A stretch of 64,000 nucleotides of DNA. Origin: Lysobacterales bacterium. Its GTDB lineage: Bacteria; Pseudomonadota; Gammaproteobacteria; Xanthomonadales; SZUA-5. Positions 1 to 64,000 of the stretch are shown piece after piece. A model generated the notes under the pieces. It was not told the origin of the DNA. It did no database searches and saw nothing but the letters and a program-made list of their open reading frames with translations. The stretch lies in the NCBI GenBank assembly GCA_050250665.1, contig JBFWOF010000007.1, positions 32,112-96,111 of the forward strand, read 5' to 3'. A program made the translations under genes and the position numbers. Within the stretch, counting starts at the first letter, position 1. The number at the start of each line of letters is the position of its first letter.

Positions 1-2012
1 GCGCCTGCCAGTTGCTGCGTGGCGATGCCGAGCAGATCACCGGCAGTTCGGCACGTGCGCTGATCGGGCATCTGCCGCCGGTGCGTGACGAGGGCATGGG
101 CCTGGGCGAGGGTCGGATAGAAGCCAATGGCGATCCCCGCCTGGTCGGTCTGGCCACCGTGGGCTACGGTGGCGGCAACGGCCGGCTGGTCTTGCTGACG
201 GCCAGCCCGCAAGCGGAGTCGCCGCTGGAAATGCTGGCCGGCATGGCCAGAACCGGCCTCGACACCCAGGGTGTGCAGCCGGTGCTTAAGCGCCTGATCG
301 CCGACTATGGACTGGATTTCTTCTACGTCTGTGTGGAGCGCGGTGGTACCGAGGCCGAACCGCAGGTCATGGCTGCATTTCCGCGTACGTCGCAGGGCTC
401 CTTGCATGCGGTCTGGCAAACCGAGCTCTATCGCAGGGTACTGGCCGGTTCCGAATTCAACGCGGCGGAAGATGCGGTTGCCCGTCTGAGCGAGCCCTTT
501 TTCAAGCAATTGCGCCTGAACAGTGTGCAGGCGGTGCCGCTCTACGGCGAGGGTCAGCGCGCCCTCGGTGCCCTGATCGCCGGCGGTCGCAAGCCACAAC
601 CGCGCGCTGCTGAATTGCTGGCCGTGCTGCGTCTGGTGGGCTCGCATCTGGCGCTGCAGTCGCTGGTGGCGCGCTATCGCTCCGACAGCCGTTTCCAGGG
701 GCTGCACGACTCGCTGACGCGCCTGCCCAATCGCCTGCTGTTCAATGATCGCCTGCAATCGGCCATTGCCGAAGCCGGGCGCAGTGGCGAGTTGTTTGCG
801 GTGCTGTTTGTCGATCTGGACCGTTTCAAGACCATCAATGACAGCCTCGGGCATTCGGTCGGCGATCAGGTACTAGGCGCCGTTGCCAAGCGCCTGCGCG
901 CCACCGTGCGCGCGTCCGATACGGTCTCGCGCTATGCCGGTGACGAATTCACCCTGATCCTGCGGCACATCGTCAATCGCGAGGACGTCGCCCGGATTGC
1001 CGACAAGATCGTCAAGGTGCTGGAAACGCCGTTGACGCTGACGGATGGCCGCGAATTGCAGATCACCGCCAGTCTGGGCATCAGCTTCTATCCCGAAGAT
1101 GGCAAGGACGGCGAAACCCTGCTCAAGCACGCCGATGTGGCGATGTACAGCGCCAAGGGTCTGGGACGCAACACCTATCAGGTGTACGTCGCCGTGCCCG
1201 AGGAATCGCACCGCCAGCGTCTGGATCTGGAAACCAAGCTGCGCGTGGCTGAGCGCAACAACGAGCTGCGCGCTTACTATCAGCCGCAGGTCGATGCCCA
1301 GACCGAAGACATCATCGGCATGGAATCGCTGATCCGCTGGGAACATCCGGAGCTGGGTCTGATCAGTCCCGGATTCTTCATTCCCATCGCCGAAGATACT
1401 GGGCTGATCGTGCCGATCGGCGAGTGGATACTGCGCACCGCCTGCGCCGATGCCAAACGCTGGCTCGACATGTTCGATGTGCCCCTGCGGGTCAGCGTCA
1501 ACCTGTCGGCGCTGCAGCTGCGTCAGCCGAATCTGGTCGAAGTGGTCTCGCGGGCGTTGCAGGACACCGGTCTGCCCGGCGACAACCTCGATCTGGAGGT
1601 GACCGAGAGCATCAACATCAAGGACATCCCCAATCTGATGGAACTGCTCGGCCAGCTGCGGGAGCTGGGCTGCCATATCGCCATCGATGATTTCGGCACC
1701 GGTCAGTCCTCGCTCGACTACATCAAGCGTTTCCCGGCAGACCGGATCAAGATCGACCAGACCTTCGTTCGCAACATCGGCGTCGATCCGGCCGACGAGG
1801 CCATCGTTCGGGCGACCATCAACATGGCCCGCAACATGAATCGCATCGTGGTTGCCGAGGGCGTCGAGACTGAGGATCATCTGCGCTTCCTGCGCGAGTA
1901 CGGTTGTCAGGAACTGCAGGGCTATCTGTTCGCCCGGCCGTTGCCGGCTGCGAGTTTCGAGAACCTGCTGAATGAGCGAGCTCGGCTGTTGGCGGAAATG
2001 GCAGATGAATAG
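1..2012 (+). CDS. GGDEF/EAL-domain c-di-GMP signalling protein, 5' end probably outside window
   Basis: ORF 12..2012 stays open to the window edge. GGDEF-type domain ([11 protein letters not shown]) is followed by an EAL-type domain ([27 protein letters not shown]). Confidence 0.85.
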
Positions 2013-2161
2013 GAACTTTCTGCGTTGAGGCTGGTCAGACTCGGCAATCATCGACAATCGAGGATGCCGGGCTCATGGGGTTGAATCTGAGTTGGTCCGC
2101 GCCAACGCCGCGGTCGGCACCACCTGCCGCCAGGCAGGGGACCGCAGGGACAGGAGTTGCA

Positions 2162-2740
2162 GTGGAAGAGGCAGCAATCGATGCGGCCCTGGTGGAGCGC
2201 GTCCAGGCGGGCGACAGGCTGGCCTTCGACCTGCTCGTGCGCAAGTACCAGCACCGCATCATTGCGCTGATCCAGCGCTTTGTGCCGGACTGGCATGAAG
2301 CCCAGGATGTGGCCCAGGAGGCTTTCATCAAGGCCTATCGCGCGCTGCCGAATTTTCGCGGCGACAGCGCTTTCTATACCTGGCTCTACAAGATTTCGGT
2401 GAACACCGCGAAGAACTTCCTGGTGTCGCAGTCACGTCGTCCGCCGATGGACGACATCCTGCTGGAAGATGCCGTTCATCATGAGGCCGCCGGTCGGATG
2501 CATGAACGCGCCACGCCGGAAAATGAATTTCTGCGCGAAGAAGTGGAACGCACGGTCATCGCCGCGGTCGAAGAGTTACCGGAAGAAATCCGAACCGCGC
2601 TGACCTTGCGCGAAATCGATGGTCTGAGCTACGAAGAGATCGCCCAGATCATGAATTGCCCGATAGGAACGGTGCGTTCGCGCATCTTTCGTGGGCGCGA
2701 TGCGGTGGATCGTCGGATTCGGCCGCTGGTGGAGGGTTGA
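2162..2740 (+). CDS. rpoE: ECF sigma factor RpoE/AlgU type (sigma-24)
   Basis: Full-length resemblance to RpoE (VERVQAGD, FRGDSAFYTWLY, VNTAKN, LREIDGLSYEEIA, GTVRSRIFR). Start placed at in-frame GTG 2162 preceded by AGGAG at 2152-2156; ATG 2075 is the alternative. Confidence 0.9.
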   Translation: MEEAAIDAALVERVQAGDRLAFDLLVRKYQHRIIALIQRFVPDWHEAQDVAQEAFIKAYRALPNFRGDSAFYTWLYKISVNTAKNFLVSQSRRPPMDDILLEDAVHHEAAGRMHERATPENEFLREEVERTVIAAVEELPEEIRTALTLREIDGLSYEEIAQIMNCPIGTVRSRIFRGRDAVDRRIRPLVEG

Positions 2741-2745
2741 GAGCG

Positions 2746-3381
2746 ATGAGCGAAGATTTGCGAGAACAATTGTCGGCCTTGATGGATGGTGAACTGGGTC
2801 GCGACGAGCGCGCATTCCTGATGCGGCGCCTGGAGCACGATGCCGAATTGCGGGCCGCATGGACCCGCATGCACCTGATCCGTGATGTCATGACCCATCG
2901 GCCGGGTGGTGCGGCGACGCTGAATCTGGCGGACAGCGTGATGCAGGCGCTGGCTGACGAGGATCGTGCCGCGCCCAAGGCCGTGGCTACAGCATCCGGA
3001 CCGGCCTGGCGGCCGTGGGCGGGTCTGGCAGTTGCGGCATCTGTGGCCATGGCCGCGGTGTTTGCCGTGGCCCCCGAGCGCGCATTCGAGACCGGGCCGT
3101 CCCTGGCGGAGACTGCACCGGCGCCGCGCGCGGCTTTGCCGGTGGGCGTGCCCGGGCCGATCGTGCCCAGCCTGCAGGATCTGGGCAGCGGCGTGCAGCC
3201 GGTGGCCGGTGAGCGTTCGCGGGTCCTGAGCGCGTCACCGATGCCGATGAGCGCCGAGCAGATGCTGTTGATGCGGCACGGACAGGTGGTGGACGGTTCC
3301 TGGTGGGTCGGCGGTGCTCAGCCGGTCTATGCGCAGCCGGAACAGCGCATGGTCGTGCCGGTGTCGGTGAGCGGCGAATAA
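2746..3381 (+). CDS. rseA: anti-sigma-E factor RseA/MucA-like
   Basis: ATG 2746 lies 6 nt after the rpoE stop. N-terminal motif LSALMDGEL and an Ala/Pro-rich middle with a hydrophobic segment. Position is conserved relative to rpoE. Confidence 0.75.
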   Translation: MSEDLREQLSALMDGELGRDERAFLMRRLEHDAELRAAWTRMHLIRDVMTHRPGGAATLNLADSVMQALADEDRAAPKAVATASGPAWRPWAGLAVAASVAMAAVFAVAPERAFETGPSLAETAPAPRAALPVGVPGPIVPSLQDLGSGVQPVAGERSRVLSASPMPMSAEQMLLMRHGQVVDGSWWVGGAQPVYAQPEQRMVVPVSVSGE

Positions 3382-3388
3382 GCCGGCA

Positions 3389-4315
3389 GTGTCCGTGCGC
3401 GTGCATCAATCGATAACAGACATGTGCGCCAAGGTATTGATGCTCGGCGCGATGCTGGTTTTGGTGCCCTTGCTGGCACAGGCGGCAGGCAGCGATGACT
3501 GGCATGCCTGGGCAGTGCGCATGGACAAGGCCCAGCAATCGCTGAACTACGATGCCACCATGGTCATCGATGTCGGTGACAACAACTGGGATCTGGTGGA
3601 GCTGTCGCAGCGCGTCGGTCCCGGCGGCCCCGAGCAGCAGTGGGTCAGCCTCAACGGCGCCGGGCGCCGCCAGCTTCGCACCTCTCAGGGAATCTCGGTC
3701 CTGGGCCCGGAAGGGGATCAGCGTATAGGCCGTGGCGCGCAGTTGCGCCTGGGCGAGGCCTCCGAACAACTGGCCAGTTCCTACCGGATCAGCATGGACG
3801 GAAGCGATCGGGTGGCTGGCCGGCAAGCTGTGCGCATGATCCTGCAACCGCTGCAGCCCGATCGCTATGGATTGCACCTCTGGATCGACGCCGATACGGG
3901 TCTGCCGCTGCGCAGTGAACGGATCGGCAACAACGGCGTCATGCTCGAACGGCGGATGGTGACGCGCCTGACGGTGCGCGGGTTTGCCGGCGGTCGCGCG
4001 CAGGTTCCGCCGCTCGACAGCGCCCAGTTGCCAGGCTGGAGTCTGCCCAGCGGATTCCGGCTGGTCGGTACCGCGCTGGCGGTGCCTGGCCTTGCGGGTG
4101 CCCGACAATGGGTCATCTCCGACGGCGTGGCCTGGGTGTCGGTCTATCAGATGACGCTGCCGTCGGGGCTGACGCTGGACAAGAACGGCTGGCGCCATGG
4201 CGCCATGAGTCAGATCACGGTGCGCAACGGGGATCACTGGTTCTATGTGCTCGGCGATCTGCCGCCGGAAACCCTGATGCGGGTGGGCCAGGCTGCCATT
4301 GCAGCTGAACCCTGA
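3389..4315 (+). CDS. rseB: sigma-E regulatory protein RseB/MucB-like, periplasmic
   Basis: Signal peptide (LVLVPLLAQAAG), ~300 aa, directly after rseA. Start is either 3389 or ATG 3422. Confidence 0.75.
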   Translation: MSVRVHQSITDMCAKVLMLGAMLVLVPLLAQAAGSDDWHAWAVRMDKAQQSLNYDATMVIDVGDNNWDLVELSQRVGPGGPEQQWVSLNGAGRRQLRTSQGISVLGPEGDQRIGRGAQLRLGEASEQLASSYRISMDGSDRVAGRQAVRMILQPLQPDRYGLHLWIDADTGLPLRSERIGNNGVMLERRMVTRLTVRGFAGGRAQVPPLDSAQLPGWSLPSGFRLVGTALAVPGLAGARQWVISDGVAWVSVYQMTLPSGLTLDKNGWRHGAMSQITVRNGDHWFYVLGDLPPETLMRVGQAAIAAEP

Positions 4316-4450
4316 GCGATGTCCAAACCGGTATACGCCCTCAGAGCTGCGTGTTGGAGTCGCGGCTCAGGGGTGGCTCGTGCTTTAATCGCCAGTTTCC
4401 CCAAAGCCCCCTGGTTGCCGATCCGACGCGGCCGGCGGAGCGCATGAGCC

Positions 4451-6244
4451 ATGAATCACATACGTAATTTTTCAATTATCGCGCACGTCGATCACGGCAA
4501 GTCGACGCTGGCCGATCGCTTCATCCAGATTTGCGGCGGCCTGGCCGACCGTGAAATGGAGGCGCAGGTACTCGACAGCAATCCGATCGAGCGCGAGCGC
4601 GGCATCACCATCAAGGCACAGTCGGTGTCGCTGCCCTATCTCAGCGATGACGGCCAGACCTACGAGCTGAACTTCATCGACACCCCCGGGCATGTCGATT
4701 TCTCCTACGAGGTCTCGCGCTCGCTGGCGGCCTGCGAAGGCGCACTGCTGGTGGTGGATGCCGCCCAGGGTGTTGAGGCTCAGAGCGTCGCCAACTGCTA
4801 CACCGCAGTGGAGCAGGGACTGGAAGTGGTTCCCGTACTGAACAAGGTGGATCTGCCTTCGGCCGAGCCCGATCGTGTGCGTCAGGAGATCGAGGACGTC
4901 ATCGGCATCGACGCTACTGACGCCATCGAGATCAGCGCCAAGACCGGCCTCAACGTGCGCCAGGTGCTGGAAGCGATCATCAAGCGCATCCCGCCTCCGG
5001 CCCAGCCGGCGGATACCACGCTGAAGGCCTTGATCATCGATTCCTGGTTCGACAACTACCTCGGCGTGATCTCGCTGGTGCGCGTGGTCCAGGGTGAGAT
5101 CACCGTGGGCGACAAGATCCTGGTGATGTCTACCGGCCGTACCTGGTATGTCGAACAGGTGGGCGTGTTCACCCCCAAGAGACTGCGCCGCGAAAAACTC
5201 AGCTGCGGCCAGGTGGGATTTGTCTGTGCCGCGATCAAGGAAGTGCACGGGGCGCCGGTCGGCGACACCCTGACCAGCGCTGCCAAGCCCGCCAGTGAGG
5301 CCCTGCCGGGCTTTCAGAAGATCAAGCCGCGGGTTTTTGCCGGTCTGTTCCCGACCGAGGCCGACGACTATCCGGCGATGCGCGAAGCCCTGGAGAAGCT
5401 GACACTGAACGATTCGGCCCTGCAATTCGAGCCCGAATCATCCGAGGCCATGGGTTTCGGCTTTCGCTGTGGCTTCCTCGGCATGCTGCACATGGAGATC
5501 GTGCAGGAGCGCCTGGAGCGTGAGTACGATCTGGACCTGATCACCACCGCACCGACGGTGATCTATCAGGTGCTGCGCAAGGACGGCTCGATCTTCGAAC
5601 TCGACAATCCGGCGAAAATGCCGGTGGCCAGCGAGATGGAAGAAATCCGCGAGCCGATCATCGTGGCCAACATCCTGGTGCCGCCCGACTATGTCGGTCC
5701 GGTCATCAAGCTCTGCGAAGAAAAGCGCGGGCGCCAGAAAGGCATCAACTATCTGGGCACGCAGGTGCAGATCAACTACGAAATGCCGCTGGCCGAAGTG
5801 GTGCTGGACTTCTTCGATCGCCTGAAGTCCGCCAGCCGCGGCTATGCCTCCTTCGACTACCATCTGGATCGCTTCGAGGCGGGTCCCTTTGTACGCCTGG
5901 ACATTCTCATCAACGGCGATCGCGTCGATGCGCTGTCCTTGATCGTCCATCGCGCGCAGGCGGACCGCAAGGGCCGCGATCTGGCCGAGAAGATGCGCGA
6001 GCTGATACCGCGGCAGATGTTCGATGTGGCCATCCAGGCGGCGGTCGGTGCCCAGATCATTGCCCGGTCCACGGTCAAGGCGCTGCGCAAGAATGTGTTG
6101 GCCAAATGTTACGGTGGCGACGTTTCGCGCAAGCGCAAGCTGCTGGAAAAGCAGAAGGCCGGCAAGAAGCGCATGAAACAGGTAGGTCGGGTGGAGATTC
6201 CTCAGGAGGCATTCCTGGCGGTGCTTCAGGTGGATGATCGATAG
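4451..6244 (+). CDS. lepA: translation elongation factor 4 (LepA)
   Basis: [22 protein letters not shown] and NKVDL GTPase motifs; 597 aa; conserved C-terminus QEAFLAVL. Confidence 0.97.
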
Positions 6245-6269
6245 GCTTCAGGGACGATAGGACGGGAAC

Positions 6270-7094
6270 ATGGATTTCGCGCTGATCTTGGTGATCTTGA
6301 CCGGTTTGACCGGCGTGGTTTGGTTGATCGACAGCCTGTTCTTCCGGCGTCGGCGGCTGGCATTGCAGGGCGCAGGCTACGGCACCGCCGGCGAACAGCA
6401 GGCCGGCGCCGCCCCTGCTGCGCGCGACCCGGTGGTGGTTGAGTACTCCAAGTCCTTTTTTCCGGTCATTCTGGCGGTGCTGCTGATCCGTTCCTTTCTG
6501 GTCGAGCCCTTCACCATCCCGTCCAGTTCAATGGTGCCCACGCTGCTGATCGGCGACTTCATACTGGTCAACAAGTATGCCTACGGGGTTCGACTGCCCG
6601 TCATCCACACCAAGATTCTTGAAGTCTCGGAACCGAAGCGCGGCGAAGTCGTGGTGTTCCGGCCGCCGCACCATCCCGACAAGAATTACGTCAAGCGACT
6701 GGTGGGACTACCGGGCGACAAGATCACCTACATCAACAACACGCTGTACGTCAACGACATTGCCATGCCGCAGACCTCGGTCGGCCGCTACTTTGCCGAC
6801 GGCAGCAACAGTGAGTCGACTGGAGCCGAGCTGCGCACCGAAACGCTGATGGATGTTCCGCACCAGATCCTGCTGGCGGGTGGTCAGGGCCTGGTGCCGG
6901 GCGGTACATTTGTCGTGCCGCCGGGGCACTATTTCATGATGGGCGACAACCGTGATAGAAGTGAGGACAGTCGCGTCTGGGGCGTGGTGCCGGAAGAAAA
7001 CCTGGTCGGGCGCGCGTTTTTTGTCTGGATGCACTGGGACTGGAAAATCCGGGGCTTCGTCGCCTGGAACCGTATCGGCATGAAAGTGGGGTGA
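6270..7094 (+). CDS. lepB: signal peptidase I
   Basis: N-terminal TM helix, SSSMVPTL catalytic-Ser box, KRLVGLPGD, GDNRDRSEDSR; follows lepA. Confidence 0.93.
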   Translation: MDFALILVILTGLTGVVWLIDSLFFRRRRLALQGAGYGTAGEQQAGAAPAARDPVVVEYSKSFFPVILAVLLIRSFLVEPFTIPSSSMVPTLLIGDFILVNKYAYGVRLPVIHTKILEVSEPKRGEVVVFRPPHHPDKNYVKRLVGLPGDKITYINNTLYVNDIAMPQTSVGRYFADGSNSESTGAELRTETLMDVPHQILLAGGQGLVPGGTFVVPPGHYFMMGDNRDRSEDSRVWGVVPEENLVGRAFFVWMHWDWKIRGFVAWNRIGMKVG

Positions 7095-7098
7095 TGCG

Positions 7099-7479
7099 AT
7101 GGCTACTGCAGCAAGACAGCGCGGAATAACCTTGATTGGCTTCATCATCGTTCTCGGCCTGGCCGGGTTCGCCTTCTTCATTGGCGCCAAGCTGTTCCCG
7201 ATGTACAGCGAATACATGGCGGTCAAGGCAGCCATGATGCAGGTCCGGAACACCCCGGGGTCAGCGCGCATGAATCCCGATCAGGTCTGGAACATCCTGA
7301 CCCGTACCTTCGAGGTCAGCTACGTGGAAAGCGTCACCCGCCAAGATGTGCAGCTGGTGCGCCAGAATGGCTACATCCTCCGGATTGCCTACGAGGTACG
7401 CAAACCGCTGGTCTACAACCTGGATGTAGTCGCCAAGTTCGATCATTCGGTGGACCTGACCCGGAGCGGCGAGCCCTAG
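7099..7479 (+). CDS. small membrane-anchored protein (DUF4845-like, from memory)
   Basis: 126 aa with a single N-terminal TM helix (ITLIGFIIVLGLAGFAFFIGA). Sits between lepB and rnc. Confidence 0.55.
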   Translation: MATAARQRGITLIGFIIVLGLAGFAFFIGAKLFPMYSEYMAVKAAMMQVRNTPGSARMNPDQVWNILTRTFEVSYVESVTRQDVQLVRQNGYILRIAYEVRKPLVYNLDVVAKFDHSVDLTRSGEP

Positions 7480-8153
7480 TGCAGTCCAATCCGCTGCGAC
7501 GCTTTGGCGTCGATTTTGCCGATCCGGCCTTGCTGGATCGTGCGCTGACGCATCGCAGTGCTGGACAGGCCAATTACGAACGCCTGGAGTTTCTGGGCGA
7601 CGCCCTGATCAACACCGCGGTCAGTATCGAACTCTACCAGCGCTACCCGCGCTCTCCCGAGGGCGATCTGACTCGGCTGAGGGCGGCGCTGATCCGCGAA
7701 TCCAGCCTGGCGGAACTGGCGCGCGGGATCGGATTGTCCGACTACCTGCGCATGGGCGGTGGCGAATTGAAGAGCGGCGGTTATCGCCGGGATTCCATTC
7801 TTGCCGACACGCTGGAAGCGCTGGTTGCGGCGGTCTATCTCGATGCGGGCTGGGACCGCTGCCAGGCCTTGATCCGGCAGATGTTTGCTGAGGCCATCGA
7901 CGCCGTTGACATCAACGCCGTCAAGGACGCCAAGACCCGGCTGCAGGAGTGGTTGCAGGGGCGCGGCCTGCCCTTGCCCGACTATCAGTTGATCGATACC
8001 CAGGGTAAGGATCATGACAAGACCTTCAGAGTGGCGTGTCGTATCGCCGATCTCGATTATTCCGCGGATGCGCAAGGGCGCAGCCGCAAATCTGCGGAGC
8101 AGGCTGCTGCGGCTGCGGTGCTGGAACACATAGAACGGAGTCAGCCTCAGTGA
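7479..8153 (+). CDS. rnc: ribonuclease III
   Basis: RNase III signature ERLEFLGDA, C-terminal dsRBD (SRKSAEQAAA). GTG start overlaps the upstream stop. Confidence 0.95.
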   Translation: MQSNPLRRFGVDFADPALLDRALTHRSAGQANYERLEFLGDALINTAVSIELYQRYPRSPEGDLTRLRAALIRESSLAELARGIGLSDYLRMGGGELKSGGYRRDSILADTLEALVAAVYLDAGWDRCQALIRQMFAEAIDAVDINAVKDAKTRLQEWLQGRGLPLPDYQLIDTQGKDHDKTFRVACRIADLDYSADAQGRSRKSAEQAAAAAVLEHIERSQPQ

Positions 8154-9046
8154 ATACCGCTGTCAGCCATCGCGCCGGGTTTGCGGCCCTGGTGGGTCGT
8201 CCCAATGTCGGCAAGTCCAGTCTGCTCAATGCCTTCGTCGGCGCCCATCTGGGCGCGGTGTCGGCAAAGCCGCACACCACCCGCCAGCGCCTGCTGGGAG
8301 TGCGCACCTTCGACACCAGTCAGATCGCCTTCGTCGACACTCCGGGAATCCAGAAACGCCGACCCACCGCCGTGCACAAGGCCATGGATCGGGCCGTGGA
8401 TCAGGCCGTGGCCGAGGTCGATCTGATCGCTCTGGTGGTCGAGGCCGGCATCTGGAAGCCGGGCGATGCCGCTGCCCTGGAGCATGCCCGCGAAACCGGC
8501 TTGCCGATCGCGCTGATCATCAACAAGATCGATCTGCTCAAGGACAAGACCAAGTTGCTGCCCTTCATCGACAAGGTCGGCAAGCTGCACGATTTTGCCG
8601 TGGTCCTGATGGTCAGCGCGCGCCGCGAGCAGGGCACTGAAGACGCCTGCCAGCGCCTCGCGGCGCTGTTGCCGGAGCGCGAGCCGCTGTTCGAGGCAGA
8701 TACCCTGACCGATCGCAGCGAGCGTCACCTGGCGGGCGAATTCGTTCGCGAGCAGCTGATGCGGCAGTTGGGCAATGAAGTCCCCTATGCCTGCGCCGTG
8801 GAAATCGAGGCTTTTGAGCTGGTCGGGCAGCTGCGCCGCATTGCGGCCACGATCTGGGTCGAACGCGACGGCCAGAAGGCAATCGTCATCGGCGAGGGCG
8901 GAGAGCGCCTCAAGCAGATCGGCAGCGCCGCGCGCCTGCAGATGGAAAAACTATTCGGTGGCCGGGTTCACATCGAGATCTGGGTCAAGGTCCGCGCCGA
9001 CTGGAGCGACAACGAACGCTCGCTCAGGCAGTTGGGTTTCGACTGA
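8150..9046 (+). CDS. era: GTPase Era
   Basis: GRPNVGKSSL, DTPG and NKID motifs plus a C-terminal KH region. In-frame GTG 8150 overlaps the rnc stop (GTGA); the ATG 8036 extension lies inside rnc and is not Era-like. Confidence 0.95.
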   Translation: MNTAVSHRAGFAALVGRPNVGKSSLLNAFVGAHLGAVSAKPHTTRQRLLGVRTFDTSQIAFVDTPGIQKRRPTAVHKAMDRAVDQAVAEVDLIALVVEAGIWKPGDAAALEHARETGLPIALIINKIDLLKDKTKLLPFIDKVGKLHDFAVVLMVSARREQGTEDACQRLAALLPEREPLFEADTLTDRSERHLAGEFVREQLMRQLGNEVPYACAVEIEAFELVGQLRRIAATIWVERDGQKAIVIGEGGERLKQIGSAARLQMEKLFGGRVHIEIWVKVRADWSDNERSLRQLGFD

Positions 9047-9234
9047 GACCAGATTTCCCGGCAGGGTGCAGGCTGGTCTGACATGGGAGTCGTTCTCGGT
9101 GCCCTTGTTCTGGCATCAACGGCGGGGCACGGGGCAGGGGGCCAGCTGCGGCGCACGGTTGCTGTGGGCCGGCGCGCCCCGTTCATCGCCTCAGGTCTTA
9201 CCGAACGCAGCGCTAGCCGGCGGGGTGATCATGG

Positions 9235-9936
9235 GTGAACGCCATGCGCGTGAATGACCAGCCCGGCTTTGTGCTGCACAGGCGGCAGTATTCCGAATCC
9301 AGTCTGCTGCTGGAGGTGTTCAGCCGCGATCATGGCCGCATCGGCCTGATCGCCCGCGGTGCGCGCGGATCCAAGAGCGCTCTGCCCGCTCTGCTGCAGC
9401 CCTTTCAGGAACTGCAGCTGGATTTCATGGGGGCGGGCGAGTTGCAGCGACTGATCCGCGCCGAGCCGCTCGGGGCGGCGCTGGCGCTGCGTTCGGAGCG
9501 CTCCCTGGCCGGGCTCTATTGCAATGAACTCATGGTGCGACTGTTGCCGCGCGGGGACGCTCACCCGGCCTTGTACCGGCGCTATGCCGCCGTGCTCGTG
9601 GCGCTGGTGGATGCCGCGTCGATTGCCTGGCCGCTGCGCCTGTTCGAACGCGAACTGCTGGCTGAACTCGGCTACGCCGCCGCTTTCTCCGAGGACGCCC
9701 AGGGCGTGGCCATCGATCCCGCGTTGCGTTACCGATTCCAGCCCGAAGAGGGCTTTGTTCGTGCTGACAACCATATTGGATACAGCGGAGCCGCGTTGTT
9801 GGCGGTCCATCAGGGAATCGAGCCCGAAGCGGCGCTGCTGCGCGAGTTGCGCCAGTTGTTCCGGGAACTGATCAGCCTGCAGTTGCGCGGAGACCCCCTG
9901 CGCTCCTGGGGGCTGATGGCGGGTCTGGGGCGCTGA
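9235..9936 (+). CDS. recO: DNA repair protein RecO
   Basis: N-terminus PGFVLHRRQYSESSLLLEVFSRDHGRIGLIARGAR is typical of RecO; follows era. Confidence 0.9.
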   Translation: MNAMRVNDQPGFVLHRRQYSESSLLLEVFSRDHGRIGLIARGARGSKSALPALLQPFQELQLDFMGAGELQRLIRAEPLGAALALRSERSLAGLYCNELMVRLLPRGDAHPALYRRYAAVLVALVDAASIAWPLRLFERELLAELGYAAAFSEDAQGVAIDPALRYRFQPEEGFVRADNHIGYSGAALLAVHQGIEPEAALLRELRQLFRELISLQLRGDPLRSWGLMAGLGR

Positions 9937-10018
9937 GCCTGAATCCTTGATCAACGTATCGCCAGTTCAAGTTATTGATTTGACGGCAGTGCGGACGCAA
10001 CACCGGCCATATTCACCG

Positions 10019-10092
10019 GTAGGAGCGCCCTTGCGGCGCGACCACTGTTGCGGACCTGCGGTCGGCCGGTCGCGACGCTAGGTCGCTCCTAC
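10019..10092. repeat. REP-like palindromic element, family 1 (GTAGGAGCGCCCTTGCGGCGCGACC ... GGTCGCGACGCTAGGTCGCTCCTAC)
   Basis: Imperfect inverted repeat of ~25 nt arms. The same arms recur at 37846-37920, 37938-38011 and 60831-61076. Confidence 0.85.
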
Positions 10093-10234
10093 AGGCCGGC
10101 TTGTGCTTCATGGCCTGTGGGCAGTTTCGGGGCGATGGAGGTGGCGCGCCATGACGCCGGCCTTGATGGCCCGTCTGCGGTATCAGGACAAGATCCGGAC
10201 TGGCCCGCGCGCCGCATCAGCGGCTGCCCGGAGA

Positions 10235-10984
10235 TCACTCAGCGCGGGCCAATGCCGCGGTGGCAGCTTGCTCCAGCGCTGACCGCGTCAGCGCGAGGAT
10301 GGCCCAGATGTCGCGCTGCTGATCGCGACTGATGTCATGTCCGGCGCGCAGCCGCGACTCGAGCTCGCCGCTGGCTTGTTCCAGTCGATCGCACCCGGTC
10401 AGCGCACAGGCGGCGCTCAGGCGGTGCAGTTGGCTCAGTGATGTAGCCAGAGCCTCAGGCTGCGGCAGGGTCGAGATCCAGGACTCGGCCGTCTGCAGTT
10501 CCTTCAGCAGCATCACTCGCAGCGCTTGCAGGGTTTCGATACGACCGCCGAAACGGGACAGGGCAAGCTCGTCACTGAGCAAGGGCAGCTCGGCGCTTGT
10601 TGATTCGCAGGCACTTCCGGATGCCGGCACGGCCGGAGTGTCGGCCCCGGTTTCCAGCCAGGCCAGCAGTGAGTCCTGATCGACCGGTTTGCGTAGAAAG
10701 ACCACGCCTTCCGGCAATGACTTACCCGAGAGCTCGTCGCCGGAGGTCAGCAACACCGGCCACGGCAGCGGATGCGAATGCTGCTGCAGCCACTGCAAGC
10801 CATCGCCATCGGGCAGTCGCCGGTCGATGATGATTCGGGTGAATCCGCCCTTGCCTAGCTGCAATTCGGCGTGGTCCAGGCAGGAACTGAGCACCGCAAC
10901 GTGGCCGCGTGAGCGCAGCAGTTCGAGCAGCCAGCTGGCGGCTATCGGGTCGTCGTCGATGATCAGGCAGGCGAGAGCGGGCAT
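10235..10984 (-). CDS. response-regulator receiver fused to a C-terminal Hpt-like domain
   Basis: N-terminal REC (LIIDDD ... IIIDRRLPDGDG ... LLTS). C-terminal helical region has an Hpt-like His motif (QLHRLSAACALTGC). Confidence 0.65.
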   Translation of the reverse strand: MPALACLIIDDDPIAASWLLELLRSRGHVAVLSSCLDHAELQLGKGGFTRIIIDRRLPDGDGLQWLQQHSHPLPWPVLLTSGDELSGKSLPEGVVFLRKPVDQDSLLAWLETGADTPAVPASGSACESTSAELPLLSDELALSRFGGRIETLQALRVMLLKELQTAESWISTLPQPEALATSLSQLHRLSAACALTGCDRLEQASGELESRLRAGHDISRDQQRDIWAILALTRSALEQAATAALARAE

Positions 10985-11014
10985 GGACGCAGCATAAACC
11001 TGGCCTGGGGCAAT

Positions 11015-12373
11015 GTGACAGAAGGTCGCGCCGGACCGGCCAGTACGCTAGATTCCCGCGATTGGAACTGTACGCTGGACTACGCCTTGGAACTGTTGAT
11101 TCAGGATCTCTCCCATGACGGGCGCGGCATTGCCCGTGCCGGACAGAAGGCGGTGTTCGTCTCGGGTGCTCTGCCGGGGGAGCGGGTGCTGGCGCACGTG
11201 GTCAAGCGACATCGACAATACGACGATGCGGTCGCTGACGAGATTCTGGAAGCCAGTCCCGACCGCATTCAGCCGCACTGCGCCCATGCCCAGATCTGTT
11301 CGGGCTGCAGCCTGCAGCATCTGTCGCCGCAGCAGCAGATCGAATTCAAGCAGAAACACCTGATCGACAATCTGGAACGCATCGGCAAGGTCAGCCCGCA
11401 GCGTGTGCTGGCGCCGTTGCAGCGCGATATCTGGGGCTACCGACGCAAGGCCCGGCTGTCGGTACGCCATGTCGACAAGAAAGGCAAGGCGCTGGTCGGC
11501 TTTCGCGAGGCCAACGGCCGCTATGTGGCCGAGCTGCAGAGCTGTCCGGTGCTGGATGAGCGGGTGGGCCCGCTGCTGGGGGCCTTGTCGGCGCTGGTGA
11601 CGGACATGGATGCCCGAGCCTCGATTCCGCAGATCGAGGTCGCCGCCGCCGAGCGCGCGGTGCTGGTGTTTCGCCATCTGCATCCGCTGTCGGCAAACGA
11701 CCGCGCGCGTCTGCGCCAGTTCGGGCTGGATCACGGGCTCGATATCGTGCTGCAACCTTCCGGCAATGACAGTCTGGTCGATCTGGATGGCGCCGCGCCC
11801 GCTGCACTCAGCTACGCCATCGACGACACGCTGTCGCTGCAGTATCTGCCGCTGGACTTCGTCCAGGTCAATGACAGCATCAATCGCGCCATGATCGTGC
11901 AGGCGCTGGAACTGCTGGACGTGGGTCCTGCAGATTCCGTGCTCGATCTCTACTGCGGACTTGGCAATTTCACGTTGCCGCTGGCGCGTCAGGCGGCCTC
12001 GGTTTTCGGGGTCGAGGGCGATGCCGGTCTGATCGAGCGCGCCCGTGCCAATGCCAGCTGCTGTGGCATCGCCAATGTCGACTATGCCGTCGCCGATCTC
12101 AGCCTCGATCACAGCGGTGCCGCCTGGGCGCAGGGCGATTACACCCGGATCTTGCTGGATCCGCCGCGTGCCGGTGCCGAAGCAGTGTTCGACTATCTGC
12201 CCGGGTCCGCCGTAGAACGCCTGGTGTATGTCTCCTGTCATCCCGGCACACTGGCGCGCGACACCGCCGTGCTGGTGCAGCGCAAGGGTTTCGACCTGAT
12301 CGCCGCCGGCGTCATGGACATGTTTCCGCACACCGCCCATGTCGAAAGCATGGCCTTGTTCGTGCGCCGTTGA
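11015..12373 (+). CDS. rlmD: 23S rRNA (uracil1939-C5)-methyltransferase RlmD/RumA
   Basis: TRAM-like N-terminus, Fe-S Cys cluster (CAHAQICSGCSLQH), SAM motif LDLYCGLGNF, catalytic YVSCHPGTLARD. Exact start uncertain. Confidence 0.88.
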   Translation: MTEGRAGPASTLDSRDWNCTLDYALELLIQDLSHDGRGIARAGQKAVFVSGALPGERVLAHVVKRHRQYDDAVADEILEASPDRIQPHCAHAQICSGCSLQHLSPQQQIEFKQKHLIDNLERIGKVSPQRVLAPLQRDIWGYRRKARLSVRHVDKKGKALVGFREANGRYVAELQSCPVLDERVGPLLGALSALVTDMDARASIPQIEVAAAERAVLVFRHLHPLSANDRARLRQFGLDHGLDIVLQPSGNDSLVDLDGAAPAALSYAIDDTLSLQYLPLDFVQVNDSINRAMIVQALELLDVGPADSVLDLYCGLGNFTLPLARQAASVFGVEGDAGLIERARANASCCGIANVDYAVADLSLDHSGAAWAQGDYTRILLDPPRAGAEAVFDYLPGSAVERLVYVSCHPGTLARDTAVLVQRKGFDLIAAGVMDMFPHTAHVESMALFVRR

Positions 12374-12407
12374 GTTGCCAGGCGCCCAAGCCGATCAGGA
12401 CCTGTAG

Positions 12408-12881
12408 ATGGCCATCGAAATCGAACGCAAGTTCCTGCTCAGGGGTGAGGATTGGCGCCAGCAGGTGCAGCGCAGTGCCTACATGGCGCAGGGCTATCTG
12501 GGTGGCACCCGGGCCTCGGTGCGGGTGCGGGTCAGTGGTGATCAGGCCTGGCTCAACATCAAGAGCCAGACCCGCGGCAGCACCCGGCTGGAGTTCGAAT
12601 ACCCGATTCCACGGGCCGATGCCGAGGTTCTGCTGGAACAACTGGCGGATGGTCCGGTGGTCTCCAAAACCCGGCACTACGTGGAGATCGGCAGCCATGT
12701 GTTCGAGATCGACGAATTCGACGGTGCCAATCAGGGTCTGATCGTGGCTGAAATCGAGCTTGGCAGCGCCGATGAGGCCTTCCCCAGGCCGTCCTGGCTG
12801 GGTCTGGAGGTGACCGAGGATATGCGCTACTACAACCTCAGTCTGGTCAAACGCCCTTTCACCGAGTGGGAGCAGTCATGA
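12408..12881 (+). CDS. CYTH-domain protein (triphosphatase / class IV cyclase fold)
   Basis: Begins MAIEIERKFLL (EXEXK motif); 157 aa. Confidence 0.8.
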   Translation: MAIEIERKFLLRGEDWRQQVQRSAYMAQGYLGGTRASVRVRVSGDQAWLNIKSQTRGSTRLEFEYPIPRADAEVLLEQLADGPVVSKTRHYVEIGSHVFEIDEFDGANQGLIVAEIELGSADEAFPRPSWLGLEVTEDMRYYNLSLVKRPFTEWEQS

Positions 12882-13897
12882 GTGCCCTGATGATCGGTAT
12901 TTCCGGTGCCGAGCTTGGCGCCGACGAGCGCGAGTGGCTGGTGCACCCGGCGGTCGCCGGCGTGATCCTGTTCAGTCGCAACTATGCCGACCGGGCGCAA
13001 CTCGCCGGTCTCTGCGCGCAAATTCGGGCGCTGGCGCCGGACAGCATCATTGCGGTGGATCAGGAAGGTGGGCGGGTGCAGCGTTTCCGCGAGGGCTTCA
13101 CGCCGCTGCCGTCGCTCGCCGGCATCGGTCGGCTGCATCAGCGCTTGCCCGCTGCGGCGCGGCGGGCGACCCGCTTGCACGCCGAAATCATGGCGGTGGA
13201 GATTCTGGCGGCGGGGCTGGACCTCAGCTTTGCCCCGGTGACCGATCTCGGCCGCGGCAATCTGGCGATCGGCGATCGCGCCTTCGACGCCGATCCCGAG
13301 GCCTGCGCGCAGCTGGCGACGCTGTACGCCGACACCATGCAGGCCGTCGGCATGCCGGCCACACTGAAACACTTTCCCGGCCATGGCAGTGTGCTGGCCG
13401 ACACCCACCATGACCGCGCCATTGACAGCCGCACGCCGGCCGAGATCTTCGATCAGGATCTGCTGCCCTTCGTGACCGGCATGCTGGCTGGCGCACGGGC
13501 GGTGATGATGGCGCACGTCGAGTATCCGAACGTCAGTCCCGAGGCGGCGGGATATTCCCGCTACTGGATCCAGGACGTGCTGCGTCAGACCCTGGATTTT
13601 CGCGGGGTGGTGATTTCCGATGACATCGGTATGGTGGCTGGCGCCGCACTCGGGGCGGTGGAGGATCGGCTCGGTGCCCATCGTGACGCCGGCTGCGATC
13701 TGATCCTGGTGTGCGCGCCGGACCTGGTTCCTGCGGCGCTGGACGCTGCGAGCACGCTGCGCTTGCGTGCCACGAGCAAACTCTCTCGGGCCTTGCGTGG
13801 TCGCCTGCGGGCGCCGCTGCGACGTGCCTTCGAAAGCTCGACTTGGCCTGACCGCGCCGCTAGGCTGGGCGCTTTGCTGGAGTTGATGGATCAATGA
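12866..13897 (+). CDS. nagZ: beta-N-acetylhexosaminidase NagZ
   Basis: GVILFSRNY, IAVDQEGGRVQRF and KHFPGHG motifs. Confidence 0.9.
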   Translation: MGAVMSALMIGISGAELGADEREWLVHPAVAGVILFSRNYADRAQLAGLCAQIRALAPDSIIAVDQEGGRVQRFREGFTPLPSLAGIGRLHQRLPAAARRATRLHAEIMAVEILAAGLDLSFAPVTDLGRGNLAIGDRAFDADPEACAQLATLYADTMQAVGMPATLKHFPGHGSVLADTHHDRAIDSRTPAEIFDQDLLPFVTGMLAGARAVMMAHVEYPNVSPEAAGYSRYWIQDVLRQTLDFRGVVISDDIGMVAGAALGAVEDRLGAHRDAGCDLILVCAPDLVPAALDAASTLRLRATSKLSRALRGRLRAPLRRAFESSTWPDRAARLGALLELMDQ

Positions 13898-14433
13898 GCA
13901 AACTCGATTACCAGACGGCGCTGGAACGCGCCGATCTGTTGCACGACCGGCCCGCGCTGGAAGCGGCGCTGGACCGCATGGCGGCTGAAATCAGCGAACG
14001 CCTGAAGGGTCAGCGCCCGATCTATGTCACCGTATTGACCGGTGGGCTGATCACGGCCGGCATGTTGGCGCCGCGGGTGGATGTCGATCTGGATTTCGAC
14101 TATGTCCACGTCACCCGCTACCACGGCGAGACCAAGGGTGGTGAACTGCACTGGAAGGCACGCCCGCGCTACGATTTCGCCGGCCGTCCTGTGATTTTCG
14201 TCGACGATATCCTCGATGAAGGCCACACCCTGGATGCGCTGAAGAAGCATGCTCTCGCGGCCGGCGCGACCGCCGTCTACATCGCCGTGCTGGTCAAGAA
14301 GGAGCACGATCGCTGCGTGCCCGGCGTCGTGGCCGATTTTGTCGGCCTGACGGTGCCCGATCGCTATGTCTTCGGCTTCGGCATGGACTTCGAAGAGCAC
14401 GGACGCAGCCTGTTCGGAATCTACGCCATATGA
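13894..14433 (+). CDS. hypoxanthine/guanine-type phosphoribosyltransferase
   Basis: PRPP-binding motif VIFVDDILDEGHTL; 179 aa; ATGA-type overlap with nagZ. Confidence 0.8.
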   Translation: MSKLDYQTALERADLLHDRPALEAALDRMAAEISERLKGQRPIYVTVLTGGLITAGMLAPRVDVDLDFDYVHVTRYHGETKGGELHWKARPRYDFAGRPVIFVDDILDEGHTLDALKKHALAAGATAVYIAVLVKKEHDRCVPGVVADFVGLTVPDRYVFGFGMDFEEHGRSLFGIYAI

Positions 14434-15179
14434 GCCGAGCCGATACCGGAATCATTGGTGGCACCGGTTTCGGCCGTCTGGCCGAGTTGCAGTCGGCCCA
14501 GGCGCTGAATCTGGACACTGCCTATGGCCAGCCTTCGAGCCCGGTGCTGGTCGGTAGCATGGCCGGCGTGCCGGTGGCCTTTCTGGCGCGTCATGGCACG
14601 CCGCACCGGATTGCGCCGCATCGGGTCAACTACGCGGCCAATATTGCGGCGCTGAAGGCGGTCGGAGTCAGGCGGATCATCGCCATCAATGCGGTGGGCG
14701 GCATCGCCGAGTGGGCGGGACCTGGCGTGCTGGCGCTGCCGGACCAGCTCATCGACTACAGCCATGGTCGCATCAGCAGTTTCAGTGATGTCGAGGGGCA
14801 GGCGGTAGAGCACATCGATTTCACCGACCCCTTCAGTCAGACGCTGCGGCTGAAGTTGCTGGAAGCGGGGCGATGCGCGGCGATCGATCTGCACGATGGT
14901 GGCGTGCTGGCCGTGACCCAGGGGCCGCGCCTGGAAACCCGTGCCGAAATCGTGCGTCTGGCGCGGGATGGCTGTGATCTGGTCGGCATGACCTCGATGC
15001 CCGAGGCTGCGCTCGCCCGCGAGGCCGGCATCGACTACGCCGCCATCGCCGTGGTCGCCAATGCGGCTGCCGGCTGCGGTGGCAGCGAAGTCATCGGCAT
15101 GCACGAGATCGAGCAGACGCTGGCGGAGGCCATGCATCGGGTGTTGAGGCTGGTGAATGCGCTGTTGCCGAGCCTGTAG
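14430..15179 (+). CDS. S-methyl-5'-thioadenosine/thioinosine phosphorylase
   Basis: GIIGGTGF N-terminus, FLARHG, MTSMPEA; overlaps the upstream stop. Confidence 0.85.
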   Translation: MSRADTGIIGGTGFGRLAELQSAQALNLDTAYGQPSSPVLVGSMAGVPVAFLARHGTPHRIAPHRVNYAANIAALKAVGVRRIIAINAVGGIAEWAGPGVLALPDQLIDYSHGRISSFSDVEGQAVEHIDFTDPFSQTLRLKLLEAGRCAAIDLHDGGVLAVTQGPRLETRAEIVRLARDGCDLVGMTSMPEAALAREAGIDYAAIAVVANAAAGCGGSEVIGMHEIEQTLAEAMHRVLRLVNALLPSL

Positions 15180-15239
15180 CGCGCTTGCGCCTGTGGTATC
15201 TATGTCATCGGATTCATCCGATTTCAGGACGGTGCGCTG

Positions 15240-16952
15240 ATGACCCAGCACGAGACCATGTCCAAGGTGGACACCGCATGGCTGCGGATGGAACGTCCCA
15301 CCAATCTGATGATGATCACCGGCGTGGTCGTGCTCGACCATGCCATCGACGTGACCCAGCTCAAACGCGCGGTCGAGGCGCGCTTTCTGGCCTTCCGGCG
15401 CTTCCGCCAGCGCGCTGTCGAGCTGGCCGGGCAGTGGTTCTGGGAAACCGACGAGTCCTTCGACATCAACTGGCACGTGCGCCGCGCAGCGCTGCCACAG
15501 CCCTCCGGCAAGCCCGAACTGCAGGAATACGTCAGCAATCTGGCCAGTTCGCCGCTGGATACCAGCAAGCCGCTTTGGCAGTTCCATCTGATCGAGAACT
15601 ACGATGGCGGCGGCGCGCTGGTGATCCGCATTCATCATTGCTACGCCGACGGCATAGCCCTGGTGCAGGTGATGTTGTCGCTGATGGATACCTCGGCCGC
15701 GGGCCGCCACGACAAGCCGCATCCCAAGTCCAGGCTGAAGCAGGCTGGCGGGACCATCTTCGAGCGGTTGCTGGCGCCGGCGCGGCACAGCGTGGAGCAC
15801 GCGGCCGAATTCGTGGAATCGGCGCTGGGCATGGCTTTCGACTGGATGCGGCATCCTGCCGGGGCAGCAGAATCGCTGTTTGATACGGCACGGGCCGGTA
15901 CCCGCGAGGCTACCGAGATCGGCAAGGAACTGATCCACGCCCTGACCCTGTCGGATGATCCACCGACGCGCTTCAAGGGGCGCCTCGGCGTGTTCAAGCG
16001 CGTGGCCTGGTGTGATCCGCTGCCGCTGGCCGAGGTCAAGGCCGCCGGCAAGGCGCTCGGCGCCACCGTAAACGACGTGCTGATGGCTTGCGCCGCCGGT
16101 GCCATGCGCGCCTACATGCTCGATCGCGGCGACCAGGTCGATGGGCTGAAAATCCGCGCCACCGTGCCGGTCAATCTGCGACCGCTCGAACATGCGCGTG
16201 AGCTCGGCAACCATTTTGGACTGGTGTTCCTGGATTTGCCGATCGGCGAGCCCAATCCAGTGGCCCGTGTGCACGCGGTGCGCGCGAGCATGACCGAGCT
16301 CAAGCACTCCAAGCAGGCCCTGGTCTCCTACGGATTGTTGAGTGCGCTGGGTGTGGGCCCGGCCATGCTGCAGCGGCCGGCGCTGGAGATGCTGAGCCGC
16401 AAGGCCACCACGGTGGCCACCAATGTGCCGGGACCGTCGGCGCCGCTGTACCTGTGTGGCGGCCAGGTGCGCGAAATGATGTTCTGGGTGCCACAAACCG
16501 GCTCGATTGCGATGGGCATCAGCATCCTGAGCTATGCCGATTCGGTCTATTTCGGACTGATCTCCGACAGCAAGCTGGTGCCCGATCCCGAGCAGATCAT
16601 CCAGCGCTTCGGTGCCGAACTGGAGAAACTGCTGTTGATCGCGCTGATGCAGGAGGGTGATGAACCGATCACGGCGGAGAGCGCCGAGCACATTCTCGCC
16701 GGGATGGCTGCATCGAAGGCTGCGGCAAGGCCTAAGTCCGCTGCAAAGCCCAAAGCCGCTACAAAGCCCAAAGCCGCTACAAAGCCCAAAGCCGCTGCAA
16801 AGCCCAAAGCCGCAGCGAAGGCGAAAGCGGCTGCAAAGCCGAGAGCCAAAGTCAAAGCTGCTGCCAAGACGGGAGCTCGGGCGAAGCCTGGAGCGGCTGC
16901 AAAGGCGAAAGCTGCCGCAGGGCCGAAAGCAGTGACGAAGGCCCGCGTCTAG
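15240..16952 (+). CDS. wax ester synthase/diacylglycerol acyltransferase (WS/DGAT) with a Lys/Ala/Pro-repeat C-terminal tail
   Basis: N-terminus MSKVDTAWLRMERPTN, catalytic HHCYADG motif, NVPGP motif. The last ~85 aa are AAKPKAATKPK... repeats. Confidence 0.85.
   Translation: MTQHETMSKVDTAWLRMERPTNLMMITGVVVLDHAIDVTQLKRAVEARFLAFRRFRQRAVELAGQWFWETDESFDINWHVRRAALPQPSGKPELQEYVSNLASSPLDTSKPLWQFHLIENYDGGGALVIRIHHCYADGIALVQVMLSLMDTSAAGRHDKPHPKSRLKQAGGTIFERLLAPARHSVEHAAEFVESALGMAFDWMRHPAGAAESLFDTARAGTREATEIGKELIHALTLSDDPPTRFKGRLGVFKRVAWCDPLPLAEVKAAGKALGATVNDVLMACAAGAMRAYMLDRGDQVDGLKIRATVPVNLRPLEHARELGNHFGLVFLDLPIGEPNPVARVHAVRASMTELKHSKQALVSYGLLSALGVGPAMLQRPALEMLSRKATTVATNVPGPSAPLYLCGGQVREMMFWVPQTGSIAMGISILSYADSVYFGLISDSKLVPDPEQIIQRFGAELEKLLLIALMQEGDEPITAESAEHILAGMAASKAAARPKSAAKPKAATKPKAATKPKAAAKPKAAAKAKAAAKPRAKVKAAAKTGARAKPGAAAKAKAAAGPKAVTKARV
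16740..16847 (+). repeat. six tandem 18-bp units (GCTRCAAAGCCCAAAGCC) encoding A-[A/T]-K-P-K-A
   Basis: Direct reading of 16740-16847; units 2 and 3 are identical and later units diverge. Confidence 0.9.
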
Positions 16953-17175
16953 CCCGTCGGTCTCGGCGCTCGGTTCCAGCGGGGCCGCAAGCCGTGGCAA
17001 GGCGCTTTGCAGGCTTCGTGAGTGAGCGCACAGACACCACTTCGGGCTTACACTAAGCTGAAAGATGGCAGATGCGGTCCAAACCTGCCAAACCACCTGA
17101 GCAGTTGATGCTTTGTGCTTGATTCTAAATGCCCTATCCTATGGTGATCTGACCCAGAAGGGCGGGAGGGCCAAA

Positions 17176-18558
17176 ATGGCCGAGAAGATCTTGAATCGAT
17201 TGAGCCTGTCGGCAGTCACTCTGGCAGTGGCAGTGGCACTGGCGTGCGTGCCGGAGCCAGGGCATGCCCAGGCACAGAATTTCCAGATGCGCCTGGACCG
17301 GGCGATCGTGTACACGCCACTCTATCCCGGCGGATTTGCCGACACGGTGCCGCCGTACAGCATGTGTCGCTACAACGGCGATGGTAACAGTGGCATGGCG
17401 TTGCGCTTCCGCTACACCTGGAACAACACCTTTCAGGAGTACATCTACACCGAACCCGGTTCTACTTTCTATCCCTATTACTACATGCAGGGCGTCAACC
17501 CGAACCCGGCCTTGGTACCTGCAACGTCCGGCACCGGGCCGGTCTACAAGAATGTCGATGTCGGCTTGCTGACCGGTCCAGTCAACACCCTCGGCGTGCA
17601 AACGCTCACTTTCCGTGGACGCACTTCGGGATTCTTCGGTCAGCCCGTCATGACGGCTTCGCTGCCAGTGCAGATCGAGACGTTGTTCGAGCCCTATCCC
17701 ACGGTCTACCGTGAAGTGCCGGATGGCGCGCTGGATATGCCCACCCAACCTTGGTTTGCCTGGAGTCAGTCCGGAACGCCCGAGAGCGTGCGCTTTGACG
17801 TTGCCCCTTGCAGCAATGCGGCGGCGACGAACAACTCCGAGTGCACTTCGGCGATGCCGTTCGCACCCACGACCACCGCCTGTGGCAGCAGCCTCTACTG
17901 CTCCTCAGGTACGGCGAATACCTTGCAACTGCCGATCACGCTGGTGCGCAACACGGCCTATGAATATCGAGTGATCGGTAGAAACATCTGCGGTCTCAGC
18001 GATGAGCTGGCATCGACGCCATCGCGGCCCTTCTTCCGCACCGCGCAGGCCTGCTTCACCAGCGGTGGCAGCATTCCGGACGGTGGCACGGCCAACTTCG
18101 ACGTCTCGACTCTGGGCATCAATCCAGGTTCTCTGGCGCCCAATTTGCGGGTCACAGTGCATGTGGATCATGCCCAGGTCAGCGATCTGCGGATTTCCCT
18201 GACGAAGACCTCACCGGATAGCGCCGGTCCCTTGTTGCTGATGGATCGTCCTTCCGGGCCGAACTGCTCCGGTCGCCGCATCCAGGCGGTGTTCCGCGAT
18301 GGTGCGATTTCCGCGGTGGCGGCGTGCAAGAGCCAGGAGCCCGCCATCAGCGGCGCCATTTCCCCGGTTCAGGCTTTGTCCTCCTTTGCCAGCACCCAGG
18401 GCGGCGGAAACTGGAGACTGACGGTCGAGGACACCAGTGCCAACGGCAAGGCCGGCTATCTGCGGGAGTGGTGTCTGTCGGCGGATGTGCCGATCTCGCC
18501 GACGGCTTTCGTCGATCCGATCATCTGGGGCAGCGGCTTCGAGACGGTCAGCCCCTGA
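17176..18558 (+). CDS. secreted protein with C-terminal proprotein-convertase P-domain-like module
   Basis: ATG 17176 preceded by GGGAGGG. Signal peptide (AVAVALACVPEPGHAQA). C-terminal segment has VSDLRISLTKTSPDSAG ... GGGNWRLTVEDTSANGKAGYLREWCL. No protease domain recognised. Confidence 0.6.
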   Translation: MAEKILNRLSLSAVTLAVAVALACVPEPGHAQAQNFQMRLDRAIVYTPLYPGGFADTVPPYSMCRYNGDGNSGMALRFRYTWNNTFQEYIYTEPGSTFYPYYYMQGVNPNPALVPATSGTGPVYKNVDVGLLTGPVNTLGVQTLTFRGRTSGFFGQPVMTASLPVQIETLFEPYPTVYREVPDGALDMPTQPWFAWSQSGTPESVRFDVAPCSNAAATNNSECTSAMPFAPTTTACGSSLYCSSGTANTLQLPITLVRNTAYEYRVIGRNICGLSDELASTPSRPFFRTAQACFTSGGSIPDGGTANFDVSTLGINPGSLAPNLRVTVHVDHAQVSDLRISLTKTSPDSAGPLLLMDRPSGPNCSGRRIQAVFRDGAISAVAACKSQEPAISGAISPVQALSSFASTQGGGNWRLTVEDTSANGKAGYLREWCLSADVPISPTAFVDPIIWGSGFETVSP

Positions 18559-18904
18559 GATTCTGAGGCGCCCGCGATCGCGTGAGAGATTCGGGCACGC
18601 AGCCCACCGGGTGGGCTGCGCAGCCACCGTGTGGGGAACTCAGTCCTCCAGTTCGCCGCGCGCTTCCTCTGCGTGCTGCTTCCAGAACGCCAGCTCCGCT
18701 GAACCAAGGAAAGAGCATTCCTAGCAGGACCTCAGTTGCTATCTCAGTGAAAGTCACGTAGCCTGAAGGTTACTGGTTGTCACATTTGATACGAAATGAG
18801 CGCTCCTGAAAGAATCAGGCTGCGTGTTGGCGTCATTGGCAATGCTGGCTACCAGTTCCAAGTCAAGCCTGACAAATGCAAATTTAACTGGGGAGTCAAC
18901 GGTG

Positions 18905-19330
18905 ATGCTGCACAATCGAATTTACACTGTAGCTGGTCTTTTGTCTTTGATCCTCTTTGCGTTGCCATCAGTGGCGAATGCGTTGACAATCAATGGGTTG
19001 TTAGTTCAGCAAACTGACTGCAATCCTGTCAATGTAGCCTACAATTGCTCCGGGACAACGCTATCCACATTCACGAACATACCGAGCGGCAGCGGAACCG
19101 TGTACGCGCAAGTGATGAAAGATAATTACACGAAGGTGAAGTGTATTAATGTCAGGGGTAGTGTATCGGATCGGACTTCATCGGTATCCCTCAATGCAGG
19201 AACGGGCAGTGCCCAAATCAAAATGAGCACTCAGGTATTTTATTCAGTTGGGGATGGTGTCTCTTGCTCTGGTCTCGCGGCCGGAATTAATTTATCGAGC
19301 TCGGCGATAACCTTTGTCAGGGATATCTAG
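18905..19330 (+). CDS. hypothetical small secreted protein in a low-GC islet
   Basis: ATG 18905 preceded by GGGGAG. Signal peptide (LLSLILFALPSVANA), 141 aa, 4 Cys, Ser/Thr/Asn-rich. No family recognised. Confidence 0.5.
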   Translation: MLHNRIYTVAGLLSLILFALPSVANALTINGLLVQQTDCNPVNVAYNCSGTTLSTFTNIPSGSGTVYAQVMKDNYTKVKCINVRGSVSDRTSSVSLNAGTGSAQIKMSTQVFYSVGDGVSCSGLAAGINLSSSAITFVRDI

Positions 19331-19454
19331 GATTACGTGAAGGCGGCGCCGTAAGATTGTCTGTCTCGCGCGAGTGATGCCGAGTGGCCTAGAAAAGCAC
19401 GCCGGTGGGCCGCGATCACGTTCCCGCCAGTTATATTTGCTAACAAAGCGTTGA

Positions 19455-19490
19455 CTGCGACGCTCGGCCGAGCGTCGCAGTGTTATTTGT
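19455..19490. terminator. putative bidirectional hairpin terminator
   Basis: Perfect palindrome CTGCGACGCTCGG/CCGAGCGTCGCAG followed by TGTTATTTGT. Lies between convergent genes. Confidence 0.5.
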
Positions 19491-19496
19491 AGCAAA

Positions 19497-20450
19497 CTAA
19501 TCTTCGAGCTCTTCCCGTGCTTCCTCGATGTCCAACGCCTCCATGGCATCGGCAGGCTCGATGGCTACCGCATCCTGATAGGCCTTGAGCGCGTCACTGC
19601 TGCGCTTCTTGCCGAACATCATCAGCAGGCCATTGCCATACTCGATGTGGGCGATGGGCGCCTGTGGCGTGAGCTTGAGGGCTTCCTGGAAGTGCTTGAT
19701 ACCGGTGTCGGTCTTGGCGCCGTAGGTCATGCCCCCGATCAGCGCACCGATCTTGTCGATGATCTCGGCGTGATACAGGCCCATCGCCGTGTGCGCCTCG
19801 GCATGGGCTGGTGACAGCTTCAGCGTACGCTCCAGACTTTCCTTGATCTTGCCGCCCAGACCCTGTGCCAGTGCCTTGGTGATCGAGATGCACTGGCTGT
19901 AGCGGCCCAGCGCGAAGGCGTGGAAGTAGTGGGCATTGGCATCATCGGGCATCGCCTTGATGGCGGCTTCGGCGCGCTTGGCGCAGTGTTCGAAGTGAGC
20001 CACGCGATCGGCTTCCTTGGCCAGATAGGTGGCGTAGATGCCCTCGGCCTTATTGGCGATGGTGGCCGCGATGACCCCGAGCGCATCGGCGGCCTCGGTG
20101 GCCTTCTGGAATTCGCCTCGGTGGAAGTCGCGCCAGGCCTCCTGCATGGCCGCAGCCACCGCATCGGCGTCGCCGCAATCCTTCAGCGCGGGATGCTTCT
20201 TCTGCAGCGCCGCCACATGCTTCTTGTCCGGGAAGGGTTCCTGGTCACCGGCATGGAGCCTGGGCCAGGCCTTGCTCAGCTTGCTTCCGGCGTAGTCGAA
20301 ATCAGAACTGGCGTGCGGGAACTTGACCCATTTCTTTGCTGCCACGATTGCTCTCCAGAATGCGTCGATCGAATGCCGAGCATCGTCAAAGGGTGCGTCG
20401 CTGGCAAGTGGTGGATGCGAGATTGTGTGGTTGGCACATTCCGACGCCAT
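19497..20450 (-). CDS. hypothetical alpha-helical (TPR-like) protein
   Basis: 317 aa with coding-like composition and an acidic C-terminus (EEAREELED). No family recognised with confidence. Confidence 0.5.
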   Translation of the reverse strand: MASECANHTISHPPLASDAPFDDARHSIDAFWRAIVAAKKWVKFPHASSDFDYAGSKLSKAWPRLHAGDQEPFPDKKHVAALQKKHPALKDCGDADAVAAAMQEAWRDFHRGEFQKATEAADALGVIAATIANKAEGIYATYLAKEADRVAHFEHCAKRAEAAIKAMPDDANAHYFHAFALGRYSQCISITKALAQGLGGKIKESLERTLKLSPAHAEAHTAMGLYHAEIIDKIGALIGGMTYGAKTDTGIKHFQEALKLTPQAPIAHIEYGNGLLMMFGKKRSSDALKAYQDAVAIEPADAMEALDIEEAREELED

Positions 20451-20578
20451 TCGGAAATAGCTGAACAGTCCACCTAAAGCCGGCGCTGCTTAGTGTGATT
20501 GTTCTATGGGCAGCGCTTACTTTGACTGTCAAGCGCGAGTGTTGTGGCGCTCAGTTTCCATCAATGAGGAGTTTAACC

Positions 20579-21022
20579 ATGGCTACGAAAAAGCTCGCCG
20601 GCAAGAAAGTGGTGCGCAATGCCAAGCGCGAAGTCAGCGAAGTGCGTGACAACGCCCGTGACCTGCTGCTGGCTTCGATCGGCGCAGTGTCGATCACCCG
20701 CAAGCAGGGTGCCAGCTTCGTCGGCAATCTGCTGGAGCAGGGTCAGGAACTGCGCGGTCGTGCGCTGAAGCTGGCCGAAGGCAAGGTCGCCGATGTCCGC
20801 CAGCAGGTGGAAGGCGTGATTGGCAAGGTGCAGCAGCGCGCTGCCGCCAATCTGAGCCAGGTCGAGACCGTTGTCGGCGGTCAGGTGACCCGCGTGCTCG
20901 GTCGTCTGGGCGTGCCGTCCAAGGCGGACGTCAAGGAGCTGTCGCGCCGTGTGGCCGAGCTCAACAAGCAGGTCAAGGCGCTGCAGGCCGCGCGCAAGAC
21001 TGGCGAAGCCAAGGCTGCCTGA
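20579..21022 (+). CDS. phasin-family granule-associated protein (PhaI-like)
   Basis: ATG 20579 preceded by GAGGA. Motif LGRLGVPSKADVKELSRRVAELNKQV is typical of PhaF/PhaI-type phasins. 147 aa, no AKP tail. Confidence 0.75.
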   Translation: MATKKLAGKKVVRNAKREVSEVRDNARDLLLASIGAVSITRKQGASFVGNLLEQGQELRGRALKLAEGKVADVRQQVEGVIGKVQQRAAANLSQVETVVGGQVTRVLGRLGVPSKADVKELSRRVAELNKQVKALQAARKTGEAKAA

Positions 21023-21046
21023 TCAAGGCAGTGTCTGAGTTATGCC

Positions 21047-21078
21047 GAAGGGCCGGAGCAATCCGGCCCTTCTTGTTT
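21047..21078. terminator. bidirectional rho-independent terminator
   Basis: GAAGGGCCGG-agcaat-CCGGCCCTTC followed by TTGTTT. Lies between the convergent phasin and TetR genes. Confidence 0.65.
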
Positions 21079-21731
21079 CAGCTGTTGCCGAGATACTGAT
21101 CGGCCAGCCGCGTCAGATGGGCCCGCTCTGCCGATTTCAGATAGGGCGCAATCAACACCATCACCTGATAGATGCCACGGCCGAGATCGACGTCCGATTT
21201 TGCACTGGTCGCCGGCTTGATCTGCTGGAAATTGAGCCAGAAGGTGGTCAATACCACCGTGTTCTGCGAGATCGCCTCGATTTCGCGTTGACTGGCGAGC
21301 ATCGTTCCGGCCTTGACCATTTCCGTGCAGACCGTGGAAATGCTCTCGTGCGCGCGTTTGAGGATGCGCGAAAAATGCATCTTCAGTTTGCGGCTGCGCG
21401 TGAGCAGATCGACCAGATCACGGTAGACGAAGCGATAGTCCCAGATGCACTCGAACACCAGGTGCATCTGCAACCACATGTCTTCGAGATTGGGCGTGCG
21501 CCCCTCCGGAACCAGCAAGGCATCACCGATACGCTCCTCGAAGCGCGCGAACAGCTGCTCGATGATGTCGTCCTTGTTGCGGAAGTGGTAGTACAGGTTT
21601 CCCGGGCTGATCTCGAGTTCGTCGGCGATGTGATTGGTGGTGACGTTGGGCTCACCCTGCACGTTGAACATTTCCAGGCTCTTCGCCAGGATCCGATCAC
21701 GCGTCTTGACTGGCACCGGTTCGGGGCTCAC
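21078..21731 (-). CDS. TetR-family regulator, PhaD-like
   Basis: KTRDRILAKSLEMFNVQGEPNVTTNHIADELEISPGNLYYHF HTH and C-terminal YQVMVLIAPYL resemble Pseudomonas PhaD (from memory). Start placed at GTG 21731 with GAGG upstream, 7 nt after the ACBP stop. Confidence 0.8.
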   Translation of the reverse strand: MSPEPVPVKTRDRILAKSLEMFNVQGEPNVTTNHIADELEISPGNLYYHFRNKDDIIEQLFARFEERIGDALLVPEGRTPNLEDMWLQMHLVFECIWDYRFVYRDLVDLLTRSRKLKMHFSRILKRAHESISTVCTEMVKAGTMLASQREIEAISQNTVVLTTFWLNFQQIKPATSAKSDVDLGRGIYQVMVLIAPYLKSAERAHLTRLADQYLGNS

Positions 21732-21738
21732 ATCGACC

Positions 21739-22002
21739 TCAGAAGTTTCCGCCGAGGCGCTTGACCAGGTCGATGTACTTCTGCTTTGCCTCGTCATGGG
21801 TGAGGCCCTTGAGCTTCTCCCAGGCTTCGTACTTGGCGGTGCCAACGAAGTCGAAGAAGCCGGGCTTCGGACCCGATACATCACCTTCGGTCGCCTGCTT
21901 GAAGTGGCTGTACAGCTTCAGCATGGTGTCGTTGTCGGGACGTTCCGGCAACTGCTTGGCGGCTTCGGTGGCGGCTTGAAACTGGCTTTCGATGTCTGAC
22001 AT
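21739..22002 (-). CDS. acyl-CoA-binding protein (ACBP)
   Basis: 87 aa with LKLYSHFKQATEGD and KYEAWEKLKG motifs. ATG 22002 preceded by GGGGGAAA. Confidence 0.9.
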   Translation of the reverse strand: MSDIESQFQAATEAAKQLPERPDNDTMLKLYSHFKQATEGDVSGPKPGFFDFVGTAKYEAWEKLKGLTHDEAKQKYIDLVKRLGGNF

Positions 22003-22205
22003 CTGTGTTTCCCCCAGAAATGGATGGTCAATCCCGGTCGCCACTATCGTTCCGACGATCAGGATTCGCAAGTGTTCCTGACGACCCTCTCTACAACTAT
22101 CACGTTCTGGTTGCTAGCGGCTCGGCTTCAGGCTGGTTATCTTAGGCGACAATCCGCCGGTTCCGCGGCGGCCCAAATCTCGAAGAACTCGGGGGAGGAA
22201 CAGGC

Positions 22206-24197
22206 ATGACTTACTTCGTTACGGGCGCCACCGGCTTTCTGGGTCGATTCCTGATCGGGAATCTGCTCAAGCGCAAGGGCACGATTCATGTGCTGGTCCG
22301 GCGTGGCTCCAAGGAGAAGTTCGAGGCCTTGCAGGCCAGATACCCGGAAGCCGGGGATCGTCTGGTGGCCGTCACTGGCGATCTGACCAAGGCCAAACTC
22401 GGTCTGAGTGCCCAGGCGCAGTCGCAGCTGAAGGGCAAGATCAAGCACTTCTTCCATCTCGCAGCCATCTATGACCTGTCGGCCAGTGCCGAATCGCAGC
22501 AGGCGGCAAACATCGACGGTACCCGCAATGCGGTGCAGCTGGCCGAGGCAGTAGGAGCAGGTTGCTTCCATCACGTCAGTTCGATTGCGGCCGCGGGCCT
22601 GTATTCGGGTGTGTTCCGCGAAGACATGTTCGACGAAGCAGAGAACCTGGATCACCCCTATTTCCGCACCAAGCATGATTCCGAAGGCATCGTCCGCAAG
22701 GAATGCAAGCGTCCCTTCCGCATCTACCGGCCGGGCATGGTCGTTGGTCATTCCCAGACTGGTGAGATCGACAAGATCGACGGCCCCTACTACTTCTTCA
22801 CCCTGCTCAAGCGCATGCGTGAGCTGTTGCCGCCGTGGATGCCCTTGCTGGGCATGGAAGGCGGACGCATCAACCTGGTGCCGGTGGATTTCGTGGTCAA
22901 CGCCATGGACCACATCGCCCATGAGAAAGGCTACGACGGCGGCTGCTTTCACCTCACTGATCCGGCGCCGCGCCGGGTCGGCGAGGTGCTGAACAGCTTC
23001 GCCTATGCCGGACATGCGCCGGAAATGACCATGCGCATCGACGCCCGCATCTTCCAGATCATCCCGGCCTCCATCCGCGGGGCGATCGGCATGCTGCCGC
23101 CGGTGCGACGGATCATGGGGCACGTGCTCAAGAGCCTGAACATTCCGGCCGATGTCCTGAAGTTCTTCAATTATCCGACCCGTTTCGACAGTCGCGAAAC
23201 CGAGCGCGCGCTCAAGGGCTCCGGCATCAAGGTGCCCGATCTCGACACCTACGCCTGGCGCCTCTGGGATTATTGGGAGCGCCACCTCGACCCCGATCTG
23301 TTCGTCGATCGCTCGCTGTCCAGCCGGGTCAAGGACAAGGTGGTCCTGATCACCGGTGGCTCCTCGGGCATCGGCCTGGCGACCGCCAGGAAGGTGGCTG
23401 CCGCCGGCGCACGCACGCTGATCTGTGCGCGCGGACTGGAAGATCTGGAAAAGGCCAAGGCCGAGATCGAGGCCGAGACCAAGAACGCCAAGGTGTTCAT
23501 CTATCAGGTGGATCTGGCGGAGTTGTCGTCAGCGGACGATCTGGTCAAGAAGGTCACTGCCGAGCATGGCGCGGTTGACGTGCTGATCAACAACGCCGGT
23601 CGTTCGATCCGGCGATCGATCGAACTGTCCTACGACCGCTTCCACGACTTCGAGCGCACCATGCAGCTGAACTATTTCGGTTCACTGCGGCTGGTCATGG
23701 GCTTTCTGCCGGGCATGACCGAGCGCCGCAAGGGCCATGTGATCAACATCAGCTCGATTGGCGTGCTCACCAACGCGCCGCGCTTCTCGGCCTACGTGGC
23801 CAGCAAGGCCGCGCTGGATGCCTTCTCGCGCTGCGCCGCCAGCGAGTTCTCCGACAAGAACATCCACTTCACGATCATCAACATGCCCTTGGTGAAGACG
23901 CCGATGATTGGCCCCACCAAGATCTACGACAACGTGCCTACGTTGACCCCTGACGAGGCTGCTGACATGGTCGTGCGCGGCATCATCGAGCGGCCGCATC
24001 GATTGGCGACACGGATGGGCATCTTCGCGGAAATGCTGCATCTGATGGCGCCCAAGGTCTATCAGGTGGTGCTCAACACCGCTTTCCAGCTGTTCCCGGA
24101 TTCCGCCGCTGCCAAGGGCGTGAAGGGCGGCCAGGAAGCACCGCCGTCGAGCGAGCAGGTGGCTTTCGCATCGCTGATGCGGGGCGTGCACTGGTAG
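22206..24197 (+). CDS. two-domain fatty acyl-CoA/aldehyde reductase (NAD(P)-binding reductase domain + SDR domain)
   Basis: N-terminal VTGATGFLG Rossmann. Second domain ITGGSSGIG with YVASK (YxxxK). At 663 aa the architecture matches the ~661-aa Marinobacter fatty alcohol-forming reductase (from memory). Confidence 0.8.
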   Translation: MTYFVTGATGFLGRFLIGNLLKRKGTIHVLVRRGSKEKFEALQARYPEAGDRLVAVTGDLTKAKLGLSAQAQSQLKGKIKHFFHLAAIYDLSASAESQQAANIDGTRNAVQLAEAVGAGCFHHVSSIAAAGLYSGVFREDMFDEAENLDHPYFRTKHDSEGIVRKECKRPFRIYRPGMVVGHSQTGEIDKIDGPYYFFTLLKRMRELLPPWMPLLGMEGGRINLVPVDFVVNAMDHIAHEKGYDGGCFHLTDPAPRRVGEVLNSFAYAGHAPEMTMRIDARIFQIIPASIRGAIGMLPPVRRIMGHVLKSLNIPADVLKFFNYPTRFDSRETERALKGSGIKVPDLDTYAWRLWDYWERHLDPDLFVDRSLSSRVKDKVVLITGGSSGIGLATARKVAAAGARTLICARGLEDLEKAKAEIEAETKNAKVFIYQVDLAELSSADDLVKKVTAEHGAVDVLINNAGRSIRRSIELSYDRFHDFERTMQLNYFGSLRLVMGFLPGMTERRKGHVINISSIGVLTNAPRFSAYVASKAALDAFSRCAASEFSDKNIHFTIINMPLVKTPMIGPTKIYDNVPTLTPDEAADMVVRGIIERPHRLATRMGIFAEMLHLMAPKVYQVVLNTAFQLFPDSAAAKGVKGGQEAPPSSEQVAFASLMRGVHW

Positions 24198-24223
24198 TCT
24201 GCCGAGCGGCATTGCTGCAAACG

Positions 24224-24251
24224 AAAAAGGCGCCCTCAGGGGCGCCTTTTT
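24224..24251. terminator. rho-independent terminator (bidirectional A/T flanks)
   Basis: AAAAA-GGCGCCC-tcag-GGGCGCC-TTTTT, 27 nt after the reductase stop. Confidence 0.8.
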
Positions 24252-24708
24252 CGTTCTTGGCCCGGTCATGGTCAAGCGCAGTTGATTGACGGGTCCATAC
24301 GAGTCGACTGTTTCGGCCCGAAACTGCGGCGGCTTGCAGGTCGCGACGCGAGGCCGCTCCAGTGTGTAGCCCGTTGTGCCGAGCAGCGGCTCAGCGGGGC
24401 TTTTTCGCGTCACCGCCCGCAGAGCGCTGCGCGCACTTCGGGCTACGCAGAGCCGCTTTGCCACAGTCTCGTAAATTCAACAACTTACGATGCCGGTTGA
24501 TGGAAAGCCAACGGTGTCGGCCTGCCGCAGAAGCTCGCCCGTCAGTCTCGGTAGCGAGTTGCGAATGGGCGCCTCAAAAAAGGTGCCCGCCAGCCGGCCG
24601 GTCGGGGAGGGCGATCGGCAAAAAACGTTGGCTGGCGGACATGGAAACGGGGGCGCATCCTTGCGCCAAAGGTCGGCGAGTGGCTCGCCGACCTGATATC
24701 AGCCTGAA

Positions 24709-25404
24709 TCAGGCCGCCGGCTTGGTTTCCGCAGCCGCGACCACGGCTTCGGTGGTCTTCGGCGCAGCAGCCTTCTTCGGCGCCGCAGCCTTCGGCGCAG
24801 CAGCCTTCTTCGGCGCAGCAGCCTTCGGAGCAGCGGCCTTCTTCGGGGCAGCAGCCTTCGGAGCGGCGGCCTTCGGAGCAGCCTTCTTCGGCGCTGCAGC
24901 CTTCGGAGCAGCAGCCTTCGGAGCAGCAGCCTTCGGAGCAGCAGCCTTCTTCGGCGTTGCGGCGCGGTTGCCCGCATCCAGCGAACGCACGGCCTTGCTC
25001 AGCTCGTCAACGCGCTTGGCCAGCTCTTCCAGCTCTTCGCGACCCGGAATGCCGAGAGTGCCCAGAGCCTTGGAGACGCGATTCTCGAACACCTGTTCGA
25101 GGCGGTCCCAAGTGTCAGAGGCTCGTTCCTTGACCTGTGTAACGGTGGTTTCGACCATGCCGCGCACTTCCTCAACTTTGTTGCCGGTCAGCTTGCGCGT
25201 CGCTTTCTCAAGCACTGCGCCTTCCTTGACCAGCGTCTCGTAGAACTTGCCGCTCTGCTCCTGTGCCTTGGAGAAAGCACCCAAGCCTGCCAGCCAGATC
25301 TGCTCGGCCTGTTCCATGACGGCCTTGGCGGTGTTCTTCAGCGTGTTCTCGCTGGCGGAATCCTTGGCCTTGGCCTTGAATTTGGTACCTTTGGAAGTTT
25401 TCAT
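24709..25404 (-). CDS. PhaF-like granule-associated protein (phasin domain + AAPK histone-H1-like tail)
   Basis: N-terminal IWLAGLGAFSKAQE, mid LGIPGREELEELAKRVDELSKAV, then ~69 aa of AAAPK/AAAPKK repeats. Confidence 0.8.
   Translation of the reverse strand: MKTSKGTKFKAKAKDSASENTLKNTAKAVMEQAEQIWLAGLGAFSKAQEQSGKFYETLVKEGAVLEKATRKLTGNKVEEVRGMVETTVTQVKERASDTWDRLEQVFENRVSKALGTLGIPGREELEELAKRVDELSKAVRSLDAGNRAATPKKAAAPKAAAPKAAAPKAAAPKKAAPKAAAPKAAAPKKAAAPKAAAPKKAAAPKAAAPKKAAAPKTTEAVVAAAETKPAA
24757..24963 (-). repeat. tandem 15/18-bp coding repeats (AAAPK / AAAPKK)
   Basis: Direct reading: GCAGCCTTCGG / GCAGCCTTCTTCGG periodicity on the + strand. Confidence 0.85.
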
Positions 25405-25532
25405 CTTGACCCTCTGCTCGTTCCAGCCTCGCCCCGCTTCGCCAGGTGCGAAGCGCAGGAATGTGGAGGCATGGTGCGGCCCGGGGCTAGAATATTCACA
25501 CTATGCAAAGCCTATTCGACGCGGTTTTTCGG

Positions 25533-26855
25533 TCAATATGGGCTTGCATTCTCAGGGAATTGTTCGATAGGGGCCGATTTGCGACGTGAGTTGGAAGGGC
25601 GCTTGCGGCCTTCCTGCAGACGCCGGGTTCGCTGCAGTGCTCGATCAAGTTCATTCAGCGATCGGTCCAGCCGTGACAGCAAGGTCGAGTTCGGCGGCCT
25701 GGTGCCTTCCAGACCATCCCAAACCGTGCGCTCGGTATCTTCGAGTATGTCGTCGCGCAGACTCAACCCATGCCGTTCCAGCACCGGCTGCAGCTGCTCG
25801 CGGCGCAGCCGCAGATCGGCCAGCGTGGTGGCATAGGCGTGTTCGCACAGTCGGCGGCGACTGCTGAAACTGAAGACGTTGGTGAAGAACATCTCGGCGT
25901 CGTCCAGATCCGGCTGGAACAGCACCAGATCGGAATGATCGTAAGCCTTGTCATATTTGCCGAAGCCGACCCGCATGCGTGAATAGAGCATGGCCCGGAT
26001 GGTTTGCGAGATGACCCTGGGAAAACCGCCATCCACGAGGCTGGCCGGAGGTTCATCGCCACGGTCGCGCATGCGCGAGGCATCAAAGGGTACCAACGGA
26101 TTCAATGCCAGCAGCAGGTCGATATCCTCATCCAGCGCGATCGAGGCGTGCAGCGTGCGTTGCAGGGCGCCGTCGACGTAGTAGCGGCCATTGATTTCCA
26201 CTGGCGGATAGAAGCCCGGCAGTGCCGAACTGGCCTGGACGGCCTTGGATATCGGCACGGTGTTGTCGGTGCCTGTGCCAAAGCGCACGGCGTGGCCGGT
26301 GTCGATGTCCACGGCCACCACATACAGCGGCCGATCCAGCTTGCGGAAATCGTTGCTGCGGCCGGGCGCATTGAAGATGCCGCTGAGGTAGCGCTCGATG
26401 CCCTCATTGTCGAACAGACCGGTGGGAATCGCCGCGCCTAGCCGGCCCAATGACTCACTCCACCGAACCGAACGTGGATGCAGGGCCAGATCGACCAGCC
26501 AGTCGGCCAGGATTCCCGGCACGGCGCTCAGGCGCTTGATGTATTCGTAGAAAGCCGGCTTCAGGAAGTGTTCCGGACGGAACTGATGCTCGGGCGATTC
26601 CTCGGTGATGAACATGCGGCACATTTCCGCCGAATCGACCCGGTTGGCGAGGCCAGCCGCCAGAAACGCGCCCGAGCTCACGCCCACGTAAACGTCCAGC
26701 CGGGTCAGGTCCAGCCCGTCTATGGCCTCGTCCAGCGCCCGCAGGGCGCCCATTTCGTAGATGCCACCGATCGGGCCGCCGCCGGCAACCGCCAGTCCGA
26801 TCCGGTGCGGGGTGTTCAGTGAACGGGTTCGACGAGCTTCCTGCAAATGCAGCAT
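25533..26855 (-). CDS. patatin-like phospholipase/lipase
   Basis: Oxyanion AGGGPIGG, nucleophile elbow GVSSGA, catalytic DGAL; 440 aa. Confidence 0.85.
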   Translation of the reverse strand: MLHLQEARRTRSLNTPHRIGLAVAGGGPIGGIYEMGALRALDEAIDGLDLTRLDVYVGVSSGAFLAAGLANRVDSAEMCRMFITEESPEHQFRPEHFLKPAFYEYIKRLSAVPGILADWLVDLALHPRSVRWSESLGRLGAAIPTGLFDNEGIERYLSGIFNAPGRSNDFRKLDRPLYVVAVDIDTGHAVRFGTGTDNTVPISKAVQASSALPGFYPPVEINGRYYVDGALQRTLHASIALDEDIDLLLALNPLVPFDASRMRDRGDEPPASLVDGGFPRVISQTIRAMLYSRMRVGFGKYDKAYDHSDLVLFQPDLDDAEMFFTNVFSFSSRRRLCEHAYATTLADLRLRREQLQPVLERHGLSLRDDILEDTERTVWDGLEGTRPPNSTLLSRLDRSLNELDRALQRTRRLQEGRKRPSNSRRKSAPIEQFPENASPY

Positions 26856-26929
26856 TCTGGGGCATCCCTGATTCTGATCGCGCCCGATTGTAGTCTCGCT
26901 GGCTTTGACAGTTCGCTCGGCATGCGCGC

Positions 26930-27955
26930 TTGTTTACCTTCTTCATGCTGCGGCAGTGGAGTGTGCGATCTATTGCGCTGGCGCAAACTATGTCCATGAA
27001 CGATCGAGAATTTTTGCCGCCACAGGCACATCGCCCCACCCTGAAGTGGGCTCTTGTTGCGGTCTGGCTGGCGCAGCTGGCGCTGCTGGTGTGGGTGGCG
27101 CTGGCGCTGCGTGCCCAGGGGTGGACCTGGCTTGGCGCCGCGTCGAGCGTCGTCCTGGTCTGGTTGCTGCTGCAGGGATTGCTGCTGGCCTTCCCCTATG
27201 TGCTGAAGTGGCGACTGGGCGATTGGTCGCGGGAGATCCGGGGATCGCTGCGGCAGATGCTGCGCACGTTGAGTGTCGAAGCAGGCTGGATGACACGCTT
27301 CTATCTGATCGAACATCCGTGGCGAGGTGCGCCGATGCAGCTGCAGCCCGCGGATCAGCGCCTGCCGCTGCTGCTGGTGCACGGATTTCTCTGCAATGGT
27401 GCGGTCTGGAATCCGCTGGCGGCTGACCTTCGGGCTGCGGGGCGCAGTTTCGCCAGCGTGTCCCTGGAGCCGAGCTACCGGGATTTCCAGCAACAGCTGC
27501 GTGATCTCGATGCCGCGGTGTCCATGTGGCTGGCCGCCACCGGCGTATCACGATTGATCCTGATCGGGCACAGCATGGGCGGACTGCTGGCGCGAGCGTA
27601 CGCCGATCGCGATCCGCAACGCTGCGCGGCGGTGATCTGCGTAGCGGCACCGCATCATGGCACCTATCTCGGCGACTGGTTCCACGGATTGGAAGGCGGT
27701 CCGCCTTCGCCCCGTTGCCGGTGGCTGCAGGAGTACAACGCCCGCAGCCAGGAGCGGATTGCGGTGCCGGCCTTGAATCTGTGGAGTGCTGACGACAGTA
27801 TCGTGTTGCCGGCTGCCAGCGCGCAGCTCGCGGCGACGCCCGAGCAGGCTCTGCATGGCCATGGTCATATGGCACTGGTGGCGGCGCCCGCAGCCCGTGC
27901 CCTGTTGATGCGTACACTGGGCGAACTTGAATCCGGCCTGGAGGGCTCATCGTGA
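26930..27955 (+). CDS. membrane-anchored alpha/beta-hydrolase (lipase/esterase-like)
   Basis: Two N-terminal TM helices, LLLVHGFLCNG, nucleophile elbow GHSMGG. Start 26930 or ATG 26990. Confidence 0.75.
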   Translation: MFTFFMLRQWSVRSIALAQTMSMNDREFLPPQAHRPTLKWALVAVWLAQLALLVWVALALRAQGWTWLGAASSVVLVWLLLQGLLLAFPYVLKWRLGDWSREIRGSLRQMLRTLSVEAGWMTRFYLIEHPWRGAPMQLQPADQRLPLLLVHGFLCNGAVWNPLAADLRAAGRSFASVSLEPSYRDFQQQLRDLDAAVSMWLAATGVSRLILIGHSMGGLLARAYADRDPQRCAAVICVAAPHHGTYLGDWFHGLEGGPPSPRCRWLQEYNARSQERIAVPALNLWSADDSIVLPAASAQLAATPEQALHGHGHMALVAAPAARALLMRTLGELESGLEGSS

Positions 27956-28001
27956 CGCGAATCGGGAATCCATCGACGTCCACAGACAAGGTCAAGTCCA
28001 T

Positions 28002-28739
28002 ATGAGTGCCATCGGTGAACGCCTGCGCGCCCTGCTGAACCGATTGCAGCAGCAGCACCAGCGATCTGGCGCCGATGCCGACGTCGCCCGGCGTCTGGCG
28101 GCACTGCGGGCCTGGCAATCGCGACGGCTGGCCGCCAGCTACGCCGATATCCGCCAGCAACCCCGATTTGCGGCAGCCTGCGAGTTCTTTCTGGCCGATC
28201 TCTATGGAGAGGGTGATTTTGCCGACCGTGACCGGGCCGTGGAGCGGGTGGTGCCGATCATGATGCGATTGCTGCCCGAAGGTGTGCTCGCCAGTCTGGC
28301 ACGTGCGATCGAGCTCAATGCGCTCAGTCAGGAGCTCGATTACGGCATGGCTGCGGCTCTGCCCGGACATTGCACGCACGCCGATGCCATCACCGATGTC
28401 GATTACGCCGCCGCCTACGCGCTGTCAGCCGAACGTCAGGCCCGCCGTCGGCAACTGGCCCTGCTGCTGGTGCTGGGGCGTGAACTCGACCGGCTGGTGC
28501 GCAAGCCAATGCTGTCCGAATTACTGCACCTGTGCCGCTGGCCGGCGCGGATGGCGGGCCTCGGCGCGTTGCAGAGTTTTCTCGAGCGCGGCTTCGATGC
28601 CTTTGGCAAGCTCGGCGGTGCCAATGTGTTTCTGGGTACGATCCTGCTGCGCGAGCGCGCCTTCATGCGTGCCGTCGACCGCGTGCTCGACGGCAATGCC
28701 CAGTTGCGACTTCAGGATCCGAATTCCTGGTCCAGGTAG
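28002..28739 (+). CDS. hypothetical protein with FFLADLY motif (possibly the family named for an FFLEELY motif; from memory, unverified)
   Basis: 245 aa, helical, motif ACEFFLADLYGEGDF. Start placed at ATG 28002. Confidence 0.45.
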   Translation: MSAIGERLRALLNRLQQQHQRSGADADVARRLAALRAWQSRRLAASYADIRQQPRFAAACEFFLADLYGEGDFADRDRAVERVVPIMMRLLPEGVLASLARAIELNALSQELDYGMAAALPGHCTHADAITDVDYAAAYALSAERQARRRQLALLLVLGRELDRLVRKPMLSELLHLCRWPARMAGLGALQSFLERGFDAFGKLGGANVFLGTILLRERAFMRAVDRVLDGNAQLRLQDPNSWSR

Positions 28740-28990
28740 CGCCCGATTTCCTGCTCGATGGCCGACTTGATCGGCAGCAACAGCCAGCTGATGTTCGCGT
28801 GCACTGACACCGAATCGGCCTCCACCGCGATCTCGCCATCCACGCCCACGCGCGAGAACTCCAGCGTGTTGCGATTCCAGCGGGCGTCGATCTCGAACTT
28901 GTCCCGAATGTGCTTGGCGACCTTGTCGACCGCCTTCTTGGCCTTGGTGACACCCAGTTCGTGCTGTCGATGCATGCGTATAGTGGCCAT
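28712..28990 (-). CDS. small polyhydroxyalkanoic-acid-system protein (PHA_gran_rgn type)
   Basis: 92 aa. Pattern H.LG...AK.AVDKVA..I...F.I...W..N.L.F.R.GV.G.I.V ... IEQEI..YLD matches that family as I remember it. Confidence 0.65.
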   Translation of the reverse strand: MATIRMHRQHELGVTKAKKAVDKVAKHIRDKFEIDARWNRNTLEFSRVGVDGEIAVEADSVSVHANISWLLLPIKSAIEQEIGRYLDQEFGS

Positions 28991-29029
28991 ATCGAGCCCT
29001 CCCTTGCCCGGATCAGGTCAGGGTTGATT

Positions 29030-29821
29030 ATGATGAAAGCCAAGTCCCGTGGGGAGCATTCTGTGCGCATCTGTCTCGCCGTGTGGTTGCTGGGAGTCTC
29101 ATTGCCGCTTCTGGCACAGGAACAGCCGCGTTCGCAGCCCGCTGCGGCGGCCCCCAGAGTCCAATCTGAGCCCGCGGCTCCTGCCGCTGCAAGGCCGGCG
29201 GAAGCTGCAACGATGAAGCTGCACGGCCAGCTGCTCCTGAGCAGTGGCGGGCGACCGCTGCGCAGCGAAGAAGCCCAGGATGCGGTTGTCTACTTTCGAC
29301 CGGATTCGCCGGTAGCGCCGGTGGTGCCGACAACACCTTTCGTCATTGCCACCGAGCGCAAGACCTTCGTGCCCAGAGTCTTGCCGATACCGGTCGGTGC
29401 CAGCGTGCGTTTTCCGAACAACGATCCAATTCTGCACAACGTCTTTTCCAGCACCCGCGAGGCCGCCTTCGACCTCGGCCTGTACGGGCGCAGCGAGGGC
29501 GAGAGCTATCACTTCACCCAGCCGGGGGTGATTCGGGTGTTCTGCAATGTGCATCACGCCATGGTGGCCCATGTGCTGGTGCTCGATACGCCATTCTTCA
29601 CCAAGCCCGACGCCCAGGGCAGATTCAATCTGAAAGGAATTCCTCCCGGCCCCGGTGAACTGTTCGTGTGGCATGAACGGGCCCAGCTCTGGCGGAGTAA
29701 GATCAGTGCTGGCACAGATGACGAGGTCAAGGTGCAGCTGGAGCTGAGCAAGCGGCGGGTGCCGCCGCATCTCAACAAGACCGGCCAGCCCTACCGGAGG
29801 ACAAGGCCTGATGAGTACTGA
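29030..29821 (+). CDS. periplasmic cupredoxin-fold-like protein
   Basis: Signal peptide (LAVWLLGVSLPLLAQE). VRFPNNDPILHNVFS ... VFCNVHHAMVAHVLV resembles plastocyanin-like / methylamine-utilisation-annotated proteins. 11-nt overlap with the next gene. Confidence 0.55.
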   Translation: MMKAKSRGEHSVRICLAVWLLGVSLPLLAQEQPRSQPAAAAPRVQSEPAAPAAARPAEAATMKLHGQLLLSSGGRPLRSEEAQDAVVYFRPDSPVAPVVPTTPFVIATERKTFVPRVLPIPVGASVRFPNNDPILHNVFSSTREAAFDLGLYGRSEGESYHFTQPGVIRVFCNVHHAMVAHVLVLDTPFFTKPDAQGRFNLKGIPPGPGELFVWHERAQLWRSKISAGTDDEVKVQLELSKRRVPPHLNKTGQPYRRTRPDEY

Positions 29822-32600
29822 ACGCGGATTCAGGCTGCCCCTGGCTGCTCGTATCTTCTTTGCGAGCGGCTTCATGGTGGCTCTTGCCGTGGCGCTGGCG
29901 GCGCTGGTGACGCTGCAGTATGGCCGTCGCGCGGGAGAGGACGCGGTTGACCACAGTCTGGAAGCGGCCAACAACGCCCAGGAACGGTTCGAGGCGCTGT
30001 CCTTCCAGAAGCTCGACATCGTGGCCAAGACGATCATCAACGATGCCAGCTTCGTGCGCTATGTGGCGACCGCCACGGTGGGCAGCAGCGGCCTGAACGA
30101 GCTCGGCATCGCCTCACCGCCGGACGTGCCAGTGGCGGCGGCGACCGAGCCCGATGAATCAGGGAGTTCCGAGCAATCCGCCAGTCTGCCAGCCCCGGAG
30201 CCGGATGCCGACAGCGCTTCGGTCAAGGATCTGCTGACTCAGTTTGGCGAAAGTTACGACTTCAGCTTCGGGATGGTGCTGGATGCTGACGGTCGGGTGG
30301 TCGCCCGCACGGACGAACGCGAGGCCTTCGCCGATGATCTTTCCGACGATCCCATGTTCGGCAACATGATCAAGGACATCGTCGGAGTGACCGGATACTG
30401 GCGCAATGGCCTGGCTTTGCTGCAGGTGTCGGCGCAGCCAATGGTGATGCAGGATGAACTGGTCGGATTTCTGGTCATCGGCGTGCCGGTGGATGCCGGC
30501 GTGGTCAAGCAGGTGCGCGAAGTCAGCGGTGGCGAAGTCGCCTTCTGGGTCATGGATCAGGACAAGCTGCGCCTGATAGCCACGTCGGTGGATGAATCTG
30601 CTGCGGCTCTGCTGAAGGAATCGATCTCCAGGATCGAACCCAATCTGCTCGAAAGTCTGCAGGCCGGCCGCTCGCTGGCGCGGGTGCGTGATCTCTCTCT
30701 GGGGAGCACCACCCTGGCAGCCAGTCTGGCGCCGCTGTTCGGTCAGCCTGGGGACGCCGTGGGTGGCGTGATCACCATGACCTCCATCGACACGGCCATG
30801 GCGCCTTTCCAGTCCATCCGCAACGCCGTGCTGCTGGGTGGACTGATCGCGCTGCTGTTGTCGCTGGCGGTGTCCTGGTGGCTGGCTCGCAGGGTGTTGC
30901 GGCCGGTCTCCGAATTGATTGAGGCCGCTGAACAGGCGGCTGGCGGCAACTATCACCAGCAGTTGACCATCGAAGGCAATGACGAAGTGGCCAGACTCGG
31001 ACGGGCCTTCGACTCGCTGCTCAGCGATCTGCGTGAGAAGAAGGACATCGAAGGATACGTCGGCCATCTGTCGCGTTTCCTGCCCGATCCAGGTTCCGAG
31101 GCGCAGCTTTTGCCGGCGGCGCCGGCGCCCAAACCAGTCACCAGACGCGAATGCGCACTGGTGGGTCTGGAGCTTCGACGTTTCCTGCGCGCGCCACCCA
31201 AGGGTGAGGAAGCGATCACCTTGACCGCGCTCGGTCAGTTGATCGAAGAAGCGGTTGCCCGTGCCCAGGCCGCTGGTGGCGAGCTGCTGGAGCAGGAAGG
31301 TCCCAGACTGCTGTTCGGATTCGGTGGTGAGTCGTCCGAACTGCGGGCGCTGGCGGCGGTCAGCGCCTGGTGGGAAGGACGCATCGGTACCAGCGACAAT
31401 GGCGCGGCGGTGGCGCTGGCACTGGGCGAGATCGTGCACGGATCGTTGCCGGCTCGGCCGGAATCAAGCGCCACCATCGGCTTGCCGGTGCTGCAGGTCG
31501 AGCGTCTGCTGGCGGAGACGCCGGTGGGTCAGATGCTGCTGTCGCCGGCCTTCGGCGAGCGCATCAAGAGCATCGGTCAGACCGGCGTGTTGCGCGCCGC
31601 GCAGGGGCAGAGCAGCGGCAAGCGCTTCCTGTCGATCGATCGTCCCAGTCTGAGCGCAGTGGCGCGGCTGGCTCCTGGCCTGTCCCAGGCCACGGTGATG
31701 ATGGGGGCAGAGGGTGCCGCTACCCAGGTCGCCGGTGCTGCTGCTCCGGCAGCATCCGACCAGGCTTCGACCCGGCTGGCGCTGGGGATGCGCTTCGCCG
31801 GTCGTTACGAGATTCTGGCGATACTCGGCGCCGGTGGCATGGGCATGGTCTACAAGGCGCGCGACACCGACCTGTCCGATGTGGTGGCGCTGAAGATGCT
31901 GCGCCCGGGGATGGTCATCGATGCCGAGCAACTGGAGGGACTCAAGGTCGAGCTCAAGCTGGCGCGCAAGATCACCCACCCCAATGTGCTGCGCACCTAC
32001 GATTTCGGCGAATTCCAGGGCGTACCCTACATTTCGATGGAATATGTGCGCGGCCTGACCCTGCGTTACCTGCTGCAGCAGGCCGGCAGATTGCCGTTCT
32101 CGGCAGCCTTGCGGATCGCCCGGCAGCTGTGCATGGGCCTGGATGCCGCGCATCAGATGGGCGTGATCCATCGCGACATCAAGCCGGAGAACATCATCAT
32201 CGAGCAGAGCGGCAACGCCAAGCTGATGGACTTCGGCATCGCCCGCTCTGCCGGACGCTCGGATTCCAGGCATACCCAGCCGGGTACCTTCCTGGGTACG
32301 CCCAACTATGCCTCGCCCGAACAGCTCTCGGGTTCGGATCTGGATCAACGTACCGACATCTATTCCACCGGCGTCATGTTGTGCGAAATGTTCTGCGGCA
32401 AGTTGCCCTTCACCGGTAGCAATACCATGGAACTCTATGTAGCCCATCTGCAACAGGCACCGATCAAGCCCTCCGAGTTGTGGCCCGATATTCCGCGGGC
32501 TCTGGAAGAGGTCATTCTCAAATGCCTGGAGAAAAAGCCCGATGATCGATACGCTTCGTCGGCGGATCTGCTGGTGGCGTTGTCCGGACTGCGGGCCTGA
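29811..32600 (+). CDS. transmembrane sensor Ser/Thr protein kinase (periplasmic sensor, HAMP, degenerate cyclase-homology-like domain, STK)
   Basis: TM helix, ~300-aa periplasmic region, second TM, HAMP (LRPVSELIEAAEQAAGGNYHQQL...DEVARLGRAFDSL). A CHD-like stretch lacks the metal Asp (ALVGLELRRF). Kinase motifs GAGGMGMVYKA, VALK, HRDIKPEN, DFGIAR are present. Confidence 0.85.
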   Translation: MSTERGFRLPLAARIFFASGFMVALAVALAALVTLQYGRRAGEDAVDHSLEAANNAQERFEALSFQKLDIVAKTIINDASFVRYVATATVGSSGLNELGIASPPDVPVAAATEPDESGSSEQSASLPAPEPDADSASVKDLLTQFGESYDFSFGMVLDADGRVVARTDEREAFADDLSDDPMFGNMIKDIVGVTGYWRNGLALLQVSAQPMVMQDELVGFLVIGVPVDAGVVKQVREVSGGEVAFWVMDQDKLRLIATSVDESAAALLKESISRIEPNLLESLQAGRSLARVRDLSLGSTTLAASLAPLFGQPGDAVGGVITMTSIDTAMAPFQSIRNAVLLGGLIALLLSLAVSWWLARRVLRPVSELIEAAEQAAGGNYHQQLTIEGNDEVARLGRAFDSLLSDLREKKDIEGYVGHLSRFLPDPGSEAQLLPAAPAPKPVTRRECALVGLELRRFLRAPPKGEEAITLTALGQLIEEAVARAQAAGGELLEQEGPRLLFGFGGESSELRALAAVSAWWEGRIGTSDNGAAVALALGEIVHGSLPARPESSATIGLPVLQVERLLAETPVGQMLLSPAFGERIKSIGQTGVLRAAQGQSSGKRFLSIDRPSLSAVARLAPGLSQATVMMGAEGAATQVAGAAAPAASDQASTRLALGMRFAGRYEILAILGAGGMGMVYKARDTDLSDVVALKMLRPGMVIDAEQLEGLKVELKLARKITHPNVLRTYDFGEFQGVPYISMEYVRGLTLRYLLQQAGRLPFSAALRIARQLCMGLDAAHQMGVIHRDIKPENIIIEQSGNAKLMDFGIARSAGRSDSRHTQPGTFLGTPNYASPEQLSGSDLDQRTDIYSTGVMLCEMFCGKLPFTGSNTMELYVAHLQQAPIKPSELWPDIPRALEEVILKCLEKKPDDRYASSADLLVALSGLRA

Positions 32601-32611
32601 GGGGGACACAG

Positions 32612-33706
32612 ATGCTGAATTCGAGCGTGGGCGCCATCGCACTGGGCATTGCTCTGGCCGGTGCGGCGTTGACGGCATCGGCGCAGTCGACGGCGGATGA
32701 GGATGTACAGGCGCCGTCTTCGGCCCTGTTCGACTGGTACGGTGATCTGCGCGTGCGCGGCGAACGCACCATCGACATTCCCGGCCGCGCTGATGATCTC
32801 GAACGCCTGCGCGCCTCGCTGCGCTTTGGCGGACGCTATATCAGCGACAGCGGCTGGGAGTTCGCCGCCGCGGCGAAGCTGGGCGCCGGTACCGACAGCA
32901 ATGACGATACCCGCCGCAATCTGGACAACGAACAGTCCAACGGCGCCGGCCTTGATGAGCTGTACGCGTCCTACAGTGCAGGCGAGAACACCTTGTTCAG
33001 GCTGGGCAAGGGGCGCATGCCGCTGGTGCTGACACCGCTGACCTGGGATCGCGATCTGCGGCCTGTCGGCGCCAGCGTCGAGTATTCGGCCTCGGTGCGC
33101 GATTTCGACGCCTTCCATCTGACCGCCGGATATTTCGCTGGCGATCACCTCTACGGCGATGAGTCGCGCATCGGTGCGCTGCAGGTCGGTTACGGCTGGC
33201 TCGAAGGCGGCGAAAGCGGATTCAGCACCTTTCTGACTTACCTGGATTTCACCGACATCGACGTGCTGGCGCGCGAGGGCCTCGGACGCACCAATCGCCG
33301 CATCGGCAATCGCTTCGTCAGCGACTACCGATTGCTGGACCTGCAGTTCATCGGCCGGGTGCAGGCCTTCGAATCGCCGCTGGTGGCTCGCCTCGATCTG
33401 GTCCGAAATCTTGGTGCGGATGACCAGCGCGATGGCGCCCGCTTCAGCCTGATCTGGGGTGATGCGGATCAGCTTGGTGGTTGGGAATTGGGCTACGCCT
33501 TCCAGCGCGCCGGGCGCGACGCCGTGCTCGCCGCCTATTCCGAAGACGACTGGTGGTTCCACAGTTTTGCGCGCGGTTCGATGCCCTGGGTGGCCTATGG
33601 CTTCAGTGAGCGTCTGACCTTGCAGGCCTCGGCTTTCATCGAACGGCGCGACGGAGTCAGCGACTATACCGATCGCTGGCTGCTCGACCTGCGCTCACGC
33701 TGGTAG
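32612..33706 (+). CDS. outer-membrane beta-barrel porin-like protein (alginate-export-like)
   Basis: Signal peptide ending TASAQS, alternating beta-strand pattern, LDELYASYS...FRLGKGRMP, C-terminal ...LDLRSRW. Confidence 0.6.
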   Translation: MLNSSVGAIALGIALAGAALTASAQSTADEDVQAPSSALFDWYGDLRVRGERTIDIPGRADDLERLRASLRFGGRYISDSGWEFAAAAKLGAGTDSNDDTRRNLDNEQSNGAGLDELYASYSAGENTLFRLGKGRMPLVLTPLTWDRDLRPVGASVEYSASVRDFDAFHLTAGYFAGDHLYGDESRIGALQVGYGWLEGGESGFSTFLTYLDFTDIDVLAREGLGRTNRRIGNRFVSDYRLLDLQFIGRVQAFESPLVARLDLVRNLGADDQRDGARFSLIWGDADQLGGWELGYAFQRAGRDAVLAAYSEDDWWFHSFARGSMPWVAYGFSERLTLQASAFIERRDGVSDYTDRWLLDLRSRW

Positions 33707-33747
33707 TCTTCGCCCATGACCTTTCTACAGAGCCCCTGACGCAGCCG

Positions 33748-34599
33748 ATGAAGATCAGCTTTCCCGGCGGAGAGAGACAGGACTTCCAGGCTTCGGAAGG
33801 CGTGTTGCGCGTGGGCTCGGCGGCCGACAACGACATCGTGCTGCCCGCCGCCAAACAGGTGCTGCCGCACCATCTGGAACTGCGGGTCGAGCCCCGACGG
33901 GGCATCACCCTCAGCGTCAGCGACCCCAAGGCCTCGGTGCACGTCAATGGCCGGCCGGTGCGCGAGAAAGCCATTCTCAGGCTCGGTGACATGGTCGGCG
34001 CTGGCGATGTACGCATGGTCATGCGTCCCGATCAGGACCGCACCGAGAAGCCGCCCAAGCCCGCCTCCGACAACGAAACCCGACAGCGCCACACACCACC
34101 CCGTGTGGTGCTGCGCGGTGTGTCCGGCGGCTACTTCGGCAAGGTCATCCCGCTGCGCTCCAAGACCGTGATCGGGCGCGGTAGTGACTGTGATCTGGTC
34201 TTGAACGAGCCGGAAATGAGCCGTCGCCACGCAATCATCGAGAACACGCCCGAAGGGCTGTTCCTGCGCGATCTGGCGTCGGCCAATGGCACCTTCGTCA
34301 ACGGCACTTCGGTACGCGACACCGTGCTCAAGCCGGGCGATCAGCTGGCTTTCGACCAGAATCGATTCCTGATCGAGGCCCCGGGTTATCTGCTGCAGAT
34401 GCCGGGCGACGAGCCGATCAATGTCGGTCAGATCACCCAGGTGCAGCGACCGCTGGTGATACCCCCGGCAGCGAGCGTCAAGGTCGGCGAAGAGGATGGT
34501 GAGAACAGTGCGGTCGACTGGATCATCATGACCGCCGCTGTGGTCACCTTGCTGGCGCTGGCATTGCTGGTCTATCTGGAGTTCGGGCGCGCCGTCTGA
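33748..34599 (+). CDS. double FHA-domain protein with C-terminal TM anchor
   Basis: FHA 1 (LRVGSAADNDIVL ... VHVNGRPV). FHA 2 (IGRGSDCDLVLNEPEMSRRHA ... LASANGTFVNG). C-terminal helix WIIMTAAVVTLLALALLVYL. Confidence 0.85.
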   Translation: MKISFPGGERQDFQASEGVLRVGSAADNDIVLPAAKQVLPHHLELRVEPRRGITLSVSDPKASVHVNGRPVREKAILRLGDMVGAGDVRMVMRPDQDRTEKPPKPASDNETRQRHTPPRVVLRGVSGGYFGKVIPLRSKTVIGRGSDCDLVLNEPEMSRRHAIIENTPEGLFLRDLASANGTFVNGTSVRDTVLKPGDQLAFDQNRFLIEAPGYLLQMPGDEPINVGQITQVQRPLVIPPAASVKVGEEDGENSAVDWIIMTAAVVTLLALALLVYLEFGRAV

Positions 34600-34889
34600 G
34601 CATCGACGCGGTAGCTGCGCTCAACCCGGGTGATCTCGACCCGATACCAGCGATACCACTGCTCTCGACCGCGCTGCTGGGCCTGCAGATGCTCAGGGTG
34701 CGCGCGCCAGCGTGCCACGGTGTCCAGATCAGGCCAGTAGGAGAGCGCTATTTCCTCACTGCCTTCGGTCAATGCATGGAACTCCAGACAGCCGAAGTCA
34801 GTCAGCGCCAGCTGCCGCATCCTTGCCGCCGTGGCAGTGTATTCAGCATCCAGCTGCTTGATTCCGGCGCGAAAGACCACGAGATACAT
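34572..34889 (-). CDS. antibiotic-biosynthesis-monooxygenase (ABM) domain protein
   Basis: 105 aa with ferredoxin-like ABM pattern (YLVVFRA ... ALSYWPDLDTVARWRAHPEH). Confidence 0.7.
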   Translation of the reverse strand: MYLVVFRAGIKQLDAEYTATAARMRQLALTDFGCLEFHALTEGSEEIALSYWPDLDTVARWRAHPEHLQAQQRGREQWYRWYRVEITRVERSYRVDAQTARPNSR

Positions 34890-34921
34890 TGCCCGCTCCC
34901 CAGAGCCACCGGCCCTGAACT

Positions 34922-35794
34922 TTGGAAGACCCGATCATGCCTGCAGTGACGCTGATCCAGCAGCCCGACAGACTGCAGATGGCTGCTTTCGAAGGCTATG
35001 TGCGGCAGGTGTTCCCGCGAGCCAGCTTTGCCGCGTGGATGGCCTGGGGCGAGTGGAACGAGGACTATCGCGCGCTGGCGCTGATGGCTGGCGCCGAGAT
35101 CATTGCCAACGTGTCGCTGACCCGCATGCAACTGCTGCTTGACGGAAACATGGTGCCAGCCTGGCAATTGGGTGCAGTGGGCGTGCTTCCGCAATGGCGC
35201 GGCCAGGGACTGTCGCGGCAGCTGATGGAGGCCGCGCTGTCGCTGACCGCCAATGATCCGGTATTGCTGTTTGCCAACGACAAGGTTCGCGACTTCTATC
35301 CACGCTTCGGCTTTGCGCCTTGTCCGACGGCGACCTTCGTTGCCGAATACGCCTGCGATCCGGGTCAGCACCCGGCACCAGCGCTTCCGACCGAAGCTGC
35401 CACCACGCGCGCGCTGATCCACGATCTGGCCGAATCGGGTTTGGCCAGCACCAGGCGCTTTGGTGCGCGCGGATACGGACGGACACTGACCTGGTATCTG
35501 GCCAATCGATGGGTGCCCGATCCCAGGCAACTGGATTCGCACACGCTGGTGTTCTGCCGGACCGATGGAGATTGTCTGGTCATCGACGACATTCTCTCGG
35601 CGAAGCCCTTCGATCTCGACGCAGCGCTGCCGCGACTGATCAGCTCACCCATCCGCCGCATTCGTTTTGGCTTCACGCCGGAGCTTTGCTGGCCACGGGC
35701 CTGCACCATCGGCACGGACGACGACGCTCATCTCTTTGTCAGAGGATTCATGCCGGAAACGCCACAACGCTTCCCGGTTCTGGCGCGGACCTAG
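34922..35794 (+). CDS. GNAT-family N-acetyltransferase
   Basis: Acetyl-CoA motif LGAVGVLPQWRGQGLSRQLMEAAL ... FYPRFGF. Start 34922 or ATG 34937. Confidence 0.75.
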   Translation: MEDPIMPAVTLIQQPDRLQMAAFEGYVRQVFPRASFAAWMAWGEWNEDYRALALMAGAEIIANVSLTRMQLLLDGNMVPAWQLGAVGVLPQWRGQGLSRQLMEAALSLTANDPVLLFANDKVRDFYPRFGFAPCPTATFVAEYACDPGQHPAPALPTEAATTRALIHDLAESGLASTRRFGARGYGRTLTWYLANRWVPDPRQLDSHTLVFCRTDGDCLVIDDILSAKPFDLDAALPRLISSPIRRIRFGFTPELCWPRACTIGTDDDAHLFVRGFMPETPQRFPVLART

Positions 35795-36289
35795 CTAGGC
35801 CCAGTCGCGATCGCTGCAGCGGCTGTGGCCCTGACGGAGCGCCTGCTGCAGCGCGTGATGGGCGCGCCTGAGCAGCCGGTTCGACTCCAGTTCGTCGCCG
35901 CTGCCGGTGGCCATGCCGATCCTGGCGCCTGCCTGCACCGGGGTACCACCCAGCTGTATCGGCTCCTTCAGCGCTTCGAGCATGCGATCCGCCAGACGAT
36001 GGGCGGCGAAGGGGTTCTGCATGTATTCGGCAATGATCAGCCATGTCGAATCCTTGAGCCGATCCACCCGATCGCTGCGCCGCGCGCAGCGGCGTACACG
36101 TTCCGCGAAAGCCTGCAGTGCCTGCTCGCTGGCTTCATCACCGAGGGTGGCACGAACCCGCTCCGCTTCGCTGAAGTCCACGCAGAGCAGCGCCAGCGTG
36201 ACCGAATGAGCGCGCGCCCGATTCACGGCATCATTCAGATGCGCGCGCAGCGTTTCCTGCGCGGCCAGTGCCGGTACGGGATCGAGCAT
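35795..36289 (-). CDS. stand-alone degenerate GGDEF-like domain protein
   Basis: LALLCVDFSEAERV ... ALQAFAERVRRCARRSDRVDRLKDSTWLII follows the GGDEF fold pattern, but the GG[DE]EF site is replaced (LKDSTW). Start ATG 36289 or 36331. Confidence 0.5.
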   Translation of the reverse strand: MLDPVPALAAQETLRAHLNDAVNRARAHSVTLALLCVDFSEAERVRATLGDEASEQALQAFAERVRRCARRSDRVDRLKDSTWLIIAEYMQNPFAAHRLADRMLEALKEPIQLGGTPVQAGARIGMATGSGDELESNRLLRRAHHALQQALRQGHSRCSDRDWA

Positions 36290-36456
36290 GCTGGATTGGC
36301 AGATCGGTGAATTGAACACGGGCGACAACATTCCGGTTTTCGCAACGGTGGCGCAGGATAGCAATCTGCGGCACTGGCGGGGCGCAAGCCGGAATGGCGA
36401 TGTGCGACTCAGTCGGCGCCGCCCGGAACCCGTGATTGAGATGCAAGGTACTGCCC

Positions 36457-37617
36457 ATGCTGACTGCTCTGGCCATCGCCAACTATCGCTCGCTGCGCGA
36501 TCTGACACTGCCACTGCAGCCCTTGACGGTGATTGCCGGTGCCAATGGCAGCGGCAAGTCCAATCTCTATCGGGCGCTGCGCCTGCTCGCGGAGACTGCG
36601 CAGGGCAATGTCGTGGGTGCTCTGGCGCGTGAAGGCGGACTGGCGTCGACGTTCTGGGCTGGGCCGGAGCGCTTCAGCCGCGGTATGCGCTCCGGCGAGG
36701 TGCCGGTGCAGGGCGGCCCACGGCAGCAGCGTCAGCGCCTGTTGCTGGGCTTCGCTTCAGAGGACTTTGGCTATGCCATCGACCTTGGCATACCTCCAGC
36801 CGGGGTCAGCGCCTTCAATCTGGATCCGGAGATCAAGCTCGAGTGTCTGTGGGCCGGACCGCTGCTGCGCAGCGCCAGTGTGCTGGTCGAGCGTCGGGTC
36901 CGATTGATCCGCGCCCGTGCCGGCCGCGACTGGCGGGTGCTTGACGCGCATGTGCCGAGCTACGAGAGCATGCTGTCGCGGGCTTTTGATCCGCAGGCCG
37001 CACCGGAATTGCTGGCACTGCGCGAACGTCTGCGCAACTGGCGCTTCTACGATCATTTCCGCACCGATCCGGAAGCGCCCGCGCGGCAGAGTCAGCTCGG
37101 TACGCGCACGCCGGCGCTGGCACATGACGGAAGAGACCTGGCGGCTGCGCTGCAGACCATTCGCGAAATCGGTGACGCGCGGGCGCTGCATGCGGCCATC
37201 GAAGACGCCTTCCCGGGTGCCGAGCTGGGCTTGCATGCAGAGCAAGGTCGCTTTCAGGTCAGCCTGAAGCAATCCGGATTGCTGCGAGCACTGGGTGCCG
37301 CCGAACTCTCCGACGGCACGTTGCGCTATCTGCTGTGGATCGCCGCGCTGTTGACGCCGCGGCCACCTCCGCTGATGGTGCTGAACGAACCCGAGACCAG
37401 TCTGCACCCGGATCTGCTGCCGGCACTGGGTCGGCTGATCGCCGATGCCGCCACCCGTACCCAGGTCTGGGTGATCTCCCATAGCCCCAGACTGATCGCC
37501 GCGCTGGAACGCAGCGCCGGCTGCGCCACCCTGACCCTGGACAAGGAACTCGGCGAAACCCGTGTGGCCGGACAGGATCTGCTGGAGGTGCCAGCCTGGC
37601 GCTGGCCGGAGCGCTAG
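36457..37617 (+). CDS. AAA/ABC-type ATPase (AAA_21 / RecF-like predicted ATPase)
   Basis: Walker A GANGSGKSN, signature-like LSDGTLRYL, Walker B LMVLNEPETSLHP. Start at ATG 36457. Confidence 0.8.
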   Translation: MLTALAIANYRSLRDLTLPLQPLTVIAGANGSGKSNLYRALRLLAETAQGNVVGALAREGGLASTFWAGPERFSRGMRSGEVPVQGGPRQQRQRLLLGFASEDFGYAIDLGIPPAGVSAFNLDPEIKLECLWAGPLLRSASVLVERRVRLIRARAGRDWRVLDAHVPSYESMLSRAFDPQAAPELLALRERLRNWRFYDHFRTDPEAPARQSQLGTRTPALAHDGRDLAAALQTIREIGDARALHAAIEDAFPGAELGLHAEQGRFQVSLKQSGLLRALGAAELSDGTLRYLLWIAALLTPRPPPLMVLNEPETSLHPDLLPALGRLIADAATRTQVWVISHSPRLIAALERSAGCATLTLDKELGETRVAGQDLLEVPAWRWPER

Positions 37618-37683
37618 CGTCTGTCAGGCAAGGGACGGGCGGGTCTCCGCTGGCGAGCACGCACCCATGGCCCCAAAACCCCC

Positions 37684-38235
37684 GGCGTCATTGCGAGCGT
37701 AGCGAAGCAATCCAGTTGTAGGTCACGTTGCTCGCGTAGCGAGCTACGTGACGAAACTCGATGTCACGTAGTCCGCTAACGCGGACAACATGACCTACGA
37801 CGGCGAGTGACGTCCGCATGAGCACAGCGCCGGCTTCGTCCACCTGTAGGAGCGCCCTTGCGGCGCGACCGGGGGTGATGTCCCGCGGCGTCGCCGGTCG
37901 CGCCGTGAAGGCGCTCCTACGAGGAACGCCGTCTGTTGTAGGAGCGCCCTTGCGTCGCGACCACTGCTGCGGACGTGCGACTTGCCGGTCGCGACGCGAG
38001 GTCGCTCCTACAGGCACCTTGCGGTTCATGGTCCGTGGGCTGTTTCGGTCCGACACAGGTGGCTCTCCATGAACCCATGTCGTAACGTGTTGATTTCTGG
38101 TCGATGGTGTAGGTTGGGCTAAGCGCAGCGTGCCCAACACCAGCGTCCATTGTTGGGCACGCTGCGCTTTGCCCAACCTACAGTTCATGGCGCTTGGGCA
38201 GCTTTGGGCCGAAACAGGTGGCTCGCAATGACGCC
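37684..38235. repeat. composite cluster of REP-like elements (at least three families)
   Basis: Family 1 pairs at 37846-37920 and 37938-38011. GTAGGTTGGGC...GCCCAACCTAC palindrome at 38109-38181. A GTCATTGCGAGC-type motif at both ends forms a perfect 15-bp inverted repeat (37684-37698 / 38221-38235). A ~45-bp direct repeat starts at about 38024 and 38184. Confidence 0.8.
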
Positions 38236-38293
38236 GATTTCCGGGCCAGGTGTAGTCACGTCGATAGCAGCGACCAGCGCTGCTGTCAGGCGC

Positions 38294-40060
38294 TCAGATC
38301 TCACCGGTCTGCAAACGCCACAGCCTGGCGTATTGACCGTCGCGGGCCAATAGCTGGTCATGGCTGCCTGATTCGATGATGCGACCGTGATCGAGCACGT
38401 GGATGCAATCGGCGTGGCGCACGGTGGACAGCCGATGGGCCACCACCAGCACGCTGCGACCCTGGGCGGCACTGCGCAGCGAATGGGCGATGGCGGCTTC
38501 GGTTTCGTTGTCGATGGCGCTGGTGGCTTCGTCCAGCACCAGAATCAGGGGATCGCGATAGAGGGCGCGGGCCAGGGCGATGCGCTGGCGTTGTCCGCCC
38601 GATAGCTCCGATCCGGCTTCGCCGACCGCATATCCATAGCCACCGGGCATGGCGACAATGAAGTCATGCGCCTCGGCGGCGCGCGCCGCGGCTTCGATCC
38701 GCGCTGGATCGGGCTGGTCGTCGCCGTAGGCGATGTTGTCGGCCACCGTGCCGTCGGTGAGAAAGGGCTCCTGGGCGACGAAAGCGATGCGCTGGCGCAG
38801 CTGGCCCGGATCGATGCCGCGGATGTCGGTGCCATCCAGCCGGATGCTTCCGGCCCGCGGGTCCAGAAAGCGCAGCAGCAGCTTCAGCAGCGTGCTCTTG
38901 CCGCTGCCGGTGCTGCCGACCAGGGCCACGGTGGCGCCGGCAGGCACGGCAAAGCTGACGCCCGCCAGCGCCGGTCGCTCGCCATAGGCGAATTCGACGG
39001 CCTCGAACTGCAGTTCGCCGCGTGCCGGTGTCGGCAGCCCTCCGGTCGCGCGCACCGGCGCCGGCGTCGCCAGCAGGTCCAGCACGCGATTGACCGAGGC
39101 CATGGCGCGGTTGTAGAGATCGGTCATGTCGGCCAATCGGGTCATCGGCCACAGCAGCCGCTGGGTCAGGTAGACCAGCGCCGAATAGCTGCCCACCCCG
39201 AGTTGGCCCTGCAGCGTCAACCAGCCGCCGTAGAGCAGCGTGGCGACGAAACCGATCAGAATGGCCAGACGAATCACCGGCGTGATCGCGGCGGCGAAAC
39301 GGATGGCCTCGGCATTGCTGGCGCGATAGCCATCCGAGGCGGCGCGCAGATGTCCGGCCTCGAAATCCTCTGCGGTATAGGCCTGGATGGTGGCCATGCC
39401 GCGCAGATTGTTGTCCAGCCGCGCCGACAGCGTGGCCGCCGCCTCGCGGGCGGCGGCATAGCGCGGACCCAGACGGGCCTGAAACCAGAAGGCGCCGATC
39501 ACGATCAGCGGAATTGGCAGGATCGCCAGCACTGCCAGCGTTGGTGTCATCACGAAGAACACCGCGCCCACCAGCAAGGACGACACGAATACCTGGATCA
39601 GATCATTGGCGCCGGTGTTGACGAAGCGCTCGACCTGATTGATGTCCTCGTTCATCAGCGCCATCAGCCGACCGCTGCGGGCGCGGGCAATGGTGTCGGG
39701 TGGCAGCTGCTGTAGATGCTCGTAGGCCGCCTGCCGCAAGCCGTGCTGCAGATCCTGCGCCAGCCCGCGCCAGTTCACCGCGTACAGGTATTCGAACAGC
39801 GATTCCAGCGCCCAGATGACGATGGTCAGTGCCGTCAGCCACAGCAGCTGGGTCATCGGCTCGATGATGCCGAGGCGCGCCAGGAAGGATTCCTTCTGGT
39901 TGACGACCACATCGACAGCGACACCGATCAGGATCTCCGGCAGCACGTCGAAGAATTTGTTCAGCGTCGAATACAGGCTGGCCCGGAATGCCCGCGCACG
40001 GTGCGGTGCGGCGTAGACATAGAGGCGTTTGAGCGGGTGCTGCGCAGCGCTGGCGGTCAT
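38294..40060 (-). CDS. ABC exporter, fused permease/ATPase (MsbA/multidrug type)
   Basis: Six-TM N-terminal half, Walker A GSTGSGKST, signature LSGGQRQR, Walker B ILVLDEATS. Confidence 0.9.
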   Translation of the reverse strand: MTASAAQHPLKRLYVYAAPHRARAFRASLYSTLNKFFDVLPEILIGVAVDVVVNQKESFLARLGIIEPMTQLLWLTALTIVIWALESLFEYLYAVNWRGLAQDLQHGLRQAAYEHLQQLPPDTIARARSGRLMALMNEDINQVERFVNTGANDLIQVFVSSLLVGAVFFVMTPTLAVLAILPIPLIVIGAFWFQARLGPRYAAAREAAATLSARLDNNLRGMATIQAYTAEDFEAGHLRAASDGYRASNAEAIRFAAAITPVIRLAILIGFVATLLYGGWLTLQGQLGVGSYSALVYLTQRLLWPMTRLADMTDLYNRAMASVNRVLDLLATPAPVRATGGLPTPARGELQFEAVEFAYGERPALAGVSFAVPAGATVALVGSTGSGKSTLLKLLLRFLDPRAGSIRLDGTDIRGIDPGQLRQRIAFVAQEPFLTDGTVADNIAYGDDQPDPARIEAAARAAEAHDFIVAMPGGYGYAVGEAGSELSGGQRQRIALARALYRDPLILVLDEATSAIDNETEAAIAHSLRSAAQGRSVLVVAHRLSTVRHADCIHVLDHGRIIESGSHDQLLARDGQYARLWRLQTGEI

Positions 40061-40196
40061 CGGTCGGAATCATCAGGGATTGCCGCGGACACTGCCTGCA
40101 TGCGCTGCCAGCGACAAGATGTTGAAGAGCGGATTGAAGGGCGAAGCGCGGGCGCGGCAGCCACCGTATAGCTGGTGGAAACCCCGGGGGGCAGGT

Positions 40197-40835
40197 TTAC
40201 TCCGGCGCCAGCTCGATCAGCACCTCATTGCGGCGGAACGGTGGCAGTACCCAGGGGGCATTGTAGCGGGCAGTCCACGGCATGCCCTGGGTACTGAGGC
40301 CCGCCGCGGTCAGCAGCTGCTTCAGGCTGGATTCGGCCCGTGCAAACTGGGCCGGCGTGCCGCGGCCGGAAAAGCGGATTGCCGCCACCCGTCGCGGTGC
40401 GACGCTGCGCAGCTCCACCCGCGGATCGGTAGGTCTGGGCAATGTGGCCAGCTGCGAATCGGCTGGCATGTAGAAGCTCATGCGCCAGCGACCCTCGCCG
40501 TGGGGTCCACTGCTGATTCGATCGGCTGCACTGGGGTAGGTCGCCAGTTCGGGCGCCATCGCCACCGGCGCGGTCATGGCAATCTTCTGCCGGTCCTGAT
40601 TTCCGCCGAAGATGTAATTGGCCAGGCGTCTGAATCCGGCATTGCCTGCATCCCGGAAATCGCCCTCATCGACAATCGTCTCGGCGACGATGACGCTGTC
40701 GTAGCGGCGGACTTCAGCCTGGTCAGCGAGGGTCTGTTCTACCTGGTAGGGCACTTGTTCGGTGGCCATGGTGTTCTCCGCCGGCAAAGCCGAGAGGCTG
40801 AGCAGCAGCATGAGCGATCCCAGACGGGCATTCAT
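40197..40835 (-). CDS. SOUL/heme-binding-protein family, secreted
   Basis: Signal peptide, then NAGFRRLANYIFGGN ... IAMTAPV, typical of SOUL family. Confidence 0.7.
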   Translation of the reverse strand: MNARLGSLMLLLSLSALPAENTMATEQVPYQVEQTLADQAEVRRYDSVIVAETIVDEGDFRDAGNAGFRRLANYIFGGNQDRQKIAMTAPVAMAPELATYPSAADRISSGPHGEGRWRMSFYMPADSQLATLPRPTDPRVELRSVAPRRVAAIRFSGRGTPAQFARAESSLKQLLTAAGLSTQGMPWTARYNAPWVLPPFRRNEVLIELAPE

Positions 40836-41110
40836 CGTTCACTCCAGAAGGTCAGGCAAGATGTCGATCGCCGTTCTGAGTGCCGGCGCAGGCCAGGCTG
40901 GCCTGCCTGGTGCCGCGGAGGTGCAATCGACGAAAGCCTGAGTATCGATCTTCCGCTGTGCAGAAGCGGTCAGCGCCCGCCATCAGCGATGCGCTGGTCG
41001 GCGAAAAAATCCTTGGTGGAGATATCAAAATGGCGTGAAATCCGGCGTAGCATCGGCGCGCCTGCGGGCCCGTCGTGGGCGCGCCGATGACGCGTTCGAG
41101 GACTGCCGAG

Positions 41111-42388
41111 ATGGCCTCTGGCAACAAACTGACGGTGTACATACTGATCGCGCTGGTGCTGGGCGCGATGACCGGTCTGGTGATCCATGGCACCGTCGCC
41201 GATCCGGGGGCGACCGTGCCCTGGTTCAGCATGGTCACGACGATCTTCCTGCGCCTGATCAAGATGATCATCGCGCCACTGGTGTTCGCGACGCTGGTGG
41301 TGGGCATTGCCAAGATGGGCGATGTCGGCACCGTTGGCCGTATCGGCATCAAGGCGCTGGTCTGGTTTGTCGGTGCCTCGCTGGTGTCCTTGCTGCTCGG
41401 ATTGGTGCTGGTCAATCTGTTTCAGCCGGGCGTGAACATCGGCATCGAGTTGCCGGGCGCCGACGCGCAGACCGATATCGTTGCCACCGGCATGAGCCTG
41501 CAGGATTTCATCACCCATCTGGTGCCAAGCAGCATCGTCGATGGCATGGCGAAGAACGAGATTCTGCAGATCGTGGTGTTCTCGGTGTTCTTCGGCGTGG
41601 GGTGCGCCGGCGTCGGCGACAAGGCCAGGGTACTGGTGGATGCGCTGGAAGGCCTGTCCTATGTGATGCTGCGCATGACCATGCTGGTGATGTGGTTCGC
41701 ACCCTTCGCCGTGTTCGCCGCGGTCTCGGCGGCGATTGCCAAGAGCGGCGTCGAAGTCTTCCTGGTCTACGGGCGCTTCATGGCCGAGTTCTACATCGGC
41801 ATCCTGCTGCTCTGGGGCGTGTTGTTCCTGGCCGCCTGGAGTGTCATCGGCAAGCGCGCCGTCACCTTGTTCAAGGCGGTGCGCGAGCCCACGCTGCTGG
41901 CCTTTGCCACCGCCTCCAGTGAAGCGGCCTATCCGAAAACCCTGGCGATGCTGGAGAAATTCGGCTGCAGCAATCGGGTGGCGTCCTTCGTGTTACCGCT
42001 GGGCTATTCCTTCAATCTCGACGGCTCGATGATGTACTGCACTTTCGCCGTGCTGTTCATCGCCCAGGCCTATGGCATTGATCTCAGCGCCGGCCAGCAG
42101 CTGACCATGTTGCTGATCCTGATGGTCACCTCCAAGGGCATGGCCGGCGTGCCGCGGGCCTCGCTGGTGGTCATCGCAGCCACGCTGTCGCAGTTCAATA
42201 TTCCCGAGGCCGGCTTGTTGCTGCTGCTGGCGGTCGATCACTTCCTGGACATGGCGCGCTCGGCCACCAACGTCATCGGCAACAGCGTGGCCACCGCCGT
42301 GGTCTCGCATTGGGATGGCCAGCTGCGCAGCGAGGCCGAGGTCAACGCCGAATTGCTGCATGCGGTGGGCGCGGACGAGGCGGCGTAG
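41111..42388 (+). CDS. dicarboxylate/amino acid:cation symporter (DAACS family)
   Basis: FLRLIKMIIAPLVF, SSEAAYP, GYSFNLDGS and SKGMAGVP motifs. Start placed at ATG 41111. Confidence 0.9.
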   Translation: MASGNKLTVYILIALVLGAMTGLVIHGTVADPGATVPWFSMVTTIFLRLIKMIIAPLVFATLVVGIAKMGDVGTVGRIGIKALVWFVGASLVSLLLGLVLVNLFQPGVNIGIELPGADAQTDIVATGMSLQDFITHLVPSSIVDGMAKNEILQIVVFSVFFGVGCAGVGDKARVLVDALEGLSYVMLRMTMLVMWFAPFAVFAAVSAAIAKSGVEVFLVYGRFMAEFYIGILLLWGVLFLAAWSVIGKRAVTLFKAVREPTLLAFATASSEAAYPKTLAMLEKFGCSNRVASFVLPLGYSFNLDGSMMYCTFAVLFIAQAYGIDLSAGQQLTMLLILMVTSKGMAGVPRASLVVIAATLSQFNIPEAGLLLLLAVDHFLDMARSATNVIGNSVATAVVSHWDGQLRSEAEVNAELLHAVGADEAA

Positions 42389-42393
42389 CGGAA

Positions 42394-42642
42394 GCAGCGG
42401 AGCAAGCTCCGCTCTACCAAAGCATCGATGTGCGAGGCTCTTGTAGTGCCGAGCTTGCTCGGCAGGGTGTGCGACGAGAGCGGCGGTGTACGAGGCTGTT
42501 GTAGTGCCGAGCTTGCTCGGCAGGGTGTGCTGTTGAAGAGATGCAGGCAGCGACAAGCCCAGCCAAAGCAGCGGAGCAAGCTCCGCTCTACCAAAGCATC
42601 GATGTGCGAGGCTCTTGTAGTGCCGAGCTTGCTCGGCAGGGT
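42394..42642. repeat. REP-like cluster, family 3
   Basis: A ~75-bp unit (GCAGCGGAGCAAGCTCCGC...GTAGTGCCGAGCTTGCTCGGCAGGGT) occurs at 42394-42468 and 42568-42642. An extra copy of the GTAGTGCCGAGCTTGCTCGGCAGGGTGTGC hairpin lies at about 42501-42530. Confidence 0.85.
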
Positions 42643-42682
42643 CTGCTAGCCTTTGCAGCCTCTGACGGCATCGGATGAAATC

Positions 42683-45600
42683 ATGCGCGCATCCCGTTTG
42701 ATCGCGGTTTTGACGCTTTACGGCACGGCGCTGATGGCCAATCCGGTCCCCGACGCGGCACTGAATGATCTGGACTGGCGTCTGCTCGGACCTTTCCGTG
42801 GCGGCTGGAGCACCGTCGCCGTCGGCGTGCCCGAGTCACCCGATACCTACTACTTCGGCGCCGCTGGCGGCGGGGTCTGGAAGACCACCGACAGTGGCAA
42901 GAACTGGCGTCCGATCTTCGACCAGCAGGCCGCTTCGGTCGGCGCTGTGGCCGTGGCACCCAGCGATCCGCGGGTGATCTATGTCGGCACCGGTCAGCCG
43001 CAGGCGCGCTACGACACCGCGGCCGGCGATGGCGTCTACGGCAGTCGCGATGGCGGTCAAAGCTGGAGCCACCTCGGCCTGACGCTGACCCGTCACATCG
43101 GCGCCATTTCGGTCGATCCGGCCGACGCCAACACGGTGCTGGTGGCGGCCCTGGGTCCGTTGTACGCGCAGAGCCCCGATCGCGGCGTTTATCGCAGCAG
43201 CGATGGCGGCCAGTCGTGGACGCGCACGCTGGCCATCGACGATGCCACCGGCGCGGTCGATCTGGCGCGCGATCCGCCCCACCCGCAGCGCATCTATGCG
43301 GCCGCCTGGGAATCGCGCAATTACCCGTGGATGAGCTATTTCACGCCGATGGTCGGCAAGGGCAGCGGGATCTATCGATCCGAGGATGGCGGTCTGAGCT
43401 GGACGCGACTGCAGGGCGAAGGCTGGCCCGAGGACGCTGTCGGACGCATCGGTCTGGCGGTGGCGGCACACGGGGTATCCACCCGCATCTATGCCGTGGT
43501 CGATTCGGAAGCATCGGGCGGCCTCTATCGCTCCGACGACGACGGTGCCCACTGGCAGCGGGTACAGGCCAATCCGGAGCTGGGTTCGAGCTACTTCGGC
43601 CGGGTGACCGTCGATCCCGATGACGCCGACACGGTCTACATCATGGATCGCTCGATCCGGGTTTCGCACGATGCCGGCCTGACGCTCAGCTGGCTGCGCG
43701 GCTCGCCCGGCGGCGACGACTATCACGACCTGTGGATCAATCCGCTGCAGCCGCAGCACCTGATTGCCGCCAGCGATCAGGGCACCGTGGTCAGCAGCAA
43801 TGGTGGCGACAGCTGGAGCGACTGGTACAACCAGCCCACCGGCCAGTTCTACTGCCTGCACGTGGACCAGCGCTTTCCGTATTGGCTCTATGCCGGACAG
43901 CAGGACAATGGTTCGGTCGCCATCACCAGCCGCTCCGACTACGGCGCCATCAGTTTCCGGGACTGGCATCCGGTGGGCGCCGACGAGCGCGATTGTGATG
44001 TGCCCGATCCGGACGACGCCAACATCGTCTACGGCAGTGGCCTGGGCGGTCGGGTAGGGCGCTTCGATGCGCGCACCGGCGATGTGCAGAACATCAGCCC
44101 TTCGCTGATCAACAGCTACGGCCGCGATCCGCGCACGGTCGAACATCGCTGGGCCTGGATGACGCCGCTGACCATCAGTCCGCTGGCGCCGCATTCGCTC
44201 TTTCTCGGTGCCCAGATCCTGTGGCGCAGCGATGACCGCGGCCAGAACTGGCGCGTGATCAGTGGCGATCTCACCGGCAAGACCCGTGAGGCCGCCGAGT
44301 GCGCCGGCGAGGTGGCACAGTCAGACGCGCGTGCCTGCGGCTTTGGCGTGATCTACACCATCGCCCCGTCGCCGCACGACGCCGAGGAAGTCTGGGTGGG
44401 CACCGACAGTGGTCTGCTGCAGCGCACGCGTGATGGCGGCCAGAGCTGGGAGAACCTGACACCGCCGACCTTGCCCGAATGGGGCATCGTCAGCCGCATC
44501 GAGCTGTCGGCACTGGACCGGAACACGGTTTATCTGGCGGTGGATCGCCATCGTCTGAACCAGTTCGCGCCGATGATCTTCCGCTCCCATGACGGCGGTC
44601 AGAGCTGGACCGAGATCAGCGCCGGCCTGCCGCCGGGCGAGTTCAGCAGCGTTGTTCGCGCCGATCCGGTGCAGGCCGGATTGCTGTTCGTCGGCACCGA
44701 TCGCGGGGTCTACACCTCCGTCGACGATGGCGCGCACTGGCAGCCCCTGAGCCGTCAGCTGCCGGTGGCCTGGGTGCGTGACATGCGCGTGGTTGGCGAT
44801 GATCTGGCCATCGCCACGCAGGGGCGCGGACTGTGGATCCTGGACAACATCAGTCGCTTGCGCGCGCTGGCGCAGCAGCCGGTTTTCAGCGCGCCACGGC
44901 TGTTCCCGCCGGCAGCCGCCATCCGTCTGCGCCAGAACCAGAACAAGGACACGCCGCTGGCGGCGGAGATACCGCTCGGGCGCAATCCGCCCACCGGCGC
45001 GCTGATCGAGTACTACCTGCCCAAGCCCGCCAGCACGGTCGAGCTGCGCATCCTGGCGGCCGACGGCAGCGTGATTCGCCAGTTCAGCAGCGCCGATGAG
45101 CCCGAGGACCTGCCGTCGGAGCAGTATTTCTCCGATCTCTATCGGCGCCCACGCGCCGGTCTGCCCCTGAGTGCTGGCGCCCATCGTTGGGTCTGGAATC
45201 TGCGCCACCCGCGACCGCTGGCGCTGAACTACGACTTCACCATCGCCGCCGTGGCCGGCATTGAAACCGAACGTTTGCCGCAGGGACCGCTGGCCTTGCC
45301 CGGCCCATACACGGTGGAACTGATCGTCGATGGCCGCAAGCAGAGCGCCCCGCTGTCGGTGCGGCTCGACCCGCGCCTGAGCCTGAGCGAATCCGAGCTG
45401 GGCCAGATCCTGGCCTTCAATCAGCAGATCGGGCGGACCCTGGCGAGCGCGGTCGACAGGATCCGCAAGCTCAGTGCCGATCTGGATTTGCTGACGAAGG
45501 CGCCGGCGAAGGCCGACACCGAGGTGCGTACTGCGGCGATCAAGGCCGAACTCGACGGGCAGTCCGGGAAAACTGGTCTGAAGGCCTGGGCCGGCATTCT

Positions 45601-45712
45601 CGCCGGCCTGGCCACGGACGCCGAGAGTGCGGAGCGCGTGCCCACCACCGCGCAACAGGCCCTGCTGAGCGCCGCGATCAAGGCCCTGGAGACCAGGCCC
45701 GCAGCGGGCTGA
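42683..45712 (+). CDS. secreted BNR/Asp-box repeat protein (sortilin/VPS10- or GH74-like double propeller)
   Basis: Signal peptide and about 10 SxDxGxxW boxes (TTDSGKNW, SRDGGQSW, SSDGGQSW, SEDGGLSW, TRDGGQSW and others). Confidence 0.8.
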   Translation: MRASRLIAVLTLYGTALMANPVPDAALNDLDWRLLGPFRGGWSTVAVGVPESPDTYYFGAAGGGVWKTTDSGKNWRPIFDQQAASVGAVAVAPSDPRVIYVGTGQPQARYDTAAGDGVYGSRDGGQSWSHLGLTLTRHIGAISVDPADANTVLVAALGPLYAQSPDRGVYRSSDGGQSWTRTLAIDDATGAVDLARDPPHPQRIYAAAWESRNYPWMSYFTPMVGKGSGIYRSEDGGLSWTRLQGEGWPEDAVGRIGLAVAAHGVSTRIYAVVDSEASGGLYRSDDDGAHWQRVQANPELGSSYFGRVTVDPDDADTVYIMDRSIRVSHDAGLTLSWLRGSPGGDDYHDLWINPLQPQHLIAASDQGTVVSSNGGDSWSDWYNQPTGQFYCLHVDQRFPYWLYAGQQDNGSVAITSRSDYGAISFRDWHPVGADERDCDVPDPDDANIVYGSGLGGRVGRFDARTGDVQNISPSLINSYGRDPRTVEHRWAWMTPLTISPLAPHSLFLGAQILWRSDDRGQNWRVISGDLTGKTREAAECAGEVAQSDARACGFGVIYTIAPSPHDAEEVWVGTDSGLLQRTRDGGQSWENLTPPTLPEWGIVSRIELSALDRNTVYLAVDRHRLNQFAPMIFRSHDGGQSWTEISAGLPPGEFSSVVRADPVQAGLLFVGTDRGVYTSVDDGAHWQPLSRQLPVAWVRDMRVVGDDLAIATQGRGLWILDNISRLRALAQQPVFSAPRLFPPAAAIRLRQNQNKDTPLAAEIPLGRNPPTGALIEYYLPKPASTVELRILAADGSVIRQFSSADEPEDLPSEQYFSDLYRRPRAGLPLSAGAHRWVWNLRHPRPLALNYDFTIAAVAGIETERLPQGPLALPGPYTVELIVDGRKQSAPLSVRLDPRLSLSESELGQILAFNQQIGRTLASAVDRIRKLSADLDLLTKAPAKADTEVRTAAIKAELDGQSGKTGLKAWAGILAGLATDAESAERVPTTAQQALLSAAIKALETRPAAG

Positions 45713-45818
45713 GCGATGCGCGCAGCGGAGGTGCCAGTCCGGAACCTTCTCCCCGCGGCCGGGGAGAAGGTGAAGACCGCGAGGCTGAGCGTGGACAAGT
45801 CGACCACCCGTAGCGGCG

Positions 45819-47990
45819 TCAGTCGCTCAGGCGCGAGATCGGTGTCGCTTGCCGAATCCAGCGGGTGGAGTCTGTCGCCCGCATCAAGGCCTGAATGTCG
45901 ATGCTGCTGGGCGCGGCCGAATCAGACAGATGCAACTGCAGCGTTCCAGCGGCAAAGGACTGCAGCGGCGTGGTCGGGCAACCCGGACATGGCCCGCTGA
46001 AGCCGGTCAGTTCGATGGCCGGAAGTAGACCGGCTGCAGCGGCCTGGGTGCTGCCGATCAGCCAGCGTCCCTGACCGTCATGGTCGTAGGCGTAGAGCAC
46101 GGTGGCCGCGAGCACGGTGCCCGGATTGGCGCCGGTAGCCAACGACAGTCCCCAGCCGGCGTCGTCCGGACTGAACCAGAGGCCGGTGTAATCCGGCTGC
46201 GCTGGTCCCTGGGCATAACGGATCGGCTCCACACACCAGCTGACCTGGCGCTGCTCGATCACCAGATCCAGCACCGCCAGCTCGATCGCGTCGCTGCGGT
46301 CGGTGCCGTCGCGACAGCTCGGGTGGGCCGCGGCGTGGTCGAAGCGCAGCGCCAGCAGCGTGGCGCTGGCCGGCAAGGATCGCTGCATGGGCGTGCGCGT
46401 GGGCGCGTAGTCGTATCGGCGCAGTTCCGGCGCCAGCGCCTGGCCCAGCATCGCGGCGGTACCCAGGTACCACACCGGGGCGCCATCGCTGCCGTAGGTG
46501 TACAGAATCAGCGCATATTGATCGCCGACCCGCTGCAGATCGAAACCATGTCCGGGGCGGGCGCGGTCCCACCACAAACCGCGTGTGGGTGCGGCGGTGG
46601 TCATATGTTTGGGCCCCAGGCCTTCGGCGATCACTTCGGGTAGTTGACCGCTGCCGTCGGTGGTGCCCGATAGCCGAAAGCCGTTGGCCAGATTGCCGTC
46701 GTGGCAGTCGAGACCGCGTTTGACGCAGGAATCGAGCACGGTCTGCAGCACCTCATGATGCCAGCCGTTCATCCAGTCGCCGTGCAGCGACAGGCCGCCG
46801 GCCTCGGTGGCCGTCACCGTGTACATATCCGACGCCAGCCGCCAGCCACGCGAGCTGCGGGTCAGGGGATCGGCATTCTCGGGGCGCACGCCAAAGGCGT
46901 AGTGATAACTCACGCGCAGGATCGGCACCGGATGGGAAGCGGGGCAAACCGTGCTTTGGCCGACGCTGACCGGATAGGCCAGGTGGCTCTTGTGGTCGGC
47001 GCTGTCGAGATCGACGCCGTTCCAGCAGCTCGGGAAGAAGATGTCGAAGCGCAGCCGGTCCGGCGCCACGCACTCGGGGATGGTCGCGGACCAGCGCGGA
47101 TTGCCGGCGTCACTGGAGTTCCAGGACTGGCAGTGCCAGCGCACGATGCTGCTCGATTGCGGCGTGGCGCCCGGCATCACCCGCATGTCACCGGCAATCA
47201 TGCGCAGGCCGGTCGGGATGGGCTGGATCGCGCTGAGGTCGTCGATGCCGGCGGAGTAGTAGAAGACCTCGTGCGCCTCCTCGTCATTGCCGACCACCGC
47301 CGGAACCACGCTCCAGGCCGGCTGGCCACGCTCATCCAGCGCGCGGACGCCATTGCTGTACAGCGGCGCCAGCAGGGTCGGCACCCAATAGACGCTGCGG
47401 TTCACGCGGTTGCCCTGGCAGCTGGAGACGTGGCCATCGTGGACGTCCTCGGCGGCGTACAGCGACTCGATCGTGGTGGCGTAGTTGATGCCCAGAAAGC
47501 CGTAGAAACTGTGCTGATGGGCGGCATAGGCCTGGCCCGGAAACACGATCGGATCGTCGTAGGCACTGTGGGCAAAGGCGCAGTTGATGCGGAAGATGCC
47601 GCGCCAGCTGTTGGGCGCTGCAGCGGCGGGTTGTTGCGTGGTGGGAATCAGATCACTGTTGGCGCCGGCATACACGCTGGTGACGGTCCAGCTGTGGGTG
47701 ATGGCCGGTCCGCGCTGACCGTCGAGGGTGTAGGCGCGCACGGCGAAACGGTGGCTGCCCCGCGCCAGCGCCAGCAGCGTATGCGGGCTGCTGCAACTGG
47801 CGAACGCGGCATCGTCGAGCGCGCACTCGTAGCCCTGCACAGCGCCAGCGCTGAACTCGAAACGGGCGTAGTCGTCGCTGCTGGTGTTGGCCGGCGCATG
47901 CACGAGCACCGTAACCGGCGCCGATTGCGCCTGGGCCAGGCTGGCGCTCAGGAGCAGCAGGCACGCAGGCAGTGTCCAAAGGCTTTTCAT
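45819..47990 (-). CDS. secreted DUF1996-domain protein
   Basis: Signal peptide (LLLLSASLAQAQSA). FRINCAFAHSAYDDPIVFPGQAYAAHQHSFYG matches the DUF1996 signature as remembered. ATGA overlap with the upstream gene. Confidence 0.65.
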   Translation of the reverse strand: MKSLWTLPACLLLLSASLAQAQSAPVTVLVHAPANTSSDDYARFEFSAGAVQGYECALDDAAFASCSSPHTLLALARGSHRFAVRAYTLDGQRGPAITHSWTVTSVYAGANSDLIPTTQQPAAAAPNSWRGIFRINCAFAHSAYDDPIVFPGQAYAAHQHSFYGFLGINYATTIESLYAAEDVHDGHVSSCQGNRVNRSVYWVPTLLAPLYSNGVRALDERGQPAWSVVPAVVGNDEEAHEVFYYSAGIDDLSAIQPIPTGLRMIAGDMRVMPGATPQSSSIVRWHCQSWNSSDAGNPRWSATIPECVAPDRLRFDIFFPSCWNGVDLDSADHKSHLAYPVSVGQSTVCPASHPVPILRVSYHYAFGVRPENADPLTRSSRGWRLASDMYTVTATEAGGLSLHGDWMNGWHHEVLQTVLDSCVKRGLDCHDGNLANGFRLSGTTDGSGQLPEVIAEGLGPKHMTTAAPTRGLWWDRARPGHGFDLQRVGDQYALILYTYGSDGAPVWYLGTAAMLGQALAPELRRYDYAPTRTPMQRSLPASATLLALRFDHAAAHPSCRDGTDRSDAIELAVLDLVIEQRQVSWCVEPIRYAQGPAQPDYTGLWFSPDDAGWGLSLATGANPGTVLAATVLYAYDHDGQGRWLIGSTQAAAAGLLPAIELTGFSGPCPGCPTTPLQSFAAGTLQLHLSDSAAPSSIDIQALMRATDSTRWIRQATPISRLSD

Positions 47991-48340
47991 TGCGCTGCTC
48001 CCGGCTTCTGGGGGCGCTGCGGCCGATCCGGTCGTGGATGCGCCTGCCGCCAGGCCTGCAGGCGCTCGAACTGCGCCGGTGACAGCAGTGTGGCCAGTTC
48101 GCGATCCAGCGATTCGCGTCGGGCCATGCGCTCGGCGCGAGTCGATTGTCTGCGGGCTTCACGGTCGGCGCGGGCCTGCTCGAACAATGAGCGCACCGGT
48201 CCCTGCTGCTCCGGCGTCAATTCCAGCGCCTGTACCAGCTCGTCGAGGGCCGGTCGCGGGGCCGCTGGTGCAGCCCAGCTCATGGAGCTTGCGAGCAGCA
48301 GCGCGGCGAAGGTATGCAGCCTGTATGCGGAGTTGATCAT
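47987..48340 (-). CDS. periplasmic LTXXQ-motif protein (Spy/CpxP-like)
   Basis: Signal peptide (FAALLLASSMSWA), LTPEQ and LSPAQ motifs, Arg/Glu-rich helices. Start at ATG 48340. Confidence 0.6.
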   Translation of the reverse strand: MINSAYRLHTFAALLLASSMSWAAPAAPRPALDELVQALELTPEQQGPVRSLFEQARADREARRQSTRAERMARRESLDRELATLLSPAQFERLQAWRQAHPRPDRPQRPQKPGAAQ

Positions 48341-48513
48341 GGTGATGTCCCTGCTTGCGCCGGCGATCTCCGGCAAGCAGACGATCGGCAATTTCTGTGC
48401 TTCGAATTCGAGCACGCGGTGAGGAAATTGTGGAGTTTGCTGACGCCGCCTGTTGCACAGAGGGACAAGTGGTTACTGTCACTGCAGGCGAGAACCAACC
48501 CGGATCCCCATCG

Positions 48514-49980
48514 ATGCGACTGCGAGTATGGCAACGTCTGTTCCTGGTGCTGACGGCGCTGGTGCTCGGCAGCCAGCTGCTGACCCTGTGGGCGCAGCAG
48601 CGCGTGTTCGGCCATGGGCTGCTCGATTACGTCAATGGTCTGGACCGGAGCCGGGCCGAGGCCGTGGTCGAGCAGCTCTCGGCTCTGTACCTGCGCGAGG
48701 GCGGCTTCGAATCGCTCGCAAGCACCCAGGGACGCTTTCGGCGTCTGGTACTGCGCGCCGCAGCGGGTAGTGGGGCGGAAGGCGAGGCCCCGGTCGAAGC
48801 GCCGGCGCGACAACGCGAAGGCCGCGGACCGCCGCGTGCCCAGCGTTCTCCAGGCGCCGGGCAAACCCGACCGCCACCGCCCAAGTCTGGCGCCATTGAT
48901 TTCTTTGCCCGGCTCAAACTGCAGGATGTGCAGGGCCGGGACATCGCCGGAAATCTGCGCCTTTCAGACGGACAGGCCATCGCCATCGAAGCCGATGGTG
49001 CCGTGGTCGGACAGCTGGTGCTGGCCGCATTGCCGCAGCTCAACGACGCCGCCGATCTGGCCTTTGCCCAGCAGCAGACCCAGGCCATGACGCTGACGGC
49101 CATCGGCGTTCTGGCGCTGGCCCTGCCGCTGTCGCTGCTGCTGGCGCGGCAGTTCACGCGTCCGCTGCGATCGGTGGTCAGGGCCGCACATGCGTTGGCT
49201 GCCGGCAATGACGCGCCGCCGGTCGAGGTGCGCGGGCGCGACGAGCTGGCCGAGCTTGCGCAGGACTTCAACCGGCTGTCTGAACTCCACGCGCGTAACC
49301 GCCATCTGCGGCAGCAGTGGATGGCCGATGTCTCGCATGAGCTGCGCACGCCGCTGACGGTCATCCGTGGCGAACTTGAAGCATTGACCTGCGGCGTGCG
49401 CGTGCCAGATGCGGATGCGCTGCGCTCGCTGAGCGCCGAGGCGGAGCAGCTGTCCGCATTGATCGATGATCTGTTCCAGCTCAGCCTGGCCGATCTCGGC
49501 GCGCTGGAATATCGCTTCGAGATTGTCGACCTGCGTGAACTGCTGGGCGATGCCGTGGCCGCGCACCAGCGTGCCTGCGCTGAAGCCGGGCTTGCGCTGT
49601 CCTTGGATCCGGGCTCGGAACCGCTGCCGGTGCGCGCCGATCCCCGGCGCTTGCGCCAGCTCTGCGACAACCTGCTGGTCAATGCCCGCCGCTACAGCGA
49701 TCGCGGCGGCCGCGTCGAAGTGCACAGCGGTCGCGAGGGCCGCTGGGCCAGGCTGCGTATCGACGACACGCCGCCGGGCGTGGACCCGCAGCAGCTCGAA
49801 CAGCTGTTCGAGCGCTTCTTCCGGGTCGAGCGTTCGCGCAGCCGCGCCGGTGGTGGCGCCGGGCTGGGACTGGCCATCTGCAAAGCCATCGCCGAAGCCC
49901 ACGGCGCGCGCATCGAAGCCTCCGCCTCGCCGCTGGGCGGATTGCGGGTTGATCTGACCATTCCGCTGGAAACAGCCTGA
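48514..49980 (+). CDS. baeS: sensor histidine kinase, BaeS-like
   Basis: Two TM segments, HAMP, H-box MADVSHELRTPLT, N/G boxes (NARRYS, GGGAGLGLAICK). Start at ATG 48514. Confidence 0.8.
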   Translation: MRLRVWQRLFLVLTALVLGSQLLTLWAQQRVFGHGLLDYVNGLDRSRAEAVVEQLSALYLREGGFESLASTQGRFRRLVLRAAAGSGAEGEAPVEAPARQREGRGPPRAQRSPGAGQTRPPPPKSGAIDFFARLKLQDVQGRDIAGNLRLSDGQAIAIEADGAVVGQLVLAALPQLNDAADLAFAQQQTQAMTLTAIGVLALALPLSLLLARQFTRPLRSVVRAAHALAAGNDAPPVEVRGRDELAELAQDFNRLSELHARNRHLRQQWMADVSHELRTPLTVIRGELEALTCGVRVPDADALRSLSAEAEQLSALIDDLFQLSLADLGALEYRFEIVDLRELLGDAVAAHQRACAEAGLALSLDPGSEPLPVRADPRRLRQLCDNLLVNARRYSDRGGRVEVHSGREGRWARLRIDDTPPGVDPQQLEQLFERFFRVERSRSRAGGGAGLGLAICKAIAEAHGARIEASASPLGGLRVDLTIPLETA

Positions 49981-50669
49981 TGAACAGTGCACACATCCTG
50001 ATCGTCGAAGACGAAGCCAAGATCGCCTCGCTGTTGCGCGATTTTCTGAGTAGCGAGGGTCATCGCATCAGTGTGCTCGGCGAAGGTACCGAGGTCATTG
50101 CCTGGATTCGCGCGCAGAATCCCGATCTGGTGCTGCTCGACCTGATGCTGCCGGGGCGCGATGGCCTGTCGATCTGCCGCGAACTGCGGAGCTTTTCCAC
50201 GGTGCCGGTGATCATGCTCACCGCCCGCGTCGAGGAGATCGACCGCCTGCTGGGGCTGGATCTGGGCGCCGACGACTACATCTGCAAGCCCTTCAGCCTG
50301 CGCGAGGTGGTTGCCCGCGTCCGCGGCCTGCTGCGCCGGGCGTCACCGGGATCGACCAGCGAGTTCATGCTCGATCCCGTGCGCTTCGAGGCCCGTTTCC
50401 GCGGCCAGCAGCTGGCCCTGACCGTCGCCGAATTCCGCCTGTTGAACGCGCTGGTATCGCAGCCGGGCCGGGTCTATGGCCGAGCCCAACTGCTGGATCT
50501 GCTGTACCTCGATCACCGCGTGGTCACCGATCGTTCGGTGGATACCCACGTGAAGAATCTGCGCCGCAAGCTGCAGGAAGTCGCACCGGAAGCCGACCCG
50601 ATACAGACCGTTTATGGCGCCGGCTACAAGTACGCGGTCCAGGTGCCGGGTAGCAGCGATCGCGGCTGA
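49980..50669 (+). CDS. baeR: OmpR-family response regulator, BaeR-like
   Basis: ILIVEDE, DLVLLDLMLPGRDG, EEIDRLLGLDLGADDYICKPFSLREVVARV, RVVTDRSVDTHVKNLRRKL closely track E. coli BaeR (from memory). Confidence 0.85.
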   Translation: MNSAHILIVEDEAKIASLLRDFLSSEGHRISVLGEGTEVIAWIRAQNPDLVLLDLMLPGRDGLSICRELRSFSTVPVIMLTARVEEIDRLLGLDLGADDYICKPFSLREVVARVRGLLRRASPGSTSEFMLDPVRFEARFRGQQLALTVAEFRLLNALVSQPGRVYGRAQLLDLLYLDHRVVTDRSVDTHVKNLRRKLQEVAPEADPIQTVYGAGYKYAVQVPGSSDRG

Positions 50670-50950
50670 AGCCGCTCCCACAGTTGTGGTGTGTCCGCGG
50701 CTCTCAGGCCAGCGTACTCCGCCGCCCTGTGGGAGCGGACTCTGTCCGCGATCGGGGTGTCTGCGAGCAGCGCAGCTGTCAGTTCGACCCTTCGCGTCAA
50801 CGTGACTTAGCTCCTGCCGGGAAAAGAGGGGCAGGGGGCAAGGGGCAGGGGACCACCCCGCCGCACGGTCAGATCGTGTAGCGAGCTTGGGCCCCTGCCA
50901 CTCGCCTCCTGTTTGTTGCGCGAAAAAGCGCACCGCCAGGGGCGACCGAG
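50642..50950. repeat. direct repeat copy A (REP family 2 derived), interrupted by a 95-bp insertion at 50816-50910
   Basis: 50642-50815 and 50911-50950 align by eye with 58507-58720. Contains CGCGGCTGAAGCCGCTCCCACA / TGTGGGAGCGGACTCTGTCCGCG inverted arms and a GTCA..ACGTGAC hairpin. Confidence 0.85.
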
Positions 50951-50962
50951 TCTCGGTCGACC

Positions 50963-51034
50963 CTGCGCGCAGAGACCGACGAACTCCGCACGCGGCTCGA
51001 TCGTATCGAGCCGTTGCTGGGGGCGAAGGACTGA
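50963..51034 (+). pseudogene. remnant 3' end of a tail-fibre-like (S74 chaperone) gene
   Basis: Translates LRAETDELRTRLDRIEPLLGAKD*, versus the intact gene end MRAENAALRARLDRIEQLLGAKD* at 53127-53198. An in-frame stop lies at 50879-50881 with no homologous coding between it and the remnant. Confidence 0.7.
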
Positions 51035-51121
51035 TCAAGACGTTGCGCCATAGCTCCAGTCTTGTCGCGTTTTGCGGTCGGCTCCGTAGATGTAGATATG
51101 TCCTCAAGAGCGACGCCAGAC

Positions 51122-51385
51122 ATGCGCCTTCATCTCACACCCTTGATCCTGCTGTTGGGTCTCGCCGCGCCAGCGGCGGCCGAGTCGAATGGCGATTCGT
51201 TTCGCGCCACCGCGACCATTGAAAAGCGCCAGGTCAGCGAGGACGGCCGTTACGCCGTGGTGGGCCAGGCCCTGCGCAAGCAGGAAACGGGCTCTGCCGA
51301 CGGGCGCTATGTACTCAAGACCACCGCCGCGACCTGCAACCCCGGCGCCGACAGCCTGTTCCGCAACGGCTTTGAAAACCCCTGA
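51122..51385 (+). CDS. small secreted hypothetical protein
   Basis: Signal peptide (LILLLGLAAPAAAE), 87 aa, internal DGRYAV/DGRYVL repeat, C-terminal LFRNGFENP. Confidence 0.5.
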   Translation: MRLHLTPLILLLGLAAPAAAESNGDSFRATATIEKRQVSEDGRYAVVGQALRKQETGSADGRYVLKTTAATCNPGADSLFRNGFENP

Positions 51386-51401
51386 TTTCCTGGAGATTCC
51401 C

Positions 51402-53198
51402 ATGCGCCTGACTCTGCTTACGCTCGCCATCGCCGGCCTGCTCGTCACCTTGCCCGCTAGCGCCGACACGCTGACCTACAGCGGCTATCTCGAATCCGGC
51501 AATGCACCCGCCAATGGTCACTTTGACCTGCGTCTGGTCACGCATGGCGACGCCAAGTTCGGCGCGCCGCTGGCGGCGCCGATCGAGTTCCCTGCGGTCG
51601 CGGTGACCGACGGCGCCTTCCGCGTCGAGTTCGAGATGCCGGCTGGCCGCGATGAGGCCTGGGTGGAACTGGCGGTGCGCGCCGCAGGCGAATCCGTCTG
51701 GAGCACGATCCCGGGGCGTACCAAGGCAAGTTCCGCACCCAGCGCGATCGGCCAGTGCTGGAGCAGCACCGGCGATGACGGCAGCAACCCGGCATTGAAC
51801 TTTCTGGGCACCACCGATGCACAGCCGCTGGTGCTGCGCACGCGCAATGTGCAGAGCCTGCGGTTGGAGCCGAGCTCGATTTTGTTCAACGGCGCACCCA
51901 TTACGGCGAACGTCATCGCGGGGTCGAGCGCGAACAGCGTTACCGCAGGCGTACGTGGCGCCACGATTGCGGGAGGTGGCTTGCCCAGCGGCAACAGCGA
52001 TCCTGACTTTGACGATGAAGCACCCAATCGCGTGACCGATGCCTACGGCACGGTCGGTGGTGGTTATGGCAACCGGGCCGGAGATAACGCGGGATCTGCA
52101 ACGGATGCAGGCCATGCCACGGTTGCCGGCGGCACCAGGAACATCGCGACGGGGCTTGGCAGTGCCATCGCAGGAGGCTCAACGAACACGGCGAGTGCAG
52201 TCGGCAGCAGCGTGGGCGGTGGCGGCGGGAACCTTGCAAGCGGTAATTACGGGGTTGTCGCAGGGGGCGCCCTGAATTCAGCCACCGGCGCCGGGAGCAC
52301 GGTCAGCGGCGGCATTTCCAACTGTGCCGGTGGTGTCGGCTCGTGGGCGGGTGGCAACCGAGCCAAGGTGCGGCCTGGCAGCGAATCAGGCTTAGGCGGC
52401 AATGCCTGTGCAGTTGAGCTATCGCCGGACGCACTGGGCGATCACGGTACGTTTGTCTGGTCCGACAGTGGATTCGGCGGCGGCGGCAGCCCATTTGTTT
52501 CCACCGGCCCCAACCAATTCCTCGTCCGCGCCCAGGGCGGCATGGCGATCAACACCAACACCCCGACTGCCGGTGCCGCGCTCACGGTGAACGGCAATGT
52601 CGCTGTTGCCACCACCGGCTCGCTCAGCTTCGGCTCGCAAACCCGGCAGATGCTCAACCTCTGGGGCCCGGCCGGCTACGGCATTGGCGTGCAGAGCGAT
52701 CGTCTCTACTTCCGCAGCTTCAGCGGCTTCAGCTGGTTCCAGGGCGGCGCGCACAACGATGCGGCCGACAACGCCGGCACCGGCGGCACGCTGCGCATGC
52801 GCCTGTCCAATACCGGCCAGCTGCAAACCACCACCGGCACCATCAGCACGCTGTCCGACGCGCGTTTGAAGGATCAGATCGCGGACTACTCCGGCGCACT
52901 GGATCGCATCAACGCGCTGCGCCCCGTGAGCTATCACTACCGCAACGCCGGCAAGGCCGCCTTCCAACCCGAGGGCACGCATTTGGGATTCATCGCCCAG
53001 GAAATGCAGCAGGTCTTTCCGCAGTGGGTCAGCGAGGGCGACGACGGCCACTTGATGCTGTCGATGCGCGGCTTCGAGGCCGTCGCCGTCAGGGCGATGC
53101 AGGAGCTGAGTGCGGAGAACGACGCGATGCGGGCCGAGAACGCCGCGCTCCGCGCGCGGCTGGATCGCATCGAGCAGTTGTTGGGAGCGAAGGACTGA
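51402..53198 (+). CDS. secreted tail-fibre-like protein with C-terminal S74-type intramolecular chaperone domain
   Basis: ATG 51402 preceded by GGAGA. Signal peptide. Gly-rich GG..N.A.G..S.V.GG head-like repeats. C-terminal SDARLKDQI ... LGFIAQEMQQVFPQWV ... coiled-coil tail. Confidence 0.8.
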   Translation: MRLTLLTLAIAGLLVTLPASADTLTYSGYLESGNAPANGHFDLRLVTHGDAKFGAPLAAPIEFPAVAVTDGAFRVEFEMPAGRDEAWVELAVRAAGESVWSTIPGRTKASSAPSAIGQCWSSTGDDGSNPALNFLGTTDAQPLVLRTRNVQSLRLEPSSILFNGAPITANVIAGSSANSVTAGVRGATIAGGGLPSGNSDPDFDDEAPNRVTDAYGTVGGGYGNRAGDNAGSATDAGHATVAGGTRNIATGLGSAIAGGSTNTASAVGSSVGGGGGNLASGNYGVVAGGALNSATGAGSTVSGGISNCAGGVGSWAGGNRAKVRPGSESGLGGNACAVELSPDALGDHGTFVWSDSGFGGGGSPFVSTGPNQFLVRAQGGMAINTNTPTAGAALTVNGNVAVATTGSLSFGSQTRQMLNLWGPAGYGIGVQSDRLYFRSFSGFSWFQGGAHNDAADNAGTGGTLRMRLSNTGQLQTTTGTISTLSDARLKDQIADYSGALDRINALRPVSYHYRNAGKAAFQPEGTHLGFIAQEMQQVFPQWVSEGDDGHLMLSMRGFEAVAVRAMQELSAENDAMRAENAALRARLDRIEQLLGAKD

Positions 53199-53286
53199 AT
53201 TCAGCGATTGCCCACAGCGCCAGTTTTGTCGCGATTGGCGCTCGGAGTCGTAACTGACAATAAGCCCCCAAGGAACGAGCCACCTC

Positions 53287-54705
53287 ATGAGACCAACAAC
53301 GATCCCTCTTGCCGCGATGCCGAGCCTTGCCTTGCCACTTGCGACTGAATCGAATGCCGTCAAGCGACGCGGATTGCTCAGCCTTGGCGTCGCAGCATTG
53401 ATCGCCAGCGCCAGGTGCGCGGCGGAACCGATAGACCTGGATGTCGGGTTTGGCTTGAACGGCACAGTCTACGCACCGAACGATGCCCCGGGCTCGAACA
53501 ACCGGGACCGCACGGTCGCGGTCTTCCCGATCAGTTTTGACGACTACATCGTCGTCGCCGAAACCGCGAACGCATCCGGTGGCGTGAGCCCCACGTTCGT
53601 CCGTGTGACACCGACCGGTGTCCAATCGCGCAATACCGTCAACCTCAATGTCGTGGGTGTCACCGCTGCTTGCCGGGATCCGGCCAGTGGTGGATTCGTG
53701 CTTGGCATGCGCACGACTTCGTCCCAGGGCAACGCCATCGAATTCCGCAAATACAGCGCTGTGGGCACCCAGGACATGGCGTTCGGCGCGAGCGACGGTC
53801 GTTTTGCCTACGGCTCTGGTCTCTTTGAACGGGCGGCCGAAATGACCTGCCACGACGGTAGATTCTCGGCTGCGATGTGGCTCGGAACTACTGACGGCGA
53901 CTGGACCGGATATCGAATCGTGCAGGGTCCGCTGTCCGGTGGCTCCTTGGGAAACGGCAGACTGATGCTCCCTTCCAATACGCGCACGACCCGAACCTTG
54001 GGCAGCGGTGGCAGGGACGACGGTAAAGTGGTTTTCGTCAACGAACTCGATCAGGAAAACCAGCCCCTGTCCGTAGAGGTGCTGCAATTTGCGACCACGC
54101 AATTGAACCCGCAGCCGAGCATTGCCACCATCGCGATCGGCCAACACTGCGCGCTGGGCAGTACAAGTACCGTCGACAAGGCCCACGTCGATGGTTTGGG
54201 GCGAGTGCATGTTGCAGGCTCATCAACGATCGGCGCCACCCTCATTTCCAGCGGCAGGAAATTCAACTGGCTGATGCAGTTCAACCTAACGGACTCTGGC
54301 ACGATTGTTGCGGTTCGCTGTGGCACCCGCACGTTTGCGACGTTCAGCTTCGGTGCGATTCCGCCTGTGACGACAAACACCGCAGAAGCCTTCGAATTAA
54401 CGGGCCAGTCCATCTACTTGCTCACCACGCTGGCGACCGGCAACCTGACCCCCGACACGTCGACTCCGCAGCTTCTGCGCTTCCGGACCGCCGATTTGGT
54501 TTCTGACCTTTCCTATCTGCCAACCCTCATCACCGCCCCCGGCAACACGACACCGATGCATCGCGGCCGCAGCTTGTTATTTGATACGCGCCCCGCAGAT
54601 TCAAGGCTGCTGATCGCCGGCAACCGAGAATTTCAGGGCACCGACGAGGATCCGTTCGTGGTGCGCATGATCACTGCGCCGCTGTTTGCGAACGGCTTCG
54701 AATAA
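53287..54705 (+). CDS. secreted hypothetical protein, possibly beta-propeller (delta-60-repeat-like)
   Basis: N-terminal KRRGLLSLGVAALIASA (Tat-like or Sec signal). LDVGFGLNGTV- and QDMAFGASDGRF-type repeats. C-terminal LFANGFE. Confidence 0.45.
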   Translation: MRPTTIPLAAMPSLALPLATESNAVKRRGLLSLGVAALIASARCAAEPIDLDVGFGLNGTVYAPNDAPGSNNRDRTVAVFPISFDDYIVVAETANASGGVSPTFVRVTPTGVQSRNTVNLNVVGVTAACRDPASGGFVLGMRTTSSQGNAIEFRKYSAVGTQDMAFGASDGRFAYGSGLFERAAEMTCHDGRFSAAMWLGTTDGDWTGYRIVQGPLSGGSLGNGRLMLPSNTRTTRTLGSGGRDDGKVVFVNELDQENQPLSVEVLQFATTQLNPQPSIATIAIGQHCALGSTSTVDKAHVDGLGRVHVAGSSTIGATLISSGRKFNWLMQFNLTDSGTIVAVRCGTRTFATFSFGAIPPVTTNTAEAFELTGQSIYLLTTLATGNLTPDTSTPQLLRFRTADLVSDLSYLPTLITAPGNTTPMHRGRSLLFDTRPADSRLLIAGNREFQGTDEDPFVVRMITAPLFANGFE

Positions 54706-54759
54706 GCGCGTCCAGACGCGGACGTCAGTGGCGCATCAACTGTGCGGCCTGTGCTGAAC

Positions 54760-55302
54760 TCAAACGTTGAGCAGGAAGGCCCGCGCCGTGCGCCACTGCC
54801 GTTGCACCGTGCGCAGCGATACTCCCTGCAAGGCCGCGACCTCGTCGAGGTCGAGGCCGGAGAACACGCGCAGCGCGACCAGTTCGGCGAGTTCCGGGTC
54901 GTCGCGTTCGAGCGTGCGCATCGCCGCATCCCAGTCGACCAGTTCGGTCCAGTCCTGCGGCGCGACCGGCTCTCCGCCGATTTCCGGCATGCCATCGACG
55001 TACAGGCGGATACGTTCCAGCTCGGCTGCACGCGAACGCTGGCGGTCGATCCAGATCTGCTTCATCGCCGCGGCGGCGATGCGAAAGAAATGCACGCGAT
55101 CTTCGGCCTGAACCACGCTGCCGGCCAGCTTGAGCCAGGTTTCATTGACCAGCATGGTCGGCGACAGCGTGGCGCGCGAGTCGGCAGCGAGTCGCCGAGC
55201 GGCCAGACCGCGCAACTCCAGTTGGATGGCCCCGAACGCGGCATCGAAGGCAACCCGGTCACCTTCGGCGGCGCGGTGGATGAGTTGAGTGATCTGAGTC
55301 AT
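54760..55302 (-). CDS. ECF sigma factor of the Ser/Thr-kinase-associated type
   Basis: ITQLIHRAAEGDRVAFDAAF ... LSPTMLVNETWLKL ... LRTVQRQWRTARAFL. Pattern of the ECF subgroup usually paired with an STK. Confidence 0.85.
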   Translation of the reverse strand: MTQITQLIHRAAEGDRVAFDAAFGAIQLELRGLAARRLAADSRATLSPTMLVNETWLKLAGSVVQAEDRVHFFRIAAAAMKQIWIDRQRSRAAELERIRLYVDGMPEIGGEPVAPQDWTELVDWDAAMRTLERDDPELAELVALRVFSGLDLDEVAALQGVSLRTVQRQWRTARAFLLNV

Positions 55303-55341
55303 CGGATGGGGGCGCTGGAACCTCGGTTGAACGCACTTCGA

Positions 55342-55504
55342 CTAGTGTGGTGTCCCAAAAGTAATTCCACTAATTTCCGATGGATGTGGTCGCGAGGCAA
55401 GGCGCGAGAAGGAAGCTGTAGCAGCGCTACAGCGACGCCGCGCAACGCAGCATCGGGGCCACAGACGCGGAGATTAGTGAAGGACTGCTGGGACACCACA
55501 CTAG
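55342..55504. repeat. perfect 16-bp inverted repeat (CTAGTGTGGTGTCCCA / TGGGACACCACACTAG) enclosing 131 bp
   Basis: Read directly at 55342-55357 and 55489-55504. The interior is locally AT-richer and contains a CTGTAGCAGCGCTACAG hairpin. Confidence 0.7.
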
Positions 55505-55620
55505 CTTAGCAGGCTGTCGAAACGAGCCTGTAGAGGTGACCAGGAGGCAGCGCAACATCACAGGTTTAGGCAACGCCCGGCGGCTTGCTGAATCCCTGAG
55601 CGCGCGGCTAGTCTTCGGCG

Positions 55621-58462
55621 ATGCACAACCCGCTGCGCGAGCGCTGGCCCGAGGTGAAGGCGCTGTTCGAAGCAGCGTCGATGCAGCCCCGCGCCGAGCG
55701 TTCGGCATGGTTGGCGACTCAGCCAGCCGACGCCGCGTTGCGCGCCGCGGTGGTCGCGATGCTGGCCGACGCCGACTCCGATACCGTCGGCGCCGAAGCA
55801 CGCGATTTGGAACCAGAGTCTGCCGAGGGTCAGTACATCGGGCGCTACCGGATCCTGCGCACCTTGGGCCGCGGTGGCATGGGTGTGGTCTATCTCGCCG
55901 AACAGGCAAATCCGCAGCGCCTGAATGCTGGCCCGGTTGTCACACCCGGGGATCGCGCACATCGTCGAAGTCGATGCGGATGCCGACGAACGTCCCTTCC
56001 TGGTGATGGAGTACGTCGACGGCATTGATCTCACCGATCATTGCGCCAGACTTTCGCGCGATCAGCGATTGGCATTGCTGGCGCAGGTCGCCGATGCCGT
56101 CGAGCACGCGCACGCCCGGGGTGTGGTGCATCGCGATCTCAAACCGTCGAATATTCTGATCGACGCCGAGGGCCATCCCAAAGTGCTCGACTTCGGCATC
56201 GGGCAAATCATGGGGGAGGGGCACACCCTGACCGAGACCGGGATGCTGCTCGGCACGCCGGCCTACATGAGCCCGGAACAAGCCATTGGCAGCTCACGGC
56301 CGGATGCGCGCAGCGATGTCTACGCGCTCGGCGTGATGGCCTACGAGTTGATGACCGACCGCTTGCCGCTGCCGGTCGCTGGACTGACTCCGCTGGAGGC
56401 GCTGCGACAGGTAGGCGAGGTCACGCCGCCGCCGATGTCGCGACTCGATCGGACTTTGCGCGGCGATCTGGAGGTGATCGTCGAGACCGCGCTGGCAAAG
56501 ATTCCTCAGCAGCGTTACGCCAGTGCCGGGTTGTTCGCCGACGATCTGCGGCGCTATCTGGCAGCCGAGCCGATCCGCGCGCGGCGACCGCCGTGGTGGC
56601 GCCGCGCGGTGTTGTTGGCGCGGCGCAAACCGGCACTGGTGGCGGCGCTCGCCATGGCGCTGGGTGGCTTGCTGATCGGCAGCGGGCTGGCTCTGGCATT
56701 TGCAATCGGCGCCGCGCGCGATCGCGACCGCGCCGAGGCTGCGCTGGCGCAGGCTCGCGGCACCCAGGAGGCACTGGCCCGGGTGTTTGCGGCCGGCAAT
56801 CCGGTGATTGCGGGCAAACCGGAGGTTGCGTTCCGGGAGGTGCTGAGCGCCGCGCCATCGCAGCTGGCCGGCATGCCGCCGCAGATCCGCTTGCCGGTGC
56901 AGTACACGGTGGCGCTGGCGCAGACGCAGATTGGCGACGATCAGGCGGCGATCGCCGGCTTCGCGGCGGCAGCGGAGATTGCCGCCGAACTTGGGCTTGG
57001 GCGGGCACGCGCACAGGCCGAGCTGCGCCGCCTCATGGTCGCGTTCGATCATGTGGATATCGCCGAGTCGGCGCGTGCGGTCGAAGCGCTGCTGGCTGAC
57101 CCGCACGTGCTCGCCGATCCGCTGCTGCACGCCGGGTCGCTGATCAACGCTTCGGGGATCGCGCTGGCCCAGTTCCGCGATCAAACCGCTGCCGCGCGGC
57201 TCGCCGCCGCGCTTGCGCTGTGGCCGCGGGTGACCGCGATGACGCCGGCGATCGACGACGCCACGCTGGATGCCGAAGTCGAGATCGGCCTGCTTCAGTT
57301 GCAACTCATTGCGATGGCGACGGGTGGCGCTGGCCCGGATGCACCGCGCCGTCTGGCGGCAGAGGCCAGCGAGGCCTACGCGCGGCTGTCCCTGCGCCTG
57401 CCCGCCGATCACCCGGTTCTGGCGGCGCTGCGCGTTGTTGCGCAAAACCTGGCCGATGCCCTTGCTGGCCGCTCGGAGTGGCGGACCAGGCTGCACGCGA
57501 CGATCGACGCGCAGATCCCGCGGCTTGGATACGCGCATCCCACCATCGCAGCGCAGATCACGACGGGTCTGCAACTGGCGGGCTTGCAGGGGTTGATCGA
57601 TCCGCCGCTGCAGCAGCAACTGGTCGAGGTGGCGCGGGCAATGCCACCCGGCAGCCGGCGAAGGCTGCGGCTGATGTTGCAGGCGGCGGCGGAGAGTGGC
57701 TTCCCCGCGCGTGTCGGCGTCACTGCTGATGAGATCGCTGCAGCCCGAGCGACCATCTGTGAGGCCGCACGCGGGATCGACCAGGACTGTATCTGGGCCG
57801 AAGTCGGCATCGCACAACTGGAGTTCAACGAGGGGCGCGCCGCGGCCGCGCACGCGCGGCTCGACGCGCTGTACCAACGTCGCTCTGAACTTCCGGCGCC
57901 GCTGGCGCTGCGCGTTTACATGATCGCGGCGTCACTGAACCAGTGGGACGGCCGCTACGATCAGGCGGTTGCGGCTGCTGAGGCCGCGCTCGCTGCGGCA
58001 CTGGCGGACACCGACCTCACTGACGAAAGCCGCGACAGGACGTTGTTGGCGTTGAGCTGGAGTTTCCGGCCCCAACGCTGTGACCGCGTGATCGAGGTGA
58101 TCGGGCCGATCGAGTCAAGACTCACGTCCAATCCCGGCGTTTCTGGCGACGTGCTGGCGCGCCTGCTGTCGACCTGCGAGGTGCGCGCCGGGCGCGATGT
58201 GGACAGCGCGCTCGCCCGCCTCGCGCCTTGGTGGCAGCGCCTGCAGGACCCGGCAGTCGACCCGATGATTCGATTGGACGTGATTTCGGCCCACCTCGAG
58301 ATTTTCGACGTGCTCGGGCGCGACGCCGATTTCGCGCAATGGGCGCGTGAGCTTGCCGCGCTGGAAGCGGCCGGTCTCGATCTCGACAAGTTGGCCACGC
58401 GGATGCCCTGGATCGCGCGGGCACGAGCGATGACGCGTGGCGTGGGCGCGCCATCGCACTGA
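55621..58462 (+). pseudogene. Ser/Thr protein kinase with TPR-like C-terminal region, disrupted by internal deletion/frameshift
   Basis: Frame 1 (55621-56028) gives the N-terminal region and Gly loop GRGGMGVVYLAEQANPQR, then nonsense. Frame 2 (55925-58462) resumes at MLARLSHPGIAHIV ... HRDLKPSN ... DFGIGQ. The VAxK/alpha-C segment between them is missing. Confidence 0.7.
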
Positions 58463-58506
58463 AGCTTCCTCGCGCGGTCGAGGCCTGCAGCATCCGCGAC
58501 CATGCG

Positions 58507-58720
58507 GGTGCCCGGCACAGCAGTCGCGGCTGAAGCCGCTCCCACAGTTGTGGTGTGTCCGGGACTCTCAGGCCAGCGTACTCCGCCGCCCTGTGGGAGC
58601 GGACTCTGTCCGCGATCCGGGTGCCTGCGAGCTGCGCAGCTGTCACGTAGACCCTTCGGGTCAACGTGACCTACCTCCACGGTTTGATGCGCGAACAAGC
58701 GCACCGCCAGGGGCGACCGG
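58507..58720. repeat. direct repeat copy B (REP family 2 derived)
   Basis: Aligns with 50642-50815 plus 50911-50950; most positions identical by eye. Confidence 0.85.
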
Positions 58721-58813
58721 GACTCCCACCATTCTCGCGCACTCGGACCCTTGGGCCCGTGCTTGCATCATCGATCGCTAGCTGTGCATACTGTGCATAC
58801 CAAATAGACACAG

Positions 58814-59224
58814 ATGATCGTGGACGCAAAACTCTTTCTCTCCGCCAGCAGTGGCGCGCCCATGTACCAGCAGGTGATCGACCAGATCACCATGAAGGTC
58901 ATGGCCGGCGACTGGCCGGCGGGGACCGCACTGCCATCGATACGTGAACTGGCCAGCCAGAGTCAGGTCAGCGTGATCACGGTCAAGCGGGCCTACCAGG
59001 AACTGGAGCGATCTGGGGTCATCGTGACGCGCCAGGGCAAAGGTTCATTTGTCGCCGACTCTCCGGACATGCAGCGGGCCCTGTTGCACGCCGAATTTGC
59101 CGAACACCTGCGCGCCCTGCTGCTGACGGCAGCGAAGCTGGGTCTGGGCATCGAAGACATCAAACAACTGCTCGACGAGTCCGCAACCGTCGATACCAAC
59201 GCAACATCTGAGGAAACGCCATGA
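58814..59224 (+). CDS. GntR-family regulator, YtrA-like short type
   Basis: PMYQQVIDQI ... LPSIRELASQSQVSVITVKRAYQELERSGVIVTRQGKGSFV winged HTH; short effector region. Confidence 0.85.
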   Translation: MIVDAKLFLSASSGAPMYQQVIDQITMKVMAGDWPAGTALPSIRELASQSQVSVITVKRAYQELERSGVIVTRQGKGSFVADSPDMQRALLHAEFAEHLRALLLTAAKLGLGIEDIKQLLDESATVDTNATSEETP

Positions 59225-60105
59225 GCAACGCCTTCTCGGTCTCCGGCATCAGCAAGCGCTATCCGCATTTCGCGCTGGAGGACATTGATCTCAGCCTGCC
59301 TGAGGGCCAGATCATGGGTCTGGTGGGCGTCAATGGAGCCGGCAAGACCACCTTGCTGCGGATTCTGACCGGGCTGGCCCAGCCCGATCGTGGGCAGGTC
59401 GAAGTGCTGGGCTATGCCATGCCCGCGCAACAGGTGGCGGCCAAGCGCGAGATCGGCTTTGCCTCCGAGGACATGCGCCTGTACAAGGGCCGCAGCCTGC
59501 GCTGGCACATGGATCTGGTCGCCGCCATCTATCCCGGCTGGGATGAGAGCTACGCCGCCGAGCTGCTGCGGCGCTTTGATCTGCGTCCCGAACAGCTGAT
59601 GGCGGGTCTTTCCCATGGCCAGCGTGTAAAGTCGCTATTGCTGCTGTGTCTGGCCAGACACCCGAGGCTGCTGCTGCTGGACGAGCCGACCACGGGACTG
59701 GATCCGGTTGCACGCGCGGAAGTGCTGGATGCGCTCGCCGATGTGCTGCGCGACGAGGCCCGCAGCGTGCTGTTTTCCTCGCACAACACCCATGACATCG
59801 AGCAGCTGGCCGACAGCATCACCTTCCTTCACCAGGGTCGAATCATTGCCTCAGAAGACAAGGAGCATTTCCTGGACAGCTGGCGGCGCATGGTGTGTCA
59901 GACCGACGCCCACTTTGATCAGCAGGAGTTTCCGGAAGTGGCCAGCTTGCGCCGCAACGGATCGATGCTGGAGCTCAAGATCAAGGGATTCAGCGAAGAG
60001 CTGGCGCCGCGTCTGGAAGCGCGCGGACTGGCCATCAAGAGCTCGCACGCCATGAGCCTGGAAGACATATTCGTGACCACCGTTCGCACCGGAGTTGCCG
60101 CATGA
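59221..60105 (+). CDS. ABC transporter ATP-binding protein
   Basis: Walker A GVNGAGKTT, signature LSHGQRVK, Walker B LLLLDEPTTGLD. ATGA overlap with the GntR gene. Confidence 0.9.
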   Translation: MSNAFSVSGISKRYPHFALEDIDLSLPEGQIMGLVGVNGAGKTTLLRILTGLAQPDRGQVEVLGYAMPAQQVAAKREIGFASEDMRLYKGRSLRWHMDLVAAIYPGWDESYAAELLRRFDLRPEQLMAGLSHGQRVKSLLLLCLARHPRLLLLDEPTTGLDPVARAEVLDALADVLRDEARSVLFSSHNTHDIEQLADSITFLHQGRIIASEDKEHFLDSWRRMVCQTDAHFDQQEFPEVASLRRNGSMLELKIKGFSEELAPRLEARGLAIKSSHAMSLEDIFVTTVRTGVAA

Positions 60106-60788
60106 AGGCCCTCGAACCCAATTTTCCCATCATCCGGCTGCTGATCAGCAAGGACTGGCAGCTGTTCGAGAAACAGCTGGCGGCGTATGTCGTGGCCGGC
60201 ATCGTGGCACTGTGTCTGCTGGGGATGGCCACGCCCTGGAGCTTCTACCTCGGCTCCTTGCTGCTGATCATCGTCATGGTGGCGGCGGCCTGTTTCTCGA
60301 TCTCGACCTCGCTGCTGGTCGAGCGCAAGGAGCAGACCCTCGGCTTCATCATGAGCCTGCCGGTATCGCCGATGGACTTCTATCTGGCCAAGCTGGCGGG
60401 CAATCTGATCACCTTTCTGACGCCCTTCGTGATCATCGCGCTGGGCACGCTGGGCGTGATCCTGTTCACGCCCTTGCCCGATGGTCTGGTGGTGCTCGCC
60501 GTGCTGGTTTTTGGCCACATCGGTCTGGCCTACTGCATCTCGCTGGGCATGGCGATGGCGGTGGAATCGGAGGGCTGGAACACCTTCGTGATGATCGCCA
60601 GCATGGTGCTGATCAATCCCTTCCTGATGGGCATCGGCCAGATCCCCGGCTTCGATGCCCAGTTCAAGTCCGAACAGATCGTCTGGAGCGGACCGGCCAT
60701 CGCCATCCTGTCAGCGCAGTTGCTGCTGAGTCTGGCCATCCTGGTGCTGACCGGCTGGGTGCACAGCCGCAAGCGCTCGTTCTATTGA
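60102..60788 (+). CDS. ABC-2-type membrane permease-like protein
   Basis: 228 aa with about six hydrophobic helices; overlaps the ATPase stop. Confidence 0.6.
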   Translation: MKALEPNFPIIRLLISKDWQLFEKQLAAYVVAGIVALCLLGMATPWSFYLGSLLLIIVMVAAACFSISTSLLVERKEQTLGFIMSLPVSPMDFYLAKLAGNLITFLTPFVIIALGTLGVILFTPLPDGLVVLAVLVFGHIGLAYCISLGMAMAVESEGWNTFVMIASMVLINPFLMGIGQIPGFDAQFKSEQIVWSGPAIAILSAQLLLSLAILVLTGWVHSRKRSFY

Positions 60789-60830
60789 GCACGCGCGCAG
60801 CGACGCGCACCCTCGGCCTTCGTTCGCTCT

Positions 60831-61076
60831 GTAGGAGCGCCCTTGCGGCGCGACCGTCGTGTGGCCGGTCCCGACACGAGGTCGCTACACGAGGTCGTTC
60901 ACTCCCAACGACCGACCCGAGTCGTAGGAGCGCCCTCGCGGCGCGACCGTTGACTAACAGGTCGCGACGCAAGGTCGCTACACGAGGTCGTTCCCACCCA
61001 ACGACCCACCCGAGTCGTAGGAGCGCCCTCGCGGCGCGACCGTGACTAACAGGTCGCGACGCAAGGTCGCTCCTAC
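60831..61076. repeat. tandem array (~2.6 copies of a ~93-bp unit) built on REP family 1
   Basis: Units start at 60831, 60924 and 61017. Each begins GTAGGAGCGCCCT(T/C)GCGGCGCGACC and ends ...GGTCGCTACACGAGGTCGTTC..CCCAACGACC.ACCCGAGTC. The last copy is truncated at ...GGTCGCTCCTAC. Confidence 0.9.
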
Positions 61077-61142
61077 TCAACGATGAGACTCGCCCGCTGG
61101 CATTGCCATGCCGGGCCGACCAGCACCCAGGATCCGCTGTCC

Positions 61143-62327
61143 ATGCCAAGCACCGAGCGCCTGCACTACCTCGACAACCTGCGCGCGCTGGCGATGCTGG
61201 CCGGCGTGCTCTTCCACGCCGCGCTGGCCTACAGCCCGCTGGCGCATCCGCTGTTTCCGACCGCCGACCGCCAGAGCTCAGTGCTGGTCGATGTGCTGGT
61301 CTGGTTTCCGCATCTGTTCCGCATGCCGCTGTTCTTCCTGGTCGCAGGCTTCTTCACGGCACTGCTGGTCCAGCGCCGCGGCCTTGGCGGCATGTTCCGC
61401 AACCGGCTGTTCCGGGTGGCGCTGCCTTTTGTGCTGTTCTGGCCGCTGATACATCAGTGCCTCGCGGTCACCACCCTGCACGCGGCCGCCACGGCAGAAC
61501 ATCCCTCGCCCTTGCTGGCCTTGATCCGCCAGTTCCAGCAGCAGGACGGCCTGCCGCCGCTGCCGCCTGGCACCTCGCACCTGTGGTTCCTGTACTACCT
61601 CATGTACTTCTATGTGCTGGTCTGGGCGGCGCGAGTGTTCGGGATCGAGCAATGGGCCGCGCGGATCGCACGCATGCGCCCGGCGCTGCTGTTGGCAGGG
61701 ATGCCACTGGCGATAGCCTTGCCGCTGGCGACGGTCAGCGCGCCGCACCCGGCACCCGAAAGCCTGCTGCCGCAATTCTGGGCGCTCGGCTACTTCGGGT
61801 TCTTCTTCGCGCTGGGCTACGGCCTGCACGGCCAGACCGAACTCATCGATGCCTGGCGCCCGCACGCCCGGACGCTGCTTCTGGCCGGCATCGCCTGCTA
61901 TGCCGTTTGGCTGCCGCTGGTCCTGACCCAGATCGATGGCGAATTCCTGGTTGGGCCGATCCAGCTGCTTCAGGCCTGCCTGGCCGCCGCCATCAGCGTC
62001 TGGATGACCCTGGCCTGCCTGTGCTTCGGTCGCAGTCTGTTGAACCGCAGCAGCCGCCTGCTCGGCTATCTGTCCGAGACTTCCTACTGGGTGTACCTGG
62101 TGCATCTGCCGATCCTGTTCGCCGTTCAGTACCGGCTGATGGATGCGGACTTGCACTGGATTCTGAAGTTTGCAGTCGCGGTGATGGCTACCCTGGGACT
62201 TGCACTGTTGGGATATGAAGCCCTGGTGCGGCGCTTCGCACCGCTGGCGCGCATGCTCGGAAGCAGTCGGTCTGTTGTGGCGGGTGGTGCCACATCTCAG
62301 ATCGCGCCGACCATCGGCAACATCTGA
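61143..62327 (+). CDS. acyltransferase family 3 membrane protein (OpgC-like)
   Basis: RLHYLDNLRALAMLAGVLFH N-terminus and about 10 TM helices. Start at ATG 61143. Confidence 0.8.
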   Translation: MPSTERLHYLDNLRALAMLAGVLFHAALAYSPLAHPLFPTADRQSSVLVDVLVWFPHLFRMPLFFLVAGFFTALLVQRRGLGGMFRNRLFRVALPFVLFWPLIHQCLAVTTLHAAATAEHPSPLLALIRQFQQQDGLPPLPPGTSHLWFLYYLMYFYVLVWAARVFGIEQWAARIARMRPALLLAGMPLAIALPLATVSAPHPAPESLLPQFWALGYFGFFFALGYGLHGQTELIDAWRPHARTLLLAGIACYAVWLPLVLTQIDGEFLVGPIQLLQACLAAAISVWMTLACLCFGRSLLNRSSRLLGYLSETSYWVYLVHLPILFAVQYRLMDADLHWILKFAVAVMATLGLALLGYEALVRRFAPLARMLGSSRSVVAGGATSQIAPTIGNI

Positions 62328-62389
62328 ACTCGCTTGGACTGGCTAGCTGCACGAGCTCTCCATCGGCAAGCGTAACGCCTGCCCTCGTC

Positions 62390-62409
62390 ATTCCCGCGAA
62401 GGCGGGAAT
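62390..62409. repeat. REP-like hairpin ATTCCCGC-gaag-GCGGGAAT
   Basis: Perfect 8-bp stem in the intergenic region. The motif type CGTCATTCCCGCGAAGGCGGGAATCC is a common proteobacterial REP. Confidence 0.5.
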
Positions 62410-62521
62410 CCAGTGCTTTCAATAGCTTGCGTGCGAGTGTAAGCTCGGTTTCGCCGTCCATTCTCGCGGGCCATCCGGGCAGCAAATCTGCAGTCCACGC
62501 AATACCGATGGGAGGTCGCTG

Positions 62522-63229
62522 ATGTTGCGCATCTGTTTCCTGTTGATGGTCCTCATCTGCGGCTCGGCCGGGGCCGCGGACAGCATCCGCCCGGTGATGT
62601 CCTGGGATGACTATTTCCAGGCCTTGAAGGAAGAAGGCCAGTCGGATGCCGAGGCCAGGGCGGAGATCGCCGAGAGCCTTGAGAGCCTGCGTGACATGGA
62701 CCGGGCGGCTGGCGCCGATCGCGTGGGTGTAGTCGCGCCGCCGTTCAACTTCGATACCTGGATCAACTCGAAAGCGCTGACGCTGGAACACTTGCGCGGC
62801 AAGGTCGTACTGGTGCGCTGGTGGACCGATACCTGCCCCTTCTGCGCCAGCAGTGCGCCTGCACTCCGTTCGCTGCATGAGGAATATGCCGATCAGGGAT
62901 TGGTCGTCATCGGCGTGTTCCACCCCAAGGCCGGCCGCGATGACCCGCTGGATGTCGCTCGCGTGCAGCGTGCCGTCGACGCCAGACAATTCGTGTTTCC
63001 CGTTGCAATCGACTGGGACTGGCGCAAGCACACCCTCAAGGACTGGTGGCTGACTGGCCCCAAGCGTCCGGCGACCTCAGTGACCTTCCTGCTGGACAAG
63101 CAGGGCATCATCCGCTTCGTGCATCCGGGCATGGAATACCACGAAGCCAACGGGTCCCAGGATCACGAGATCTGCGCCAGCGACATGTCGCTCATCCGCG
63201 CCAGTGTGAAGCGCTTGCTGGCGGAGTAG
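62522..63229 (+). CDS. TlpA/redoxin-like thiol-disulfide oxidoreductase, secreted
   Basis: Signal peptide (LLMVLICGSAGAA); thioredoxin-fold motif WWTDTCPFCASS (CxxC). Confidence 0.8.
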   Translation: MLRICFLLMVLICGSAGAADSIRPVMSWDDYFQALKEEGQSDAEARAEIAESLESLRDMDRAAGADRVGVVAPPFNFDTWINSKALTLEHLRGKVVLVRWWTDTCPFCASSAPALRSLHEEYADQGLVVIGVFHPKAGRDDPLDVARVQRAVDARQFVFPVAIDWDWRKHTLKDWWLTGPKRPATSVTFLLDKQGIIRFVHPGMEYHEANGSQDHEICASDMSLIRASVKRLLAE

Positions 63230-63344
63230 GCCACCAAGGGCCGGGTCCGCATTCCGGATCAGCCCTCAGTCCCTCAACCCGCCAGCGCCGATAGCGGCCT
63301 CGGGGGAAGCCGCGCTCTCAGCCTGGGGACGGCGCAGCTCTCGC

Positions 63345-64000
63345 TCAGTTGGTCACCATGAACCAGGCATTGACGAAATCATTGCTGGCCAGATTGATCA
63401 CGGTCGATTTGTTGCGCACGCAGAAACCCACCCGATAGGTGCCGGCCTGCGTCACCACCCGCGAACCGTTGGCCGATAACAAGGTCTTGTTTGGCTGGGC
63501 CAGAACGGTGGCATCCAGAAAGTTCATCGGGTGGAACGGTTCGAGAGTGGCGCCAGCGACGTTGTTGCTGATGCACAGGGAGACCGATGCAGTCACCGTA
63601 CTGTTGGAATTGTGCCCGAACGAGCCGCTGCCGCTGCCGGTTATGCGCTGTCCGGCGCTGACGGTGACGGTCGTGAACGGGCCGGCGAAGACCCACGGTG
63701 GTGTTGCCATGCCCGGCGAGACGATGGCCGGAATGGAACCCGCGAGTGAGGCGATCTGAACCACGCCGCTCGGGCCTTGAGGGCCGGGATTGCCGGCCAG
63801 TGCGAACTGCGCCACCGGCGTGGCGGTGATCGACTGCCGCGGCGTCAGAGGGTCGTAGGCACCCACGCTGCTACCTTCACGGACGGCGATCGCCAGCCAG
63901 CGCGCCTCGGAACCGAAAGCGCCGAAGTTGAGCTCGACGCTGAACACACCGTTCTCGACCGGAATATCGTTCGCGGTCAACACCGAACCGACCGGGTTGC
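63345..64000 (-). CDS. secreted fibre-like protein with short collagen-like segment and C-terminal beta-rich globular domain (5' end outside window)
   Basis: Reading frame stays open to the window edge. ENGVFSVELNFGAFGSEARWLAIAVR resembles the N-terminal module of the 51402 protein. GNPGPQGPSG triplets are followed by a ~140-aa Ser/Thr/Asn-rich domain. Confidence 0.55.
   Translation of the reverse strand, partial: NPVGSVLTANDIPVENGVFSVELNFGAFGSEARWLAIAVREGSSVGAYDPLTPRQSITATPVAQFALAGNPGPQGPSGVVQIASLAGSIPAIVSPGMATPPWVFAGPFTTVTVSAGQRITGSGSGSFGHNSNSTVTASVSLCISNNVAGATLEPFHPMNFLDATVLAQPNKTLLSANGSRVVTQAGTYRVGFCVRNKSTVINLASNDFVNAWFMVTN

Follow-up and report, generated by a model that had tools for sequence, protein, structure and literature searches.

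A putative lineage-specific fibre islet with a predicted ECF sigma/kinase switch in an uncultured Lysobacterales bacterium

Among the known systems closest to the locus described here are the MAT (mosaic adhesive trimer) fibres of Bdellovibrio bacteriovorus, in their S74 subgroup (PMC10769870). The regulatory genes of the locus resemble the ECF43 sigma factors that are activated by Hanks-type kinases, namely EcfK/PknS of Xanthomonas citri and EcfP/PknT of Vibrio parahaemolyticus, in which the sigma-2.2 motif reads QATE (EcfK) or STTA (EcfP) as compared with SPTM in our sequence (PMC13147305, PMC8999054). The stretch analyzed here, referred to as the window, comprises 64,000 nt of an uncultured Lysobacterales bacterium; its annotated features are listed in Table 1. 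On balance, we read the locus as a lineage-specific fibre islet with an ECF/STK switch that is broken in this genome, where the flanking repeats R are old edge markers.

Table 1. Features annotated in and beside the islet (positions within the window).
Feature	Position	Strand	Remarks
baeR-like response regulator	49980..50669	+	left conserved flank; Pfam Response_reg + Trans_reg_C
Left repeat R	50642..50954	+	REPIN-like inverted REP pair 50657-50754; extension to 50814; hairpin insert; 44-nt block
Fossil of another S74 fibre gene	50961..51037	+	last ~23 codons + stop; left module breakpoint
ECF-type promoter candidate P1	51063..51088	+	TGTCGC-N16-CGTA; ends 33 nt upstream of small-gene ATG
Small secreted protein, 87 aa	51122..51385	+	signal peptide; C-terminal LFRNGFENP tag
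Secreted fibre, 598 aa	51402..53198	+	PF13884 Peptidase_S74, E 2.5e-17
Second joint copy	53119..53290	+	S74 3' end + P2 (53227-53252) + ATG; precedes p472
p472, orphan secreted protein, 472 aa	53287..54705	+	C-terminal LFANGFE tag
ECF43-type sigma factor, 180 aa	54760..55302	-	PF07638 E 4e-30; TIGR02999 141 bits vs cutoff 126
MITE-like element, 163 nt	55342..55504	.	perfect 16-nt terminal inverted repeats (CTAGTGTGGTGTCCCA)
Transmembrane Hanks-type Ser/Thr kinase, apparent pseudogene	55621..58462	+	frames 55621-55923 and 55925-58462
Right repeat R	58507..58725	+	REPIN-like pair, extension, 44-nt block
GntR-family regulator	58814..59224	+	right conserved flank; Pfam GntR

The islet in the baeSR/gntR-ABC gap

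The left flanking gene has BaeR as its best NCBIfam match, with a score below the BaeR cutoff, and its stop codon sits within the first REP of the left repeat R. On the right, the GntR gene is the first gene of a gntR-ABC-permease operon. In the relatives L093 and L094, whose BaeR is 88% identical, baeSR and gntR-ABC are still neighbours, but homology to the window ends at position 50679 and restarts at 58761, with other genes in between. Since the relatives keep both flanks around different genes, positions 50680-58760 appear to be a lineage-specific islet (~8 kb) in a variable baeSR/gntR-ABC gap. The synteny comparison suggested with the original prediction thus revealed a break, with alternative cargo in L093 and L094.

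As cargo, the islet carries a truncated version of a 'fibre locus' that the clade conserves. The genes for the small secreted protein, the 598-aa S74 protein, the 472-aa protein and the ECF sigma factor were all confirmed where they had been predicted. The claimed absence of integrase and transposase genes was likewise borne out, as none was found in the islet and no tRNA either, and so was the native GC, given that the GC3 of the islet resembles that of its flanks. The five-gene module was found at another chromosomal site in L001, L005, L006 and L007, while in L002 it occupies the baeR-gntR site as in the window. The sigma/kinase pair occurs without p472 in L005, and the small-fibre pair stands alone in L003, with another upstream motif; both cases count against our reading of the locus.

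Edge repeats and recombination joints

The direct repeats predicted at 50642-50815 and 58507-58678, together with their ~40-bp continuation, proved real on alignment: 50654-50814 and 58518-58678 share 92% identity over 161 nt, a second block (50911-50954 and 58682-58725) shares 91% over 44 nt, and fainter similarity reaches back to ~50642 and ~58507. The first ~100 nt of each copy are an inverted REP pair folding as a long hairpin (z = -4.9), and the repeat unit spans ~205 nt (REPIN plus ~105 nt). The left copy contains a lineage-specific hairpin insert of 81-96 nt (50815-50910) that neither the right copy nor the orthologous R in L002 has. Matches to the REP core GTGGGAGCGG occur only at the two R sites within the window (four, against 0.28 expected). 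Composite REP elements of another family occupy four other sites in the window, so such repeats are ordinary in this genome. The search for further repeat copies therefore upheld R as a specific pair but not as an unusual class of repeat. The ~205-nt R repeats, REPIN-based composite elements that form a specific pair, mark the islet edges. Their copies have diverged by 6-8%, about as much as the flanks of the window and L002 (94% identical), so the arrangement is an old one, with no sign of recent or current activity. With moderate confidence, we infer that the pair most likely arose by duplication of the baeR-side spacer when the module joined in.

An alternative that we regard as rather unlikely is that the two copies are independent insertions of a dispersed composite REP/REPIN element, unrelated to the arrival of the module, which would have come by ordinary illegitimate or homology-assisted recombination into the variable gap. 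The REP-class sequence GTRGGAGCG is indeed frequent, with 14 matches at six sites in the 64 kb (1.5 expected), the REP array at 60831-61071 is also lineage-specific, and REPs in Pseudomonas are identical to R in its 24-nt REP core. In addition, copies of the second REP family at 10 kb and 38 kb share their REPIN and a ~65-nt extension at ~85% identity, a likeness that also speaks against a duplication origin of R. However, the R copies are more alike than those of the second family (92-94% identical over ~205 nt), both stand in direct orientation, and ~17 nt of extra similarity enters the coding end of baeR on the left side. The R variant is moreover confined to the two islet borders in the window and one copy in L002, and was not found in ~130 kb of close-relative loci.

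It is more doubtful still that the R repeats are functional exchange sites, with R x R recombination releasing the cassette as a circle and Campbell-style integration at another R taking it up again, which would let it move between strains or paralogous loci. The repeats are direct and lie within 25 nt or less of the module on both sides, and they still contain runs of 53 and 38 nt without a mismatch, which is long enough for RecA-dependent homologous recombination. The changing location of the module across genomes, the other cargo in the L093/L094 gap and two Logan assemblies that break within R would also agree with exchange. On the other hand, R was found neither at the other locations of the module nor at the borders of the alternative cargo, and because of this nothing shows that R mediates exchange. 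An empty site (baeR-R-gntR) did not turn up, JGI metagenomes had no exact match to a 26-mer of R, and the copies, which diverged as long ago as the window and L002 did, bear no sign of conversion or recent exchange. Furthermore, L002 and the window are alike in the left part of the islet and unlike to the right of the fibre gene, which argues for exchange inside the islet and not at R. Of the predicted recombination-bounded, exchangeable fibre cassette, the synteny break and the occurrence of the module at other sites stand, but a role of R as mediator of exchange is not supported, given its absence elsewhere.

Under our preferred reading of an old islet with R as edge markers, the recurrent recombination breakpoints appear to be conserved joints between an S74 3' end and a promoter, not the REP repeats R. 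Cassette shuffling in the fibre gene family runs via this joint. The left fossil, which is 83% identical to 53128-53198 (tblastn, 74% over fibre residues 576-598), is collinear with a tandem-pair junction in L005, and the two joints in the islet (50955-51125 and 53119-53290) share 67% identity over 172 columns. L002 departs from the window from ~53100 onward and within the centre of the fibre gene. The assignment of the joints as breakpoints is based on the fossil, the tandem pairs of L005 and this divergence pattern. The fossil, the MITE-like element, the promoter motif and the joints as breakpoints had all gone unnoticed in the original prediction.

Promoters, regulators and secreted products

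The 64 kb contain exactly two occurrences of TGTCGC-N16-CGTA, one upstream of the small gene and one upstream of p472, and eight of the nine in the 2.2 Mb of sequence searched fall in these modules. P1 is kept in every close copy of the module. No sigma-70-like promoter was found in 8.5 kb, which favours this assignment; the motif was not found upstream of the sigma or kinase genes, which counts against it. The small-fibre operon and p472 thus form two predicted transcription units, each opening with the same ECF-type promoter. This common promoter fits control by the ECF sigma factor, a link drawn from adjacency and motif architecture. The SPTM motif in region 2.2 of the sigma factor, with Thr50, replaces the acidic DAED motif of other ECFs and is kept in relatives.

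In comparison with five orthologues, the kinase gene has a 68-nt deletion at 55923/55926 that removes VALK...RFRREAE, and with it the VALK lysine (catalytic-lysine region), and shifts the frame. The Pkinase match accordingly begins at profile position 51, against position 1 in L006. Judged from the sequence, the kinase in this genome is evidently a pseudogene and the switch broken; the deletion comes from a single MAG assembly, so that a minority variant or an error of assembly could also account for it. The divergent kinase had been predicted as one gene, but it is split into two frames, and as it is inactivated, the proposed ECF/STK control probably does not hold in this genome. Of the sigma regulon proposed for 51122-54705, the common promoter at both units is therefore retained but not the working kinase. 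The MITE-like element has entered the promoter region between the divergent ECF and STK genes, and this intergenic region measures 318 nt compared to 94 nt in L006. Deletion and insertion together suggest a cargo that is probably silent or in decay, except if some other kinase takes over.

At all of the fibre loci examined (eight of eight), a small gene precedes the fibre gene as its obligate partner; in the islet, the product of this gene had no match in Pfam, NCBIfam or PHROG. The same three collections gave no match for p472, whose homologues amount to only seven clusters in one search and 10 representatives among 1.84 billion in another. One of them, in an Ahniella MAG, sits downstream of an ECF/STK pair, which favours a link of p472 to such a pair. 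For p472, described as propeller-like in the original prediction, the structure model is poor (pLDDT 42.7) and shows only an all-beta protein. As to the predicted Tat/Sec signal, the twin-arginine is not conserved among homologues, which makes Sec export likelier than Tat.

The fibre consists of a signal peptide, an Ig-like beta-sandwich (aa 23-111), a phage-fibre-like NFLGTTD neck, UspA1-like 14-aa head repeats (aa ~180-320) and, as had been predicted, a C-terminal S74 intramolecular chaperone (aa 485-598, motif SDARLK). S485, D486 and K490 are invariant and the catalytic Ser485/Lys490 dyad is intact. The centre of the gene (nt ~51850-52500) is hypervariable, with mosaic identity to L002. Profile matches in the PDB include UspA1 (3pr7, E 1.8e-32), a tail fibre (8jov) and MYRF (7dc3), and the structure model (pLDDT 77.7) matches 3pr7 in Foldseek (E 4e-5). 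Tail-fibre PHROGs and a solved phage tail fibre are among the matches of the fibre, and its neck motif is common to many viral contigs. Even so, it is very improbable that the segment represents what is left of a decayed prophage or tailocin and the fibre a leftover tail fibre, because no other phage genes were found in the islet, its flanks or the other module locations, the fibre carries a Sec signal peptide, its family counts >2,500 members with several paralogues per Xanthomonadales/Lysobacterales chromosome, only one viral contig matches at >40% identity over 320 aa, and the composition is native.

For the fibre islet with an intact switch, the kinase would sense an envelope or extracellular cue and phosphorylate the sigma factor, which would then bind RNA polymerase and fire both TGTCGC-N16-CGTA promoters. 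The exported fibre would trimerise via its S74 domain, cut this domain off at Ser485 and act as a surface or extracellular adhesin, as the MAT fibres do.

Comparison with known systems

The fibre locus and the MAT system (PMC10769870) are both chromosomal and non-phage with many paralogues, and their proteins share a signal peptide, a conserved beta-rich N-domain, a trimeric fibre and a C-terminal S74 domain with SDxxxK, a likeness of architecture. In both, variable ligand-binding regions seem to be swapped between paralogues. The shaft, however, has UspA1/YadA-type head repeats here and a beta-helix in MAT fibres, and only the present locus, in a Lysobacterales host, has a small secreted partner gene upstream of each fibre and is tied to an ECF43 sigma factor and a Hanks kinase.

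The sigma factor resembles EcfK and EcfP in belonging to PF07638/TIGR02999, in having a Thr where other ECFs have the acidic sigma-2.2 motif, and in its adjacent transmembrane Hanks kinase without an anti-sigma factor. It differs in that the kinase is a predicted pseudogene and the presumed regulon consists of the fibre and p472 operons instead of T6SS or polymyxin-resistance genes.

The 14-15-residue GGxxNxAxGxxS repeats are shared with trimeric autotransporter heads (UspA1 of Moraxella catarrhalis, PDB 3pr7), but the YadA-type C-terminal membrane anchor is missing and trimerisation presumably depends on the S74 chaperone, which is then cut off. Phage S74 fibres and spikes (K1F endosialidase, T5 L-shaped fibre) have the same S74 domain with Ser/Lys and a C-terminal helix, in line with the PHROG matches, whereas a Sec signal peptide, a chromosomal non-phage setting and an own regulator distinguish the present fibre. 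Finally, R is similar to REPINs (REP doublets forming hairpins) in its two inverted REPs ~45 nt apart, its long hairpin, its intergenic position and a REP core common to Pseudomonas, and differs from them in its longer ~205-nt unit and in that only two copies were seen in the window.

The islet and its site in relatives

The islet (50680-58760) lies between baeSR on its left and a gntR-ABC operon on its right, in a window derived from the chromosome of an uncultured member of the Lysobacterales. It carries a module of five genes, encoding a small secreted protein, a fibre, a 472-aa protein (p472), an ECF43-type sigma factor and a Hanks kinase, and it is flanked by two direct copies of a repeat, R, made up of a REPIN-like pair, an extension and a 44-nt block.

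Features of the islet and of the second REP family in the window
Feature	Position	Orientation	Remarks
R, left copy	50642-50954	direct
Fossil S74 gene 3' end	50961-51037		last 23 codons and stop of another S74 gene
First joint	50955-51125		S74 3' end, promoter and ATG
Promoter candidate P1	51063-51088
Small secreted ORF	51122-51385		signal peptide-type secreted; upstream partner of fibre
Fibre, 598 aa	51402-53198		PF13884
Second joint	53119-53290		S74 3' end, promoter and ATG
Promoter candidate P2	53227-53252
p472 ORF, 472 aa	53287-54705
ECF sigma factor	54760-55302	minus, convergent	PF07638, TIGR02999
MITE-like element	55342-55504		163 nt
R, right copy	58507-58725	direct
Second REP/REPIN family (GTAGGAGCGCCCTTGCGGCGCGACC...)	10019-10092
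Second REP/REPIN family (GTAGGAGCGCCCTTGCGGCGCGACC...)	37846-38011
Second REP/REPIN family (GTAGGAGCGCCCTTGCGGCGCGACC...)	60831-61076		93-nt x 2.6 tandem array, ABC permease/acyltransferase gap

In GCA_022841325.1 (L002), whose flanks are 94% identical to the window at the nucleotide level, baeS and baeR are present at the same site together with R, the fossil and the genes for the small protein and the fibre. Two Logan contigs with an 88% identical BaeR (L093 and L094) have baeS-baeR and gntR-ABC-permease as neighbours; the alternative cargo between them consists of one gene of 111 aa and one, BNR/sortilin-like, of 658/804 aa. Their homology to the window ends at 50679 and restarts at 58761 and R is missing there, so the segment 50680-58760, both R copies included, is lineage-specific. 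Content at this conserved site is polymorphic, as L093 and L094 hold another cargo between the same flanks and L002 deviates to the right of the fibre gene; the break in synteny between baeR and gntR for which the original prediction had looked to relatives is present. A BaeR scan of reference genome contigs gave a top match of just 63% identity and baeR-gntR adjacency in none of the loci, and a metagenome search with the DUF1996 neighbour recovered four short contigs, none of them extending to baeR. Exact-protein look-ups with the window's BaeR and ABC proteins returned no record.

No integrase, recombinase, transposase or tRNA target was found in the islet and its flanks, and GC by codon position, GC3 included, is like that of the flanks, in agreement with the earlier statement that integrase and transposase are absent and composition is native.

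The whole unit, with the small gene, fibre, p472, ECF sigma factor and a 969-aa kinase, is retained at three other loci (L001, L006 and L007), and L005 has a variant of it in which the small-fibre pairs are in tandem and there are two kinases. Homology of these four loci to the window covers 51055-58481, reaching to 25 nt or less from R on either side. The module is accompanied there by genes for an alpha/beta-hydrolase, VWA_CoxE and AAA_16, and in L001 rpoD is found upstream; a solitary small-fibre pair occurs in L003. Between the ECF and kinase genes of L001 (14070-14650) sits an inserted toxin-antitoxin pair of the nucleotidyltransferase/HepT type, and in L005 (14662-20892) the kinase gene is tandemly duplicated and a second small-fibre pair stands in place of p472.

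The fibre and its partner proteins

Both the S74-type C-terminal domain and the head-like repeats that had been ascribed to the 598-aa protein were confirmed. PF13884 matches residues 485-543 with a score of 63.4 bits (cutoff 22, E 2.5e-17) and the catalytic dyad is intact in the motif S485-D-A-R-L-K490, which has the SDxxxK Ser-Lys form described at the S74 cleavage site (PMC10769870). S485, D486 and K490 are invariant in an alignment of 51 homologous sequences, so the chemistry of self-cleavage seems to be retained. The structural model (pLDDT 77.7) begins with a signal peptide; residues 23-111 form an Ig-like beta-sandwich, which is conserved in the family alignment, and a neck, the repeats and an S74 domain ending in a long helix follow. 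The 14-residue repeats, at about residues 180-320, are modelled with very high confidence and are YadA/UspA1-type heads, matching the UspA1 head (PDB 3pr7) by phmmer (E 7e-12), by profile (E 1.8e-32) and by Foldseek (E 4e-5), and by sequence profile the C-terminus matches a set of S74 proteins that includes MYRF (7dc3) and a phage tail fibre (8jov). Pfam gave no match to a YadA-like beta-barrel anchor at the C-terminus, where the protein ends in the S74 domain and helix; a trimeric autotransporter adhesin is ruled out by the missing membrane anchor of YadA type.

The fibre family has more than 2,500 matches, several per contig and mostly in Xanthomonadales/Lysobacterales MAGs, and a Lysobacterales MAG encodes, on a 140.8-kb contig, a 'tail fiber domain-containing protein' with 100% identity to our fibre. 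A single contig in IMG/VR has a match of more than 40% identity over 320 residues, the others sharing only the NFLGTTD neck, and the family is essentially chromosomal. Among the three cargo proteins (small protein, fibre and p472), PHROG matches were obtained for the fibre only, all of them to tail families, and those of the sigma factor and kinase were to generic regulators or kinases only. No other phage structural or lysis genes were found nearby, the neighbours being housekeeping genes in all loci examined, and a prophage or tailocin remnant was rejected since no further phage gene is present.

The small secreted partner gene lies directly upstream of the fibre gene in all eight cases examined, and all small partners terminate in LF(R/G/A)(N/H)GFE with N, NP or TP as the final residues. 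The p472 protein, with LFANGFE at its C-terminus, has no family match in Pfam, NCBIfam or PHROG; its homologues form seven clusters only, with ten representatives among 1.84 billion, and its model (pLDDT 42.7) is below use for naming or searching a fold. A 71% identical homologue is encoded in an Ahniella MAG (L141) directly downstream of an ECF/STK pair, with no adjoining fibre.

A C-terminal tag of the form [LIMV]F-x-(N/G/H)-G-F-E, with 0-2 further residues before the stop, was observed at the end of both the small protein (51359-51385) and p472 (54685-54705). It also ends the BNR/sortilin-like protein of the alternative cargo in L093 and L094 (L093 3179) and unrelated large proteins in Pseudomarimonas and in a Rhodanobacteraceae MAG (L008 6323 and L010 3813). 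A sortase-type signal is excluded since no hydrophobic segment follows the tag, and a literature search for FxNGFE returned irrelevant text matches only.

The sigma factor, its kinase and the candidate promoters

The sigma factor matches PF07638 with E 4e-30 and TIGR02999 with 141 bits (cutoff 126.15), and in its sigma-2.2 sequence, LSPTMLVNETWLKL, SPTM replaces the acidic DAED motif. SPTM is kept in L001, L005 and L006, and TPTE and QPTA occur in the Ahniella locus and L008 respectively, with the threonine conserved. ECF43 factors become active only after phosphorylation of such a threonine by their partner Hanks kinase; the residue is found in STTA of EcfP and in QATE of EcfK (PMC8999054, PMC13147305). 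The threonine in place of DAED appears to be this hallmark of ECF43 factors, on a comparison by eye of the motif with QTTA, STTA and QATE (PMC13147305, PMC8999054).

The original prediction of five genes that include an ECF/STK pair stood for the small ORF, the 598-aa and 472-aa proteins and the ECF43-type sigma factor with its adjoining kinase gene, but the kinase itself is split over two frames and would be non-functional. All five orthologues carry 68 extra nt between window positions 55923 and 55926, which encode VALKLLTGAGGAAALARFRREAE (VALK...E) and with it the catalytic lysine and the alpha-C glutamate. The Pkinase match starts at profile position 51, and that of the intact L006 orthologue at position 1; the kinase is an intact 969-aa protein at the orthologous loci. 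Because the 68-nt loss shifts the frame, the kinase appears to be a pseudogene in this genome, and the loss is probably recent as the remaining ORF is clean. A second Hanks-type kinase gene at 31968-32561, 34% identical to the kinase domain of the pseudogene, is a possible source of cross-phosphorylation.

The MITE-like element is bounded by terminal inverted repeats of 16 nt that match perfectly (CTAGTGTGGTGTCCCA). It is located in the divergent ECF/kinase promoter region, and this intergenic region measures 318 nt in the window compared to 94 nt in L006. Further copies of the element were found neither in the window nor in the relatives' loci or the plasmid database. With the kinase deletion and this element, the circuit seems to have been damaged twice in this genome.

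The segment 5' of the small gene has been kept in every close copy. A TGTCGC-N16-CGTA motif, which has the classic ECF layout, ends 33 nt short of the small gene's ATG and occurs again upstream of p472; these are its only two occurrences on both strands of the window, and of nine found across 2.2 Mb of sequence eight fall in these modules. The motif is missing upstream of the sigma and kinase genes, and no sigma-70-like promoter was found in the 8.5 kb searched. A sigma-54 reading was rejected since the GG/GC spacing is wrong. The kinase would act on the sigma factor and the sigma factor in turn on the two promoters, where we infer the steps that lead from adjacency to regulon.

Another promoter-like motif, GCGCCGGATT-N14-CGT(A/T), is present in L141 (9940-9975 and 11441-11475) and L003 (9655-9690), where it precedes the Ahniella p472 homologue, the downstream neighbour of this homologue and the stand-alone small-fibre pair; L141 and L003 share the form GCGCCGGATT-N14-CGTAT. 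It is too short for statistical specificity and serves as a hint.

Flanking repeats, joints and known systems

The two direct repeats with their continuing block were recovered much as first described. The R copies align at 50654-50814 and 58518-58678 (161 nt, 92%), with weaker similarity back to about 50642 and 58507, and the 44-nt block aligns at 50911-50954 and 58682-58725 (91%). Both copies start with two inverted REPs (TCGCGGCTGAAGCCGCTCCCACAG ... CTGTGGGAGCGGACTCTGTCCGCGA) that form a long REPIN-like hairpin (z = -4.9), on which the sole Rfam match in 50000-59500, a sub-threshold miRNA-precursor, is located. A G-rich hairpin of 81-96 nt (GGGGCAGGGGGCAAGGGGCAGGGG...CCCCTGCC) with TGCC on either side occurs in the left copy only (50815-50910); neither the right copy nor its orthologue of the left copy in L002 has it. 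An exact R 26-mer had no match in metagenomes, and R had none in the plasmid database. Two independent Logan assemblies of a close relative (L143 and L144) both stop 77 nt past baeR inside the REP hairpin of R; such ends fit a repeat or a strong hairpin and are neutral between the readings of its origin. In Pseudomonas, baeR orthologues (L024 9285-9335; L074 10683-10772) have an inverted REP pair directly 3', with a 23-nt core that equals the REP of R.

The most likely origin of R is a duplication of the baeR-adjacent spacer when the module joined in. A specific link between the two copies is favoured since they share the same REP variant and direct orientation, are 92-94% identical over about 205 nt, show similarity to about 17 extra nt into the baeR coding end and are absent from about 130 kb of close-relative loci. 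Independent insertions of a dispersed element are a serious rival. The second REP family was seen at four sites in the 64-kb window, and composite REP-plus-extension units are ordinary and dispersed in this genome, because the copies at 9990-10160 and 37925-38090 share about 65 nt beyond the REPIN with about 85% identity. The variant in R is confined to the two R sites of the window, where its REP core has four matches against 0.28 expected. The segment 60808-61115, which holds the tandem array of the second family, is without a counterpart in L093 and L094.

Divergence between the two R copies equals that between the window and L002, so the R arrangement predates the split of the two. An active R-mediated exchange of cassettes is unlikely: content does vary at the site and the module occurs elsewhere, as an exchangeable cassette would have it, but a special role of R is disfavoured because other composite REPs are ordinary here, R was not found at the other locations of the module (L001, L005, L006 and L007), no empty baeR-R-gntR site was found in the genomes and metagenomes searched and the divergence is old, and exchange has taken place inside the islet.

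Compared with L002, the window shows a mosaic structure. The fossil at the left end of the module is followed by a promoter segment, matching the arrangement at the tandem-pair junction in L005, and the joint formed by an S74 3' end, promoter and ATG is found twice in the window. Identity between the window and L002 is 90-100% across baeR, R and the small gene and at either end of the fibre gene, with only 50-65% in the fibre centre that contains the head repeats (51850-52500 versus L002 10450-11100; 94-100% in the flanks of the two genomes), and from about 53100 onward, which covers the last ~90 nt of the fibre gene and everything downstream, the two are unrelated. This mosaic, together with the fossil and the doubled joint, points to the joints and the borders of the head region as recurrent breakpoints, and fibre-repertoire cassettes would be shuffled through these S74-3'-end/promoter joints. 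Direct REP-type repeats at island borders are not necessarily exchange sites, and the REP-cassette aspect becomes less important.

Our analysis brings to light a large uncharacterised S74 fibre family in Lysobacterales/Xanthomonadales; until now, non-phage S74-matured fibres have been studied mainly in Bdellovibrio for their role in prey recognition. For one clade it provides leads in the form of a candidate regulator (ECF43 sigma factor and Hanks kinase), the TGTCGC-N16-CGTA motif and a recombination joint that would account for diversification of the fibre repertoire. It is possible, if doubtful, that these bacteria possess a large and diversifying repertoire of trimeric fibres, exported by Sec and matured through S74, with dedicated small partner proteins, a switch of ECF43-type promoters and transmembrane Hanks kinase, shuffling at the joints and a lineage-specific LFxNGFE tag for sorting or docking. 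In a limited literature search, no publication was found to connect S74 fibres with ECF43/kinase pairs or to describe this Xanthomonadales fibre family.

The sigma factor and kinase are grouped with EcfK/PknS and EcfP/PknT, and secreted adhesins would be added as an output to a type of signalling known for T6SS and polymyxin resistance. Among known systems, the MAT fibres of Bdellovibrio, in their S74 subgroup, are the closest functional analogue of the fibre, a likeness drawn from architecture. The MAT fibres are trimeric, with a signal peptide, a conserved beta N-domain and an SDxxxK S74 domain; they are displayed on the surface, and their tips are apparently swapped between paralogues (PMC10769870). 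In its model the fibre described here has a signal peptide and a beta-sandwich that is a candidate counterpart of the MAT N-domain. By analogy with the Bdellovibrio MAT fibres, the system might, if the proposal is true, serve phosphorylation-gated surface adhesion or recognition of prey or host.
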